Origin: Chitinophaga pinensis | GTDB lineage: Bacteria > Bacteroidota > Bacteroidia > CAMBQF01 | NCBI GenBank assembly: GCA_945869825.1 | Contig: CAMBQF010000002.1 | Span: 1 to 60,047 of the forward strand | DNA length: 60,047 bases | Direction of reading: 5' to 3' | Part shown: piece by piece, positions 1 through 60,047 of the stretch | How positions within the stretch are numbered: the stretch's first letter is position 1 | Layout: each line of letters begins with the position of its first letter | The notes under the pieces: model-generated | Database searches by the model: none | What the model saw: only the letters and a program-made list of their open reading frames with translations | What the model was told of the DNA's origin: nothing | Made by a program: the position numbers and the translations under genes

Positions 1-1
1 T

Positions 2-109
2 GCCTTTACGGGCAAGATAACGGCTATAACACCTGAAGGAAAACTGATAATTGAAACATCGACCGGACAAAAGGCTTTTGGCTTTAAAGAGGTTGAGTTT
101 ATGGTATAA
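2..109 (+). CDS. 3' end of a gene truncated by the window edge (possibly a BirA-type biotin-protein ligase C-terminal domain)
   Basis: Frame 2 is open from the edge and reads AFTGKITAITPEGKLIIETSTGQKAFGFKEVEFMV, with TAA at 107-109. It resembles the short beta-rich C-terminus of BirA ligases, but only 35 aa are visible. Confidence 0.4.
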   Translation, partial: AFTGKITAITPEGKLIIETSTGQKAFGFKEVEFMV

Positions 110-111
110 TA

Positions 112-666
112 ATGAAGACGATAGGAAAAAAAGTAAGCTACGAGCAAACACCTGAAAAGCTGCTTATAAACATAAACGGCAGGGGCACCAAAAAGCAGGT
201 AAACCTGGTGATACTTTGGCTGCTGTTGTGGACAATTTGCGGCACCGTGCTGGTAGTGGAACTGTTTGCCGACTACACCGGCCAACAAAAAATTGTACTG
301 GCAGTAATGGTGGCCTTTTGGTTGTATTTTGAATATGCGGTGTACTACATTTACCGCTGGCGCAAAGGCGGTATCGAGATTTTGAAGATTCAGGGCGATA
401 CGATGACCTACTCTCGCGAGATTAATGGTGTGGGCAAGGTACAAACCTTTGATGCCAGGCAGGTGCGCAACCTTAAAATGGTTGACTATGAAGACAGCGA
501 TTTTCAAAGGGCGTATTATAAATCGTGGTACAGTATAGGGGGCGAGATGGTGCAGTTTACCATTAACGGCCGCGAGCATCGCGTGGCTATGCAAATAGAA
601 GAGGATGATGCTAAAAAGCTGCTGAAGCTTATTGATAAGGCGTTGCCGGAAATCAGTAGTCAGTAG
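112..666 (+). CDS. hypothetical membrane protein (two predicted TM helices plus a soluble C-terminal domain)
   Basis: 184-aa ORF with hydrophobic stretches LVILWLLLWTICGTVLVVELF and IVLAVMVAFWLYFEYAVYYIY. No family recognised. Confidence 0.6.
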   Translation: MKTIGKKVSYEQTPEKLLININGRGTKKQVNLVILWLLLWTICGTVLVVELFADYTGQQKIVLAVMVAFWLYFEYAVYYIYRWRKGGIEILKIQGDTMTYSREINGVGKVQTFDARQVRNLKMVDYEDSDFQRAYYKSWYSIGGEMVQFTINGREHRVAMQIEEDDAKKLLKLIDKALPEISSQ

Positions 667-688
667 TCGGTTGGCATTGGGCACTAAG
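654..688 (+). repeat. five-unit heptanucleotide array CAGTAGT CAGTAGT CGGTTGG CATTGGG CACTAAG
   Basis: Exact period 7: C at position 1 in all five units, T at position 4 in four of five. It spans the TAG stop (664-666) of the upstream gene and ends at ATG 689. Confidence 0.7.
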
Positions 689-1528
689 ATGTTGAAACTA
701 TTGGCACATAATATGCATAACCATTTTATGCGTACCTTCGTAGTAATTTTCATGAGCACCCTTACTATTACAAAAAACCGTTTTTTATTGTTGGCAACCT
801 TATTGGTTTTGCCTGCATTGTTATTTGCGCAAGCCGATAGCAACAAGGTAGATGCTGCAGGTAAAAAGCAAGGCCTTTGGAAAAAGTATGATAACGAGGG
901 TAAGCTTAAATACCAGGGCCAGTTTAAAGACGATAAGCCCGATGGCATGTTTACTTATTACTACCCTGATGGGAAAGTAAAAACCGTATCAGTCTATTCT
1001 AAAAACGGCACTGTTGCCCGCGTAAAAACTTACGATGAATGGTATACCAAGCTGATGGCGGAAGGCAAATATGTGAACGAGAAGAAAGACAGCATTTGGA
1101 ATTACTATACGCTTGATGCTAAGCAGGATAGCGAAATAATATCAGTAGAGGCCTATAAAAATGGCGTAAAAGATGGGATGTGGAAAACATTTTACCCCGG
1201 TGGTAAGTTATTTGACACCAAAATTTACAAGAACGATATTTTAGACGGCCCCTGGCTGCAATATTTTGAAGATAACACGCCCCGTACCAAGGGTACCTAT
1301 GTTAAAGGTCAGCTACAGGGGTTGGTAACGTATTATGGCCCCGATGGAAAAAAAGTAGCGGAGGGGCGGTTTGTAAAGGGTGTGCGCCACGGTGTTTGGT
1401 TTGTTAAAAATGCCGAGGGGAAAATGGTGAATGAGAAGTACAATATGGGGCAGTTGATTGGCAAGCCCAAATTGGAAAAAACGAGTAAAGACGACGGCAG
1501 AAGACCGCCGCCAAAAGAAGCAGAGTAA
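689..1528 (+). CDS. MORN-repeat (YwqK-like) secreted protein
   Basis: Repeated G-x-W-x-x-Y/F...G-K-L/V units (GLWKKYDNEGKLKY, GMFTYYYPDGKVK, GMWKTFYPGGKLF, GVWFVKNAEGKMV). Signal peptide LLLATLLVLPALLFAQ. The start is uncertain (ATG at 689, 713, 728 or 752); the ORF-track start at 632 overlaps the upstream gene. Confidence 0.75.
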   Translation: MLKLLAHNMHNHFMRTFVVIFMSTLTITKNRFLLLATLLVLPALLFAQADSNKVDAAGKKQGLWKKYDNEGKLKYQGQFKDDKPDGMFTYYYPDGKVKTVSVYSKNGTVARVKTYDEWYTKLMAEGKYVNEKKDSIWNYYTLDAKQDSEIISVEAYKNGVKDGMWKTFYPGGKLFDTKIYKNDILDGPWLQYFEDNTPRTKGTYVKGQLQGLVTYYGPDGKKVAEGRFVKGVRHGVWFVKNAEGKMVNEKYNMGQLIGKPKLEKTSKDDGRRPPPKEAE

Positions 1529-1534
1529 AAGGAA

Positions 1535-2617
1535 ATGAGCAAAAAAGGACGTGTATTGGTAGCCATGAGCGGCGGTATAGATAGCTCCGTGACAGCACTA
1601 ATGCTGCACGAAGAGGGCTATGAAGTTGTGGGCATTACCATGAAGACGTGGGATTACGCATCGAGCGGAGGGAGTAAAAAGGAGACCGGATGCTGCAACC
1701 TTGATAGTATTAACGATGCGCGCCAACTGGCAGTTAACTTGGGTTTTCCGCATATGATACTGGATATACGCAATGAGTTTGGCGATTATATAATTGACAA
1801 TTTTGTTGACGAATACATGGCAGGGCGCACGCCTAACCCCTGTGTGCTTTGCAATACCCATATTAAATGGGATGCCTTATTGAAACGTGCCGATAAGCTT
1901 GACTGTGAGTTTATTGCCACCGGCCACTATGCGCAGGTAAGGTATGAAAATGGCCGCTATGTGGTATCTAAAGGCCTGGACGAGAAAAAAGACCAGAGCT
2001 ATGTGCTTTGGGGATTAAGCCAAGAGAGCCTTGCCCGCACACGCTTCCCCCTAGGTGGGTTTACCAAGCCGGCTATACGCCAAATGGCGTTTGATGCAGG
2101 TTACCAGGAACTGGCTAACAAAAACGAGAGTTACGAGATTTGCTTTGTACCTGACAACGACTACCGCGGCTTTTTAAAACGCCGTGTAGACGGCATTGAA
2201 AAATTGGACGGTGGCAGCTTTGTTGACCGCACTGGCCGCGTACTGGGTAAACACCATGGCTACCCATTTTATACTATTGGCCAACGCAAAGGCTTAATAG
2301 CCGCAGGCGAGCCGATATTTGTTACCCAGATAATACCGGAAACCAATACGGTGGTTCTAGGCCCTGAACACGAACTGGAGAAACAGGAAATGTGGGTGCG
2401 TAACCCTAACCTTATTAAGCTGGATAACCTTGATACCCCCGTAGAAGCCCTTACCAAAATACGCTATAAAGACCCCGGCGCTATGAGTACCATAGTAACC
2501 GAAGGAAACCGTATAAAGGTAGAGTTCCGCAAGCAGGTAAAGGCGGTAGCACCTGGCCAAAGCGCGGTGTTTTACGATGGCAACGACCTTATAGGCGGTG
2601 GGTTTATTGATAAGTAA
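1535..2617 (+). CDS. mnmA: tRNA 2-thiouridine(34) synthase MnmA
   Basis: PP-loop motif VAMSGGIDSS, GRTPNPCVLCN, and a full-length 360-aa architecture typical of MnmA/TrmU. Confidence 0.92.
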   Translation: MSKKGRVLVAMSGGIDSSVTALMLHEEGYEVVGITMKTWDYASSGGSKKETGCCNLDSINDARQLAVNLGFPHMILDIRNEFGDYIIDNFVDEYMAGRTPNPCVLCNTHIKWDALLKRADKLDCEFIATGHYAQVRYENGRYVVSKGLDEKKDQSYVLWGLSQESLARTRFPLGGFTKPAIRQMAFDAGYQELANKNESYEICFVPDNDYRGFLKRRVDGIEKLDGGSFVDRTGRVLGKHHGYPFYTIGQRKGLIAAGEPIFVTQIIPETNTVVLGPEHELEKQEMWVRNPNLIKLDNLDTPVEALTKIRYKDPGAMSTIVTEGNRIKVEFRKQVKAVAPGQSAVFYDGNDLIGGGFIDK

Positions 2618-2683
2618 TCTACCAATTGCCTTTCTAAATAACCTTTTCTGACTATCTTCGTACAAAGCGTGCAACTTATAAGC

Positions 2684-3406
2684 ATGAAGAAATTTTACAC
2701 TCCGTTATTCTTACTTTTTCTTACAACAGCAACGATTCTATCGTCGTGCAAAGAAGACACCATTGATGGCACTTTGGTGCAGGGTTATGAGTATTTCCCC
2801 ACAGAACAGGGACGCTATAACCAGTTTGCGGTAGACTCTATACAATGGGATGATTTTGACCCTAACAACCCCATAGACACATTTACTTTTGATATACGCG
2901 AAGTTAACGACAGCATTTTGCTTGATAACAGTGGTGATAGCACGGTGCGTTTAGAGCGCCTGCGCCGCGACAGCGCCAACGGGGCATGGTATATTAAAGA
3001 CGTTTGGAGCATGAAGCAGACCGATGCCACTGCCGAAAAAGTAGAAGAGAACGAACGCTTTATTAAACTGCGTTTCCCCTTAAAAGACGGAAAGATTTGG
3101 AACGGAAATTACTACAACACCATAGGCAATTGGGACTATGAAATTACCAATTTGGGCAAACCTTTTACGGTGAACGGGGTTACTTTTCCGGAAACTGTTA
3201 CCGTAATACAAACGGGCCTTAACGACCCATTGATAAACAAACAGAAAGGCAAAGAAGTGTATGCTAAGGGCGTAGGCTTAATATACAGGGAACTTATGAT
3301 TACCGAAGCGTATACAGACCCACAATATTTAAACCTTCCGTATGACCAGCGCATACGTGTAGGTTTTAAAATGACGATGAAATTAACGGATTACAATCCG
3401 CAGTAA
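2684..3406 (+). CDS. hypothetical lipoprotein
   Basis: MKKFYTPLFLLFLTTATILSSC is a signal peptide with a lipobox Cys. ATG at 2684 is preferred over the GTG at 2669 used by the ORF track. Confidence 0.6.
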   Translation: MKKFYTPLFLLFLTTATILSSCKEDTIDGTLVQGYEYFPTEQGRYNQFAVDSIQWDDFDPNNPIDTFTFDIREVNDSILLDNSGDSTVRLERLRRDSANGAWYIKDVWSMKQTDATAEKVEENERFIKLRFPLKDGKIWNGNYYNTIGNWDYEITNLGKPFTVNGVTFPETVTVIQTGLNDPLINKQKGKEVYAKGVGLIYRELMITEAYTDPQYLNLPYDQRIRVGFKMTMKLTDYNPQ

Positions 3407-3429
3407 GTAATAAAAAGAATACCATTTTG

Positions 3430-5124
3430 ATGAAAACATCTAATCGCTTTTTCACCTTGTTTTTATTGCTGTTAACAGCAATTACTTTACAGGCGCAGGT
3501 ACCCGCAGCCCCATCAAGATATGTGGTCTTTTTTAGAGATAAAAACAACTCACCCTACTCAATAAACAACCCCTCGCAATTTTTATCGCAAAGGGCGTTA
3601 GACCGACGTGCTCGCTACAACATAGCGTTAGATCAATATGATATCCCTGTAAACCCACAATATGTATCTGGCATAGCCAATACTGGAGCCGTAATACTTA
3701 ACAAATCAAAGTGGTTGAACTGTGTTACCATTTGGACACCCGATACTTCTATCCTATCTCAAATAACAGCACTGCCTTATGTGCAGGCTTTAGGGCCTGT
3801 AGCCCGCCGCAAAGCAGTAGATAAAAACCCTGTAATGGATTTTGCGCGCGACATAACGCCCAAAATCAGGAGTAAAAGCACCGCTAAAAGCGGCAACACT
3901 GCGCTTGATTATGGCTTGGGTGCCAACCAGATAACGATGTTTAACGGACAGGTTTTCCACCTGCTGGGCTTTATGGGGCAGGGAATGCAAATAGCCGTGT
4001 TGGATGCAGGTTTTTCTAACACCGACCAATTGGACATTTTTGATAGCCTGTATGTAAACAACCAAGTACTTGGCACAAAAGACTTTGTAAACCCTACAAA
4101 TACGGATGTTTACCAGTTTAACACCCACGGAACGTATGTACTATCTTGCATAGGAGGCAACCTGCCAGGTGTATTGGTAGGTACAGCACCAAAGGCAGGG
4201 TTTTGGCTATTGCGCACCGAAGAGGGCGCGAGCGAAAACCTTATTGAAGAATACAATTGGTCATCAGGCGCGGAATTTGCCGATAGTGTTGGGGCTGATG
4301 TTATCAACTCATCACTTGGCTACACCGAATTTGATGACACGCTGGTAAATCATGTGTATGCCGACCTTAACGGCGATAAAACCCCTATTACCCGTGCGGC
4401 AGATTTTGCAGCATCGCGCGGAATGCTGGTAGTAAACAGCGCAGGCAACTCGGGCACCAGCCCATGGTTCCATATTGGCGCCCCTGCCGATGCTGACAGT
4501 ATATTAACTATTGGTGCGGTAGACTCTACCCGCGCCTATGCCACCTTTAGCTCTAAAGGACCATCGGCAGATGGAAGGGTGAAGCCCAATGTATGCGCTC
4601 AGGGCCGTAATGCCTGGGTGGCCAACGTATCGGGCGGAATTATGAAAGGCAGCGGTACATCGTTCTCTTCACCTATCATGGCAGGTGCGGTAACGTGTTT
4701 TTGGCAAGCTTACCCAAGCAGCAACAATATGCAAATTATAGAGGCTGTGCAACGCAGCGCAAGCCAGTATAACAACCCCGATAGCCTTATGGGCTATGGT
4801 ATACCCAACTTTGCTACAGCGGGTCAGTTTTTAACAACATCGGTAGATAATATTGCCCTTGATAAAGATGAGATATTAAACATCTTCCCCAACCCGTTTT
4901 ACAGCACGTTTAACATTGTTTACCGCCCTGAAAAGAGCAAGACTATAGATGTTACCGTTACTGATATGGCGGGTAAAAAGGTATTCTCTAAAAACTACCC
5001 TGTAACACCGGGCGAACCTAACAGCATTGTTTTAACAGGCATGGAGAATAACCCAAAAGGCCAATATGTTGTTACGGTGAAAAGCGGTAAGCAGCGTATT
5101 TCTAAAACGTTGATGAAGGAGTAA
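3430..5124 (+). CDS. S8 (subtilisin-family) serine peptidase with a T9SS type A C-terminal sorting domain
   Basis: Catalytic triad contexts VLDAGF (Asp), HGTYVLS (His) and GTSFSSP (Ser). Signal peptide present. The C-terminal ~80 aa (ILNIFPNPFYSTFNIVY...GQYVVTVKSGKQRISKTLMKE) resemble Por_Secre_tail. ATG at 3430 lies one codon after the TTG at 3427. Confidence 0.88.
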   Translation: MKTSNRFFTLFLLLLTAITLQAQVPAAPSRYVVFFRDKNNSPYSINNPSQFLSQRALDRRARYNIALDQYDIPVNPQYVSGIANTGAVILNKSKWLNCVTIWTPDTSILSQITALPYVQALGPVARRKAVDKNPVMDFARDITPKIRSKSTAKSGNTALDYGLGANQITMFNGQVFHLLGFMGQGMQIAVLDAGFSNTDQLDIFDSLYVNNQVLGTKDFVNPTNTDVYQFNTHGTYVLSCIGGNLPGVLVGTAPKAGFWLLRTEEGASENLIEEYNWSSGAEFADSVGADVINSSLGYTEFDDTLVNHVYADLNGDKTPITRAADFAASRGMLVVNSAGNSGTSPWFHIGAPADADSILTIGAVDSTRAYATFSSKGPSADGRVKPNVCAQGRNAWVANVSGGIMKGSGTSFSSPIMAGAVTCFWQAYPSSNNMQIIEAVQRSASQYNNPDSLMGYGIPNFATAGQFLTTSVDNIALDKDEILNIFPNPFYSTFNIVYRPEKSKTIDVTVTDMAGKKVFSKNYPVTPGEPNSIVLTGMENNPKGQYVVTVKSGKQRISKTLMKE

Positions 5125-5130
5125 ATTTTT

Positions 5131-5165
5131 CAGTTGGCAGTTCGCAGTTGGTTGTTCATAGTTAG
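5131..5165 (+). repeat. five-unit heptanucleotide array CAGTTGG CAGTTCG CAGTTGG TTGTTCA TAGTTAG
   Basis: A GTT core recurs with period 7. Starts 6 nt after the S8 peptidase stop. Confidence 0.8.
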
Positions 5166-5239
5166 TTTATCGACTATAAGTAATCAAATAAAAACGTTAT
5201 TATAAGTTGCAAAGGCGTAATGCCTATCGGCTAAAAGGT

Positions 5240-5247
5240 TAATTTTG
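5240..5247 (+). promoter_or_regulatory. -7 promoter box TAATTTTG (Bacteroidota TAnnTTTG consensus), rhomboid gene
   Basis: Exact consensus match, 5 nt upstream of ATG 5253. Confidence 0.5.
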
Positions 5248-5252
5248 CCCCT

Positions 5253-5876
5253 ATGCAAGGCCATCTATCTGTTACCCTTATTTTAATTATTATAAACGTA
5301 GCCTTTTCTTTTGCGGCCTTTAACCAGCCGGCATTAAAGAACAGGTTTATGTTTAACCCCTATATGGTTAAGCACCGTAACGAGTGGTGGCGCCTGTTTA
5401 CCGGCGGCTTTTTGCATGCCGATATGATGCACCTGGCGTTCAACATGTTTACCCTATACTCTTTTGGTAATTTGGTTGAGGGGGCTGCCTTTGGGCAGTT
5501 GTTTGGGGCTAAAGCGCCAATATACTTTGCAGGCCTTTATATTGGAGGTTTATTGTTTGCTGATATTTACGCATTAGAGAAGCATAAAAACGATATATGG
5601 TATAATGCTTTAGGTGCATCGGGGGCAGTATCGGCGGTGGTGTTTTCATCAATATTGATGATGCCCACACAGGTTGAGATATTTGGGTTGCCCAGCTTTG
5701 TTTATGGAATTTTGTACATCATATACTCAATATACGCCGGCAACCGCGGAAAGGATAATATAGGCCACGGAGCCCACCTTGGTGGTGCTGTTTTTGGGCT
5801 TATTTACACCTTTATAGTTTACCCCGAGGTAGGCCAAATGTTTATTTACCATCTACAATCGGCATTAGGACGTTAA
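5253..5876 (+). CDS. rhomboid-family intramembrane serine protease
   Basis: Multi-TM protein with the GASGAVSAV (GxSG) motif and the GHGAHLGGAVFG histidine motif. Confidence 0.8.
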   Translation: MQGHLSVTLILIIINVAFSFAAFNQPALKNRFMFNPYMVKHRNEWWRLFTGGFLHADMMHLAFNMFTLYSFGNLVEGAAFGQLFGAKAPIYFAGLYIGGLLFADIYALEKHKNDIWYNALGASGAVSAVVFSSILMMPTQVEIFGLPSFVYGILYIIYSIYAGNRGKDNIGHGAHLGGAVFGLIYTFIVYPEVGQMFIYHLQSALGR

Positions 5877-5879
5877 TTA

Positions 5880-6365
5880 ATGAAAAGCAAAGCCATATTT
5901 TTAGACCGCGACGGGGTGATAAACCACGAACGGGGAGACTACGTGTGGCTGGTTGATGATTTGATTATTAACGACGGTGTGGTAGAGTTTTTGCAGGAAC
6001 TGAGGAGCAGAGACTACCTCTTCTTTATCATTACCAACCAAAGCGGTATTAGCAAAGAGCTATATACCCACGAAGATGTTAACGAAGTCCACCGTTATAT
6101 TAAAGACCATTTTGCCATCTACGGCATACGGTTTACCGAGATTTATTATTGCCCCCACCACCCTACCGTAACACACTGCCTGTGCCGCAAGCCAGGGTCG
6201 CTGCTAGTAGAGAAGGCTGTAGCCCGTTTTAATGTTGACCCTGCCCAAAGCTATTTTATTGGCGATAGGGAACGCGATGTTGAAGCCGCCAAAGGCACGG
6301 GGGTAAACCCGATATTAATACCATCAAACGCCCCGCTGGGCGATTATTTAAGCATGATAGCGTAA
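5880..6365 (+). CDS. gmhB: HAD-IIIA phosphatase, D-glycero-D-manno-heptose 1,7-bisphosphate phosphatase-like
   Basis: FLDRDGVIN (DxD motif), ITNQSG, GDRERD, and the Zn-finger-like CPHHP...CLCRKP insertion typical of GmhB. Confidence 0.7.
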   Translation: MKSKAIFLDRDGVINHERGDYVWLVDDLIINDGVVEFLQELRSRDYLFFIITNQSGISKELYTHEDVNEVHRYIKDHFAIYGIRFTEIYYCPHHPTVTHCLCRKPGSLLVEKAVARFNVDPAQSYFIGDRERDVEAAKGTGVNPILIPSNAPLGDYLSMIA

Positions 6366-7210
6366 TGGAGAACCTTATACTATTTCACAACAACGAGTTT
6401 GTAAAAGAGGCCGATTTGCATATTGGCGTGACCAACCGCGCCTTCAGGTTTGGCGATTGTATTTTTGAAAGCGTGCGTCAGGCCAATGGAAATATTTGCT
6501 TTATTGACGACCATTTTGAGCGTTTTGTTGGTGGCATGAAAGCCATTAAAATGGAAGTGCCCAAGTGGCTTACCGTTAGCGTGGTAGAAAAGGCTTTTGA
6601 AAAGCTGAAACAGCAAAACAAGATTACCAAAGGCGCCCGTGCCCGCATGACAGCCTACCGTAACTACGGGCTTACCTATAAGCCGGAAGGAAACGATGTA
6701 TCAATCATTCTAGAGCTACGTCCGCTGGCTGATGAAACCTATGTGCTAAACGACAAAGGCTTTACCATTGGGTTGTATACGGAGAACCACAAGCATAGGG
6801 CTACCTACTCTCAATATAAAACAGGCAACTCGCTACTTTATGCCCTGGGGGCAATCCACGCGGCAAGCCATAAGTGGGACGAAGCGATATTGGTAAACGA
6901 TGATGAGCGTGTGGTTGAAACCACCTCATCAAACCTGTTCATGGTGAAGAACGGAATCATATTTACCCCTCCACTTAGCGATGGCTGCATAGCTGGTGTT
7001 ATGCGTCGCAACCTGATAGAAATAGCGGAAGAGGGTGGTATTAAAGTACGTGAACAATCGATGGCGCCGGCGGCGCTTGAGGAAGCCGATGAGATATTCC
7101 TAACAAATACCATAAACGGTATACGTTGGGTTATGGCTTATGGTAAGCGCAGGTATTTTAATAATGTATCGAAGCAGCTAATGGAGTGGTTGGCAGAATC
7201 GGTGGAGTAG
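6365..7210 (+). CDS. class IV aminotransferase (branched-chain/D-amino-acid aminotransferase or aminodeoxychorismate lyase family)
   Basis: 281 aa with FRFGDCIFES, SSNLF and LTNTINGIR motifs typical of fold-type IV PLP enzymes. The ATG overlaps the gmhB stop (TAATG). Confidence 0.7.
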   Translation: MENLILFHNNEFVKEADLHIGVTNRAFRFGDCIFESVRQANGNICFIDDHFERFVGGMKAIKMEVPKWLTVSVVEKAFEKLKQQNKITKGARARMTAYRNYGLTYKPEGNDVSIILELRPLADETYVLNDKGFTIGLYTENHKHRATYSQYKTGNSLLYALGAIHAASHKWDEAILVNDDERVVETTSSNLFMVKNGIIFTPPLSDGCIAGVMRRNLIEIAEEGGIKVREQSMAPAALEEADEIFLTNTINGIRWVMAYGKRRYFNNVSKQLMEWLAESVE

Positions 7211-7774
7211 CTAGTTAAGCGAAGGGTTCTCTGGGAAGTTGCCCCAGATGGCGTATTGTGTTTCGCTCTCGCGAATAAGTTTCCCCCACAGATCTTCAGT
7301 ATCTTCCTTTATTAAACCTTTTGGGGTATCGGCAATAAGCCAGGAGCTATGGCCAATCTCGTTATCAAGTTGGCCTTTTTCCCAACCTGAGTAGCCTGCA
7401 AAAAAGCGGACATTTTCGGGTGTTACTTTACCGGCCAAAATAAGGGCTTTCAGCTTATCAAAGTCTCCGCCCCAGTAAAGGTCTTTAGTAATGCGGTGGC
7501 TACCTTCTATCGCTTTGCCCAGGTTGTGGATAAAGTATAGCATATCGTTTTGCACGGGGCCGCCAGAATACAGCATGGCATCAAACTCCGGAAAATCTGG
7601 AATGACATCGTTAATGCTGATATTTAATGGTTTATTGATAACAAAGCCCATAGAGCCTTTGTCGTTATGTTCGGGAAGCAGCACCACGGCGCGCTTAAAA
7701 TAGTAATCTACCAAAAAGGGTTCTGATATAAGAAGAGAACCTGGCTTTACACTACTAACGATTTTAGTTTTCAT
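7211..7774 (-). CDS. YqgE/AlgH family protein (UPF0301)
   Basis: LISEPFLVDYYFKRAVVLLPEHNDKGSMGFVINKP and GGPV...YSGW are typical of the family. The start is taken at MKTKIV; the ORF track extends 11 codons further. Confidence 0.8.
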   Translation of the reverse strand: MKTKIVSSVKPGSLLISEPFLVDYYFKRAVVLLPEHNDKGSMGFVINKPLNISINDVIPDFPEFDAMLYSGGPVQNDMLYFIHNLGKAIEGSHRITKDLYWGGDFDKLKALILAGKVTPENVRFFAGYSGWEKGQLDNEIGHSSWLIADTPKGLIKEDTEDLWGKLIRESETQYAIWGNFPENPSLN

Positions 7775-8021
7775 AACCGTCAATTTTAATTTTGTAACGC
7801 CAAACAATGTGTTTGGTTGGTGTAGGTAAAATTACTTTTCCATAATTAGTCAAAATACTTTTACCATTTTAAACAGTACGCCTGTAAGTTTTTCACACCT
7901 ATTTGCATACAGTGTTAATAATGCAAGCCTTGTGCCAAATTAAAGAAAGCTATACATCTCTAAGATTAGAACTCTGTTGATTACATATGGTTTATTAGTA
8001 GGACCTTACAAAAAAGGGAAG

Positions 8022-8058
8022 CCACCACCCAAACCATTCTCCAAAGGAGAGGGGGGGG
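8022..8058 (+). repeat. REP-like hairpin element, copy A (CCACCACCCAAACCATTCTCC-AAA-GGAGAGGGGGGGG)
   Basis: Shares CACCC(A/C)AA(A/C)CC(A/C)TTCTCC...GGAGAGGGG with copy B. Contains a short stem-loop and a G8 homopolymer. Confidence 0.6.
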
Positions 8059-8102
8059 TAAAACACCAACAGAAAATATCATCAACATTTAAAGCAAACC
8101 AC

Positions 8103-8110
8103 TATATTTG
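8103..8110 (+). promoter_or_regulatory. -7 promoter box TATATTTG, pyrR
   Basis: Exact consensus match, 4 nt upstream of ATG 8115. Confidence 0.5.
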
Positions 8111-8114
8111 CACC

Positions 8115-8651
8115 ATGACCCATAAAGTGCTGCTTGGTCCCGATGAATTTAAGCTAACGCTGAGCCGCCTTTGTTATGAATTGATAGAAAACCACAATTC
8201 ATTCTCCGACACCGTTATTATTGGCATACAACCACGCGGGGCTAACGTAGCCGCCCGCCTGGCAAAGCAGTTGCAGCATATTACCGGCAATAAAATAACG
8301 GCAGGCAACCTGGATATTACATTTTACCGCGACGATTTCCGCCACCAGGCAGAGCCCCTTACCGCTTTTGATACCACCATCAACTTTTTGATAGAAGGTA
8401 AAAAAGTGGTGTTGGTAGACGATGTATTATACACTGGCCGAACCATACGCGCCGCTATGGAAGCCCTGTTACAGTTTGGCCGCCCTGCAAGTGTAGAGCT
8501 GCTGGCTATGATAGACCGTCGCTATAGCCGCCACCTGCCTATACAGCCCGACTATGTTGGCCGTGTGGTAGATACCATACAAAGCCAAAAAGTGAAGGTA
8601 GAATGGGCAGAACATGAAGGAACAGACCAGGTTATACTTTTAGAACAATAA
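8115..8651 (+). CDS. pyrR: bifunctional pyr operon regulator / uracil phosphoribosyltransferase PyrR
   Basis: PRTase motif VVLVDDVLYTGRTIRAA and a PyrR-like length from ATG 8115. The upstream 46 codons of the ORF-track entry cover a REP-like element and look non-coding. Confidence 0.88.
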   Translation: MTHKVLLGPDEFKLTLSRLCYELIENHNSFSDTVIIGIQPRGANVAARLAKQLQHITGNKITAGNLDITFYRDDFRHQAEPLTAFDTTINFLIEGKKVVLVDDVLYTGRTIRAAMEALLQFGRPASVELLAMIDRRYSRHLPIQPDYVGRVVDTIQSQKVKVEWAEHEGTDQVILLEQ

Positions 8652-8668
8652 AAAAAACGGAACATACT

Positions 8669-9607
8669 ATGTCGGCTCTCAGCGTACAACATTTATTAGG
8701 AATAAAAGACCTGACTGTAGCTGATATTGAGCTGATATTATCAACCGCTAAAAACTTTAAGGGCATTATAAATCAGCCCATAAAAAGGGTACCATCGTTG
8801 CGCGATGTAACTATTGCCAACCTGTTTTTTGAGAATAGCACGCGTACCCGACTATCGTTTGAGCTGGCTGAGAAGCGCCTGAGCGCCGATGTGGTAAACT
8901 TTGCCGCCTCTTCATCATCTGTTAGCAAGGGCGAAACTTTGATTGATACCGTAAACAACATACTGGCCATGAAGGTGGATATGGTAGTAATGCGCCACCC
9001 CAAACCGGGTGCTGGCGTGTTCCTGGCCAAACACATAAAAGCCAAAATAGTAAACGCCGGCGACGGTGCCCACGAGCACCCTACACAAGCGCTTTTAGAT
9101 GCCTATTCTATGCTAGAGGTGCACGGCAGCCTTAAAGGCCTTAAAGTGGCTATAGTGGGCGATATTCTACACTCACGCGTGGCGCTATCTAATATATTCC
9201 TACTGAATAAAATGGGTGCCGAAGTGGTAGTGTGCGGCCCTCCTACCCTGATGCCTAAGTTCATTACATCGCTAGGTGTGCGGGTGGAGTACGACCTTAT
9301 GAAAGCTCTGGAGTGGTGCGATGTAGCCAACATGCTCCGCATACAATTAGAAAGGCAGGATATTAAATACTTCCCATCGTTGCGGGAGTACACCATGCTA
9401 TACGGCCTTAATAAGGAGCGACTGGACAGCCTGAGCAAGAAGATTACCATAATGCACCCCGGCCCTATAAACCGTGGCATAGAGATTACCAGCGATGTTG
9501 CCGACTCTGACCAATCTATTATCTTAGACCAGGTAGAAAACGGTGTGGCGGTACGTATGGCGGTGCTGTATCTGTTGGCGGGGCAGAAGAATATTTCTGA
9601 GGCGTAG
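8669..9607 (+). CDS. pyrB: aspartate carbamoyltransferase catalytic subunit
   Basis: FFENSTRTRLSFE (STRTR), HPTQALLD and HPGP motifs. Lies immediately downstream of pyrR. Confidence 0.93.
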   Translation: MSALSVQHLLGIKDLTVADIELILSTAKNFKGIINQPIKRVPSLRDVTIANLFFENSTRTRLSFELAEKRLSADVVNFAASSSSVSKGETLIDTVNNILAMKVDMVVMRHPKPGAGVFLAKHIKAKIVNAGDGAHEHPTQALLDAYSMLEVHGSLKGLKVAIVGDILHSRVALSNIFLLNKMGAEVVVCGPPTLMPKFITSLGVRVEYDLMKALEWCDVANMLRIQLERQDIKYFPSLREYTMLYGLNKERLDSLSKKITIMHPGPINRGIEITSDVADSDQSIILDQVENGVAVRMAVLYLLAGQKNISEA

Positions 9608-9650
9608 TCTAACCAAGATTTACAAGATTAGTTTCATACCATTCTGCGTT

Positions 9651-9941
9651 ATGAATTCAGAACCTTCATTTATTGATTTAGTCAAAGAAAAAGTGCAGCC
9701 TATAGTAAAGGTAAAAGGCTATGCGCTTATTAAAGAAAGTGTAAATGTTGAGGGAGAACCAGATTATATAGTATTCTTTAAACTATACAATAGGCTAACT
9801 ATTAGCCAGGTTGATAACAATGAGAATTCTAGTACCTACTTTGTAACACACAACAATAAAAAGCTGCTTGAAGTGAATATTATTGATGTTGGAACTGAAA
9901 CGGCTTTAGCAAGTATAATAGATAAGGTTGCTAAGATTTAG
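9651..9941 (+). CDS. small hypothetical protein (AT-rich gene)
   Basis: ATG at 9651 (MNSEPSFIDL...). The longer ORF-track version (9543) overlaps the pyrB 3' end. No family recognised. Confidence 0.45.
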   Translation: MNSEPSFIDLVKEKVQPIVKVKGYALIKESVNVEGEPDYIVFFKLYNRLTISQVDNNENSSTYFVTHNNKKLLEVNIIDVGTETALASIIDKVAKI

Positions 9942-9952
9942 ACTTTCTTATT

Positions 9953-10333
9953 ATGCTAAAATCCCTCATCATATCATCCATCCTACTCACCACAATCTGC
10001 TCTGCACAGGTACTAAACCTAGCCCCGATTTTAGGCCATTGGGAGAATAGCGACGATAAGCGTAACCATATTTACATTACTGAGAAGTACATTATAGAAA
10101 AATATGATGAACAGTTAATTGATACTTTTAGCTATTCTATATCATCTGCTATTTGCGATACCGCATACCTTAAACCGGGTGTTGATACTACTGCCCTGTT
10201 TTTAGTGGAAACCAATATCCACACTGGCGACCAATACTGCTTTGAGATATTAAATGGTGGCGAAAACAGCCACCTATCATTTAGATACGTTTTTAACGGC
10301 TACCTCAATGAATTTGATAGAAAAAAAGAATAA
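9953..10333 (+). CDS. small secreted hypothetical protein
   Basis: Signal peptide MLKSLIISSILLTTICSAQ. 126 aa, AT-rich. Confidence 0.5.
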   Translation: MLKSLIISSILLTTICSAQVLNLAPILGHWENSDDKRNHIYITEKYIIEKYDEQLIDTFSYSISSAICDTAYLKPGVDTTALFLVETNIHTGDQYCFEILNGGENSHLSFRYVFNGYLNEFDRKKE

Positions 10334-10334
10334 T

Positions 10335-10369
10335 CAACTCTGTACGCTAAACGTTTAACGCTCTACGCT
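10335..10369 (-). repeat. five-unit heptanucleotide array AGCGTAG AGCGTTA AACGTTT AGCGTAC AGAGTTG (minus strand)
   Basis: Period-7 AGCGT core. The first unit contains the TAG stop of the cysteine desulfurase gene. Confidence 0.8.
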
Positions 10370-11508
10370 ACAACAGGCTTCAAAATATCCTTCAGTACAT
10401 CAACAGCATAGTCAATGTCTTGCAGTTGGGTGCTTTTGCAGAAAGAGAAACGTACTGCAGGGCGTTCCATATCGGTACCCAGAGCACGTAGCACATGCGA
10501 ACCTATATCGCTGCCCGATGAGCATGCCGAGCCACCCGAAGCAGCTACGCCATTAATATCAAGGTTAAAGAGCAGCATTTCGCCTATATCGGTCTTTGGT
10601 AAAGATACGTTTAATACTGTGTACAACGACTTGTCCATATCTCCGCTTTCGCCGTTAAACTCTACTCCAGGAAACTCGTTTTGCAATCGCCCTATCATGT
10701 AGCCTTTCAGCTCGCGTATGTGGGCGGCTTCTTTTTCCATGTCGCGGTGGGCAATTTCAAAAGCTTTGCCAAGGCCAACAATGCCGTACACATTCTCGGT
10801 ACCTCCGCGCATGTTACGCTCCTGGGCACCACCGGTAATAAAAGGTGGTATTTTAACATCGGCACTCATGTATAAAAAGCCAACGCCTTTAGGGCCATGA
10901 AATTTATGCGCGGCACACGATGCAAAATGAACTTTAACAGCTTGAAAGTCTAATGGGTAATGGCACATGGTCTGTACCGTATCGGTATGGAAAACGGCTT
11001 TGTATTGTTCGCAAAGCGCCGATACTCTTTCAATGGGTAAAAGGTTACCAATCTCGTTGTTGGCTTGCATTAGCGATACTAAGGTTTGGCCATCGTATCC
11101 GGCAAGCAGTTCTTCTAAATGGGCTAGGTCTACATTGCCTTTGGCATCAACATTTACAAGACTTAGTTTAATCTTGCCCAGCTTAGCTAAATCCTCAAGG
11201 GTGTGTAGCACAGCGTGGTGTTCTAAGGGCGAGGTTATGGCGTGTTTAATGCCCATAAACTCGGTACTACATCGCAGGGCCATGTTGTTGGCCTCCGTTC
11301 CGCCCGATGTGAATATTATCTCCGACGGCGATACATTCAGAAGCTTGGCTATCGTTTTGCGTGATTGCTCTATGGCCACCCTAACCTCAGACCCAAATTG
11401 GTGGGTTGATGATGGGTTGCCAAACTTCTCTGTCATGTACGGTAGCATAGCCTCTACCACCTCTTTGTCTAAGGCAGTAGTAGCAGCATTGTCAAGATAA
11501 ACTCTCAT
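10363..11508 (-). CDS. cysteine desulfurase (NifS/IscS family, class V aminotransferase)
   Basis: PLP-lysine context AAHKFHGPKGVG and catalytic Cys loop ASGGSACSSG. 381 aa. Confidence 0.88.
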   Translation of the reverse strand: MRVYLDNAATTALDKEVVEAMLPYMTEKFGNPSSTHQFGSEVRVAIEQSRKTIAKLLNVSPSEIIFTSGGTEANNMALRCSTEFMGIKHAITSPLEHHAVLHTLEDLAKLGKIKLSLVNVDAKGNVDLAHLEELLAGYDGQTLVSLMQANNEIGNLLPIERVSALCEQYKAVFHTDTVQTMCHYPLDFQAVKVHFASCAAHKFHGPKGVGFLYMSADVKIPPFITGGAQERNMRGGTENVYGIVGLGKAFEIAHRDMEKEAAHIRELKGYMIGRLQNEFPGVEFNGESGDMDKSLYTVLNVSLPKTDIGEMLLFNLDINGVAASGGSACSSGSDIGSHVLRALGTDMERPAVRFSFCKSTQLQDIDYAVDVLKDILKPVVA

Positions 11509-11554
11509 TTTCTTTAAATATCCAAAAATCCATCACAAAGATAAGAAATAATTA

Positions 11555-11600
11555 CCTCACCCCCTGCCAATCATAAACTCTTGACTGGAACAGGGAGAGG
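11555..11600 (+). repeat. possible degenerate third copy of the REP-like element
   Basis: CCTCACCCCCTG...(24 nt)...CAGGGAGAGG shares the CCTCACCCC and GGGAGAGG ends with copy B, but the centre differs. Confidence 0.35.
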
Positions 11601-11640
11601 TAAAAACAAAGCTCCCCCTGACATTACCGTCAGGGGGAGC
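11601..11640 (-). terminator. rho-independent terminator of the giant protein 1 gene
   Basis: Perfect 12-bp stem GCTCCCCCTGAC/GTCAGGGGGAGC with a 6-nt loop, followed on the minus strand by TTTGTTTTTA. Confidence 0.8.
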
Positions 11641-11665
11641 TTATATCAACCGATAAAAAACCGGC

Positions 11666-14600
11666 TTAGTTAAGTACTATGCGTTTGGTTATTACACCAT
11701 TGTTAGTTCGTATGCTGTATAAGTAAACACCGCGATCTAAGTTTTCAAAGTTATACTCTTTGGTGTATTTACCGGTGTAGCTTGGCAACGCCTCGCTTTG
11801 TACCACACGTCCGGTAACATCAGCAAGCGTAATGCTTACGTTTTGTTTAGACGGTATTTCGAATGTAACAGTAATATTACCTTCGGTTGGGTTGGGGTAC
11901 AGGTTGAAAGACGATACAACAGGCTGCTCGCCAACACCAAGCTTCATTACAGTAACAGGGATAGTGATGCTATCAGTACCGCAAAGGTTGGTTACTACCA
12001 GTGTTACCTGGTAAGTGCCATCTTCAGCATAGGTGTGTACAGGGTTAGGCTCTGTTGAGTTGGGGTTACCATCGCCAAATATCCACAAGTAGCTTTGGCC
12101 ATTGTCAGATAAGTTGGTAAAGTTAGCGGTTAAGCTAAAGGTGTTAAATGTGAACGATGCGTTAGGTTCTTGAATAACAAGAACTGAAATAGTATCGCTT
12201 GATGAACAACCTGAAGAGTCGGTAACAACTACCCAGTAGTTTTGAGATGTTGAAGCACTGATGATTTGTGTATTAACACCGGTGTTCCATGCATAATCAA
12301 AGTAATCAGGGCCTGCATCTAACAATACCGAACCACCAAAGCAGAAGCTTGTTGAGCCGTTAGCGGTAATATCAGCAACAGGACCGTTGTTAATGAACAC
12401 ATCTTGCGAGAATGTAGCAGGACATACGCCATTAGTAGTGTAAGTAATGGTGCTAACACCTTGCTGGCTGGCCAACAGGTTGATATTACCATTTACTGTA
12501 CTTATTGACAAATTGTTAGATCCGCTGAATACCCCACCAAGGTTACCTGTAATGGTAGGTGTTGGTGTTAAGCTTGATGATTGGCAATAAGTATACAATG
12601 GGTAAGCAAATGCTGCATCATCAGCCTGGGTAATGGTTACGCTTGTAGTAGTTGAACCTGGGCAAGCACCACCTACAGTGTAGGTAACGGTAAATGTTCC
12701 TGTTGAGCTGTTGCCAAGGTCAATCTCGCCGGTAAGGGCGTTAATTGCTAAACCGTTAGAGCCTGAGAACGAACCACCAAAGTCGCCTGTAATGTTAGGC
12801 TGTGGGTTGGTTAGGTTGTTACAGTATTGGCTTGATGAGTAGTTAAAGCCTGCATTGGCACCGTTAGTAATAGTAACGCTGAATGTTTGGCTTGCAGAGC
12901 AAATGCCATTAGTAGTATACGTAATAGTATAAGTACCTGCGGTGCTCGCACCTAAGTCAATTGAGCCAGTAGCAGGGTTAATGCTTAAGCCTGAAGGAGA
13001 AGCGCTAAATGTACCACCTGTTGTACCAGTAATAGTAGGTACAGGGGCTGTTACACCTGTTTGGCAGAATGAAGACTGGGTATAGAAGAATGTAGCATTA
13101 TCAAGTGGGGTAACGGTAACCAAAGTTTGTGTGCTACCTGCGCAGGTATTGCCATCAGTATAAGTATAGGTAATAATGTTCTGACCTAAGTTAGCGTTGG
13201 AAGGTGTAAACGTGTTGCTTACCACACCCGCTCCGCTAAATGTACCGCCGCTTGGGTTGCCTGTTAAGTTTACAGGGGCATCGTTTACACAGTAGCTGCT
13301 GCTTAAGCCTGTAATTTGAACAGATGGTGTTGCGTTAACAGTAACCTGTTGTGTGCTTGTTCCGCTGCAACCGTTGTTTGTAGTGTACAGGTAGGTAACA
13401 GTATGCGTACCGGGGCCTGCAAACAATGGGTCGAAGTTGTTACCTGTAACACCGTTTCCGCTGAATATGCCACCAGCAGGTGTGCCTGTTAAGGCAACAG
13501 GGGATGCATCTTCACAGTACTCAGCACCTAAACCGGTAAACGATACCACCGGGGCAGGGTTTACGGTTACAAACTGAGAGTATGAGTTAGAACACAAGTT
13601 ACCATCAGTAAAGGTATAGGTAACAGTAAATGTACCTTCACCAGCTTGCGATGGGCTGAACACGTTACCAGATACTCCGGTGCCGGTAAATGAACCTCCT
13701 TGTGGGAATGATGTCATTTGAACATCAGCAGATGACGTACAGTAAGCATTTAGTAAACCTGCAAAACCAACTGTTGGAAGAGGATTAACAACTACTTGTA
13801 TTGATGCTGTACCAGTACAGCCGCCTGTTGTTACAGAATAGGTAATGGTATGTACACCTGCACCCGCTGCTCCTGGGTTAAAAGTGGTTCCAGACACACC
13901 TGGGCCGCTGAATGTGCCACCTGCTGGTGTTACGTTTAGAGTAACGGGGTTAGCGCTTACACAGTAGCTTGATGCTAAGCCGGAAATTACAGGGCTTGGG
14001 GCTGGGTTTACAACTACTGTTTGGGTAGCTGTGTTGCCACAACCATTGCCATCGCTGTAAGCATAGGTTATAGTATGTGTACCAGGGCCTGAAATAGCAG
14101 GGAAGAATGTGTTTCCAGATACGCCCGGGCCACTAAATGTACCACCGCTTGGTGTACCGGTAAATGTTACCGATGCATCGTTAGAGCAGTAGGTATTAGC
14201 TAAACCAGTGATAGATACAGTAGGTTGTGCATACACTTGTACCTGTTGGGTAGTAGTGCCTGTACAACCGTTAATATCAGAGAAGGTGTAAGTAATATCA
14301 TATACACCAACACCTGCAGCTGCAGGGTCAAAGCTGTTGCCTGTTATACCGGTTCCGCTAAATGTACCACCCGATGGCAATCCGCTAAGTGTTTGTACAC
14401 CAGCCGCGATGCAATATTGAGCAGCAAGGTTGGTAATAGCCACCTGTGGGAAATCGAAAACAGTTACCGTTTGACTAACACTGTTTGAACAAGAGTTGCC
14501 ATCAGTATAGCTATAAGTAATTACATGTGTACCAACACCCGCAGTTGATGGGGTAAAGTTAGTACCCGATACACCCTGGCCTGTGAAGGTACCACCCGCA

Positions 14601-17600
14601 GGGGCACCAACCAATGGCTGGGCAGTAACGTTACCAATACAATAACTAGAGTTTAAGCCGCTAAATGCTACAACAGGCAGTGCGTTAACAACAACACCTT
14701 GTGTAGTTGTGTTAGAGCATCCGTTACCATCTGCATATGAGTAGGTAATGTTAAATGTACCTGCGCCTGCAAGTGCCGGGGTAAATGTGTTACCCGATAT
14801 GCCTGCACCGCTTAATGTACCACCTACCGGTAGGCCGCCAATGTTAACTGCAGCAGCATCTATACAATATGATGGAGCTAAACCTGTAATGCTTAATGAA
14901 GGTAGAGGGTTAACTGCTACTGTTTGTGTAACAGAGTTTGAACAGCCGTTACCATCGCTATAAGTGTAGGTAATGGTATGCGAGCCCTGTCCGGCAGTAG
15001 ATGGGTCAAACGTATTGCCACTAACACCTATACCGCTAAATGTACCACCTGCAGGTATACCTGTTAACGGAACGTTAGTAACGCTAACACAATAAGCAGA
15101 TTGTAAGTTGCTAATAGCTACTGTAGGTAATGTATTAACTACAACTGTTTGGGTAGTAGTGTTAGAGCAGCTGTTACCATCGGTATACGAGTAGGTAATA
15201 ACATGCGAACCAACACCAGCAGTTGCAGGGTCAAATGTATTGCCAGATATACCTGAACCGCTAAAAGTACCTGCAACAGGCAAACCTGTTAAAGTAACAG
15301 GGCTTGCACTTATACAATACTCAGGGTTTAGGCCGCTAAAGCTAACGGTTGGTAAATCATTTATTACAACAAGTTGAGATGTAGAGTTTGTACAGCTCAA
15401 ACCATCAGTATAAGTATAGGTTACCAGTGTTTGATTACCGTTTACTATTGATGGGAATAGCTGGTTGTTAGATACACCAATACCTGTAAATGAACCGCCC
15501 GGAGGGGTTGCAATCAGGTTGATTGGGCCAGCATCTTCACAATAATCGCTACCTAAGTTAGATATTGCGACTACCGGAAGGTCGTTAACTGTTACGTTTT
15601 GTGTAGTTGAGTTAGAACAGCTGTTACCGTCAGTGTAAGAATAGGTAATGGTGAAAGTACCTACACCCGCATCGGCAGGGTCAAAAGTAGAACCGGTAAT
15701 GCCTGTTCCACTAAATGTACCACCGTTAGGTATTCCTGTTAAAGCCACCGGAGCAGTGCTTAAGCAATATGCATTAGCAAGGCCGCTGATACCAACAACA
15801 GGCAAAGCATTAACTACCGTGCTTTGGCTTGCAGTGTTAGTACAGCCGTTACCATCGGTATAGCTGTAGTTTATAGTTATAAAACCTACACCAGCATTAG
15901 AAGGTATAAAGTCTGAACCCGAAACACCTGGACCTGATAATACACCACCCGTTGCAGGCAGTATATTTAAAGCTACCGGGGTAGAGTTATCTGTACAGTA
16001 TGATGTACCTAAACCGCTTAAAGTAACAAATGGCAAACCGTATATAGTTACTGTTTGGGTAGCTATGGCAGAACATGCGTTACCATCGGTATAAGAGTAG
16101 GTAATAACATGGTCGCCGGCAACAGTTAATGTTGGGCTAAATGTGTTACCAATTACACCCAAGCCACTAAATGTGCCACCGGCAGGCGAACCTGCAAGGG
16201 TAACAGTAGAGGCACTGATACAGTATTCTGGGTCTAAACCACTAAAACTAACTACCGGTGCAGGCAATAATATTATCGACTGGGTAGTAGATGTTGCGCA
16301 GGCGCCTGTTGTTGTGTAGGTTACTGTAAACGGAATATTTATTGTTGAGTTGCTTAGGTCAATTAAACCTGTTGAAGGGTTGATATCTAAACCTGCAGGG
16401 GTTGCGCTAAACACACCACCTGTTAAGCCTGTAATGGTAGGCGTTGGGTTAGCACCGTTTATACATATGGTTGGGTCTGCAAAGGCAAAGGCCGAGTTGT
16501 CTGCACCTGTAATAGATACCGTTTGGCTTTGCGATGCCGCACATATTCCTGTTGTAGTGTAAGTAACAGTGTATGAGCCAATAGTGCTGGCTAATAAATC
16601 AATCTCGCCTGTTGCAGGGTCTAGCGATAAACCTGCCGGGCTTGATGTAAATGTACCGCCTGATATACCCGTAATGTTAGCTACAGGGTTTGTACCTGCG
16701 TTTTGGCAGTAGCTGACCTGAGAATAACTGAATGATGGGTTATCTGCACCTGTAATAGACACAGAGAACGTAGCTGAACTTGAACATGCACCGTTGGTTG
16801 TATAAGTTACAGTGTATGGCCCGCCAGGGGTTGAGGCTGTTAGGTTAATCTCGCCTGTTGCATTATTAACAAATAAACCTGACGATGCGGTAAACGTGCC
16901 ACCTGCTAAACCTGTAATGGTTGGCAATGGGTTTGTACCATTAGTACAGTAGCTACTTGTGCCATAGCTAAATGATGCATCATCTGTTTGGGTAATATTA
17001 ATAGTAAAAGTTGATTGTGATGGGCAAGGACCTGCACTTGTATAAGTTACCGTGTATGGGCCACCTGCTGCTGATGCTGCAAGGTCTATAACACCTGTTG
17101 TTGGATCTATAGATAAACCTGCTGTTGCAGTAAATGAACCACCACCAACTGAAATAATAGGCGTTGGATCAACTCCGTTTTTACAATAAGTGCTTTGCGC
17201 GTAGCTAAAGGTTGATACGCCTGCTACCGTAATGCTTACCGATTGGGTAGCTGTATTAGGGCAAGTACCGTTGGTTGTGTAAGTTACCGTATATGGACCA
17301 CCCACTGTTGATGCTGATACATCAATAACACCCGTAGATGCATCAACCACTAAACCTGCAGTCGCAGAGAACGAACCACCTGCTAAACCTGTAATAGTAG
17401 GTGTAGCATCAGCACCGTTAACACAATAGCTTGATGCGCTGTAGCTAAACGATGCATCGTCTGGCACATCAATAGTAACTGTTTGCGTACTTGTAGTTGC
17501 ACAGGCTCCACCGGTTGAAAGGTAAGATACTGCATAGGTATTAGCTGTTGAAGCTGACACATCTATAGCACCTGTACCCGGGTTGATTGACAAGCCCGAT

Positions 17601-19693
17601 GGTGTAGCGCTAAACGTACCACCCAATACACTTACAGAAGGTGTTGGGTCGCCGGCGTTTTGGCAATACGATGCGCTAGCATAGCTAAATGTAGAGTTGC
17701 CTGTAGCGTTAATTGTTACCGTTTGGGTAGATGATGATGGGCATGGACCACCAAACGCATACGTAATAGTATAAGTATTAGGTGTAGATGCCAACAAATC
17801 AATAATACCTGTAGTTGGGTCTATTGATAAGCCTGAAGGGCTTGCGCTAAAACCACCACCGCTTTCAGTAACAGATGGTGTTGGGTCAGCGTCTTGCTGG
17901 CAATATGCTAAAGCACCATAGCTAAATGTTGATACAAATGTAGGGTTAACCGTTACAGCAATACCTGTTGATTGTGCAGTTGTACCGCAGCAAGCAGTAA
18001 CACCTTCAACAGTGTAGGTACCAGAAGTAGTAGCTGTATAAGTTGATGCGTTAGCACCACCTATTGGGCTGCCGTTATTATACCACTGAAAGCTTGTGTA
18101 GTTAGGCGTCGGGGTATTTGTTACTGATAATAATACACTGCCCCCCGCACAGAATGTGGTGGTAGAACCGTTTGTTATAGTTGGTGTCGTAAAGTCTGCA
18201 TTGATAGTAATGAAACCACGGTATGTGGTAGAACATGCTGTTACGTCTTTAACACCTTGTGTAGGGTATGTAGTTGTACCTGTTCCACAGTTACTTAATG
18301 TAATTGTTTTATTTGTACAGTTTTCTTCTGTTACTGTTAATGATGATTGGGCAGAAAGAGCCAACGTACTGTTGTTTGCAAGCGATGTACCGCTAACAAC
18401 GTTAACTGTTGTTGCCGCACCTGCCGCACCTGCACCACCAGTCCCACCAGCACCACCAGAGCCACCAGAGCCACCATTACCACCACGGCCAACGTCGCAG
18501 TCGCCACCGTTACCCGAGCCTAAACCGCCCGTGCCACCGGCACCACCTGAACCACCTGAGCCACCAGAACCGCCTGTACCACCGGCACCTGCATTACCTA
18601 AGTTATATTGATTGTCGACCAACTGGCCGTTTGCTCCATTACTTACTATAAATACACAATAGGTTGATCCGCCACCGGTACCACCAGAGCCACCAACACC
18701 ACCGCAGCCTCCGCCGCCACCGCCTGCGCCTGAGCTACCTGCACCATCGTTACAAGAGCCCCCAACTTCGGCACCGCCGCCACCGCCGCCACCGCCGCCG
18801 GTTCCGTTAGTACCATTACCACCAGAGGTGCCTGCACCACCCGGAACAAAGAAACCACTTACTATACTGCCAGATGCACCAACTGAACCGTTGCCTCCGT
18901 TAGAACCGTTAGAACCGTTTGCACCATTGCCACCTGCACCAGGGTTGGTACAAGAGAAAGTGCTACAATCGTTGCCGCCGCCGCCGCCGCCATTGCCGCC
19001 GCCACAACCACCGGTTGCGCCTGAGCCTGCACTGTTGCCGTTGCCTGCATATGCGTTATTACCACCTGCTCCACCAGGGCAGCATGATGATGAGCCTCCG
19101 CTACCGCCAGCCCTGAATAAACTTTCGTTATCAGAGTCGCCTGTACCACCGTTTCCTCCGTTTCCGCCGTTTGCACCGCTTGTTCCGTTAGACCCGTTAA
19201 CACCCGAACCAGCGTTACCAGAGTTGATAACACAACGTTGCACCAAGTAATTGCTACAGCCTGTAATGTACACGCCATAATTGCTTACCTGTGTGTTTGC
19301 CGATGCGTTTTGTACGGTTATAGTAAGGTCTTGTAAACGCCAGCCCGAAATGCCGCTGGCTACAATGGCCCTAACATACGAACCGCTACCACTGGGGTTG
19401 TTCGATGCATTGGCTTGGGTACGGCTAATAACCGTTAACCCCGCTGTACTGGTTTTAGTAGTGAAACCTGCATTCCATCCACCCTCCAATACAACGTTAG
19501 ACGACATGGCAAGCTCGTTAGTAATAACGTACGTGCCTTGCGCCATGCGGATAATACCGCCACCGGCACTGTTGGCCGCCGTTAACGCAGTTTGCAACTG
19601 CGCCGTGTTTGATACCTGCCAAATACTACACGTTTGTGCATTACTTAGCATGGTTGCAAACACCATAGTAAATAGTAGTAATAACTTCTTCAT
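11666..19693 (-). CDS. giant (2675 aa) T9SS-secreted repeat protein (adhesin-like)
   Basis: Domain order: signal peptide MKKLLLLFTMVFATMLSNAQ, a beta-helix-like N domain, then a ~270-aa Gly/Asn/Ser/Cys-rich region. Next come 7 copies of an ~80-aa two-Cys module (FSY..YC...P.PtitG..GGtFsa..GL.id..TG.IdlsaSt.g.YtVtYtt.G.C), 14 copies of a ~75-aa module (GL...YC.....v.LtG.P.GGtFSG.GvsGn.F.P..aG.G.H.ItYsYtDgNgCsN), and 3 more ~80-aa modules. It ends with a PKD-like domain (FGDGNPNS...HTYAEDGTYQVTLVV) and a type A CTD (LYPNPTEGNITVTF...GVYLYSIRTNNGVITKRIVLN). Confidence 0.9.
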   Translation of the reverse strand: MKKLLLLFTMVFATMLSNAQTCSIWQVSNTAQLQTALTAANSAGGGIIRMAQGTYVITNELAMSSNVVLEGGWNAGFTTKTSTAGLTVISRTQANASNNPSGSGSYVRAIVASGISGWRLQDLTITVQNASANTQVSNYGVYITGCSNYLVQRCVINSGNAGSGVNGSNGTSGANGGNGGNGGTGDSDNESLFRAGGSGGSSSCCPGGAGGNNAYAGNGNSAGSGATGGCGGGNGGGGGGNDCSTFSCTNPGAGGNGANGSNGSNGGNGSVGASGSIVSGFFVPGGAGTSGGNGTNGTGGGGGGGGGAEVGGSCNDGAGSSGAGGGGGGCGGVGGSGGTGGGSTYCVFIVSNGANGQLVDNQYNLGNAGAGGTGGSGGSGGSGGAGGTGGLGSGNGGDCDVGRGGNGGSGGSGGAGGTGGAGAAGAATTVNVVSGTSLANNSTLALSAQSSLTVTEENCTNKTITLSNCGTGTTTYPTQGVKDVTACSTTYRGFITINADFTTPTITNGSTTTFCAGGSVLLSVTNTPTPNYTSFQWYNNGSPIGGANASTYTATTSGTYTVEGVTACCGTTAQSTGIAVTVNPTFVSTFSYGALAYCQQDADPTPSVTESGGGFSASPSGLSIDPTTGIIDLLASTPNTYTITYAFGGPCPSSSTQTVTINATGNSTFSYASASYCQNAGDPTPSVSVLGGTFSATPSGLSINPGTGAIDVSASTANTYAVSYLSTGGACATTSTQTVTIDVPDDASFSYSASSYCVNGADATPTITGLAGGSFSATAGLVVDASTGVIDVSASTVGGPYTVTYTTNGTCPNTATQSVSITVAGVSTFSYAQSTYCKNGVDPTPIISVGGGSFTATAGLSIDPTTGVIDLAASAAGGPYTVTYTSAGPCPSQSTFTINITQTDDASFSYGTSSYCTNGTNPLPTITGLAGGTFTASSGLFVNNATGEINLTASTPGGPYTVTYTTNGACSSSATFSVSITGADNPSFSYSQVSYCQNAGTNPVANITGISGGTFTSSPAGLSLDPATGEIDLLASTIGSYTVTYTTTGICAASQSQTVSITGADNSAFAFADPTICINGANPTPTITGLTGGVFSATPAGLDINPSTGLIDLSNSTINIPFTVTYTTTGACATSTTQSIILLPAPVVSFSGLDPEYCISASTVTLAGSPAGGTFSGLGVIGNTFSPTLTVAGDHVITYSYTDGNACSAIATQTVTIYGLPFVTLSGLGTSYCTDNSTPVALNILPATGGVLSGPGVSGSDFIPSNAGVGFITINYSYTDGNGCTNTASQSTVVNALPVVGISGLANAYCLSTAPVALTGIPNGGTFSGTGITGSTFDPADAGVGTFTITYSYTDGNSCSNSTTQNVTVNDLPVVAISNLGSDYCEDAGPINLIATPPGGSFTGIGVSNNQLFPSIVNGNQTLVTYTYTDGLSCTNSTSQLVVINDLPTVSFSGLNPEYCISASPVTLTGLPVAGTFSGSGISGNTFDPATAGVGSHVITYSYTDGNSCSNTTTQTVVVNTLPTVAISNLQSAYCVSVTNVPLTGIPAGGTFSGIGVSGNTFDPSTAGQGSHTITYTYSDGNGCSNSVTQTVAVNPLPSLSITGLAPSYCIDAAAVNIGGLPVGGTLSGAGISGNTFTPALAGAGTFNITYSYADGNGCSNTTTQGVVVNALPVVAFSGLNSSYCIGNVTAQPLVGAPAGGTFTGQGVSGTNFTPSTAGVGTHVITYSYTDGNSCSNSVSQTVTVFDFPQVAITNLAAQYCIAAGVQTLSGLPSGGTFSGTGITGNSFDPAAAGVGVYDITYTFSDINGCTGTTTQQVQVYAQPTVSITGLANTYCSNDASVTFTGTPSGGTFSGPGVSGNTFFPAISGPGTHTITYAYSDGNGCGNTATQTVVVNPAPSPVISGLASSYCVSANPVTLNVTPAGGTFSGPGVSGTTFNPGAAGAGVHTITYSVTTGGCTGTASIQVVVNPLPTVGFAGLLNAYCTSSADVQMTSFPQGGSFTGTGVSGNVFSPSQAGEGTFTVTYTFTDGNLCSNSYSQFVTVNPAPVVSFTGLGAEYCEDASPVALTGTPAGGIFSGNGVTGNNFDPLFAGPGTHTVTYLYTTNNGCSGTSTQQVTVNATPSVQITGLSSSYCVNDAPVNLTGNPSGGTFSGAGVVSNTFTPSNANLGQNIITYTYTDGNTCAGSTQTLVTVTPLDNATFFYTQSSFCQTGVTAPVPTITGTTGGTFSASPSGLSINPATGSIDLGASTAGTYTITYTTNGICSASQTFSVTITNGANAGFNYSSSQYCNNLTNPQPNITGDFGGSFSGSNGLAINALTGEIDLGNSSTGTFTVTYTVGGACPGSTTTSVTITQADDAAFAYPLYTYCQSSSLTPTPTITGNLGGVFSGSNNLSISTVNGNINLLASQQGVSTITYTTNGVCPATFSQDVFINNGPVADITANGSTSFCFGGSVLLDAGPDYFDYAWNTGVNTQIISASTSQNYWVVVTDSSGCSSSDTISVLVIQEPNASFTFNTFSLTANFTNLSDNGQSYLWIFGDGNPNSTEPNPVHTYAEDGTYQVTLVVTNLCGTDSITIPVTVMKLGVGEQPVVSSFNLYPNPTEGNITVTFEIPSKQNVSITLADVTGRVVQSEALPSYTGKYTKEYNFENLDRGVYLYSIRTNNGVITKRIVLN
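12380..13099 (-). repeat. intragenic tandem array, 3 x ~240 nt (second block of the ~80-aa module)
   Basis: Units start NATFFYTQSSFC, NAGFNYSSSQYC and DAAFAYPLYTYC. Confidence 0.75.
13100..16255 (-). repeat. intragenic tandem array, 14 x ~225 nt (~75-aa two-Cys module)
   Basis: Fourteen consecutive units with conserved GL..YC, GGTFSG.G, ITYsYtDgNgCsN; 3156 nt / 14. Confidence 0.85.
16256..17941 (-). repeat. intragenic tandem array, 7 x ~240 nt (~80-aa two-Cys module)
   Basis: Seven consecutive units, each starting xxFSY..YC and ending Q.V.I. Boundaries were mapped from the translated sequence. Confidence 0.8.
18415..19222 (-). other. Gly/Asn/Ser/Cys-rich low-complexity coding region of giant protein 1
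   Basis: Runs of GGN/GSG/GNG codons (e.g. GGNGGNGGTG, GGGGGGGGGAEVGG, GGSGGSGGSGGAGGTGG) punctuated by Cys. These generate Pro-rich ORFs on the opposite strand. Confidence 0.85.
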
Positions 19694-19802
19694 AAGTTTA
19701 AATTGGTATAAATAGTTGGCTAAGATATAAAAAATGGTATGTTAATAAACAACTAAACTATTTTTTAAACGTTTACTAACAAAGAAAAAACAAGTTGCAC
19801 CA

Positions 19803-21770
19803 TTAGGGCTTTACGCTAAGCTTACCAATATAGTAATTGGCCTTAACCAAGTCTAGCTTACGCTCATAATAACGGGCCAGATAGCCCGCTAAAACTGTGT
19901 TTGTCTGGTCTTTATGAAAAGCTTTTTCGGCAAACAGTATGTGGTTTGTGGTATCGCTTTTAGCCAATGCAACTAGGCTGCTACTCATAAATGCATTGTA
20001 TGTTCCGGGCGTTTCTTTATTTAGTTCGTTAGTAATTTTTTGCGCCACATCCATTTTTTCGGGCTTATGCAGGGTATAAATCCTAACTAAATCCAGTTTT
20101 GCATTATACGCATCAGGCCTTTGTACCAAAACTTCCCAAAGCAGGGCTATAGCCATATCATACTCTTTAAAAGTTTCTTCCAGCAGGGCCTGCTCGTAAA
20201 AGGCATCAACAAAAAGGCTATCAGTTTTTGATGCTTTGCGCATTAGCGTTAGTGCCTCAAGGTTATTTTTATAATAGTATTTTTGAATAAGCCCACGGTA
20301 ATAATACCCCAGCCCAAAATCTTTAATTATGGCCTCGGCTTTGCGGTAGTGCCTATCGGCTATTTCATAATCCTTCTTTTTAATATCGGGGTTGGTAGCG
20401 CGATCAGCTTCTTTATGTGCCTCACGCGCAAACATATAGTTAGCGTTTGCCGACTTGTTCAGATACTTTATATCAGCCTTAAAAAGGGTAAGGCGGTCTT
20501 TCCAGTCGTAGTTCCGCTTAAAGGTGTAAGTTGCATAAGGGGCTATAAACAGGCAGATAACAACCACCGCCAATACATTGGCACCCAGCAATTGCTTCGT
20601 TTTATATACTGGTAGCTTTTCAGCTCCTTTATAAAGCAGGTACCCAACCGCCATACAAAAACTTAACGATGCCAAAAATGCAAAACGCTCGGCTATAATC
20701 CCCGGCACTGGAACAAGAATGTTGGAGAATGGGAAAATAGTAACCAAATAAAACAAGGCCCAAAAGGCTAAAAATGTCTTCTTCTTTATATTGATAACTG
20801 CATATACTAATATACCGGCATGCACTACAATGCTTAATAAAGCAATGGGGTTGCCAAGGCCTATCAATTGTATTTGGTCAAACCCGTAGTAAAAACGCAG
20901 AGGATAAGGGTATATTAACAATTTTAGGTACCACCAAAGCGTATGCATAGCCGTACCTAAATGAGTGCCCAGCGGTGTGTAAAATATGGGGTTTTCTATG
21001 TACCGGGAATCGCGGCTAAGGCCTTCTAAAAACAAGTTAACACCCACAAAATATGCTACAAATAGCGCCGCCAACGATGCAAAAACCGAAACCAGCCTTT
21101 TATAATTGATCCGGCTATCGTTATAGTAATATAGGCATAACGGTATAATAATAATAAATGGCAAAACGCTAAGTTTAGATAGCATCGCCACAAAAAACAC
21201 TCCTATTGCAGCAACAAAAACCATCGGCTTTTTAATGTCGGCAAACCGCAAAAACAGGTTTAAACTACAAAACGAAAACAGGAAACTCAGCAGTTCATCC
21301 CGCGACTTTAAATTGTCAACCACCTCGGTATGCAGCGGGTGGGCTATAAATATCAGCATGCCCAAAAAAGCAATAGAGCTGTGTTTTTTGCCAAATAGTT
21401 TTATTATGGTAGAAAATGCGAGCACTACCCCACCAGCAAACAACAATACATTTAGCAGGTGGCTCAAAAACAGGTTCTCTCCCCAAATAGCATATTCCAA
21501 AGCGTATGTAGCCTTTACAATAGGGCGGTATTCAAATCCCCCGTTTTGATTATAGGCATAGTTGGTGGTAAAAATTTCGTACAATCCACCCAAGCCTTTT
21601 TGCACAACAGGGTTTAGGTACGTGCTCAGTTCATCATCAATAGAATATCCATTGAAGAGGCTATTGGAAAATAACAGCAATGAAAAAGCCGCAAGCACTA
21701 ACTTTTGGTAAAGCAATGCTTGCGGCTTATGTAAAATATTTTGAGCCAAGGGCTTACTTTGTCTTAGCAA
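19803..21770 (-). CDS. GT-C-type integral membrane glycosyltransferase-like protein with C-terminal TPR repeats (PMT/TMTC-like)
   Basis: About 11 predicted TM helices, with an acidic motif in the first loop (FNGYSIDDELS). The C-terminal ~230 aa are rich in TPR-like helices (YYYRGLIQKYYYKNNLEALTLMRKA...). The architecture matches TPR-containing membrane mannosyltransferase-like proteins; assigned by architecture only. Confidence 0.6.
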   Translation of the reverse strand: MLRQSKPLAQNILHKPQALLYQKLVLAAFSLLLFSNSLFNGYSIDDELSTYLNPVVQKGLGGLYEIFTTNYAYNQNGGFEYRPIVKATYALEYAIWGENLFLSHLLNVLLFAGGVVLAFSTIIKLFGKKHSSIAFLGMLIFIAHPLHTEVVDNLKSRDELLSFLFSFCSLNLFLRFADIKKPMVFVAAIGVFFVAMLSKLSVLPFIIIIPLCLYYYNDSRINYKRLVSVFASLAALFVAYFVGVNLFLEGLSRDSRYIENPIFYTPLGTHLGTAMHTLWWYLKLLIYPYPLRFYYGFDQIQLIGLGNPIALLSIVVHAGILVYAVINIKKKTFLAFWALFYLVTIFPFSNILVPVPGIIAERFAFLASLSFCMAVGYLLYKGAEKLPVYKTKQLLGANVLAVVVICLFIAPYATYTFKRNYDWKDRLTLFKADIKYLNKSANANYMFAREAHKEADRATNPDIKKKDYEIADRHYRKAEAIIKDFGLGYYYRGLIQKYYYKNNLEALTLMRKASKTDSLFVDAFYEQALLEETFKEYDMAIALLWEVLVQRPDAYNAKLDLVRIYTLHKPEKMDVAQKITNELNKETPGTYNAFMSSSLVALAKSDTTNHILFAEKAFHKDQTNTVLAGYLARYYERKLDLVKANYYIGKLSVKP

Positions 21771-22131
21771 ATACTAAAGGGGCACTTTGCAAAGCGGTTT
21801 TATAATCGGTAACCACAGTCATTTGGTTATTACCTATTTGCTCTACCAACAAAAGGCTTTTATTACCCAATTTATCAGTTAAAGTAATAATATTGCCTTC
21901 TACAGCATACGTTTTAGTGTTACCGTCTTTTGATGTTAAAACATCATCGGCACCAAACACAAACTGGTAATCGCTATTATCTTTTACAGATTGTGGATTT
22001 TCTTTAGCCTTGCCCATAAATTTCCACTCACCTACAAGGGCTGTCTTGGTAACTTTAACCTGCGCTCTAACATTAAATGATAGGGCTAGAGCAAATACTA
22101 TGGTAAGAAATGTAGCAAATTTTTTCATCAT
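21754..22131 (-). CDS. small secreted hypothetical protein
   Basis: MMKKFATFLTIVFALALSFNVRAQ is a signal peptide. The 3' end overlaps the start of the GT-C/TPR gene by 17 nt. The start is taken at the first of two adjacent Met codons (22131); the ORF track extends to 22188. Confidence 0.55.
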   Translation of the reverse strand: MMKKFATFLTIVFALALSFNVRAQVKVTKTALVGEWKFMGKAKENPQSVKDNSDYQFVFGADDVLTSKDGNTKTYAVEGNIITLTDKLGNKSLLLVEQIGNNQMTVVTDYKTALQSAPLVFAKTK

Positions 22132-22272
22132 TGTTGTGCTGGTTTTATTTGTAGTTGGATAGCAAAAATATAAAAAACAAGTTGCCAAACCATTTTTTTA
22201 TCATTTAAAAGCTAAGATATATATTTTTTCAACAACCTGTCGCCTATTCTATATTAAGGCAACTATAAAGTG

Positions 22273-22280
22273 TATCTTTG
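22273..22280 (+). promoter_or_regulatory. -7 promoter box TATCTTTG, glmM
   Basis: Exact consensus match, 21 nt upstream of ATG 22302. Confidence 0.5.
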
Positions 22281-22301
22281 CAGGCTTTTTTAAAATATTA
22301 C

Positions 22302-23696
22302 ATGGCACTAATAAAGTCAATTTCAGGGATACGTGGTACCATTGGCGGCAAAGCCGGCGATGCTCTAACCCCATACGATATAGTAAAATTCTCTGCCGCC
22401 TACGGTACATGGATAAAACAACGCAGCAGCAATAAAGCTACAGTTGTTATTGGACGCGATGCTCGTATATCGGGCGAAATGGTGCGCAGCTTAGTAAGTG
22501 GAACCCTTATTGGTTTAGGTATTGATGTTATAGACCTTGGCCTATCTACCACCCCAACGGTAGAAGTAGCCGTACCTGCTGAAAAGGCTAACGGTGGCAT
22601 TATTATTACCGCCAGCCATAACCCCAAACAATGGAACGCCCTTAAACTGCTTAACGAAAAAGGCGAGTTTATTAGCGATACCGATGGCAAAGAGGTTTTG
22701 GCCCTTGCCGAAGGTGATGGCATTAGCTTTGCCGAAGTTACCCAAATAGGCAAATACACCCAAAACGACAGCTACCTGCAAAAGCATATAGACATGATAC
22801 TGGCCCTTGAGCTAGTTGATGTGGATGCTATTACCAAAGCAGAGTTTACCATTGCGGTTGATGCGGTAAATTCTACCGGTGGCATATTTGTTCCTGCCTT
22901 ATTAAGTGCTTTAGGAGTTAAAAAGGTTATTGAAATATATTGCGACCCTACGGGCGATTTTCCCCACAACCCGGAGCCGCTGCCTGAAAACCTGTTGGAT
23001 ATTGCCAAAGAGGTGAAAAAGAGCAAAGCGCATTTAGGTATTGTGGTTGACCCTGATGTTGACCGCTTGGCTATTGTTTGCGAAGACGGCGAAATGTTTG
23101 GCGAGGAATACACCCTTGTTGCCGTAGCTGATTATATTTTAAAGAATAAAAAAGGCAACACGGTTTCTAACATGTCATCAACCCGCGCCCTGCGTGATGT
23201 TACCCAAAAACACGGCGGCAGTTACGAGGCATCAGCTGTGGGCGAGGTTAACGTGGTAGAGCTGATGAAAAAGAACAACGCTGTTATTGGCGGCGAAGGC
23301 AATGGAGGTATTATTTACCCTGAGCTGCACTATGGCCGCGATGCCTTAGTAGGTATTGCCTTGTTCCTAACCCATTTGGCTAAGTCGGGCAAGTCGTGCT
23401 CTAAGTTGCGTTATGAGTACCCCAACTACTTCATATCTAAAAACAAGATTGAACTGACACCCGAAATTAATGTTGACGAGGTGCTGGAACGCATAAAAGA
23501 AAAATACAAAAAATACCCTATCAATACTGTTGATGGGGTTAAAATTGAATTTGATACAGAGTGGGTACACCTGCGCCGTTCTAATACAGAGCCTATCATC
23601 CGCATATACGCTGAAAGCGCTAACGAGGTAACAGCAGACACCCTGGCCCGCAAAATTATTACTGATATTAAAGAGGTAATAAAAGCTGAGATATAA
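22302..23696 (+). CDS. glmM: phosphoglucosamine mutase (alpha-D-phosphohexomutase family)
   Basis: Active-site TASHNP, metal loop VVDPDVDR and GGEGNGG. ATG at 22302 is preferred to the TTG at 22278. Confidence 0.82.
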   Translation: MALIKSISGIRGTIGGKAGDALTPYDIVKFSAAYGTWIKQRSSNKATVVIGRDARISGEMVRSLVSGTLIGLGIDVIDLGLSTTPTVEVAVPAEKANGGIIITASHNPKQWNALKLLNEKGEFISDTDGKEVLALAEGDGISFAEVTQIGKYTQNDSYLQKHIDMILALELVDVDAITKAEFTIAVDAVNSTGGIFVPALLSALGVKKVIEIYCDPTGDFPHNPEPLPENLLDIAKEVKKSKAHLGIVVDPDVDRLAIVCEDGEMFGEEYTLVAVADYILKNKKGNTVSNMSSTRALRDVTQKHGGSYEASAVGEVNVVELMKKNNAVIGGEGNGGIIYPELHYGRDALVGIALFLTHLAKSGKSCSKLRYEYPNYFISKNKIELTPEINVDEVLERIKEKYKKYPINTVDGVKIEFDTEWVHLRRSNTEPIIRIYAESANEVTADTLARKIITDIKEVIKAEI

Positions 23697-23717
23697 AACC
23701 TATATTATTATAAACAG

Positions 23718-23747
23718 AAAAGCCCTGCGCTATGCGGGGCTTTTTTT
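23718..23747. terminator. bidirectional hairpin terminator between convergent glmM and the Sua5-type gene
   Basis: AAAAGCCCTGCGCTATGCGGGGCTTTTTTT: a GC-rich stem flanked by an A-run and a T-run. Confidence 0.75.
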
Positions 23748-23753
23748 ATGTCG

Positions 23754-24707
23754 TTACCCCGCTGCCCGTTTCAATCTATCATTAATAGCCATACCCAATC
23801 CGCTTTCGGGGAATTTGGCCGATATCACTATATCAACGTCCAAAGCATCAGTCTTACGCAAAGCGGCAAACAGTTTTTGGGCTGCCTCATTTATATTTCC
23901 ACCTTTAGAAAGCAGCAGTTGGTTTTCAGGTTTTATGTCTTTATGCAGATTATCAAAGCCAATATAAGCAGCCTTACTATAATCACTTCCCTTAGGCTCA
24001 GAGCCTTCTAAGTATAACTTTTTGCCGGGGGCATAGTGGCTTTTTAACTGGCCCGGTGCCCGTGGGTCTGACGATGAATTGACCTGCAACTCAACCTTGC
24101 CTACCACACCTTCAATATCTTCCACACTCAATCCACCCAGACGGTATATTATAACCTTACCATCTTCAAAACCCACAATGGTCGATTCTAACCCTACCTC
24201 GCTCGCGCCGCCATCCAGTATATAATCGACCTCTGCACCCAAATGCTGTTGCACATGCTGTGCCGTTGTTGGGCTAACATAGCCAAACGGGTTGGCGCTG
24301 GGAGCAGCCAACGGAAAGTTCAATTCCTGCAAAAGGTTAAGCGTTACCGGGTGGTTGGGTATACGCACCGCCACAGTATCCAATCCTGATGTTACCAGGT
24401 CGGGTATCTTCTCTTTATTCCGTTCCAATAATATGGTAATAGGCCCGGGAGCAAAGGCATCAAAAATTTTGCGGGCCCTATTAGGTATAGCAGTTACAAA
24501 AACCAGAGCTGCCTCCAGAGAGTGGGTATGCACTATCAGCGGGTCGAAAAGCGGACGTTTCTTGGCCTCAAAAATCTTCACCACTGCTTCGGGGCTAAAG
24601 GCATTGGCAGCCAAGCCATACACAGTTTCGGTAGGTATTCCCACCAAACCGCCCTGTGCTAATATACTTGCAGCTCGGGTTATGTCTGTGCCTATCTTAT
24701 CCATCAA
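23754..24707 (-). CDS. L-threonylcarbamoyladenylate synthase (Sua5/YwlC-type TsaC with a C-terminal SUA5 domain)
   Basis: LVGIPTETVYGLAANA, RIPNHP and APSANPFG motifs. The 317-aa length is typical of the two-domain form. Confidence 0.88.
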   Translation of the reverse strand: MMDKIGTDITRAASILAQGGLVGIPTETVYGLAANAFSPEAVVKIFEAKKRPLFDPLIVHTHSLEAALVFVTAIPNRARKIFDAFAPGPITILLERNKEKIPDLVTSGLDTVAVRIPNHPVTLNLLQELNFPLAAPSANPFGYVSPTTAQHVQQHLGAEVDYILDGGASEVGLESTIVGFEDGKVIIYRLGGLSVEDIEGVVGKVELQVNSSSDPRAPGQLKSHYAPGKKLYLEGSEPKGSDYSKAAYIGFDNLHKDIKPENQLLLSKGGNINEAAQKLFAALRKTDALDVDIVISAKFPESGLGMAINDRLKRAAG

Positions 24708-24716
24708 TCTTATCCT

Positions 24717-27700
24717 CTATTCTAACCCCTGCATACGGTTTATAAAATCTTTCTTCTTACGGTCGGTACCAGCATTAAAGCGGTACGGTTTTTCTCCGTT
24801 TTTAGTGTCCAGTGCGCGTTTTTCCGGATCAATGCCTTTTATCACATCGTTAAACGCAGCCGAACCTGAAAGAGCCTGCATCTCGCCAGCTGAGTAATAA
24901 AAATAGTACCAGTTGCTTCCGTCGGGCTCTATGTAAATATGGAACACATCGCCACCGCGTTTTTTAACCAGCTCTACATAGCCTTTTATTTTCTTATTAA
25001 CTGGTTCGCCACCAATGTAAGCAATACCTAAATCGCCTTTAGATATGTATGAGCGCGATGTTGAATTCCACTCAAAGGTTATATCACTAAACACAATGGT
25101 TTTCTTAAACTCATCAGGCATTTTCTTCATTGCACCTCCACTACCCACTTCGCTCACAGCACGGTCGGCATCTTTCTTATCCTTTACAATATATGGTATT
25201 GCCTTTTTAAACTTCTCCGTATTCTGGCTTGCCGGCGGAATAGAACCATAGGTAATCAATAGGTTAGTCATCTGTTTCCAGCAATCAGGCGGAAGGAAGA
25301 AGTCCATCGTCATCACCACATCAAACGTAGTTTTCTCGGTAGCCATACTATTATCAACCGTACCCACAACAGCCGTTGTAACACGGCCATAATCTGTACC
25401 AAGATTCATTACCCCTTCGCCATTCACATCGCAGGTTTTGTTGTTTAACGATATGTATTGCCCTGGTATGTTGTTATTACCCAGTTTCTCTTTTGAGCCT
25501 ATCTGGTATTCACCAGATGCAACATCGTAAGTTAAAAAGCCCATGGCAGAGATGATATCCACATCGGCTGCGCGGAATTTTTTAGAGATAACAGCAGGGT
25601 AAATATGGGTAGAGTCTTTTACCAGTATTAAACCGGCAGAGAGCTTATCGCCATCCAGCGACATTGGCATGGTATCAACCGGAATGTACACTTCTTTCGG
25701 ATCGATAATAGTTGCAAACTTCAACCAGTATTTAGCCAGTTTATCGCAGGCATGGCGCATACGCGCGCCACCGGTAAAGGTCATGTTAGGGTTGCTGGCC
25801 GTAAAGTTAACTGCTCCTTTAAAATCAAATGCTGGGCTAATAGTAAACTTGGCATCCTCGCCAATTTCGCCATAGCCTTTGGTATTCCCTGCAGGGTCTA
25901 CACCAATGCTGCTAATGGCAATGGGTTGCTTTTTACCTGCTTCGTCAAGGTAATCAATCATGCCAGAGCCTGAGTAACCCTTGCGACTAAAAATGGAAGC
26001 TGTAGCATTGTATATATTGTAGAATTTAGAATCACGGTTGGCATCAACTTTAGCATTTTTCAAATCTTCCATACGGCCGCTTTTCTCAATACGCACATTA
26101 CCATCGCCTGGAAAAACGCGTGCATCGGCAACATCAACATAGGGAACTTTGCTACAGTATATTGTTTTCTCTTTGAGATTGAAACGAGCCTGCGCAGCAA
26201 TAAATGTCAACGAGTCCTGCCCAGGGTCGGTAGACACGAACTTGGCACCCAAAAGATCTACATCTTTAATTGTACTATTCAAATCCACCTCATCTTTATC
26301 CATGTTCCATCGCATCTCATCCATATAACATACATACTTGTTGATGGGAAAATCGACATATGAATCTTTAGAATTTGATTTGAATTTACCTTCGCGGCTG
26401 TTCATACTCACATCGGCCTTAACGTTGCCAGTTGAAAATGCCACCTCTTTATCTTCTTTGTTAGTTGCGCCGTCCTTTAGTGATGTTAACCTAAAGTCGA
26501 GCGAGTCTGATTTAAAATCGTCTTTCTTAAACTTAAAGTCTTTTGATTCCAGCTCAGCCGATGCTAAGTCCATAAGGCCTTTGCCACGGACACCCGCCTT
26601 ACCCACCTGTATGGTACCCTTTAGTTTCGATTCTTCTTTGTACATCAACAGCGGCTTGGTGGTGTTCGATACAAAGAAGGAATTTTCTTTTTTAGTATCC
26701 CAATGTATTTTAACATCCTGTGCTTTAATATCGGGAAACTCCGCACCGTCTTTAACCGCCTTTAGCATGTCAAACTTACGGGCCTGGGCGTTCATAGAGT
26801 CGGGGTAGAAAATAAAGTTGCTCGACTCTGCAGTAGATGCCAGATAAGTAAGCTTACCTGCACCACGCAAACCATTATTGCTTAGCATTAAGGTATCGCT
26901 AAAGGTTGCTTTATTTTTATAAATAGGTAAACCCGCAGATGCTGTCATTTGCATAAAGCCCAGCGAAAGGTCGGGCTGTACACGTATCTTCTCGCGCATA
27001 TCTTCAAATATGCCTGCTGATGAAAATGTGCCATCCAGCGCAAGAGCACTGGGGTCAAAATTATCCAGCGAGTCGATAGTAAATGGGTCTAGCTTAAAGT
27101 AGAAATTATCGCGCTTGTAAACACCTTGCTCAATGTTTTTCCTGTCGTAATATACAAACGAGTTTTTGGCGCTGTTAAATATGGGGTATTGGGTAAAAGG
27201 CTTAAGGCCAGATTTATTGTAGGGTTGGTCAATAAGCAAATCGCCCGTAATGTTTTCTATCTGCGATTTTAAGCGAACCGTTTTTACGTTGCCATATTCG
27301 TCTTTGTCGCCCTGGGGTATGCGTATTTTAGTAGAGTCAACGTTTTTAAGCTCAAGCTTAAACTTATCATACAAAAACTCAAACTCTTTTCCATATAACT
27401 CAAAGTTACCGGCCATAATTAAGCCAGAGAAATTAAAGTCGCGGTTTTTCTTAACCAATACCTCGCGATTTTGCGGAAAGATTACCACACGTTGCGAATC
27501 CGACAAAAATATTTTTTGCACACCGTAAATCTTCAAATCGTAATTAAGCAGGTTGATGGTGGCGTTGCGCCCTTTGCTACGGGTGGTATCTCGTAAGTCA
27601 GCTGATGATAAAAACTGTATTACATCATAATCTGTTTTGCCTGCTTTGGAGTTTATATAATCCAGCGTTTTGTCTTTTATATAGCCTCTTTCCGCTTCAA

Positions 27701-29198
27701 TATCATATAGTAAAAAGCCCATGTTGGCCAGGCGCATCAACATTTGGCGCACCTGCGTAATGTCTATTTTCCAAAAGCCTGCAAGGTCGCCCGCTTTAAA
27801 ATCGCGCTTGCCACCGTTGCGCTGGTTCATAAAGTTGCGTATAATTATAAGCGGGTTTTGTGGGTCTATACCTTGTATCTCGGTAAAACGGCGGTCTTCA
27901 TAAAAGTTTGCCGACTCAAAGTTGGCATCGCCCTGGTTGGTACCTTTAATGGGGCGCAGCTCAATAAGAGGCTGGTCTGTGCGCCAATACAAGGCCTCAA
28001 AATACATATCTATTTTATGGAAGGTGTTGAAGTACGGGCTAAAGCCTGTGCCTTCTTTTTCTCGCAATAGCGATACTAACTTATCTTTAATAAAGTACTT
28101 AAAGTTGAGGCCCGGGTGGTAGATAGAGTCTTCATTTAAAAAAAAGGTTACCGAGGCTACCTTGGCATCGAACCTGTCATCGCGGATAGACATACTCTTA
28201 GAGCTTACTACCAGAAATTTCTTTTTATCGCGGTTAAAAGTAAACTTAGCCATTTGGTCTCCAACTCCCGAGCCTATAAGCTTAGCACCTGCAATGGTTA
28301 TACCGCCTTCGTAATCAACATCGGGCGCTATATTTTTTATAACAAACTCGCTTTTGTACGATTTGAATTTGGGGTACGATGCCCTGTTGGTATCCACATC
28401 AGCAATTACCCGTTCTTCCAGCGACCCTTGTATAGGCACATCAAAGTATTTTTTGTAGTGCATGGTTACTGAGTCGGCTGTGTATTTAGGGTTTTTAACG
28501 CTAAGGCTATAGACTTTTAAGTCAGCATATACATCGTCTTTTTTAGCACCGGCACGCTCCCACGTTACCTTGCCGTTTTTACCATCCCACTTAAATTTAA
28601 GCGGATAATATATGCCCGATGTGTTGTAGATAACAGCACTGTCGCCTTTGGCACGGCATATCAGGTTACACGAGCTGAATATTATCTTAGGCACACTATC
28701 AAACTGAAAGCTAAAGTTACCGTTGCTTGATAGCCAGGTAGACCCCGGCGATGCATACATGGTATTAGCCGACAGCAGGTTATCGGTCATCTCTAAAAAA
28801 TTGGTAAACTGTGCCGAAGATATCCGTTTGTTTGCCAGCAATTTGTCTATGGAATTTTGCCAGCCCTTTAAGCTCTCGTGCGGTTGGTTTTTATTGGCAA
28901 AGCCATACACCGTATTTACAAAGCTTTTAAACGGGGGCACCAACAAACGTTTTTTCGACATGGTATTGGCCAGCGCGTAAATCCACTTGCGTTCTTCGGG
29001 GGTGTAGTAGCTGCCGCTCCATACAGGCTCAAACTTTTCACGCCAGTCTTTGGCGTCCCGTTTGTCGGCTTCGGCAAAAAGGTCGTATAACTCGTCAACA
29101 AACTTAACAGGATCTTCGGTAAAAACACGCGGTGCCTGAGCCTTAAGTTGCATAAAACCAAGCACAAACAACAACGCAATAATATGTTTCAATTTCAT
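24717..29198 (-). CDS. large (1493 aa) secreted protein of unknown function
   Basis: Cleavable signal peptide MKLKHIIALLFVLGFMQLKAQA and a long uninterrupted ORF with normal composition. No motif I can assign. The stop lies 9 nt upstream of the Sua5-type gene start. Confidence 0.8.
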   Translation of the reverse strand: MKLKHIIALLFVLGFMQLKAQAPRVFTEDPVKFVDELYDLFAEADKRDAKDWREKFEPVWSGSYYTPEERKWIYALANTMSKKRLLVPPFKSFVNTVYGFANKNQPHESLKGWQNSIDKLLANKRISSAQFTNFLEMTDNLLSANTMYASPGSTWLSSNGNFSFQFDSVPKIIFSSCNLICRAKGDSAVIYNTSGIYYPLKFKWDGKNGKVTWERAGAKKDDVYADLKVYSLSVKNPKYTADSVTMHYKKYFDVPIQGSLEERVIADVDTNRASYPKFKSYKSEFVIKNIAPDVDYEGGITIAGAKLIGSGVGDQMAKFTFNRDKKKFLVVSSKSMSIRDDRFDAKVASVTFFLNEDSIYHPGLNFKYFIKDKLVSLLREKEGTGFSPYFNTFHKIDMYFEALYWRTDQPLIELRPIKGTNQGDANFESANFYEDRRFTEIQGIDPQNPLIIIRNFMNQRNGGKRDFKAGDLAGFWKIDITQVRQMLMRLANMGFLLYDIEAERGYIKDKTLDYINSKAGKTDYDVIQFLSSADLRDTTRSKGRNATINLLNYDLKIYGVQKIFLSDSQRVVIFPQNREVLVKKNRDFNFSGLIMAGNFELYGKEFEFLYDKFKLELKNVDSTKIRIPQGDKDEYGNVKTVRLKSQIENITGDLLIDQPYNKSGLKPFTQYPIFNSAKNSFVYYDRKNIEQGVYKRDNFYFKLDPFTIDSLDNFDPSALALDGTFSSAGIFEDMREKIRVQPDLSLGFMQMTASAGLPIYKNKATFSDTLMLSNNGLRGAGKLTYLASTAESSNFIFYPDSMNAQARKFDMLKAVKDGAEFPDIKAQDVKIHWDTKKENSFFVSNTTKPLLMYKEESKLKGTIQVGKAGVRGKGLMDLASAELESKDFKFKKDDFKSDSLDFRLTSLKDGATNKEDKEVAFSTGNVKADVSMNSREGKFKSNSKDSYVDFPINKYVCYMDEMRWNMDKDEVDLNSTIKDVDLLGAKFVSTDPGQDSLTFIAAQARFNLKEKTIYCSKVPYVDVADARVFPGDGNVRIEKSGRMEDLKNAKVDANRDSKFYNIYNATASIFSRKGYSGSGMIDYLDEAGKKQPIAISSIGVDPAGNTKGYGEIGEDAKFTISPAFDFKGAVNFTASNPNMTFTGGARMRHACDKLAKYWLKFATIIDPKEVYIPVDTMPMSLDGDKLSAGLILVKDSTHIYPAVISKKFRAADVDIISAMGFLTYDVASGEYQIGSKEKLGNNNIPGQYISLNNKTCDVNGEGVMNLGTDYGRVTTAVVGTVDNSMATEKTTFDVVMTMDFFLPPDCWKQMTNLLITYGSIPPASQNTEKFKKAIPYIVKDKKDADRAVSEVGSGGAMKKMPDEFKKTIVFSDITFEWNSTSRSYISKGDLGIAYIGGEPVNKKIKGYVELVKKRGGDVFHIYIEPDGSNWYYFYYSAGEMQALSGSAAFNDVIKGIDPEKRALDTKNGEKPYRFNAGTDRKKKDFINRMQGLE

Positions 29199-29275
29199 AG
29201 AGCCAATTGTAGGAGGTGTAAAGTTAACGGATTAGCCCGATAATAGGTTTAGCGAGTTATTAACTACTTTTTTGG

Positions 29276-29310
29276 GGATAGGTTGTAGGGGTTAGGGTAT
29301 AGGTATAGAG
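29276..29310 (-). repeat. five-unit heptanucleotide array (plus strand GGATAGG TTGTAGG GGTTAGG GTATAGG TATAGAG)
   Basis: Period-7 TAGG core (TAGA in the last unit) and no C on the plus strand. Read on the minus strand it begins 10 nt after the stop of the 137-aa membrane protein gene. Confidence 0.8.
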
Positions 29311-29320
29311 ATTTCATGTA

Positions 29321-29734
29321 TTACGTAATTTTAACTATCCTAATACCTTTATCTTTAAGAAAATTACAGATAAAGAAATATTCGCTACTCTTTCTTTCTA
29401 CAAACTTTATACTTTTAGTGTCTTTAAAAACAACAAACCTCCACCCTGTATCTTTGAAAGATATATCATTAATTTCTATCCTATCAATGTCATTATAGGA
29501 AGTAACCTCAACACGCCCAAAAATGTCCTTTTCTTCAAAATAATCATTGTAAAAACTAATGCTTTTAGCAATCCTGAATATGAGATAAGAATATAGAAGC
29601 AGCAAGACTATTGTAATTACCAATGCTTGCCAAATAAGCCATACTTTTAACAACAAGGCGCAACATATTATAAAAATCAGGAAACCAATTCCAATAGCAA
29701 TGTCTGATTTAATATGATGTATGCGCTTGCTCAC
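29321..29734 (-). CDS. small membrane protein (two TM helices plus a short C-terminal domain), AT-rich
   Basis: IAIGIGFLIFIICCALLL and ALVITIVLLLLYSYLIF are hydrophobic helices. Last gene of a 4-gene co-directional cluster. Confidence 0.55.
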   Translation of the reverse strand: MSKRIHHIKSDIAIGIGFLIFIICCALLLKVWLIWQALVITIVLLLLYSYLIFRIAKSISFYNDYFEEKDIFGRVEVTSYNDIDRIEINDISFKDTGWRFVVFKDTKSIKFVERKSSEYFFICNFLKDKGIRIVKIT

Positions 29735-29747
29735 TTGCTTTATCCGG

Positions 29748-30389
29748 TTACTCTCTGTCCTTGCACTCCATTATCAGCATTTGGCCATAGGTATAGGTAA
29801 TTTCAACAAAGCCATCTTTTACCGCCTCGTTGCTGGTACCGGCCCGATGGCCCAGCACCAAATCCTCATGTACCAGAGGAAATTTTAAGTTACTGGTGAT
29901 GATGCCTTTTACCGTGCCTACGGGTATTAGCGATATGATGGTACCGGCAGTGTAAAATTTACGAAAGCCCTTGCCAATAGGGTATATTACCGAATAATCA
30001 TCGTACATGGTTAAATGCGCATGCGATGCGTAGCGCACCATATTGGTGATGTTGGTAATGGTATGGTCGGCACGCCAGCCGGTGGCCCAGATAATATCTA
30101 TGTTTTTATACCCACGGGCAATGGCCAGTTCTATGCCTTTGTCAAGGTCTGTTTTTTCCTGGTCGGGGGCGTATATAATCTCTGAATTAGGTAATAATTC
30201 CTTGGCCTCATTAATATCAAAACGGTCAAAATCGCCCAGCAATACATCAACATGTATCAGTTGCTCCAGCACCCGCAGCAGCGACCCATCTAACGCAATC
30301 ACAAATGGCTTTTCGCGCAACAGCCCTTTAGTCAACCCAAGCGAACACGCCTCTCCGTTGGCAATAATCAAACATCGTTTTCCCTCCAT
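29748..30389 (-). CDS. thiamine diphosphokinase
   Basis: IIANGE...ALDGS...LGDFDR...DQEKTD motifs and a ~210-aa length typical of TPK. The ATG overlaps the upstream stop (TAATG). Confidence 0.75.
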   Translation of the reverse strand: MEGKRCLIIANGEACSLGLTKGLLREKPFVIALDGSLLRVLEQLIHVDVLLGDFDRFDINEAKELLPNSEIIYAPDQEKTDLDKGIELAIARGYKNIDIIWATGWRADHTITNITNMVRYASHAHLTMYDDYSVIYPIGKGFRKFYTAGTIISLIPVGTVKGIITSNLKFPLVHEDLVLGHRAGTSNEAVKDGFVEITYTYGQMLIMECKDRE

Positions 30390-31909
30390 TAATCTACTAT
30401 ATCTCCGGGCAGGGTTTCCGGTTTCACCTTTACCCCGTCAAATTTTACTTCAATACCATATTCATAGTCGGTATACATATACACCATACCGTCTGTGTTA
30501 AACTTGCGCCATAAGCCATTCCGCTTACCCGACACGTACCCCCCCTCCTCTTTCTCCTTTCCGTTTTTAAAATACCAGATATGCTTGCCCTCGGGCTGGC
30601 CATTAGCATACTTGCCTTCAAAAGCCAATTCGCCGGTTGGATAGTAGTGTTTCCACACGCTGTTTTGTTCGCCGTCATTATACTCGCCCTCCATCTTCAC
30701 ATCACCACTGTATTCAAGCCATACGCCCTGCTTATAACCCATCACATAATCGCCTTTGGCAATAACGGTATTGGTATCAGAATATTCGGTAGAAAAGCCA
30801 TCTTCCAACCCATTTATATAGCCTTCTTCGCGGCGTAAGGTGCCATCTTCATAAAACCATTTCCACTGGCCGTTGGGTTTGCCGTTTTTGTAGCTACCTG
30901 TTTGTTCCAACTTAGCCGATGGATAATAATACTTCCATACGCCTGTGCGTTTACTATCCGTATAATTTCCTTCACCACGCAATTCGCCCGTAGGGTAAAA
31001 CTCTTTCCAAAACCCCTGCAACAACCCAAGGCTATCGCTCATCCCCTCGCCAGACAGTGCACCATTATCATACAGTTTTGATGAATATTTTTTTGATGTA
31101 TCGGTATACTCCACATGCAAACCTATGGGTCTTCCATCAAGGTACGTGCCTTTGTTCCAGGTGCGGGTGGGCTTATCGTAAGTTACTTTAGCGTCAAACT
31201 TAGCGGTGCTTTCCGTATTGTTGGTTACTATTATATCATCCTTGTACAATATTACCAGCTTGGCGCTTCCGTTAGGATAATACTCACGGTAGTAGCCGTT
31301 CTTTTTATCATCGCGATAGGTAACTTCCGTTTGTATTTTCCCATCGGGGTAAATGGTCCGCCACTCACCCTGGCGCATGCCGCTTTTGTCTTTGCGGTTT
31401 ATCTTTTCCTGAAAGGATAAGAACCCACTTTTATACTGCATGCGGGTAATGATGGTGCTGTCCTGCTCAAACTCATACGCCCAGCCATCTTCGCGGCCTT
31501 TATCATACCATGTTTTGGTTTTTATCTTTCCGTTTGGATAATAGCTATACGTATACCCATTGCGAATGTCATCAATAAAATTTTCGCTGTATTCTATAGC
31601 GCCCAACTCATCATACGTACTACGTGAGCCATTTTTCTTACCATTTTTATAGGTAATGGCACTGGTGATAATGCCTTTATCGTTATAAAATTTCCACGTG
31701 CTGTCCAGCTGAAAGTTAACCCTGTTGCCTTCTGATTTTAGTTTACCATTTTCGTGATACGATTTCCAATACCCATCGGGCTTGCCATTAACCAGGTTAC
31801 CCTCGCTAAGCAGCTTGCCGTTGTCATAAAAATATTGCACAGGGCCTGTTTGCGCCGCACCTATTGTTATAAAACAACAAAACAGTAATATGGAAAGCAG
31901 CTTCCTCAA
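30389..31909 (-). CDS. MORN-repeat (YwqK-like) secreted protein, 506 aa
   Basis: About 15 or more repeats of G.W..YY.NGk.k.eg.Y..Gk..G. Signal peptide MRKLLSILLFCCFITIGAAQ. The TTG start overlaps the TGA stop of the upstream gene (ATTGA). Confidence 0.75.
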   Translation of the reverse strand: MRKLLSILLFCCFITIGAAQTGPVQYFYDNGKLLSEGNLVNGKPDGYWKSYHENGKLKSEGNRVNFQLDSTWKFYNDKGIITSAITYKNGKKNGSRSTYDELGAIEYSENFIDDIRNGYTYSYYPNGKIKTKTWYDKGREDGWAYEFEQDSTIITRMQYKSGFLSFQEKINRKDKSGMRQGEWRTIYPDGKIQTEVTYRDDKKNGYYREYYPNGSAKLVILYKDDIIVTNNTESTAKFDAKVTYDKPTRTWNKGTYLDGRPIGLHVEYTDTSKKYSSKLYDNGALSGEGMSDSLGLLQGFWKEFYPTGELRGEGNYTDSKRTGVWKYYYPSAKLEQTGSYKNGKPNGQWKWFYEDGTLRREEGYINGLEDGFSTEYSDTNTVIAKGDYVMGYKQGVWLEYSGDVKMEGEYNDGEQNSVWKHYYPTGELAFEGKYANGQPEGKHIWYFKNGKEKEEGGYVSGKRNGLWRKFNTDGMVYMYTDYEYGIEVKFDGVKVKPETLPGDIVD

Positions 31910-33522
31910 TTTACCTTCTCAATGGTGTAATACAATTTAAACCCCTTTTCCATTTTAAACTTGCTGCAAGGGCACACATCAATATTTACGCCCTCTTGTG
32001 GCAGCAACTCAAACTTTTGCTGCGTAGTAATACCCTCCACTTTGTGCCATGCTGCAGCATCGCCAAAGTGATCATCTAAACACCCGTGTAGGGCTACTTG
32101 TTTCAAATTCAGCTTATCGCTTTTGTGCAACATCTGTTTGGTATCAGCATTGCAGGGCGAATGGTCATCTACTATATGCCCGAATGAAAGGTCCATACCA
32201 TCAGCTTCCCAACCGGTTACATATATCCTAAAGTCTTTACCCGAAGGCACGTTTATGTAAAAATCTTCTTCAATTTTAAAGTTGCGGCGGTAGGTTTTGC
32301 CCAGGCCTTTATCCAGCACATCTTTTTTAGTACCAAACAAATCATTCAAGAAAAGCCAGTTGCCACCAACATCCATAAACACCCTAAACTCTGACGGGGT
32401 TAAGAACTCTTTGCGCTTTTTTATCTTCAGCTTTTTCACGTGAACTTTGACCCTGTTCACTGCACCATTGGTTGTGCCTGTGTCTTCATCCCAATACAAA
32501 TACAATGAATAAGCCAACACAGCGGTATCAGCATCAGTCCATGGGATAGATACATTGCACAAACCCGTAGCTTGGTCTATAGCTAAGTTTACATTGCCGT
32601 TATAAGAGTTGCCTTGCGCCTTTTCTAACCTTGCCAAAAGTTTTGCATTAGCCGATGGTTTAGGCAGCGTGTTTTTAACTGTAAAATTGTAGGTGCGCCC
32701 CGCCATTTTAACAGGATTTACAAAAGCGGGCTGGCCGGGCAGGTTGTTGTAAAAAGTACCGCCATTGCCGCTGGCATATATATCTACCAATGTAGCGTAT
32801 GGACCGTCAATAGATGTTTTGGCAGGCAATGCACGCTGTATGGCTAAAAAGCGCATGGGGTGTATTTCTGCCTCGGCGGGTGGGTGGCCACGGTCCCAAA
32901 TCCATAAGCCCTCTATATGCACCCAATCGCCTGTCGTAGGCCAGTTCCAAATATAATCGCCCCGTTGGTGCCCTGTAGTTGAAAAGCCACAGCTTTTACC
33001 CAACCTGTTAAGCGCCGCGCAAGGGTTACCCGGGTTGCTTTGCCCAAGGCCACTCTCCCACTCCACATGCACATCGTGCTGCCGGGTTGTGTCGCCCGGT
33101 TTTCGTACCCCGTCAAACTCTTCTACAATATGGGTTTCTGTCCCCGTAAAAACCTGGTAGGCTAGCATATGTTGGAAAGCCGAATCGGGGGTAACGTTAA
33201 AGCACATATCGTGCGTGTAATGGAATAGGGGTAAATCTTCGTAACTAACCAAAGGGCCGTTATTAATGCCGAATTTATCTACCCCGCTTTTTACCATCCC
33301 TTCTAAGACCACCACGGTATCTTTACCTGCAACAGGAACCCATGTAGGCATTATGCGGTTTACATCCTGTATGGTTTTTATACCAAACAGTTTAATGGTA
33401 TCAAAACAAGGTGTGCAGCCCACTTCTGATTCTGTTGAATACCTTGTACGTTGCCCGTTGGCAATCGTAAATAACAGAAGTAAAACAACTATAATGAAAA
33501 GACTTGGATACCTAACTGGCAT
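31906..33522 (-). CDS. secreted protein of unknown function, 538 aa, His/Trp-rich conserved-looking core
   Basis: N-terminal hydrophobic signal SLFIIVVLLLLFTIANGQ and motifs HDVHVEWESGLG, GHQRGDYIWNWP and LWIWDRGHPPAEAEIHP. No family recognised. It has its own TATATTTG box 18 nt upstream. Confidence 0.7.
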   Translation of the reverse strand: MPVRYPSLFIIVVLLLLFTIANGQRTRYSTESEVGCTPCFDTIKLFGIKTIQDVNRIMPTWVPVAGKDTVVVLEGMVKSGVDKFGINNGPLVSYEDLPLFHYTHDMCFNVTPDSAFQHMLAYQVFTGTETHIVEEFDGVRKPGDTTRQHDVHVEWESGLGQSNPGNPCAALNRLGKSCGFSTTGHQRGDYIWNWPTTGDWVHIEGLWIWDRGHPPAEAEIHPMRFLAIQRALPAKTSIDGPYATLVDIYASGNGGTFYNNLPGQPAFVNPVKMAGRTYNFTVKNTLPKPSANAKLLARLEKAQGNSYNGNVNLAIDQATGLCNVSIPWTDADTAVLAYSLYLYWDEDTGTTNGAVNRVKVHVKKLKIKKRKEFLTPSEFRVFMDVGGNWLFLNDLFGTKKDVLDKGLGKTYRRNFKIEEDFYINVPSGKDFRIYVTGWEADGMDLSFGHIVDDHSPCNADTKQMLHKSDKLNLKQVALHGCLDDHFGDAAAWHKVEGITTQQKFELLPQEGVNIDVCPCSKFKMEKGFKLYYTIEKVN

Positions 33523-33540
33523 GTGGTATATTATTTATGC

Positions 33541-33548
33541 CAAATATA
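33541..33548 (-). promoter_or_regulatory. -7 promoter box TATATTTG, 538-aa unknown gene (operon start)
   Basis: Exact consensus match on the minus strand, 18 nt upstream of ATG 33522. Confidence 0.5.
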
Positions 33549-33579
33549 GGAAAGAAAGGGCTTTGGCTTGCACAATGGG

Positions 33580-33975
33580 TTAGCGCAAAAGAGAAGCCCG
33601 CGTTAAAAAATGGTTTACAATATGCGAACCTGCAATAAACAATGCACCAAAGGCATGTAGCAGGTAGCTGTGAGCAAGGTTTAAAAAGGTGCCGGCAGCA
33701 ATTAATAAAAAGCCGGTAATGCAAATTGCCAAGGCAGTAAGCTTTTGATGGTAGCTAAAATAGCCTCGGAATAAGGATATGGATGCAATGGCAAAACTGA
33801 TAGCAATAATAATTGCTTCGAACAAGGGGTTGGCTAAAAAGGCAAGGCCTGTCATAGGCAACGAAGCAAGCAACAAAGGCATAAAAGCGCAATGCACAGC
33901 ACAGATAAACGAGGCTATAAAGCCAGCTGTATCTAAACGGGTAGATTGTTTGTATGTACTTTGAATATCTTCCAT
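33580..33975 (-). CDS. MerC-domain-like small membrane protein (putative metal transporter)
   Basis: Four hydrophobic helices with the Cys motif FICAVHCAFMPLL in the first. Start taken at MEDIQS (33975). Divergent from a Fur-family gene. Confidence 0.55.
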   Translation of the reverse strand: MEDIQSTYKQSTRLDTAGFIASFICAVHCAFMPLLLASLPMTGLAFLANPLFEAIIIAISFAIASISLFRGYFSYHQKLTALAICITGFLLIAAGTFLNLAHSYLLHAFGALFIAGSHIVNHFLTRASLLR

Positions 33976-33989
33976 TTTAATTATCGTTG

Positions 33990-33997
33990 CAAAAATA
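33990..33997 (-). promoter_or_regulatory. -7 promoter box TATTTTTG, MerC-like gene
   Basis: Exact consensus match on the minus strand, 14 nt upstream of ATG 33975. Confidence 0.45.
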
Positions 33998-34001
33998 CAA
34001 C

Positions 34002-34026
34002 TTATTTGCAACAATGTTGCAAATAA
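34002..34026. promoter_or_regulatory. perfect 11-3-11 palindrome TTATTTGCAAC-AAT-GTTGCAAATAA (candidate Fur-family operator)
   Basis: All 11 arm positions are complementary. It sits between the divergent -7 boxes of the MerC-like and Fur-family genes. A third GTTGCAAAAATA half-site lies at 33986-33997. Confidence 0.6.
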
Positions 34027-34041
34027 CCGATTGAATTTTTA

Positions 34042-34049
34042 TAATTTTG
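34042..34049 (+). promoter_or_regulatory. -7 promoter box TAATTTTG, Fur-family gene
   Basis: Exact consensus match, 7 nt upstream of ATG 34057. Confidence 0.5.
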
Positions 34050-34056
34050 TAGTGGA

Positions 34057-34491
34057 ATGAAGAAACATACCCACGGGAATGGAACCACGTTGCTGGAAAA
34101 CCACAAGTTGCGGATAACACCTGTACGCCAGCAGGTGTTGGGCTTATTTATGGGCAAGCCCCATGCCTTAAGCCATTCTGATATTGAGCAAATCCTTGTG
34201 GGTGACTTTGACCGTGTTACTATTTACCGCACTCTTACAGCATTTGTTGAAAAAGGGCTGGTGCATAAGATACCTGCTGAAAATGGTGTGGTACGTTACG
34301 CCCTTTGCAAAGATACCTGCAGTGAAGAAGCCCACCACCACAGCCATGTGCACTTTAACTGCGGTGCCTGCGGACAAACATTTTGCCTTGAGAATATTAG
34401 TGTGCCATCCATAACTTTACCGCAAGGCTATACGTTTACTGATATGAACTACCTGGCAACAGGTACCTGTAAAAACTGCAATAAAGTATAG
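34057..34491 (+). CDS. Fur-family metalloregulator (Fur/Zur/PerR-like)
   Basis: Winged-helix N domain (RITPVRQQVLGLF...HALSHSDI), a His cluster EEAHHHSHVHFNC, and CxxC pairs (CGACG, CKNC). Confidence 0.82.
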   Translation: MKKHTHGNGTTLLENHKLRITPVRQQVLGLFMGKPHALSHSDIEQILVGDFDRVTIYRTLTAFVEKGLVHKIPAENGVVRYALCKDTCSEEAHHHSHVHFNCGACGQTFCLENISVPSITLPQGYTFTDMNYLATGTCKNCNKV

Positions 34492-34759
34492 CAATAAAAA
34501 TTGGTTAATCATACCAGCAGTAGCATTTGCACTGGCTTGCAACAGCAGCAGCAAACCTACTGTTGAAGAGGACGCCAAAGTGGCGAAAGAAAGCGATTCT
34601 ATTGCTAATGCCGCCGATGATTTTTTGAACGATACTACGGCACAGGATACGGCGAAGAAAGAAGAAATAACTGAGAAGTATCTACTTTCTAACCACACTT
34701 TTTACCCCGTAATACTTTGCCAGGCTGCGATTGTACCAGTGGGTAGCACTGGTGTCTAA
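34481..34759 (+). CDS. candidate small lipoprotein ORF lacking a canonical start codon
   Basis: The frame reads (ATA)KYSNKNWLIIPAVAFALAC NSSSKPTVEEDAKVAKESDSIANAADDFLNDTTAQDTAKKEEITEK..., i.e. a textbook signal peptide with lipobox A-L-A-C. There is no in-frame ATG/GTG/TTG between the upstream stop (34445-34447) and the hydrophobic core. The stop is at 34757-34759, which overlaps the convergent gene by ~76 nt. Confidence 0.3.
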   Translation: MKYSNKNWLIIPAVAFALACNSSSKPTVEEDAKVAKESDSIANAADDFLNDTTAQDTAKKEEITEKYLLSNHTFYPVILCQAAIVPVGSTGV

Positions 34760-36031
34760 ATCCATGTGGAGGATGGTGTTGGGGTAATAAGTAAACCCAT
34801 CGAACACAATATTTCCTTTATTATCCGCTAATACTTTGTAGCGATTATCAACCTGCTGTTTATAGGTGCTCATATTAACCAAATCAGTAACGGCATAGCG
34901 CAGATTAGAGCGAAAACCAACATATACAAGGCTTGTAAAAACCACGGCATATTTCATTTTATTTTTATACCAACGAGAACCGAAATACGGTTTATAATAA
35001 ATAAGCAAAGCGGGTATATATAGTATACTAAAAGCAATAAACGCGTAATTAATTATTCGTAAAGGAATAAAATCCATTTCGAAAACCCAGTAGTACGGAA
35101 AGAGTATTAAAGGTATTACTCCCAGCGAACCGAAGAGCATATATTTAGCTCCCGTTTTAACTTGTTGTGATGGACGATAGCCGGGCGTTGCAATAGCCAG
35201 TATTATAACAATTACGACCGTAAATAAATTCAGCAGGAAAAAGTCTACTGCAATATCAAACGACTTAACAACAGTGCCAATAGCCAGGTTTAGCTTATGC
35301 ATAGCAAAGTCTTCAACCGGAGCGGCAAGCCCTTCGCTCCTGTGAAAATTACCCGGTGATAATAATCCAACCATTGAGAAAATCACCACCGATGTTAATA
35401 CTGCATAATAGTATTTCGGTAATTTTATTTTTCGTGTTATGTGGTATACAAATAGTGTTACTACAACCACCAGCATAAGTATTGCAGCCAACTCGCACGT
35501 ACCGGCAATAAAAACAGGCAGTATACACGCCATTAGTTTATTTTCTTTCATCAAAAAATAGCCCCAATAAAACATGCCTATTAACCCAATAGTGTATGAG
35601 TATGATGAACTGTACCAATAAACCAGCTCAGCCGTATTTGGCATTAGTAACCACCAATAGAGCAACATAATACCGGCTACCAATTTAGCCTGCACTATGC
35701 CCAAACGCTTAGCCCCTTCTTTAAAAAATAAAAAAGCCGAATGGTTAAACCCAATAAAAATTGCAAACACAAATACCCTGTATAACCAAAAGCTGTGGCT
35801 ACTTAAAGGATTTAATAAACCGGTAATTGCAATAGCTGTATAGCGCCCGCTTAAATGGGTATATCCCCAGTTTAAAAACTCTAAAAACGAGCGTGATTGT
35901 GTATCAATGAAGAAGGAATAATCATCTGAAACAGGATAGGTGAAAAATGCGAGTATGAAAAAAGGCAGTAGCCCAATGCCAAGCATCCCAAAGGGGAATT
36001 GCCTGCTATTGAGTATCTGCCTCCATTTCAT
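34682..36031 (-). CDS. polytopic integral membrane protein, possibly a GT-C-like glycosyltransferase
   Basis: About 12 hydrophobic helices, with an early acidic motif YPVSDDYSFF reminiscent of GT-C first-loop motifs. ATG at 36031 is preferred over the TTG at 36046. Confidence 0.6.
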   Translation of the reverse strand: MKWRQILNSRQFPFGMLGIGLLPFFILAFFTYPVSDDYSFFIDTQSRSFLEFLNWGYTHLSGRYTAIAITGLLNPLSSHSFWLYRVFVFAIFIGFNHSAFLFFKEGAKRLGIVQAKLVAGIMLLYWWLLMPNTAELVYWYSSSYSYTIGLIGMFYWGYFLMKENKLMACILPVFIAGTCELAAILMLVVVVTLFVYHITRKIKLPKYYYAVLTSVVIFSMVGLLSPGNFHRSEGLAAPVEDFAMHKLNLAIGTVVKSFDIAVDFFLLNLFTVVIVIILAIATPGYRPSQQVKTGAKYMLFGSLGVIPLILFPYYWVFEMDFIPLRIINYAFIAFSILYIPALLIYYKPYFGSRWYKNKMKYAVVFTSLVYVGFRSNLRYAVTDLVNMSTYKQQVDNRYKVLADNKGNIVFDGFTYYPNTILHMDLDTSATHWYNRSLAKYYGVKSVVRK

Positions 36032-36063
36032 GCGGGGAAAATACAAATTATATATACGCAGGC

Positions 36064-37674
36064 TTACTTGCCATTGCGTAGCACATCAACCGCTTTGCCA
36101 AAGGTTTTATCGTTTTTGTGCAGGGTACGGTAAACCGCCTCGCTGCCACCTACCGAACGGCCTATAATGGCTTTCATGTTTTCTTTGATAAGGAACGATG
36201 AACGTTGCAATTGGAAAGTGTTTACAGGTACCCCTTTGCTTACGCCATAGTTTACCAAGTCGTTCAGCATGGCATCATCAACCACAAAACCATCGGCATA
36301 GGTTTTAGCGTTGGGGTAACGGGCCTTTAACGAAGCACGGTTTTTATCTACATAGTTCAGGGCAAAATCGTTGATAAGGCCTTTGCTGCTTAATGCGGTG
36401 TAGTATGGGGTAAACCCTGTAGTATCCAGCGGCACAAAAATATCGGGCATAATGCCACCACCGCCATAAACTACTTTGCCTTTAGGGGTGCGGAAAATGT
36501 TTTTCTTATCCAGTTTTACACTGTCTACATTCTCCAACTCACCAGTATCAAAACGTTTGCTTACCTCATCGTAATAATCTTCGGAACCAGGTAAAAATGG
36601 CTTTTGAATGCTGCGACCTGTTGGGGTATAGTAGCGTGCTATGGTCAGGCGCAGTGCCGAACCGTCTTTTAACTCCTGCTGGTGCTGCACCAGCCCTTTG
36701 CCAAAGGTACGGCGGCCTATAATGGTTGCCCTATCGTTATCTTGCACGGCACCTGCTACAATCTCGCTTGCCGATGCTGAGCCTTCATCAACCAAGATAA
36801 CAAGCGGGCTGCTTTCAAACACGCCACGACTGGTAGCAAAATTATCTTTACGCGGGTAGCTGCGGCCTTCGGTATATACAATTAGTTTCCCTTTGCTTAA
36901 AAACTCGTCGGCAATGTCAATAGATACATCCAGCAATCCACCGGGGTTGTCGCGCAGGTCGAAGATTAGTTTCTTCATGCCCTGACCTTGCAGGGTGGTA
37001 AATGCATCAATAAACTCGTTGTAGCTGGTCTCTGCAAAGCGGGTTAGGCGTATATAGCCAATATCGCCATCTACCATATAGGCTGTTTCAATACTATGGA
37101 TAGGTATTTTGCCACGGGTGATTGTAAACTCGAGCGGCTTTTTCATATTCCCTGCACGTACAATACCTACACGCACCTTAGTGCCCCTGTCGCCACGCAG
37201 TTTTTTAATTACATCTTCGTTCTTGATGCCTTTGGAGGCTACGTTTTCGTCTTCTATTTTAACAATACGGTCGCCGGCACGTATGCCTACCTTATCAGAA
37301 GGGCCACCTGCAATGGCTGCTACAACCCAAATAGTATCGCGCTGTATGTTGAACTCTACACCTATACCCTCAAAGTTGCCTTCCATCGACTCGTTAACAC
37401 CTTTTAAATCTTCGGCCGGAATGTAGCCTGAGTGAGGGTCGAGGTGAGGAAGCAATAGGGTTAGGGCAAGCTCTGTAAGCCTTTTCTTGCTAATGGTATC
37501 TACATACTCATCGTGTATATAATCAATAACGGTTTCGAACTTTCCGCTGCCGCTACCGGAAGAAAAAACACCTCCGCCGCCGGGAGATAATTGGGTACCT
37601 AAAAAGATGCCTACCAGCAACACGGTCGCAAAGGCTAAAGGCAGGTAAATATAGGGCGAACGATTTTTAATCAT
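36064..37674 (-). CDS. S41 family carboxy-terminal processing peptidase
   Basis: PDZ-like segment (GIGVEFN...GGPSDKVGIRAGDRIVKI), catalytic Ser context LVDEGSASASEI, and Lys region RRTFGKGLVQ. Start at MIKNRSPYIY with an N-terminal TM anchor. Confidence 0.88.
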   Translation of the reverse strand: MIKNRSPYIYLPLAFATVLLVGIFLGTQLSPGGGGVFSSGSGSGKFETVIDYIHDEYVDTISKKRLTELALTLLLPHLDPHSGYIPAEDLKGVNESMEGNFEGIGVEFNIQRDTIWVVAAIAGGPSDKVGIRAGDRIVKIEDENVASKGIKNEDVIKKLRGDRGTKVRVGIVRAGNMKKPLEFTITRGKIPIHSIETAYMVDGDIGYIRLTRFAETSYNEFIDAFTTLQGQGMKKLIFDLRDNPGGLLDVSIDIADEFLSKGKLIVYTEGRSYPRKDNFATSRGVFESSPLVILVDEGSASASEIVAGAVQDNDRATIIGRRTFGKGLVQHQQELKDGSALRLTIARYYTPTGRSIQKPFLPGSEDYYDEVSKRFDTGELENVDSVKLDKKNIFRTPKGKVVYGGGGIMPDIFVPLDTTGFTPYYTALSSKGLINDFALNYVDKNRASLKARYPNAKTYADGFVVDDAMLNDLVNYGVSKGVPVNTFQLQRSSFLIKENMKAIIGRSVGGSEAVYRTLHKNDKTFGKAVDVLRNGK

Positions 37675-37678
37675 ATTG

Positions 37679-37686
37679 CAAATATA
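37679..37686 (-). promoter_or_regulatory. -7 promoter box TATATTTG, S41 peptidase gene
   Basis: Exact consensus match on the minus strand, 4 nt upstream of ATG 37674. Confidence 0.5.
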
Positions 37687-38086
37687 ACGGCATTTGTGAT
37701 GGGGCAAATTAAATTATTAAGCCAATGCCTGTTAAGTATTTAAACTGAGAAACGATATTTATGTTTTAATAAATTTCACCTAATCGCCTTACGCTTTGAA
37801 GGTGAGTATATCCTTCAACATGTGACTATTATCTACCAGAGTTATTAAGGGTTATAAGCTATTATGATAACTTTTGGGGCATTTAGAAATAAAGGAGCGC
37901 GGCTCTGTGTTAAAAACAATGGTGTTGGAGTTGCAAAAATGTGTTAGGAATGGAAGTGGCAGTCCCGAATGAAATGAGAGCTATAACGGACAACCATGCC
38001 CAACCGATGAGGGAACGCACTAAAATAATACATATACTAAAAGGTTTAACTCTTTATAACTTAGGCAAAAGGCCGATAACCATTGA

Positions 38087-38110
38087 TATCAGCATTACTA
38101 TCAGCATTAC
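38087..38110. repeat. exact 12-bp tandem duplication TATCAGCATTAC x2
   Basis: Read directly. Lies within the long AT-rich non-coding gap. Confidence 0.8.
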
Positions 38111-38342
38111 AATGAAGACCATATTATGGTGTTTTAAGATTAGTTGGTATTTACTTAGTATGCATATGATGCATAATTATTACAAAAAGTTACAGATAAT
38201 TGTGCATTTTTTCAAAAATATTTAAATATTGGTTTGGCTCCCTTACTGCAATAGTTTAATTAACTAAGAATACAGGAAAATGTTGAACGATTTACAATAT
38301 TGTTTTTTTTTATCCGTCAACCCTAACATAAAGCGATAAAAA

Positions 38343-38906
38343 GTGGAAATTGCAACGGTGGCTATACAGCGTGAAAAAAAAGTATCAGAATGGTTTGCCA
38401 GCTACGGCAAACGGCTGCTATCTTTTATAAGCAAACGTGTTAGCGATATTGATGAGGCCGAAGATATCGCGCAAGACGTTTGGCTTCAGGTAAGCCGACA
38501 CCCTAACATTGACGATATTGAGGAGATTGGCAGCTGGTTATTTACATCGGCACGCAACAGGGTTATTGACAGCTACCGCAAAAAACGCCCGGTAACCATG
38601 AACAAACTCGTGATGCATAACGAGGATGGTGAAGAAGGTAGCCCCGACGAATTTTACTTTGACCAATGGGCAGAACATACCCTGCCCGACCGTACAGTGG
38701 AGAGCAAGGAGTTTTGGAGAGAGCTGTATAAGGTATTGGACACTATCCCCCAGGAACAGCGGGATGTGTTTATCGCTAATGAGTTGTACGACATCAGTTT
38801 TAAAGAGATGGCTGAAGAAAGTGGCCTATCTATAAACACCCTGCTGGCGCGTAAAAGGTACGCGGTGTTGCACCTGCGTAAGCATTTTGAAAAATGGAGA
38901 AAGTAG
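38343..38906 (+). CDS. ECF-subfamily sigma-70 factor
   Basis: Region 2 (AEDIAQDVWLQV...SWLFTSARNRVIDSYRKK) and region 4 (QRDVFIANELYDISFKEMAEESGLSINTLLARKRYAV). GTG start; GTG at 38361 is also possible. Confidence 0.82.
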   Translation: MEIATVAIQREKKVSEWFASYGKRLLSFISKRVSDIDEAEDIAQDVWLQVSRHPNIDDIEEIGSWLFTSARNRVIDSYRKKRPVTMNKLVMHNEDGEEGSPDEFYFDQWAEHTLPDRTVESKEFWRELYKVLDTIPQEQRDVFIANELYDISFKEMAEESGLSINTLLARKRYAVLHLRKHFEKWRK

Positions 38907-38943
38907 TATTATTAAAACAAGACAAGTAAAAAATTATAAGGAT

Positions 38944-39321
38944 ATGAAAGCAAAATGGATTGTTAAAGCCATAGTAGGCGGCCTGTTATTTGTAGCCGCA
39001 ATGGGCTTGGTAACTATGTGGCTTTGGAACGCACTGGCAATTGACTTATTTGGCGCCCCTGAAATAAATGTATGGCAAGCTTTAGGGCTGCTGGTGCTGG
39101 GCCGTCTGCTAACAGGAGGTTTTGGCGGGCACCACAAAGGTGGCTGGGGCGAACACTGGAAACAGAAACGTATGAAAGAGCATATGATGAAGGAGCGTTG
39201 GGGTAGCATGAATGACCAGGAGCGTAAGGAGTTTATGGAGAACTGGAAAAAGCGCAACTATTGCGGCCCGTTTGAAATGAAGGACAATGAAGAGAAGCGT
39301 AATATTGAAACGGCAGATTAA
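38944..39321 (+). CDS. small membrane protein downstream of the ECF sigma gene (possible anti-sigma or partner)
   Basis: Two TM helices (AIVGGLLFVAAMGLVTMWLW, ALGLLVLGRLLTGGF) followed by a basic His/Trp/Lys-rich tail (GGHHKGGWGEHWKQKRMKEHMMKERW). A hairpin terminator follows. Confidence 0.55.
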   Translation: MKAKWIVKAIVGGLLFVAAMGLVTMWLWNALAIDLFGAPEINVWQALGLLVLGRLLTGGFGGHHKGGWGEHWKQKRMKEHMMKERWGSMNDQERKEFMENWKKRNYCGPFEMKDNEEKRNIETAD

Positions 39322-39346
39322 AGTAGATTTGTGATTAATAGGTTTT

Positions 39347-39379
39347 AAGCCGCGGTATAAGAGTATCGCGGCTTTTTTG
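39347..39379 (+). terminator. rho-independent terminator after the ECF sigma / small membrane protein pair
   Basis: AAGCCGCG-GTATAAGAGTAT-CGCGGCTT followed by TTTTGT. Confidence 0.75.
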
Positions 39380-39391
39380 TTTCTTTAAGGT

Positions 39392-39868
39392 ATGAAGTTT
39401 GAGTTAAAGGCTTGGTTTATTTATTTAGGTATGCTGTTTTCGCTGGTGTATTTTGCTGTGGAGATTGCTGTTGCAAATAATATTTTTTTTAACCGCAGGT
39501 ATCAAACCTGGAATGACACCACGTTTAAAGAATCGTTGGCGGTTTTCTATTCGCTAACAGATACAATATATAGTGGCAGTACAATTGCTAGTTTGTCTTT
39601 TCTTGCACTAGCAAACATCTATTTTTGGCAAAAAAGGAAAGGATATTTTTTTCTTTTAACCATACTTTATGTTGCCATAACCAGCAGTGTTTATTATTGG
39701 TTGATGGAGAAAGTATTTATCCTGAAAAAGCAAAACAATATTTGGGATGGGGGCTTTTCTTTAAACTATTTCGCCCCTGTGGTTATTACCATACTATTTG
39801 CTTTGGGTGTGTTGGTTAACTACATCACCATTAAGTATTTGCACAAGCAGAAAATGAAAACGGCATAA
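39392..39868 (+). CDS. hypothetical membrane protein (4 TM helices)
   Basis: 158-aa ORF with four hydrophobic helices. No family recognised. Confidence 0.5.
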   Translation: MKFELKAWFIYLGMLFSLVYFAVEIAVANNIFFNRRYQTWNDTTFKESLAVFYSLTDTIYSGSTIASLSFLALANIYFWQKRKGYFFLLTILYVAITSSVYYWLMEKVFILKKQNNIWDGGFSLNYFAPVVITILFALGVLVNYITIKYLHKQKMKTA

Positions 39869-39873
39869 ACTCC

Positions 39874-39881
39874 TATATTTG
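39874..39881 (+). promoter_or_regulatory. -7 promoter box TATATTTG, wecB
   Basis: Exact consensus match, 8 nt upstream of ATG 39890. Confidence 0.5.
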
Positions 39882-39889
39882 CAAGGCAT

Positions 39890-41050
39890 ATGCAACAAAT
39901 AAAACTGGTAACAATAATAGGGGCGCGCCCACAGATAATTAAGGCTGCGGCGTTAAGTAGGGCTATACGCAATCATTTTGCTGAGAGTATAACGGAAGTA
40001 ATTGTGCACACAGGGCAGCATTACGACGAAAGTATGTCGGCGGTGTTTTTTGAGGAGCTTGGGGTACCTAAAGAAGACTACAACCTGAATGTGGGCTCTA
40101 AAAGTCATGGCCACCAAACAGGTGCTATGCTTGCGGGAATTGAAGATATATTGCTGAAAGAAAAACCCGATGCGCTTGTTGTATATGGCGATACCAATTC
40201 TACGCTTGCCGGGGCGTTGGCAGCGGCTAAACTTTTAATACCAGTAATACATATTGAGGCGGGGTTGCGCTCTTTTAACAAAACGATGCCCGAAGAGATA
40301 AACCGCATTACGGCCGACCATGTTAGTACCTTATTGTTTTCGCCTACTACAGCGGGTTTTTTAAACCTGGTGCGCGAAGGATTTTTACCTGCCAACGAAG
40401 GCCCGTTTACGGCAGACAACCCCAACATATACCATAGCGGAGATTTGATGTTGGATAACAGCCTGTATTTTGGTGAAGTATCGGGCAAGAAAAGCACCCT
40501 GCTTAAACAGCTTGACATAGAAGAAAGCCCCTTTGTTTTGGCTACAATACACCGCAATGCCAACACCGACGATGCGGGGAGGCTATCAGCGCTGTTCTTG
40601 GCGTTGAACAACATTAGTGTTGAGAATAACCTGACTATAGTGTTGCCCCTGCACCCGCGTACCCGCAAAATGCTGGATACGCATTTGCAACCCGAAGCAA
40701 AAGCATCTGTTGAAAAGAATGCCCGTTTAATTATTACTGAACCGGTGGGATTTTTGGATATGATAGCGTTGGAGAAGAATGCTAAGATGATAATAACTGA
40801 TAGTGGCGGGGTGCAAAAAGAGGCGTACTTTTTTAATAAGCCGTGCATAATACTACGCCCGGAAACCGAGTGGGTGGAGATTGTTGAAGGAGGTGCCGCT
40901 ATTTTGGTTGATGCCGATTATGGGCGGACAATGAAAGCTTTTGCAGATTTGAAAGACAAAGCAATAGATTATAAGCCTATTTTTGGTGATGGAAAAGCGG
41001 CTGAATTTATTTGTGGAGAAATAGTAAAACACATTAAACCCCGCAAATAA
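39890..41050 (+). CDS. wecB: UDP-N-acetylglucosamine 2-epimerase (non-hydrolysing)
   Basis: GARPQIIKAA, HTGQHYD, YGDTNSTLAGALAA, HIEAGLRS and DSGGVQKEA motifs. Confidence 0.9.
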   Translation: MQQIKLVTIIGARPQIIKAAALSRAIRNHFAESITEVIVHTGQHYDESMSAVFFEELGVPKEDYNLNVGSKSHGHQTGAMLAGIEDILLKEKPDALVVYGDTNSTLAGALAAAKLLIPVIHIEAGLRSFNKTMPEEINRITADHVSTLLFSPTTAGFLNLVREGFLPANEGPFTADNPNIYHSGDLMLDNSLYFGEVSGKKSTLLKQLDIEESPFVLATIHRNANTDDAGRLSALFLALNNISVENNLTIVLPLHPRTRKMLDTHLQPEAKASVEKNARLIITEPVGFLDMIALEKNAKMIITDSGGVQKEAYFFNKPCIILRPETEWVEIVEGGAAILVDADYGRTMKAFADLKDKAIDYKPIFGDGKAAEFICGEIVKHIKPRK

Positions 41051-41071
41051 AAAACAATTTAATTTGCACAT

Positions 41072-41452
41072 ATGAGATTATTAATAAAGATATTTTTATC
41101 GGGTGTGGCTGCTTTTTTAACAGGTATGCTATTACACCCACACGTAAGGATTGGTTATGGGGACAAACCCGACTTTTTACTGTCGTTATTTTTGGCTATT
41201 GTATTATCATTTTTAAATACATTTTTAAAGCCTTTGCTGCTAATACTAACCATACCTATTACAGTGTTTACGTTTGGCATATTCCTTCTGTTTATTAATG
41301 CGATAATACTATACATTGCAACATTGATATTGCCAGAGTTTCAAATAGATAGTTTGTGGTGGGCTATATTGTTCAGCTTAATATTAAGTATCATCACATC
41401 GTTACTAGAAAGCATTTTAGGCACCAAAAAACGCAACCTGCCCAACGAGTAA
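41072..41452 (+). CDS. small 4-TM membrane protein (phage-holin-4_2 / YvlD-like family)
   Basis: 126 aa. KPLLLILTIPITVFTFGIFLLFINAIILYIA is typical of the family. Confidence 0.5.
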   Translation: MRLLIKIFLSGVAAFLTGMLLHPHVRIGYGDKPDFLLSLFLAIVLSFLNTFLKPLLLILTIPITVFTFGIFLLFINAIILYIATLILPEFQIDSLWWAILFSLILSIITSLLESILGTKKRNLPNE

Positions 41453-41458
41453 ACCCGG

Positions 41459-42334
41459 ATGGAAATATACAACCACAAAGACTGGCTTAGTATTTTCAGG
41501 GTAACACGCTCTGATACCGCCTGGAAACTTGCCCCTCTAATTTTTGCAACCGCAGCCTATACCCTTATTATTGTATTGGTTGAAGTGCATTATATGCACT
41601 TGGCAGAAACCAATTGGATAAAGAACATACCAATAATGCATACCTTGCTTGGTTTTGCCATATCTATGCTGTTGGTTTTCCGAACCAATACTGCGTACGA
41701 CCGTTGGTGGGAAGGGCGCAAACTTTGGGGCGCATTGGTAAACAACAGTCGTAACCTGGCTATGAAGCTGGATGCTATATTAGATGCGAATGATAAAGAA
41801 AACCGCGAATTTTTTAGAAAGACGATAGCGCTTTATGCTAACGCGCTGCGCAGGCATTTGCAACTAGAGAGTACGCGGGTGATGCTTGACGAGCTTGAAC
41901 ACCCCGAACTGACCAGCCTTGACCTATCGAAACACCTGCCCAACCAGATTGCAGCGCTTATGTTTAAGCGCATTAACAAGCTGCATAGAGAGGGTAAAAT
42001 AAGCGCTGAACAGTTGATTAATATTAATGCAGAACTAACATCGTTTACCGATATATGCGGCGCCTGCGAGCGGATTAAAAACACGCCTATCCCGTACTCC
42101 TACAGTTCTTTTATTAAGAAATTTATTTTTATGTATGTGGCTACGCTGCCGTTTGGTTTTGCAGTATCGATGGGGTATTACGCGGTGATGGTTGTGGCTT
42201 TCATATTCTATGTTTTAGCTAGCCTTGAGCTGGTAGCTGAAGAGATTGAAGACCCGTTTGGGTTTGATGCCAACGACTTGCCTATGCAGAAGATTGCAGA
42301 CAATATTAAGAAGCATGTTGGGGAGTTAATCTGA
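41459..42334 (+). CDS. bestrophin-family (YneE/UPF0187) anion channel homologue
   Basis: FRTNTAYDRWWEGRKLWG and IEDPFG motifs, with a four-TM layout. Confidence 0.75.
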   Translation: MEIYNHKDWLSIFRVTRSDTAWKLAPLIFATAAYTLIIVLVEVHYMHLAETNWIKNIPIMHTLLGFAISMLLVFRTNTAYDRWWEGRKLWGALVNNSRNLAMKLDAILDANDKENREFFRKTIALYANALRRHLQLESTRVMLDELEHPELTSLDLSKHLPNQIAALMFKRINKLHREGKISAEQLININAELTSFTDICGACERIKNTPIPYSYSSFIKKFIFMYVATLPFGFAVSMGYYAVMVVAFIFYVLASLELVAEEIEDPFGFDANDLPMQKIADNIKKHVGELI

Positions 42335-42394
42335 CATATGACAATTAATATCTATCAGAATTGACTGTTGGATATTAGATATAATCTATCAGAT

Positions 42395-44182
42395 TTACTC
42401 CAATACCTTCGTTTTCATAGAGCTGTAACGGAGGATGAAGAAGGCTACTACGGCTATGGCGGCGTACATTCCTGCATCGGTATATTCTTTAAATATAAGT
42501 TTGCCGATAAAGAAGAGTGTTGAATAAATCATAATGATTGACGACAGCCAGCATAATACCAAATAGCCAGGTTTGCCCACGTTGGTGGGCAGTGTAAACT
42601 TACCCCAGTTACCCATAGGGCGCACTTTGTTGTAGAAATGTGAAAGGGTAGCATCAGACTCGGGCTTAGTCATAAATGTTACCACAAGCCACGTTACGGT
42701 AGTAAAAGCTACAGTGATGAAGAAGGTAATTTTATTACTTTGCCAGTACACTAAATCATCGCCGGTTACAAGTTTACCCTCGATACCAAATTTACACACA
42801 GCGAAAGCGATGAAAGGGGCTATGGTAGCGGCAATCTCACTCCAGGCATTTATACGCCACCAATACCAACGCAATATAAGCACCAGGCCAAGGCCCGCGC
42901 CACACTCCATTATAAACGACCAAACACCTGATATAGAAGTGATTTTAGTTGAGACCCATAGTGCAATAACCATAACCAAAAGGGTAACCACACGCGCCGC
43001 CATAACGTAGTGCTTCTCGGCCTTGTCTTCGTTTTCAAAACTACTTACAGGGCGCGTAAAACGCTTGTAAAGGTCGTTTACCAAGTAGCTGGCGCCCCAG
43101 TTTAGCTGGGTAGAAATGGTTGACATATACGCCGCCAGAAAGGCTACTAAAAGCATACCTTTTAAGCCTGCAGGAAGAAAATCGTTCATGGCCATGACAT
43201 ATCCATCGCCGGGGTGTGCTAGGCCGGGGTAAAGCACCAGGCTGCAAAGGCCTACTAATATCCACGGCCAGGGGCGCAGGGCATAGTGGGCAATTTGAAA
43301 AAACAGGGTTGCAAAGATGGCATGCTTCTCATTCTTAGCACTCATCATCCGCTGGGCTACATAGCCGCCGCCGCCGGGCTCAGCACCGGGGTACCACGAA
43401 GACCACCACTGCACGCCCACAAAGGCAATAAACGTAAGCCAGGTGATGGAAAAAGCCCCGCCTGCAGCGCCACTTTTACCAACAGAGGGAAAGAAATCGA
43501 ACGCCCAGGGCTTATCGGCCAGTTGGGTTTTAAGCCCATCAATACCACCAATTTTATCGCTATTAACCACAATTACGGCAAGTATAATACAACCTGCCAT
43601 AGCAATAAGGAACTGGACAGCATCGGTAACCGCTACGCCCCACAAGCCTGAGAGTGACGAGTAGAATGCTGTGATAACCATAGCCGCCGCTGTGTATAGC
43701 AGTACCTGATCGTCGGGCAGGCCAAACATAATTTTAAGTATGCTCATAAGGGCCACGTTTACCCAACCGATGATAAGGGTGTTCATTATCAACCCCAGGT
43801 AAACCGCTTTAAATCCGCGTAAGAAACCCGCTTGCTTGCCACCGTAGCGAAGCTCTATAAACTCGAGCTCTGTCAACACCTCGGCCCGGCGCCACATGCG
43901 GGCGAAGAAGAAGGTGGTAAGCATGCCGCCGGTAAGGGCGCTCCACCATATCCAGTTGCCTGAGATGCCATTTTGCACTACCAGCTCGTTTACGGCCAAA
44001 GGCGTATCGGCAGCAAATGTGGTTGCCACCATGCTTATGCCTGCCAAGTACCAAGGCATATTGCGCCCGCCAAGGAAAAACTCTGACGAACTTTTGCCGG
44101 CACGTTTGCTGTACCATAAGCCAATACCCAGCGACAGTGCAAAGTATGCCGCGATAATTACCCAGTCGATTGTTTCTAACAT
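42395..44182 (-). CDS. sodium:solute symporter (SSS) family transporter
   Basis: 595 aa with ~14 TM helices. N-terminal FFLGGRNMPWYLAGISMVATTFAADTPL is typical of SSS transporters. Confidence 0.82.
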   Translation of the reverse strand: MLETIDWVIIAAYFALSLGIGLWYSKRAGKSSSEFFLGGRNMPWYLAGISMVATTFAADTPLAVNELVVQNGISGNWIWWSALTGGMLTTFFFARMWRRAEVLTELEFIELRYGGKQAGFLRGFKAVYLGLIMNTLIIGWVNVALMSILKIMFGLPDDQVLLYTAAAMVITAFYSSLSGLWGVAVTDAVQFLIAMAGCIILAVIVVNSDKIGGIDGLKTQLADKPWAFDFFPSVGKSGAAGGAFSITWLTFIAFVGVQWWSSWYPGAEPGGGGYVAQRMMSAKNEKHAIFATLFFQIAHYALRPWPWILVGLCSLVLYPGLAHPGDGYVMAMNDFLPAGLKGMLLVAFLAAYMSTISTQLNWGASYLVNDLYKRFTRPVSSFENEDKAEKHYVMAARVVTLLVMVIALWVSTKITSISGVWSFIMECGAGLGLVLILRWYWWRINAWSEIAATIAPFIAFAVCKFGIEGKLVTGDDLVYWQSNKITFFITVAFTTVTWLVVTFMTKPESDATLSHFYNKVRPMGNWGKFTLPTNVGKPGYLVLCWLSSIIMIYSTLFFIGKLIFKEYTDAGMYAAIAVVAFFILRYSSMKTKVLE

Positions 44183-44194
44183 AGTAGTGCATTT

Positions 44195-44230
44195 CCCTCA
44201 CCCCAACCCTTCTCCCGATGGGAGAGGGGC
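44195..44230 (+). repeat. REP-like hairpin element, copy B (CCCTCACCCCAACCCTTCTCCC-GAT-GGGAGAGGGGC)
   Basis: Imperfect 10-bp stem CCCTTCTCCC/GGGAGAGGGG preceded by CCTCACCCC. Lies just upstream of the SSS transporter start. Confidence 0.65.
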
Positions 44231-44294
44231 TAAGAAGAGCTATTGTATAGTAAATTAAGTAAGATTGAGGTTGTGGTTAACGGGTAGGTTTTAG

Positions 44295-44302
44295 TACTTT
44301 TG
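44295..44302 (+). promoter_or_regulatory. -7 promoter box TACTTTTG, yajQ
   Basis: Exact consensus match, 17 nt upstream of ATG 44320. Confidence 0.45.
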
Positions 44303-44319
44303 AACAAAAGAACGTTACT

Positions 44320-44808
44320 ATGGCATCATTTGATATTGTAAGCAAAGTAGACCACCAAAGCCTTGACAATGCTATAAATGTGGCGCGTAAGGAAATTACC
44401 ACCCGCTACGATTTTCGCGACAGCAAAACAGAGATTGACTTTGACAAGAAGGGTATGAGCATAACCATTACTACAGAGAACGATATGCGCATGGAGGCTA
44501 TTGAAGATGTGCTGCGCAGCCGGATGATGAAGCAAAAGATAGACCCCGCGGTGCTCGATTTTGGTAAAGAGCATTATGCCAGCGGCAACATGATACGCAA
44601 GGATATCAAAATAAAAGAGGGCATTGACAAAGACACCGCCCGCAAGATTGTGAAGGATATTAAAGACTCTCGCCTAAAGGTGCAGCCCCAGATTATGGAC
44701 GACCAGGTGAGGGTATCGGCAAAGTCGATAGACGACCTGCAAAGCACCATGGCCATTGTTAGGGGTAAAGACTACGAGACGGCCCTGCAGTTTACGAATA
44801 TGAAATAG
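44320..44808 (+). CDS. yajQ: YajQ family nucleotide-binding protein (UPF0234)
   Basis: MASFDIVSKVDHQSLDNAINVARKEITTRYDFRDS and a 162-aa length are diagnostic. Confidence 0.88.
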   Translation: MASFDIVSKVDHQSLDNAINVARKEITTRYDFRDSKTEIDFDKKGMSITITTENDMRMEAIEDVLRSRMMKQKIDPAVLDFGKEHYASGNMIRKDIKIKEGIDKDTARKIVKDIKDSRLKVQPQIMDDQVRVSAKSIDDLQSTMAIVRGKDYETALQFTNMK

Positions 44809-44810
44809 GT

Positions 44811-44845
44811 AGTTCCCGGTTGACAGTTGTCAGTTATAAGTTGAA
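44811..44845 (+). repeat. five-unit heptanucleotide array AGTTCCC GGTTGAC AGTTGTC AGTTATA AGTTGAA
   Basis: Period-7 AGTT core. Starts 2 nt after the yajQ stop. Confidence 0.8.
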
Positions 44846-44859
44846 ATATTTCCAATAGA

Positions 44860-45279
44860 ATGAATGCTCTTAAAATAGTAGTAGTGGTGTTGTGTGTAGC
44901 CAGTGCTTTGTTTGGTTTGATGCTGAACACCAACAACAAGCAAATGGCTGAAACATCGGCTAACAACGCCAACCCCAAACTAACCTACCCACCGGCGGCA
45001 GAGTTTAAAACGGCCTCTACATCGGCCTTTGTTACCGCCGGTTTTGCGGCAGTGTTGGCTATATTGCTGTTTATGAATAACCGTAAAATGCTGGTGGCTT
45101 TTGCGCTGTTCACCATCGTGTCGCTTATCCTGTCGTACTACCTGCAACCCGAGTATGCCAAGGTGCAAGATGGTCCCGCAACAAGCAAAGAGCTGGGGCT
45201 GATACAACTGTTTACGGGCAACGTAGCCGCCTTTGGGGCTATTATGTTCGCCCGCGGCCAGGGCAAAGAACAATTATAA
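44860..45279 (+). CDS. hypothetical 4-TM membrane protein (paralogue 1)
   Basis: 139 aa. Shares layout and the C-terminal motif SYYLQPEY...ELGLIQLF.G..A with the next gene. Confidence 0.55.
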   Translation: MNALKIVVVVLCVASALFGLMLNTNNKQMAETSANNANPKLTYPPAAEFKTASTSAFVTAGFAAVLAILLFMNNRKMLVAFALFTIVSLILSYYLQPEYAKVQDGPATSKELGLIQLFTGNVAAFGAIMFARGQGKEQL

Positions 45280-45384
45280 ATGCCCTTAAAACACTTGTGC
45301 AGTGCCCACCCGCACTTGCTAATTTAGCCCAATACCTTACTTTTTGCCGCTGTATTTTTACTTAAAACTTAAACGTACCAACGC

Positions 45385-45816
45385 ATGAAGGTTGTATTAA
45401 AAGTGCTGATAGCCTTGCTTGGATTAGCCAGCATTACCATAGGCTTTTTACTATTTAAACGCAACGCCGACCTGGCAGCCGAAGTAGCATCGCTGGGCAA
45501 CACCATAGGGCTTTTACCCACCGAAAACGCTTTTAAAAATGCCGCAATTAGCCCGGTAATAGCAGCACTAAGCTCTTTTGTGGTAGTGGTACTATCCTTT
45601 TTAAAAACACCCGGCACCACCACGGTTGCTGGTGTGGTTAGCATGGGTTTATTAGCAGCATCGTACTTTCTTCAACCCGATTATAACGCAAGCCTTATTA
45701 GCGGGGAGCTTAGCCGCGACATTGCCCTAAACCAGCTGTTTGCAGGAGTTATAGCATCGAGTGTGGCACTTATACTATCGCAACAAAAAGATAAACCTAT
45801 ACTTAGGTATGCTTAG
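45385..45816 (+). CDS. hypothetical 4-TM membrane protein (paralogue 2)
   Basis: 143 aa with SYFLQPDY...DIALNQLFAGVIAS. A hairpin terminator follows. Confidence 0.55.
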   Translation: MKVVLKVLIALLGLASITIGFLLFKRNADLAAEVASLGNTIGLLPTENAFKNAAISPVIAALSSFVVVVLSFLKTPGTTTVAGVVSMGLLAASYFLQPDYNASLISGELSRDIALNQLFAGVIASSVALILSQQKDKPILRYA

Positions 45817-45851
45817 TTTTTTATTTACGGTTAGTACAGTTGAGTAAAAAG

Positions 45852-45880
45852 TCCTGCTACACATAGTGGCGGGATTTTTT
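45852..45880 (+). terminator. rho-independent terminator after membrane-protein paralogue 2
   Basis: TCCTGCTAC-ACATA-GTGGCGGGA (two G-U pairs) followed by TTTTTT. Confidence 0.65.
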
Positions 45881-45890
45881 ATGCTTTGCA

Positions 45891-45925
45891 ATTCATTATG
45901 CATTTTGAATTATGCATTCTGAATT
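45891..45925 (-). repeat. five-unit heptanucleotide array (plus strand ATTCATT ATGCATT TTGAATT ATGCATT CTGAATT)
   Basis: The period-7 ATT suffix is invariant. On the minus strand it starts inside the TAA stop of the alpha/beta hydrolase gene. Confidence 0.75.
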
Positions 45926-46652
45926 ACACCTCTATCCCCGTATGCTCTGCAATAAGGGCTTTTATCTCTTTGGCATTATCCATAACCATGCTGTGGCCTG
46001 CGCCCTTTATAAGCACTACCGGCTCGGTAATGTAGCGTATGGGGAACAGCGGGTCTTTACTGCCGTGTATATGCAAAATATTCTCGGGGTACTCTGTATT
46101 TTTCCAACCCAGCACGCGGTCTATCACCCAGTGGATGTAGTCGCCGCCGGTGGTGTATACCATGTTAAAGAAGGTGTTCCACTCGCGGGTTTCTTTAGGC
46201 GCAAAAAAGCGGCTGGCAAAGCCCCCCAGCTGTATCACCCGTGGCGATACCCTTTTGTGCAAACGCAGCAGGTGGATAAGGTTTTTATACCATGCCAGTT
46301 CGTCCTCGTGCTTAACGCTGCCCAGCAGAATTACTTGCTTTACGGTAATGTGCTTGGCAATTTCTACCGCCAGCACCCCGCCAAATGATGTACCTATCAA
46401 CACCGGGTTAGGCTCGGTAATATGCGTAGCCAGGCGGCCTGCAAAATGCGCAAGTGTTTCGTTCTTTTCAGGCTCGGGGTATACAACGTAGTGAAACTCG
46501 CTGTTATCGCCCGTGGCAAAGTTTTTAAATATGCGGCCGTCGGCTAATAGGCCCGGCAACATATAAATGTTGTTCTTGGTAGTATCAGCTTTCGGAGTGC
46601 TGTTTTTTGTATCCCCCACTTTATTGGTATCTAAATGTTGTGTCGCGTTCAT
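45924..46652 (-). CDS. alpha/beta-fold hydrolase
   Basis: Nucleophile elbow LIGTSFGGV (GxSxG), HG.KD and GAGH motifs. Confidence 0.65.
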   Translation of the reverse strand: MNATQHLDTNKVGDTKNSTPKADTTKNNIYMLPGLLADGRIFKNFATGDNSEFHYVVYPEPEKNETLAHFAGRLATHITEPNPVLIGTSFGGVLAVEIAKHITVKQVILLGSVKHEDELAWYKNLIHLLRLHKRVSPRVIQLGGFASRFFAPKETREWNTFFNMVYTTGGDYIHWVIDRVLGWKNTEYPENILHIHGSKDPLFPIRYITEPVVLIKGAGHSMVMDNAKEIKALIAEHTGIEV

Positions 46653-46654
46653 GC

Positions 46655-47747
46655 TTATTTTTTAGCGCCATATTCCATCAAATAGGCCTTTATAAAATCG
46701 TTTATCTCCCCATCAAGCACCTTTCCGGTGTCCGATGTTTCGTGGTCCGTCCGCAGGTCTTTAACCAGTTTATACGGGTGTAAAACATAGTTACGTATTT
46801 GCGACCCCCACTCTATTTTCATTTTTGTGCCCTCGGCTACCGCCTTAGCTTCGTTCCTTTTACGCAGTTCCTGCTCATACAGTTGCGACTTTAGCATTTT
46901 CAACGCCAAATCTTTATTCCGTAACTGCGACCGCTCCTTCTGACACTCAATAATAATGCCCGATGGTTTGTGGTGCAACCTAACGGCCGTTTCTACCTTG
47001 TTTACGTTTTGGCCGCCGGCACCGCCACTGCGGAAGGTGTCCCACGTTACATCGCCTAGGTTTATCTCTATGTTTATGCTATCATCAATAAGCGGGTAAA
47101 CGTATACCGAAGCGAACGATGTATGGCGCTTGGCATTACTGTCAAACGGCGATATGCGCACCAACCGGTGCACACCACTTTCGCCCTTTAGGTAGCCGTA
47201 GGCAAACTCCCCTTCTACTTCTATAGTTACAGATTTTATGCCCGCCCCGTCTCCATCCTGTTTGTCAATTTCGCTGGCTGTGTAGCCGTTACGCTCGGCC
47301 CAGCGCAGGTACATACGCATCAGCATCTCGGCCCAGTCCTGGCTCTCGGTGCCGCCAGCACCCGAGTTAATAGTAAGTACTGCACCCAGGTGGTCTTCCT
47401 CGCCACTCAGCATGTTTTTAAACTCCAGCTCCTCTATCAACTGCACCACACGGGAATGCTCCGTGTCAATTTCTTTTTCGGTAGCCGCTTCCTCTTTGTA
47501 GAATTCAAAAAGCACAGTAATGTCGTCTACGGCTTTGGCAACCTTAGCATACGCATCTGTCCACACTTTTTTTTGCTTAATGCCCTTTAGCAATACTTCG
47601 GCAGCCTTGGGGTCGTCCCAAAAACCATCGGCGTGGCTCTGCGCCTCTTCGGCGGCAATAGCCTGTAGTTTGCTGTCAATGTCAAAGGTAGCCGTGCAGG
47701 GCCTTAGTGCGCTGCACGAGTTCGTCTATCTGCTCGGCGGTAATCAT
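46655..47747 (-). CDS. prfB: peptide chain release factor 2, expressed through a programmed +1 frameshift (47747..47685 joined to 47683..46655)
   Basis: The downstream frame carries SPF (RISPFDS) and GGQ ([16 protein letters not shown]). ATG at 47747 opens [21 protein letters not shown], which ends at in-frame CTT TGA C. A +1 shift continues [41 protein letters not shown], in frame with ORF 46655..47593. Confidence 0.92.
47681..47690 (-). other. RF2 recoding site TAC CTT TGA C
   Basis: The canonical CUU UGA C slippery/stop context is read directly on the minus strand. Confidence 0.9.
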
Positions 47748-47752
47748 TTGGG

Positions 47753-47760
47753 CAAATGTA
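47753..47760 (-). promoter_or_regulatory. -7 promoter box TACATTTG, prfB
   Basis: Exact consensus match on the minus strand, 5 nt upstream of ATG 47747. Confidence 0.5.
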
Positions 47761-47768
47761 ATAATTTT

Positions 47769-47796
47769 AGCGTACAGCGTTAAGCGTGGAGCGTAT
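47769..47796 (+). repeat. four-unit heptanucleotide array AGCGTAC AGCGTTA AGCGTGG AGCGTAT
   Basis: Same AGCGT core as 10335-10369. Located in the divergent region between prfB and the serine hydrolase gene, next to the prfB -7 box. Confidence 0.75.
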
Positions 47797-47951
47797 AGGA
47801 AAATAAGATATGGACACCCGCTGATTATAGAATTGTCAACCGCTCCTTTCTATATTACAAGAGTGTTAGCAAACAACAAGTAATGATACTGGCATAAATC
47901 ATGATTCAGACAATTAAAGTACCTTTGCAGCACCTAAGTACTTCCAGCACA

Positions 47952-49064
47952 ATGTATAAAAAGAACCTGCTTTATGTTTTTGCCGTAGCAGCGGCAGTAG
48001 TGGCTTTGCAGGCCTGTAAGCCGATGCGCATGATAGTGTATAACGCACCTAAAATAAATACCTATAAGGTTTTTAAGGCCGATACGGTGTACCCATCAGA
48101 AACGCCCTATCGTTTTTACGAGGCAGGAAATACGCGTGCGCTGGGCAAGCAGATTATGGTGGCCAGCCACCCGCTGCACCCGGTATCGGTAACGTTGGAT
48201 GGGTATTTAGAGAAATCGAAGACACGGTCGTTCCTTATCATTCGCAACGATACGATTTTGTATGAGCGGTATTTTAAGGGTTACGAGGCGGATAGTAAGG
48301 TGACGACATTTTCAGTTGCTAAATCGTTTTTAAGCGCTATGCTGGGCGTTGCTATTGACAGGGGTTTGGTACAGGGGGTTAAGCAACCTATATGTGACTA
48401 CTTTCCTGAACTGAACCGCGACAAGCTGGGTGGCGTTACGATTGAGCATTTGCTAAGACATACATCGGGCATCAGGTTTAAGGGCGCGGGGCACCAGTAC
48501 TACAGCAACAATATAATCAAGCAGTATAACAAGCGCCTGGGCCTTCGATGGCAGCCGGGCACGCGTTTTAAATACGATAATGCAAACTCGCAAACATTAG
48601 GTATATTATTAGAAAGGACATTTAAAAAGCCATTATCTAAAATTCTGGAAGACGAGATTTGGAAGCCTTGCGGTATGGAGCTGCCCGTTACGTGGAGCAA
48701 AGACAACAAGGGCAGTGGGCAGATAAAAGCCTTTTGCTGCCTTAACGGTGCCACCCGCGATTTTGCCAAATTTGGCCGCCTGTTCCTTAACAAGGGCAAC
48801 TGGAACGGCAAGCAGATAATACCTAAAGAATGGGTAGAACAAAGCACTAGTCCTGATACATCGCTGGGTGGTCTGCGTACCGAAAAGTACCATTGGTGGA
48901 TGTTGCCCGACAGCGACGGTGCTTACTATGCTGGTGGCTTATATGGCCAGTACATTATTGTATACCCCGAGAAGAACCTGTTGATTATCCGCTTTGCAGA
49001 GCGTAACCTGCAGCCGGAAGATGAAATTCAAAACTTTTTCAGGGAGGTTATTGAGCAGTTGTAA
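47952..49064 (+). CDS. serine hydrolase (beta-lactamase / penicillin-binding-protein-like family), probable lipoprotein
   Basis: SxxK motif (FSVAKSF) and a YxN-like motif (YYSNN). Signal peptide with Cys (MYKKNLLYVFAVAAAVVALQAC) from ATG 47952. Confidence 0.75.
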   Translation: MYKKNLLYVFAVAAAVVALQACKPMRMIVYNAPKINTYKVFKADTVYPSETPYRFYEAGNTRALGKQIMVASHPLHPVSVTLDGYLEKSKTRSFLIIRNDTILYERYFKGYEADSKVTTFSVAKSFLSAMLGVAIDRGLVQGVKQPICDYFPELNRDKLGGVTIEHLLRHTSGIRFKGAGHQYYSNNIIKQYNKRLGLRWQPGTRFKYDNANSQTLGILLERTFKKPLSKILEDEIWKPCGMELPVTWSKDNKGSGQIKAFCCLNGATRDFAKFGRLFLNKGNWNGKQIIPKEWVEQSTSPDTSLGGLRTEKYHWWMLPDSDGAYYAGGLYGQYIIVYPEKNLLIIRFAERNLQPEDEIQNFFREVIEQL

Positions 49065-49380
49065 AATATTTATAAACCAATATAATAAAAGCTCTACCTC
49101 TACCCTGTTTTATGTTTTTTCTCAGAAACAGACAGGTAAGCCATAGGCGTCTTTAATACAATTTTTAAGTAAAAACGTACAAATACTTGCTTTTATATCA
49201 TTAAAAAAACGGTCAGTTATATTTTTTTTTAAGCAACAAAAGCAAACCAAAAGCATTGTAAATAAAGGGATACAGAAGCAGATGCTAAATTATACCCATA
49301 CTATAACATGCCTGTAAATTACTATGTAAGAATTTAACTAATAGCGAATTTATTAATAGATGTAGTAGGTAAATCTTTGT

Positions 49381-49408
49381 CGCATTAATAACCACCAACA
49401 TTAATGCG
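49381..49408 (+). promoter_or_regulatory. 9-bp stem / 10-nt loop hairpin ending 2 nt before the giant protein 2 start codon
   Basis: CGCATTAAT-AACCACCAAC-ATTAATGCG, then CT ATG. Confidence 0.5.
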
Positions 49409-49410
49409 CT

Positions 49411-52400
49411 ATGAAAACTCCTTTACAAGGTGTTAATTTTACAGACAACCAACCTGTAAAAACCAAACAAAGCAAAACCGTTCATAATCCCCTAACAAGG
49501 TTTATTACGGCACTACTAGTGTTATTTATTTTTCAAGCCTATGGGCAAACATCGCAAACCTTTACATCAAACGGTACTTATACTGTACCAGCGGGTGTAA
49601 CCCAGCTAGTTGTTGAATGTTGGGGCGGTGGCGGTGCCGGTGGCGGTGCCACAGGTAACCCTGCAGCCGGTGGCGGCGGTGGCGGCGGCGCTTATGTAAA
49701 AAGCACAGTAAACGTTACCCCAGGTACTACCTATACCGTAACGGTAGGGGGTATTAAAACAGCTACCACCACCAGCAGTGCGGCTACCAACAAAGGTAAC
49801 CCATCGTGGTTTGGGAGTACCTCTACCATCTTTGCCGAAGGTGGCAATGGTGGCGCACCTGCTACTTCTAACAATTCAAATGGTGCTGGTGGTACAGGTA
49901 CTACCGCAGCCAGTATTGGTACGTTAAGGTATGCAGGCGGCAATGCAGCAGCAGGTAACTTCAACAACAATACACTTGGTGGTGCAGGTGGTGGCGGTGC
50001 AGGTTCTACCGGTGTTGGCGGCAATGCAGCTGCAGGCGTAGGTGGCACAGGCACAACCCTAAACGGTGGCAAAGGAGCTAACGGTGTAGCCAATTCAACA
50101 CCTGGTGCAGCTGGTGCCAGCTATGGCGGTGGCGGGTCTGGCGGTAAAGCCAGAAACAATACCGACCGTGCAGGTGGGTCTGGTGCTGGTGGTTTAGTTA
50201 TTGTAACTATACCAACCCCTGCAAATGATAACTGTTCGGCTGCTACAGCCCTAACCCTTGGAGGAAGCGCTGTTACAGGCGATATAAATATGGCGACAAC
50301 CAGCCTTGCTGCTTGCACAGGTGCTGATGCTTATGATGTATGGTACTCATTTACAACTACATGCTCTGGCAACCATACCATTACTGTTGACCCCAGCAAC
50401 TCATTCAACGCTGTTGTTCAATTATACAATGCTTGCGGCGGTACAGTAGTAACTCCAAACTCAGGCGGAAGCTGCGTTAATGCTGGTGGCGATAACGTTA
50501 ACGAAACGCCTACCTATAACTTAGCATCAGGTACAACATACTATGTACGTGTATACGATTATAATTTAACAGCTGCAGGTTATCCTGCAACTACTACTTT
50601 TACAATTGCAGTATCTACTCCGCCCTTACCAACAACCGCTGCCGCAGGACCCGACCAAACAGGTTCAGCAACGTGCGGAGCAACAGCACTAACATTAGGC
50701 GCTAATAATCCGTCTTCGGGCACAGGTTCATGGTCTATTGTATCAGGAACAGGCGGCTCATTTGTTAATGCATCAAGCTTTAACTCTACATTTAACGGAA
50801 CTTTAGGCTCAACCTATACTCTGCGATGGACAATCTCAACATCGGGCTGTACCCCTTCAACAGACGATGTTACAGTAGCCTTTAACCTTAACCCAACAGC
50901 TAATGCGGGCCCTGACCAAACATCATCAGCAACCTGCGGTTTAACTACTGTTACGTTAGCCGCAAGTATGAATGCTGGAACAGGTACCTGGAGCATTATT
51001 TCGGGCACCGGAGGCTCATTTAGCAATACCTCAAGCCCAACTTCTACCTTTACCGGTACAGCAGGTTCTACCTATACTTTACGTTGGACAGTTACGAACT
51101 CGCCTTGTACACAAACAGCTACCGATGATGTTGTAATTACATTCAACCGTAACCCTGTATTGGTAATATCTACCCCTGCTGCGGTTTGTAGCAACACTCC
51201 GGGTGGTGTTAACTTAACTGCAAGCGCTGTAACAGCAGGTAGCACTGGCGGTGGCACATTATCTTACTGGACTAACGCCTTGGCAACAAACGCACTTTCA
51301 AGCCCGTCGGCCGTTACTACCAGCGGTACATACTACATTAGAAGCCTTACGTCTGCAGGTTGTGTTGATATTGAACCTGTAACTGTTACCATAACACCAC
51401 TGCCAGTAGCTACATTTAGCTATACCCAAAGCCCTATTTGTAAAAATGGCAGCAACCCACTACCAACATTTAGCGGTGGCGGAGCAGCCGGTACCTTCTC
51501 TTCAACAGCAGGCTTATCTTTTGTAAGCACAGCTACAGGGCAGGTTAACTTATCATCAAGTACTGCAAATACTTATACTGTAACCAACACACGCGCTGCC
51601 GCGGGCGGCTGCGCTGCAGTTACAGCTACCAGTACCATTACAATTACCAATCCCCCAACAGCAACTATAGCGTATTCGGGCAACCCATTTTGTAGGTCGG
51701 TAACTACTGCGGCGGTAACACGTACAGGCAGCACAGGCGGCACTTATTCAGCATCGCCTGCAGGTTTAACAATAGACGCATCTACAGGTACTATAACTCC
51801 AAGCACAAGCACCGCTGGCACATATACTGTAACATATACTGTTGCAGCGTCGGGTGGCTGTGCCATATTTACCACTTCTGCCAGCGTAACCATCAATGCG
51901 CTGCCTGTAGTAACTATTGCTACTAACTACTGTAACCCGGGCGCAGGCCTTGTAAGGCTTACCGCTACCGCAGGTTTGTCATATGTATGGAATACCGGCG
52001 CTACCTCACAGGTTTACGATGCCGACGAAGCTGGCACATACACTGTTACAGCGACAAACTCTAACGGTTGCGTTAGCACAGCCACTGTAAACGTTGCAAC
52101 AGAGTTGGTTACAAACGGTAACTTCTCTGCCGGCAACACAGGCTTTACTTCTCCATATTTCTATCAGTCAGCCTTTGATTTGTACCCTGAAGGTTACTAC
52201 TCTGTGGGCACTAATGCCAATAGCTACCATGGCAACTTCTTTGGAACAGACCACACTACCGGCACAGGCAATTTTATGATTATTAATGGTAGCGGCGCGC
52301 CAATACCACCGGTTGTTTGGCAACAAACTGTTACTGTACAACCTAATACAACATACTACTTTTCTGCATGGACAATGAGCGTGAACAATGTTCCGCCATT

Positions 52401-55400
52401 TGCTAAACTGCGCTTTGCAGTAAACGATGTGCAGGTAGGCACAATTGCATCTCCTGGTGCAGGCCCTACTAGCAATGCAGGTCCTTTCAACTGGGTACGT
52501 TTTTATGGTACCTGGACATCAGGCCCTACCGCTACGACTGCAGAAATTTCGATACTTGACGTTGAAACTGCATTAGGTGGTAACGACTTTGGCTTAGACG
52601 ATATATCATTTGGCACACTATCGCCCATGCCATTTACAGTAGCACCAGGCGCAGGTGTTGGAGGCAACACTATTTGCGAAGGCTCGCCACTTACAATATA
52701 TGCAAACCGCGATGGTGGTATGAGTCCTTTTACCTATTCGTGGACTGGCCCCAACGGCTTTACTTCAAATGCAGAAAACCCATTTATATCTGCATCTGCA
52801 ACAGCTGCAATGGCGGGTACATATAACTTATCTGTAACAGACGGACAAACCTGTACAGCAAGTGGCAGCTTTGTTTTAACGGTAAACCCATTACCAAACA
52901 ATTTAACCCCAACGGCTGTTCCGGCAAGCGTATGTTCTGCAGTAAGCAGCAATATCCAAATTGCTTCATCGCAGGTGGGTGTTAGCTACCAGCTTCGCAA
53001 CAATACCAACAACGATCTTGTTGGCGTTGCTGTTGCAGGTACTGGTGGCACTATTAACCTGCCTACAGGCAGCATTAGCGCTACTACTACATTTAATGTG
53101 CTTGCAACAAACACAACAACAGGTTGCAGCCGTCAGCTATCTACCACCCCAACAGTTACCTTGTTGCCAACACCTGTATTGGTTATTACCAACCAGGCAT
53201 CGTGCACGGGAACTGTAAACCTAACAGCCGCCGGCGTTACAGCAGGCAGCACTGGCGGTGGTACATTAACCTATTGGACAAATGCTGCATGTACTACTGC
53301 TGTTAGCAATCCATCATCAGTAACTACCGGCACTTACTATATTAGAAGTGCTGTTGGCAGCTGTGTTGATATTGAACCAGTTGTAGTTTCAGTTGGAACA
53401 TTGCCGGTTGCTACGTTTAACTATACCGGCAGCCCATTTTGTTCTTCATCGGCAGACCCATTGCCAACCTTTAGCGGTGGTGGTGTTGCAGGTGTTTTCT
53501 CATCTACCACAGGTGCAGTATTTGTTAGCACCAGCACAGGCCAGATAGATTTATCAGCAACCCCTGCAGGTACCCATACCATTACTAATACCATTACTCC
53601 ATTGGGTGCATGTTCTCCGGTATCGGTTAGCCGCACCATTGTGGTAACAGCACACCCAAGCGCTACGTTCAGCTATGGTGCTACCACCTTCTGCCAAAAC
53701 GCAAACGCTGCCGACCCTCTACCTGTATTTAGCCCTGGTGCTTCTGCTGGTACCTTTAGTTCTTCTTTTGGCTTAACATTTACCAACGCATCTACAGGGC
53801 AAATTGATATTTCAGCATCTACACCTGGTAGCTATGCAGTAAGAAACAGCAAAGCTGCCGCTGGTGGTTGCCCTGCTGTTAGTGCTACATCATTTATTTA
53901 TATCAACCCGTACACCTTCTCAGGTGGTGTGGTTACCACTGTAGCACCTACTACTATTTGCGGAGGCCAAACTATTAACCTTACTTCAGAGGCGGCTATT
54001 TACCTGTCTGCTGTATTTAGGGAAGATTTTAATAGCTTGTCAAACAACTGGGTTACTACAAACTCATCAACCGGAGGTACTCCTGCAAATGCTGCCTTTA
54101 CATTACGACCAGATGGATATAATTACGGTGGCCAAATATACTCAAATGATGGGTCACAGTTTTATTTTACCAATAGCCAAGCGCAAGGATCAGGTGGTAC
54201 AACAGCTACCACACTACGTTCCCCGGCTATTTCTACTATTGGTTATTCGTCGCTGGCGTTAGACTTCTTTCATTATTATGATTATAGGAATAGTGGCGAT
54301 GCCGCTAAAGTACAAGTATCTGTAGATGGTTTTAACTGGATTGATGTAGCTACCTATACTGCCGACGTAGGCAACAGGGACGATTTTCAAAATGCTGTTA
54401 TAAACCTTGATGATTATGTAGGCTTATCTTCTATGTTCATCCGTTTTAAATTTGATGCTACAAACGACAGGTATTGGGCTATTGATAATGTGTCATTAAC
54501 CGGCTACTCTACAAACTATAACTACTCTTGGGCTTCATCTCCCAGCGGATTTATATCTGCTTTGCAAAACCCAACAGCTACTCCAACTGTAAATACATCA
54601 TATACCGCAACAGCCACAAACAGCTACGGTTGTTCTGCTGCTTCGTCGGCCAACAGTGTTACAGTTAATCCGTCGCCAATGCTTAGCAGCACCCTAACCC
54701 CGCCGGCTATTTGCAGCAACACGGCATTTACTTATACGCCTACCAGCGCCACTTCGGGGGTTACCTATAGCTGGACCAGGGCTGCCGTTGCTGGTATAAG
54801 CAATGCTGCAGTTACCACACCACAGTCTGCAAACCCTAACGAAACATTAATTAATACTACCACATCGCCTATTGATGTTGTGTATCGCTATGTAACTGCT
54901 AAAAACGGTTGCTCTACTACCCAAAACGTAACTGTAAGGGTAAACGCACCTAACGTTTGGAATGGTAGCCAAAGCACCAACTGGTTTACAGGCTTAAACT
55001 GGTGTATAAATGGAACTGGTATACCTACATCTACTTCAACAGCACTAATACCATCTGTTACTGTTACAGGGCGCAACCCTATTATTGATAATGCACAAGG
55101 CACAAACGCTGTTACTAAAAACCTACAAATATTATCAGGTGGTGGCTTAACAATAAATGGCAACGCAGCACTCACAGTATGGGGCACCTGGAATAATAGT
55201 GGAACATTTACTGCCAACAGCAGCACTGTTACTTTTAAAGGCAATGTTATAGATTCTATAAACGGTACCGATGTACAACAGTTTTATAACCTTACACTTG
55301 ATAAAGGAACAGACACCACATCTGTATTAAAAGCCAATGTTGATGTTAATATCGCTAATACCCTTGCACTTACTAATGGTTTATATAATCAAAATGAAGG

Positions 55401-57234
55401 TGGAGGCAATATTACCAATGCGCTTACTATAAGCAACAAATCGGGCATAGATGTAACAAACAATGCCACCTTAACAACCAGTGCAGGTGTTACTAATAGT
55501 GGCTTACTGCGTGTAACCAACGGAACAATATCTATTGGCGGAAGCAGTGCTCACAACCTATTAATAAATGCAGGTGGACGTTTACGTGTAACAACAGGTA
55601 GACTAACGGTAGCAGGAAATATTACCAACACAAGCTCTACATCGCGCATAAATGGTGGCACAGTTGAAGCCGGAGCTTCCTACAGTGCAATCGGCACAAG
55701 CTCTTTAATACAAACTGCCGGCACAATTACTCTAAATATGAATATGGCAAGCAACAATAGCGATGCAGTATTTGATATTTCGGGTACATCAAATCTTAAC
55801 CTGACAGGCGGCAACATTATATTACAAGATGGTAATGGAGGCGAAGAGGTTGAGATAGAATCGGGCGCTGGCACTAAAACAATTAGCGCTTCGCATAACT
55901 TTCAACTTGGCAATGATCTAACATTAAGTTCTAGCACGTTTGAAATGGAAATAGGCTCTACAAAACTTGGAAAACTTACCGTTTACAATGCAGACGCTCT
56001 TGTAGCAAAGCTAAATACCAATATTACAGTTTCTGCATTAGTGTTGAACAGTGTAATAGACCTAAACAGCTATAGACTGATAATTGATAACCCATCTGTA
56101 AATGCTATAACCGGCAATAGCTACATAAAAAGCGAAACCGCCAATGGCAACTCAAAACTACAATGGAATATAGGCAATAGCACAGGTAATTATGTGTTCC
56201 CCTTTGGCAATGACATGGGCACCGCCATACCGTTTACGTTTAATATTACTACTGCAGGCTCGCAAACAACAGCAGGTAATATTACAGTAGCCACATATCC
56301 TACAGCAGACAATAATACACCATTGGTAAATGGCGTTAGTCATATGAATATGGAAAATGGAGGCAACGGGCCAATGGCAACATTAGACCGTTGGTGGATT
56401 ATTGATGCAAATAACTATGCTACCAAGCCGATTTCAAACATGACTTTTAAATATGCCGATGTTGACCTTATAGGTAATACTTTATTATCTGAAAACGGCC
56501 TGAAAGCACAACGTTGGGATGTATCGTTAAACAATAGCCTTGGCGGATGGAATCCACCTGATTATTTTGGAGTAAACACTGTAAACCCATCTAACAACAC
56601 AGTTACAATTAATGATGTAACTAATTACTCTCCATGGGTTCTGCACGATGGCTCTAGTTCTGGCAACTCGCCACTACCTATTGAATTGTTAGACTTTACA
56701 GCAAACTGCAATGGCGATGTGGTTACCATAAACTGGATTACAGCAACAGAGCAAAACAACGATTATTTTACCATTCAACGCTCTGAAGATTTAGTAGTGT
56801 TTAATGATATTGCAGTGGTTGAAGGTGCTGGTAACAGTAATGCTCCGCTTACTTATACTGCTAACGATGAGTTTCCTATCAGCGGTAAAAACGTATACTA
56901 CCGCTTAATGCAAACCGACTATAATGGTGACTTTGAAATATTTAAACCAGTTGCCACTATGTGTATTGCTAAAAATAACGATATAATTACAGTATATCCC
57001 AACCCGGCTACAGATGTTGTAAATGTTCGTATGGATATTGGTGCCGATGACAAAGGTGTAATAAGCATTTATAATGGCTTTGGCCAGGTAGTAAAACAAC
57101 AAATAATAGAGCCTACCCAAGGGCAAAATATTTACTCTTTACAGTTGAGCGATTTATCAAGCGGACAGTATTTTGTTAGCTTCTCAATGGATAATAAGAA
57201 CTACCCGGTTCAAAAACTAATGGTTACGCGATAA
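49411..57234 (+). CDS. giant (2607 aa) T9SS-secreted multidomain protein
   Basis: N-terminal anchor/signal (FITALLVLFIFQAYGQ). Glycine-rich domain (TYTVPAGVTQLVVECWGGGGAGGG...GGSGAGGLVIVTI). Pre-peptidase-C-like domain (NDNCSAATAL...YYVRVYDYN). Ig-like repeats, plus four copies of the same ~80-aa two-Cys module seen in giant 1. A jelly-roll/MAM-like domain (REDFNSL...YWAIDNVSLTG) and a long Asn/Thr/Gly-rich beta-helix-like segment. Type A CTD (ITVYPNPATDVVNVRMD...GQYFVSFSMDNKNYPVQKLMVTR). Confidence 0.9.
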   Translation: MKTPLQGVNFTDNQPVKTKQSKTVHNPLTRFITALLVLFIFQAYGQTSQTFTSNGTYTVPAGVTQLVVECWGGGGAGGGATGNPAAGGGGGGGAYVKSTVNVTPGTTYTVTVGGIKTATTTSSAATNKGNPSWFGSTSTIFAEGGNGGAPATSNNSNGAGGTGTTAASIGTLRYAGGNAAAGNFNNNTLGGAGGGGAGSTGVGGNAAAGVGGTGTTLNGGKGANGVANSTPGAAGASYGGGGSGGKARNNTDRAGGSGAGGLVIVTIPTPANDNCSAATALTLGGSAVTGDINMATTSLAACTGADAYDVWYSFTTTCSGNHTITVDPSNSFNAVVQLYNACGGTVVTPNSGGSCVNAGGDNVNETPTYNLASGTTYYVRVYDYNLTAAGYPATTTFTIAVSTPPLPTTAAAGPDQTGSATCGATALTLGANNPSSGTGSWSIVSGTGGSFVNASSFNSTFNGTLGSTYTLRWTISTSGCTPSTDDVTVAFNLNPTANAGPDQTSSATCGLTTVTLAASMNAGTGTWSIISGTGGSFSNTSSPTSTFTGTAGSTYTLRWTVTNSPCTQTATDDVVITFNRNPVLVISTPAAVCSNTPGGVNLTASAVTAGSTGGGTLSYWTNALATNALSSPSAVTTSGTYYIRSLTSAGCVDIEPVTVTITPLPVATFSYTQSPICKNGSNPLPTFSGGGAAGTFSSTAGLSFVSTATGQVNLSSSTANTYTVTNTRAAAGGCAAVTATSTITITNPPTATIAYSGNPFCRSVTTAAVTRTGSTGGTYSASPAGLTIDASTGTITPSTSTAGTYTVTYTVAASGGCAIFTTSASVTINALPVVTIATNYCNPGAGLVRLTATAGLSYVWNTGATSQVYDADEAGTYTVTATNSNGCVSTATVNVATELVTNGNFSAGNTGFTSPYFYQSAFDLYPEGYYSVGTNANSYHGNFFGTDHTTGTGNFMIINGSGAPIPPVVWQQTVTVQPNTTYYFSAWTMSVNNVPPFAKLRFAVNDVQVGTIASPGAGPTSNAGPFNWVRFYGTWTSGPTATTAEISILDVETALGGNDFGLDDISFGTLSPMPFTVAPGAGVGGNTICEGSPLTIYANRDGGMSPFTYSWTGPNGFTSNAENPFISASATAAMAGTYNLSVTDGQTCTASGSFVLTVNPLPNNLTPTAVPASVCSAVSSNIQIASSQVGVSYQLRNNTNNDLVGVAVAGTGGTINLPTGSISATTTFNVLATNTTTGCSRQLSTTPTVTLLPTPVLVITNQASCTGTVNLTAAGVTAGSTGGGTLTYWTNAACTTAVSNPSSVTTGTYYIRSAVGSCVDIEPVVVSVGTLPVATFNYTGSPFCSSSADPLPTFSGGGVAGVFSSTTGAVFVSTSTGQIDLSATPAGTHTITNTITPLGACSPVSVSRTIVVTAHPSATFSYGATTFCQNANAADPLPVFSPGASAGTFSSSFGLTFTNASTGQIDISASTPGSYAVRNSKAAAGGCPAVSATSFIYINPYTFSGGVVTTVAPTTICGGQTINLTSEAAIYLSAVFREDFNSLSNNWVTTNSSTGGTPANAAFTLRPDGYNYGGQIYSNDGSQFYFTNSQAQGSGGTTATTLRSPAISTIGYSSLALDFFHYYDYRNSGDAAKVQVSVDGFNWIDVATYTADVGNRDDFQNAVINLDDYVGLSSMFIRFKFDATNDRYWAIDNVSLTGYSTNYNYSWASSPSGFISALQNPTATPTVNTSYTATATNSYGCSAASSANSVTVNPSPMLSSTLTPPAICSNTAFTYTPTSATSGVTYSWTRAAVAGISNAAVTTPQSANPNETLINTTTSPIDVVYRYVTAKNGCSTTQNVTVRVNAPNVWNGSQSTNWFTGLNWCINGTGIPTSTSTALIPSVTVTGRNPIIDNAQGTNAVTKNLQILSGGGLTINGNAALTVWGTWNNSGTFTANSSTVTFKGNVIDSINGTDVQQFYNLTLDKGTDTTSVLKANVDVNIANTLALTNGLYNQNEGGGNITNALTISNKSGIDVTNNATLTTSAGVTNSGLLRVTNGTISIGGSSAHNLLINAGGRLRVTTGRLTVAGNITNTSSTSRINGGTVEAGASYSAIGTSSLIQTAGTITLNMNMASNNSDAVFDISGTSNLNLTGGNIILQDGNGGEEVEIESGAGTKTISASHNFQLGNDLTLSSSTFEMEIGSTKLGKLTVYNADALVAKLNTNITVSALVLNSVIDLNSYRLIIDNPSVNAITGNSYIKSETANGNSKLQWNIGNSTGNYVFPFGNDMGTAIPFTFNITTAGSQTTAGNITVATYPTADNNTPLVNGVSHMNMENGGNGPMATLDRWWIIDANNYATKPISNMTFKYADVDLIGNTLLSENGLKAQRWDVSLNNSLGGWNPPDYFGVNTVNPSNNTVTINDVTNYSPWVLHDGSSSGNSPLPIELLDFTANCNGDVVTINWITATEQNNDYFTIQRSEDLVVFNDIAVVEGAGNSNAPLTYTANDEFPISGKNVYYRLMQTDYNGDFEIFKPVATMCIAKNNDIITVYPNPATDVVNVRMDIGADDKGVISIYNGFGQVVKQQIIEPTQGQNIYSLQLSDLSSGQYFVSFSMDNKNYPVQKLMVTR
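49555..50215 (+). other. glycine-rich N-terminal domain coding region of giant protein 2
   Basis: ECWGGGGAGGGATGNPAAGGGGGGGAY...GGAGGGGAGSTGVGGNAAAGVGG...YGGGGSGG. The opposite strand gives Pro-rich artefact ORFs. Confidence 0.8.
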
Positions 57235-57257
57235 CCCTTAACCTGATTATGAAAAAG

Positions 57258-57288
57258 CAAAAAGCCCCGCACATTTGCGGGGCTTTTT
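57258..57288. terminator. bidirectional hairpin terminator between giant protein 2 and the convergent small gene
   Basis: AAAAAGCCCCGCA-CATT-TGCGGGGCTTTTTG. Confidence 0.8.
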
Positions 57289-57336
57289 GTTAGCTATAAA
57301 ACATATGACTTTTATAAAATCCAAACCCCATAATTG

Positions 57337-57648
57337 TTATATACTTTCAATTGTCTCTCTATCTAATTTACCTCTAATTATTCCCTTTTCTAAATGATGT
57401 AATGTTAATGGTTTTTTATTTGTCAGAAAAATTAAATTAACCCCTTCATCCTCTATATATTCATCAGCCATAAAATTTGATAAATCAACATTGAATTGTG
57501 TTGCATAAGCAAGCAAAAATTCTACAGCATCGTCGCCCCTTATTTTCAAGTCTTTTCTTATATCCGTATCCCTGTTTAAAGCGAAATCATATTTAAACAG
57601 TACATCGTCAACAAATGCCAAAACTCTATTAAATACAATGTCATCCAT
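57337..57648 (-). CDS. small acidic cytoplasmic protein, DUF1493-like (ACP-like fold family)
   Basis: The pattern DTDIRKDLKIRGDDAVEFLLAYATQFNVDLSNFMADEYI...KKPLTLHHLEKGIIRGKL matches my recollection of the DUF1493 signature. Very AT-rich. Start at ATG 57648 (the ORF track uses TTG 57678). Confidence 0.45.
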   Translation of the reverse strand: MDDIVFNRVLAFVDDVLFKYDFALNRDTDIRKDLKIRGDDAVEFLLAYATQFNVDLSNFMADEYIEDEGVNLIFLTNKKPLTLHHLEKGIIRGKLDRETIESI

Positions 57649-57750
57649 AGAATTGATTTTAGTGGCAACATATATCAACTATTAGTTGCAAAATTTATCA
57701 ACTTAAAATTAAAGCAATAATTACACCGTACAACTAAAGACATGGCAATA

Positions 57751-57793
57751 CTTCAAAACAAAACACCCGCTAACGTTGCCATCAGCGGGTGTT
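57751..57793 (-). terminator. rho-independent terminator after the PorE-like gene
   Basis: Stem AACACCCGCT/AGCGGGTGTT with a 12-nt loop, followed on the minus strand by TTTGTTTTG. Confidence 0.7.
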
Positions 57794-57815
57794 TGCAATG
57801 TATATTATTTGTTAG

Positions 57816-59729
57816 TTAGTAGCTAAGCACCTTAAATGTAGTACGACGGTTTTTCTGGTGTTCGTCTTCTGTACATTTTACGTCATTAGAGCAGCCGTTA
57901 ACCAGCTTGGTTTCTCCATAGCCTTTCCATGTTAAGCGGTCTTTAGATATACCTCGTTTAACAAGGTATTCTACCGCCGATTTGGCACGGTTTTGAGATA
58001 AGGTAATGTTGTACTGGTCGTTAGCGCGAGAGTCGGTGTGAGATCCTAATTCAAGGTTCATATTCGGGTACTCTTTCATCAGCTTAACAATTTTATCAAG
58101 CTCAACTGCCGCATCAGGTCGGATGTTGTATTTATCCAAGTCGTAGTATACATTCTCCAGTACAAACTCTTTAGCAACTACAGGTGCAAAAGGCTCTAGC
58201 ACAAAATCTCTTTTAATAGTTTCTGATTTTTTAAGGCCTTTGGTAGTAGCATCGCCGGTGGCGGTAGAGTATTTGTCTTTAGATGCGACTAAAGAATAGT
58301 CTGTATTAGCCACAATAACTGTTTCGTAGCGGCCTTTATCGTCGGTTTCAAACTCAAGTTTGGTGTTGTTTTGCATATCAATAACCTCAACCTTAGAGTT
58401 TGCCAATGGCAAGCCTGTTGCTTTGTCTGTTACAACACCTTCAAGCTTAAACGCCAGTGGTGGAGCCTCTTTACGTACAAAAGTAAAAATCTTATCATCG
58501 CTACCGCTTCTGTTTGATGATATAAAGCCGTTAATCAAATCAGGCTTCATGGTAAATGAGTAGTCGTCTTGTGTAGTGTTGGCAGGGTAACCAATGTTTA
58601 TTGGGCGAGAGAATTTACCGTTGCCTAAGTCTTTAGCCTCAAATACATCAAGCCCACCCATGTTGGTGTGGCCTTCTGATGAGAAGTATAGTGTAGAATC
58701 TTGAGGGCAATAAAATGGAAACATCTCATCTATTGATGTATTGATACCCGGACCAAGGTTAGTAGGTTTGCCCCAGCCTTCGCCTTCTTTTTTACACATG
58801 TATATATCTGTGCCGCCTAAGCCTCCGGGCATGTCTGATATAAAATAAAGGGTATTTTCATCGGCCGACAATGATGGGTGCCCTGTGCTATATTCGCTGC
58901 TGTTGTAAGCAAATTCAGCTAAATCTTTCCACTTGTCGCCATCCAGCGTAGCACGGAATAGCTTTAGGTTGTTGGCATTATCTTTACTCTTTTTAAGCTT
59001 GCTCTTGGTATAATTGCTACGGGTAAAATATATGGTTTTACCATCTTTGGTAACTACCGATGGACCTTCATGGTACGGGCCGTTAATTTGGCCTGTTAGG
59101 GCTTTAGGCTCTTCCCATTTATCATTTCCTTCTTTTTTCTCGGTATAGTAAAGGTCAAGGTAGGTGTTGCCTGTCCATGGGTTAGCCATATCAGTGTTTA
59201 CTGTAACACGGTCAGCTGCAAATATAAAACCGTCTTTATACAAGGCGGTGGTATAGTAGTTCTTTAATCCCTTCAACTCAACACCTGCAACGGTAAAACG
59301 CATAGTATCGCGCATAAATACCACGCTAGAGTCGCACGATGCAAGCAAAACCTGCGCTGTTTGGTCGTTCGCTTTTATAGAAAGGTATTTGTTAAACCAA
59401 ACCTTGGCCTCATCATATTTCTTATTAGCCATTAACATACGGGCATAATGAAAGTAATTGAGAGGGTCAGTATCAGGCTGCGTTACTACATCAGCATAAG
59501 CTTTTTCTGCTTTTACTGAGTTATTAATTAAACGGTAAGAGTTTGCTAGGCCTTCTTTAGCCTGCGGAATATCTTTTTTCTCCAGAGCATGCTCAAAAGA
59601 TTCAATAGCTTTCGAATAGCGAAGCATATCAAACGATTTGCTACCCGCTTTAAAATACATCTTGGCGCATCCTGTTACAAGGGCTAATACCATAATAAGG
59701 CTGCCTAAGCGTATGTATGTCTTTATCAT
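57816..59729 (-). CDS. PorE-like T9SS-associated OmpA-family lipoprotein (TPR + beta-propeller + CarboxypepD_reg-like + OmpA_C)
   Basis: Lipoprotein signal LALVTGC and TPR-like N region. TolB/WD40-like blades (GPSVVTKDGKTIYFTRSN, HPSLSADENTLYFISD, DSTLYFSSEG). CRD-like segment (LEGVVTDKATGLPLANSKVEVID). OmpA_C motif (ELGSHTDSRANDQYNITLSQNRAKSAVEYL). Confidence 0.8.
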   Translation of the reverse strand: MIKTYIRLGSLIMVLALVTGCAKMYFKAGSKSFDMLRYSKAIESFEHALEKKDIPQAKEGLANSYRLINNSVKAEKAYADVVTQPDTDPLNYFHYARMLMANKKYDEAKVWFNKYLSIKANDQTAQVLLASCDSSVVFMRDTMRFTVAGVELKGLKNYYTTALYKDGFIFAADRVTVNTDMANPWTGNTYLDLYYTEKKEGNDKWEEPKALTGQINGPYHEGPSVVTKDGKTIYFTRSNYTKSKLKKSKDNANNLKLFRATLDGDKWKDLAEFAYNSSEYSTGHPSLSADENTLYFISDMPGGLGGTDIYMCKKEGEGWGKPTNLGPGINTSIDEMFPFYCPQDSTLYFSSEGHTNMGGLDVFEAKDLGNGKFSRPINIGYPANTTQDDYSFTMKPDLINGFISSNRSGSDDKIFTFVRKEAPPLAFKLEGVVTDKATGLPLANSKVEVIDMQNNTKLEFETDDKGRYETVIVANTDYSLVASKDKYSTATGDATTKGLKKSETIKRDFVLEPFAPVVAKEFVLENVYYDLDKYNIRPDAAVELDKIVKLMKEYPNMNLELGSHTDSRANDQYNITLSQNRAKSAVEYLVKRGISKDRLTWKGYGETKLVNGCSNDVKCTEDEHQKNRRTTFKVLSY

Positions 59730-59747
59730 TGGTTTTTTATTAATTTA

Positions 59748-59755
59748 CAAAGTTA
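59748..59755 (-). promoter_or_regulatory. -7 promoter box TAACTTTG, PorE-like gene
   Basis: Exact consensus match on the minus strand, 18 nt upstream of ATG 59729. Confidence 0.4.
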
Positions 59756-59771
59756 TCGCTATTTAGGCTTG

Positions 59772-60047
59772 TTAGAAGTAACGTGGAGTTTTAATTTTTA
59801 ACAAGCCACGGCCAAAGTCAAAACCCAGCATAAACTCGTGCGATGCGCCTACATAGTTATAGCGAACACTTTGTAGTTTATAATCATAAGCATAACCCAA
59901 ACGGAAACGACGGTTAATTAAAAACTCTATCATACCTACCACGGCATCTTGTGTACGGTACGATGCACCTAACCACACCTTGTCGTTAAACAAAAAGTGT
60001 ACGTTAAAGTCAAACTGCACAGGCGCTACTGTTGCCGACTGGTACTT
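59772..60047 (-). CDS. PorP/SprF-family T9SS membrane protein, C-terminal part (5' end beyond the window)
   Basis: The ORF is open to the window edge. The C-terminus ...WLGASYRTQDAVVGMIEFLINRRFRLGYAYDY...GASHEFMLGFDF...KTPRYF is typical of the PorP/SprF beta-barrel family. Confidence 0.78.
   Translation of the reverse strand, partial: KYQSATVAPVQFDFNVHFLFNDKVWLGASYRTQDAVVGMIEFLINRRFRLGYAYDYKLQSVRYNYVGASHEFMLGFDFGRGLLKIKTPRYF

Follow-up and report, generated by a model that had tools for sequence, protein, structure and literature searches.

STRR sequences, which are tandem heptanucleotides, occur in the non-coding DNA of heterocystous cyanobacteria (Calothrix and Anabaena), where a single genome contains several unit families; these arrays are usually longer and more perfect than those considered here, which come from a different phylum. 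According to the LSSR survey of Mrazek, Guo and Shah (2007), as it is presented in PMC4679880 and PMC4692102, heptanucleotide repeats are intergenic and make up the most abundant class of long SSRs in many genomes, and polymerase slippage was proposed as their cause; the survey, as described there, counted near-perfect repeats, whereas most of the arrays analyzed here are too degenerate for that. Direct repeats of TAACTGA, most of them within a few nt of a start codon on its upstream side, have been reported in Beggiatoaceae, cyanobacteria and five Bacteroidetes; these repeats are exact, intergenic, predicted to be unstructured and mostly in the ‘forward' orientation, with 2-6 (up to 43) copies, and the spacers that carry them also contain other heptamers, one set of which lies just past a stop codon in the reverse orientation (MacGregor 2015, PMC4679880). 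The same study proposed that TAACTGA repeats are bound by a cold-shock-domain protein or by ribosomal protein S1, and suggested a role in rearrangement. The heptameric repeats GGGAATC, or (GGGANTN)n, of Xanthomonas and GGGGAYT of Nostoc PCC 7120 combine conserved and free positions, most often consist of about four units and are 89-93% intergenic, with a mean distance of 28 nt to the upstream ORF versus 160 nt to the downstream ORF; they are rare between divergent genes and occur in inverted pairs, and related species carry them between identical pairs of genes but differ in their length and sequence; no function was found in either genus, despite RNA-seq analysis in the case of Xanthomonas (Rehm 2015, PMC4692102).

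The stretch of DNA analyzed here (hereafter the window) is 60,047 nt long and comes from an uncultured freshwater member of the Bacteroidota; it encodes T9SS sorting domains, and among named relatives ‘Sphingobacteriales bacterium JAD_PAG50586_3' is the closest. Seven tracts with a period of 7 nt had been picked out in the window, and all seven are exactly as given on re-reading. We assign these arrays to the STRR/LSSR kind of heptanucleotide simple-sequence repeat, with the majority in a single degenerate unit family, YCRGTTN: there is an excess of 7-nt direct repeats, they are located in non-coding DNA, and their copy number changes by whole units between strains. The comparison with cyanobacterial STRR sequences made in the original prediction is apt. 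An equivalent in Bacteroidota, of which that prediction was not aware, has been described, since five Bacteroidetes carry direct repeats of TAACTGA and other heptamers (MacGregor 2015, PMC4679880). The anatomy that it listed is already on record for such repeats, though not for this lineage.

On a gene map built from ORFs and Pfam, each of the seven arrays is in a spacer, with no more than ∼13 nt extending into a gene; four spacers are co-directional (654, 5131, 29276 and 44811), two are convergent (10335 and 45891) and one is divergent (47769). The exemplar array (positions 5131-5165, plus strand; CAGTTGG CAGTTCG CAGTTGG TTGTTCA TAGTTAG) begins 6 nt past the stop codon (5122-5124) of an S8 peptidase gene and ends 88 nt before the start of a rhomboid gene (5253). 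The array at 654-688 (plus strand; CAGTAGT CAGTAGT CGGTTGG CATTGGG CACTAAG) overlaps the TAG stop codon (664-666) of the gene at 112-666 and is followed by a MORN-repeat gene, and that at 44811-44845 (plus strand; (GT)AGTTC CCGGTTG ACAGTTG TCAGTTA TAAGTTG) begins 2 nt past the yajQ stop codon (44806-44808), leaving 14 nt between its end and the start of a 139-aa gene (44860). On the minus strand, the array at 29276-29310 (CTCTATA CCTATAC CCTAACC CCTACAA CCTATCC in the sense of the flanking genes) begins 10 nt past the stop codon of the gene at 29321-29734 and adjoins the conserved ∼75-nt leader of a 1493-aa gene that starts at 29198. The array at 10335-10369 (CAACTCT GTACGCT AAACGTT TAACGCT CTACGCT) occupies the 29-nt spacer between the convergent genes at 9953-10333 (plus strand) and 10363-11508 (minus strand, aminotransferase class V) and covers the last 7 nt of the latter. 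The array at 45891-45925 (ATTCATT ATGCATT TTGAATT ATGCATT CTGAATT), the true period of which is 14 (repeat score 57), does touch a stop codon as had been claimed, but this stop belongs to the minus-strand hydrolase gene at 45924-46652 rather than to the plus-strand gene. Finally, the array at 47769-47796 (minus strand; ATACGCT CCACGCT TAACGCT GTACGCT in the prfB sense) is located in a divergent spacer without a stop codon; the true start of prfB (ATG, 47746-47744), a gene that carries the classical CTT TGA C frameshift site, follows 22 nt downstream of it; the ‘stop' that had been assigned to this array is that of a spurious ORF antisense to prfB. A decayed remnant absent from the original list lies at 42361-42395 (TTGACTG TTGGATA TTAGATA TAATCTA TCAGATT), in the convergent spacer between a bestrophin-like gene and an SSF transporter gene, with 14/21 matches at period 7.

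The association with stop codons otherwise stands: six of the seven arrays touch a real stop codon, compared with 23% adjacency for random placement of 35-nt segments in spacers (P(≥6/7) = 8e-4). The lack of self-complementarity noted originally holds for six arrays, which are unstructured (RNA fold z between −1.65 and +1.1), five of them with folds of 0 to −7.8 kcal/mol and z of −0.2 or higher: the fold is −4.2 kcal/mol with z = +0.8 for the exemplar, z = +0.8 for the array at 654 and 0 kcal/mol for that at 29276, whereas the array at 10335 has z = +1.1 on the plus strand versus −13.2 kcal/mol and z = −1.65 on the minus strand. It does not hold for the array at 45891, a palindrome that folds as a hairpin (−16.7 kcal/mol, z = −4.7) and is A+U-rich, without a U-tract. 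The description of the arrays as intergenic, stop-proximal and mostly unstructured is borne out. A search for known structured RNA families in Rfam 15 at the gathering threshold gave no match anywhere in the window.

Tandem Repeats Finder detects four of the seven tracts, at period 7 or 14. A scan for periodicity, in which base i was compared with base i+p over 28 consecutive comparisons with a cut-off of at least 18 matches, yields six non-overlapping period-7 windows in the 60 kb, compared with a mean of 0.53 and a maximum of 5 in 100 dinucleotide-preserving shuffles; these six are five of the strongest original sites plus one at 47764. In the same scan, periods 4, 5, 8, 10, 11 and 13 give 0-1 windows each, and periods 6, 9 and 12 are enriched solely within two giant repetitive coding genes, so that period 7 is the sole enriched non-coding period. 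When only intergenic spacers of 25 nt or longer are scanned (26 spacers, 3.5 kb in total), with a cut-off of at least 14/21 matches, period-7 runs are found in seven of these, versus 0.28 (maximum 2) in shuffles and 0-1 for each other period; that is, about one quarter of the intergenic spacers in the window contain a heptamer array. The arrays are a real, statistically solid feature that is very common between the genes of this lineage.

The same feature extends to relatives, which form a series with nucleotide identity to the window of 97-99% (L062, L063, L067 and L069), 86-92% (L001, L061, L064-66, L068, L070 and L099) and 76-80% (L060, L091, L092, L100 and L101). For the arrays at 654 and 29276, the first look-ups retrieved identical strains alone, and the diverged orthologues came from a homologue search; for closer relatives of the S8 peptidase spacer, an exact-protein look-up returned the same strain alone and a scan of metagenomes yielded a single close locus. 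Over 104 kb of these relatives, there are 18 period-7 matches versus 0-2 at other non-coding periods, and in 891 kb from 58 more distant Bacteroidota, 23 specific period-7 arrays versus 4-11 at periods 5, 8, 10, 11 and 13. Across 1.2 Mb of Bacteroidota loci, 35 of the 48 arrays fall within the 9% of the DNA that is called non-coding, and several of the other 13 correspond to over-called ORFs. Both orientations of the arrays relative to genes occur, co-directional, convergent and divergent spacers are all used, and L091 contains an inverted pair of arrays. Perfect arrays among the distant Bacteroidota include those of TTGGTCA (five copies), CAGAATT (four copies) and ACTAATC (five copies). The array at L021 1031 is built from precisely this TTGGTCA unit, which is that of cyanobacterial STRR2.

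Comparison of phase with sequence in orthologous spacers gave the outcome that had been predicted, namely, the period and the position are retained whereas the unit sequence drifts. In relatives at 99 to 76% identity, arrays are found in the same spacers with period 7 intact, the units drifting around a core of 2-3 nt, and at four sites, those of yajQ, prfB, the 1493-aa gene and the 3′ end of the hydrolase gene, the same spacers are occupied down to 76-80% identity. In the yajQ spacer, a heptamer array is present in all 15 related contigs examined. The length of this spacer is 49, 50, 51, 57, 58, 72 or 85 nt, the differences being multiples of 7, plus or minus 1, and the array consists of 4, 5, 6, ∼10 or ∼12 units depending on the strain; because both the length and the number of units differ between strains (49-85 nt, 4 to ∼12 units), the constant unit count put forward in the original prediction is wrong. 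In every lineage, 14-17 nt separate the end of the yajQ array from the next start codon. Within the clade of the window, the GTT columns of the yajQ arrays are invariant in 19 distinct units, and the remaining four show 1.2-1.9 bits. At the same spacer, the arrays of L091 have TCAG rather than GTT as their invariant core, and such a difference between orthologous arrays argues against a single sequence-specific reader.

The arrays evolve much faster than their flanks. In the S8 peptidase spacer of L001 and L070 (90% identity), the exemplar is replaced by GGGGCTA GGTTCTA GGGTTTA GGGGTTA; the spacer is 28 nt (4 × 7) shorter than in the window, and the array is unalignable at 90% genome identity whereas the 40 nt before the start of the rhomboid gene are nearly identical. 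Even in L069, the array orthologous to that at 10335 differs by 3 substitutions in 35 nt, against 98.5% overall identity; the L098 copy of the array at 654 is identical. The orthologue of the array at 29276 has one unit fewer in L099 and reads TACTGAT TACTTAT TACCGAC TACTGAA in L100 and AACTGAC CCCTGAC CTCTGGC CCCGGAT in L101, with a CT dinucleotide every 7 columns in all four lineages. In L100 and L101, the upstream gene is a different one, but the array still adjoins the nearly invariant ∼75-nt leader, so that it spans exactly the gap from whichever stop codon lies upstream to the conserved leader of the 1493-aa gene. The prfB array has orthologues, likewise upstream of prfB and with TAGCTTG-type units, at L061 13831, L060 13424, L092 10038 and L091 13239. 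The array at 45891 is retained in L064, L067, L091 and L092; in L061-63, L065, L066 and L068, extra genes are found at this site instead (one or two gained or lost). An array in the MscS/PP2C spacer of L060 corresponds to a spacer of merely 9 nt in L092, and the spacer that in the window contains the remnant at 42361 alone carries clear arrays in its relatives (L091 7404 and 7448, L060 8089, L092 4688).

The claim that the core differs by locus was overstated. Three arrays of the window (654, 5131 and 44811) and many in the relatives share the degenerate unit YCRGTTN, the complement of which includes TAACTGA; elsewhere, the cores do differ, with ACGCT common to the arrays at 10335 and 47769 in opposite orientations, TAGG/CCTA common to the array at 29276 and the L001 allele of the S8 peptidase spacer, and CTA. 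Many arrays have YAG or CTR triplets every 7 nt, an arrangement that was considered in relation to the phased triplets in RNA to which oligomeric proteins of the HutP or TRAP type bind. Strings of 16-25 nt are common to arrays at non-orthologous loci or in different genomes, for example, CGGTTGTCAGTTNTCGGTTGCCAGT in L091 and L011; the arrays at L091 7448 and L011 14501 match in 24 of 25 positions, and across loci, the array at 5131 resembles the non-orthologous L091 7404 and that at 44811 resembles L091 7448. This sharing hints at sequence constraint or spread, and results at least in part from the common unit consensus. Identical neighboring units (CAGTAGT, CAGTTAT, TAGCTTG and GTAATCA, each twice in a row, in the window and relatives) point to recent duplications. 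There is also a non-significant trend in orientation, with a G+T-rich sense strand after stop codons versus an A+C-rich one before start codons (hand count ∼5:2 versus 1:4, P ∼0.1), which, if real, would favor a role that is exerted at the RNA level or coupled to transcription.

Like the TAACTGA repeats, the arrays in the window are heptameric, intergenic and unstructured, and the complement TCAGTTA is found verbatim inside the yajQ arrays, but the TAACTGA repeats are exact and mostly forward near start codons whereas the arrays here are degenerate and most are in the reverse orientation after stop codons. Single TCAGTTA units are present inside the degenerate YCRGTTN arrays; neither the window nor any of the loci examined contains an exact tandem TCAGTTA/TAACTGA pair (TCAGTTATCAGTTA), and strict membership in the TAACTGA family fails for this reason. 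The arrays at 654, 5131 and 44811 have the reverse TAACTGA orientation after stops; forward-like orientation is limited to the prfB arrays and the orthologues of the 29276 array in L100 and L101, which are located 22-77 nt from the start. The repeats of Xanthomonas and Nostoc are similar in being stop-proximal, rarely divergent (1/7 here), heterogeneous in their units and capable of forming inverted pairs; the difference is that those repeats are rich in G-tracts and form G-quadruplexes in vitro, whereas here the main unit is YCRGTTN, there are several unit families, and the phylum is another. A G-quadruplex can be ruled out by inspection for the GTT, ACGCT and ATGCATT arrays, which have no G3 tracts, four of G3 or longer being needed; the G-tracts of the array at 29276 are GG, GG, GGGG, GGG and GG.

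The explanation that appears best to us, and that we hold to be on balance probable, is that the arrays are slippage-driven repeats confined to unconstrained DNA past stop codons. Strand slippage or unequal exchange in 7-nt steps would create and remodel the arrays, and units with a shared core of 2-5 nt could still mispair and be copied, in which case the core would persist while the other positions drift. Purifying selection would keep arrays out of coding sequences and out of the promoter or leader of the next gene, leaving as free DNA only what directly follows a stop codon or, where genes converge, the entire spacer, and there the arrays would pile up. Such exclusion would yield the pattern described as ‘on or just after stop codons' without any function in termination; at most, the arrays may serve as structure-free spacers, the length of which could tune neighboring genes. 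The origin by slippage is supported by the specificity for period 7, the confinement to intergenic DNA, the changes by whole units, the fast drift, the loss of arrays in some lineages, the different cores of orthologous arrays, the occurrence in all types of spacer and in both orientations, and the published repeats of like anatomy in Xanthomonas and Nostoc, for which no function was found. Persistence down to 76-80% identity counts against it, this being a long time for useless bacterial DNA, and the invariant GTT columns appear to weigh against it as well, even if a copy-competent core might account for them. The 16-25 nt strings common to different loci and the orientation trend likewise hint in the opposite direction. 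Nothing tested accounts for the choice of 7 as the length of the unit.

A rival reading is that the arrays are a maintained cis-element acting at the RNA level. Transcribed as part of a 3′ UTR, an intercistronic region or a 5′ leader, they would offer an unstructured platform to a protein that binds single strands and covers ∼7 nt, such as S1 or a cold-shock-domain protein. Binding would affect the stability or processing of the mRNA, or translation initiation at the next gene where this does not depend on a Shine-Dalgarno sequence. The binding site of a cold-shock domain is 6-7 nt, and translation initiation in Bacteroidota proceeds without Shine-Dalgarno pairing. Conservation of position and period down to 76-80% identity, invariant core columns with free flanks, the lack of structure in six of the seven arrays, the fixed distance of the yajQ array from the start codon in every lineage, the orientation trend and the unit strings common to loci and genomes are all in line with such an element. 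However, the core changes both at the same locus (GTT versus TCAG) and among loci (ACGCT, TAGG and CTA), the orientation is opposite in co-directional spacers (5131 versus 29276), the copy number is free, from 4 to ∼12, arrays have been lost from some spacers, and no function has been found for the equivalent Xanthomonas repeats despite RNA-seq (PMC4692102). Given this balance, a maintained RNA element is possible but unlikely. Somewhat less likely still is that selection maintains the arrays as orientation-dependent RNA elements in the Shine-Dalgarno-less Bacteroidota, read in a 7-nt register by a single-strand-binding protein with a footprint of ∼7 nt; the sense would be G+U-rich with a YAG/GUU core at 3′ ends and A+C-rich with a CUR/AAC core, TAACTGA-like, at leaders, and the effect would be on 3′-end processing, stability or translation initiation of the mRNA.

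Alternatively, the arrays could act at the DNA level, as a rheostat of promoter spacing, as non-B DNA or a protein-binding site, or as a site prone to recombination that promotes the gain and loss of genes. In the hmw promoters of Haemophilus, the copy number of a heptanucleotide repeat tunes transcription. A comparable arrangement could be envisaged for the prfB and 29276 arrays, which lie directly upstream of a conserved promoter or leader, and strains do differ in copy number; most of the arrays, however, adjoin a stop codon or occupy a convergent spacer, positions that lack a promoter, and rapid switching is unlikely because the arrays are imperfect. Recombination would be compatible with the array at 45891 marking the very site of a gain or loss of one or two genes in relatives, with the inverted pair in L091 and with the role in rearrangement suggested by MacGregor (PMC4679880), but the coincidence with an indel site is limited to 1 of the 7 arrays. 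As for non-B DNA, the L001 allele and the array at 29276 are rich in G-tracts whereas most arrays lack the four G3 tracts needed for a G-quadruplex. Overall, a DNA-level element is decidedly improbable.

The original prediction also raised the possibility of an alternative, hairpin-free signal for termination or processing at gene ends, and for this, we found no support in gene context, composition or the hairpin contrast. The contrast itself goes in the expected direction: with a strong hairpin defined as −18 kcal/mol or better within 90 nt of the gene end in a sliding-window fold, none of the seven array-adjacent gene ends has one, compared with 7 of 19 other ends, and the hairpin terminators previously listed at other gene ends are real. 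Nevertheless, the difference is not significant (Fisher P ∼0.08), 12 of the 19 ends without arrays likewise lack a hairpin, and the idea of arrays as substitutes for hairpins was set aside on this account. Contact with stop codons, the other point in favor of a terminator, has its exception in the array at 47769, which is located in the divergent promoter region upstream of prfB and not at a gene end. Moreover, the array at 45891 comes after a canonical hairpin and is itself a hairpin, that at 44811 is only 14 nt from the next start codon, which leaves no room for a new promoter, and the orientation relative to the gene to be terminated is not uniform. An intrinsic terminator, that is, a G+C-rich stem-loop with a U-tract, is rejected for the six arrays that lack a stem, and a U-tract follows none of the seven; the likeness to such terminators is in the place just past stop codons, and the true terminators of the window look quite different. 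The sense strand at 29276, C-rich and without G, does resemble a Rho loading site, but it is the sole array that fits a rut site, and the sense strands at 654, 5131 and 44811 are G+U-rich (60-71% G+T), the opposite of what Rho would require. A termination or processing signal is therefore highly improbable, and annotation of the arrays as terminators is unwarranted.

Several further candidates were considered. A three-frame stop-codon ‘backstop' is rejected because TAG is in phase in the L001 and L066 alleles and missing from the window alleles at the same loci. Replication-strand bias was set aside, the GC skew of the window following gene orientation and yielding no replication direction. 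No flanking inverted repeats or transposase indicative of a mobile-element footprint were noted beside the arrays, and a scan for sigma-70 promoters, which is the wrong promoter type for this phylum, gave matches at the shuffle expectation. The notion that the arrays are chance similarity or an assembly artefact has, as the sole point in its favor, the modest score of each tract taken singly, and it is negligible in view of the 11- to 25-fold excess over shuffles in the whole-window and spacer scans, which is confined to period 7, the period-7 excess in relatives and the recurrence of the same arrays in independent assemblies (Logan, JGI, ENA and NCBI).

Few repeats in bacterial intergenic DNA are as common, or as poorly understood, as those of heptanucleotides, and the lineage analyzed here presents a dense case, with about one quarter of the spacers occupied and a ladder of relatives extending from 99% to 76% identity. 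At a practical level, heptamer arrays inflate the number of spurious ORF calls and break assemblies. The ladder of relatives sharpens the choice between self-perpetuating repeats that have been tolerated for a long time and selection on the period-7 spacing of a tiny core. If the arrays were indeed orientation-dependent RNA elements, a function would be given to the STRR, TAACTGA and Xanthomonas repeats, which have been unexplained since 1990.

Considered on both strands (45881-45935), the array starting at position 45891 (45891-45925) is at once a period-14 direct repeat and a palindrome made up of ATGCAT and GAATTC-like units, with a predicted fold of -16.7 kcal/mol (z = -4.7). Unlike the other arrays, this one stays recognizable in relatives down to about 76% nucleotide identity, with similar versions at position 11373 of L091 and position 8179 of L092, two of the most divergent related contigs.

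Octamer arrays (AATTCAAC/AATTCAAT) occupy orthologous sites in three related MAGs (L014 5495, L020 5512 and L021 5540); about 4.5 kb away, these MAGs have heptamer arrays (L014 920, L020 996 and L021 1031) with related yet different units: GTCATTT, TTTTGCA and TTGGTCA, the last of which is the cyanobacterial STRR2 unit. A single convergent spacer in L091 holds two GTT-type arrays that are inverted relative to each other (7404-7436 and 7448-7475), each in the GTT sense relative to its own gene, that jointly form an imperfect inverted repeat, resembling the inverted array pairs reported in Xanthomonas.

The window also contains three giant genes, coding for proteins of 2675 aa (11666-19693, minus strand), 1493 aa (24717-29198, minus strand) and 2607 aa (49411-57234, plus strand). 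The first and the last include coding repeats with periods of 9/27 and 6/12 (18.4-19.2 kb and 49.6 kb), and the 2607-aa product is probably a T9SS cargo protein because its L062 orthologue contains Gly_rich_2, GBD_T9SS_assoc and Por_Secre_tail domains. The stretch of ∼75 nt immediately upstream of the 1493-aa gene (29199-29272, minus strand) occurs once in the window, matches no Rfam family, and is almost unchanged in the L099, L100 and L101 orthologues, in lineages where the neighboring protein is merely 55-61% identical; it could be a conserved element serving as leader or promoter. The release factor 2 gene prfB (46655-47746, minus strand) starts at the ATG at 47746 and contains CTT TGA C, the classical site of programmed +1 frameshifting (about 47690-47684, minus strand); the plus-strand ORF 47520-47783 is an artefact antisense to prfB.

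The site of array 45891, between the terminator of the 143-aa gene and the hydrolase gene, is a hot spot of gene gain and loss because six related contigs carry extra minus-strand genes precisely at this location (45883-45924; for example, L062 10709-11124, L061 11571-11996 and L066 3627-4429). Each of these contigs has either a single additional gene, coding for 124-137 aa, or a pair, coding for 88 aa and 175 aa, of which the 175-aa one weakly matches DUF6036. In the segments flanking this hot spot at 45.9 kb, the window is 97.2% (35181-45882) and 99.1% (45931-54438) identical to L062, a difference that suggests a recombinant, mosaic ancestry for these strains.
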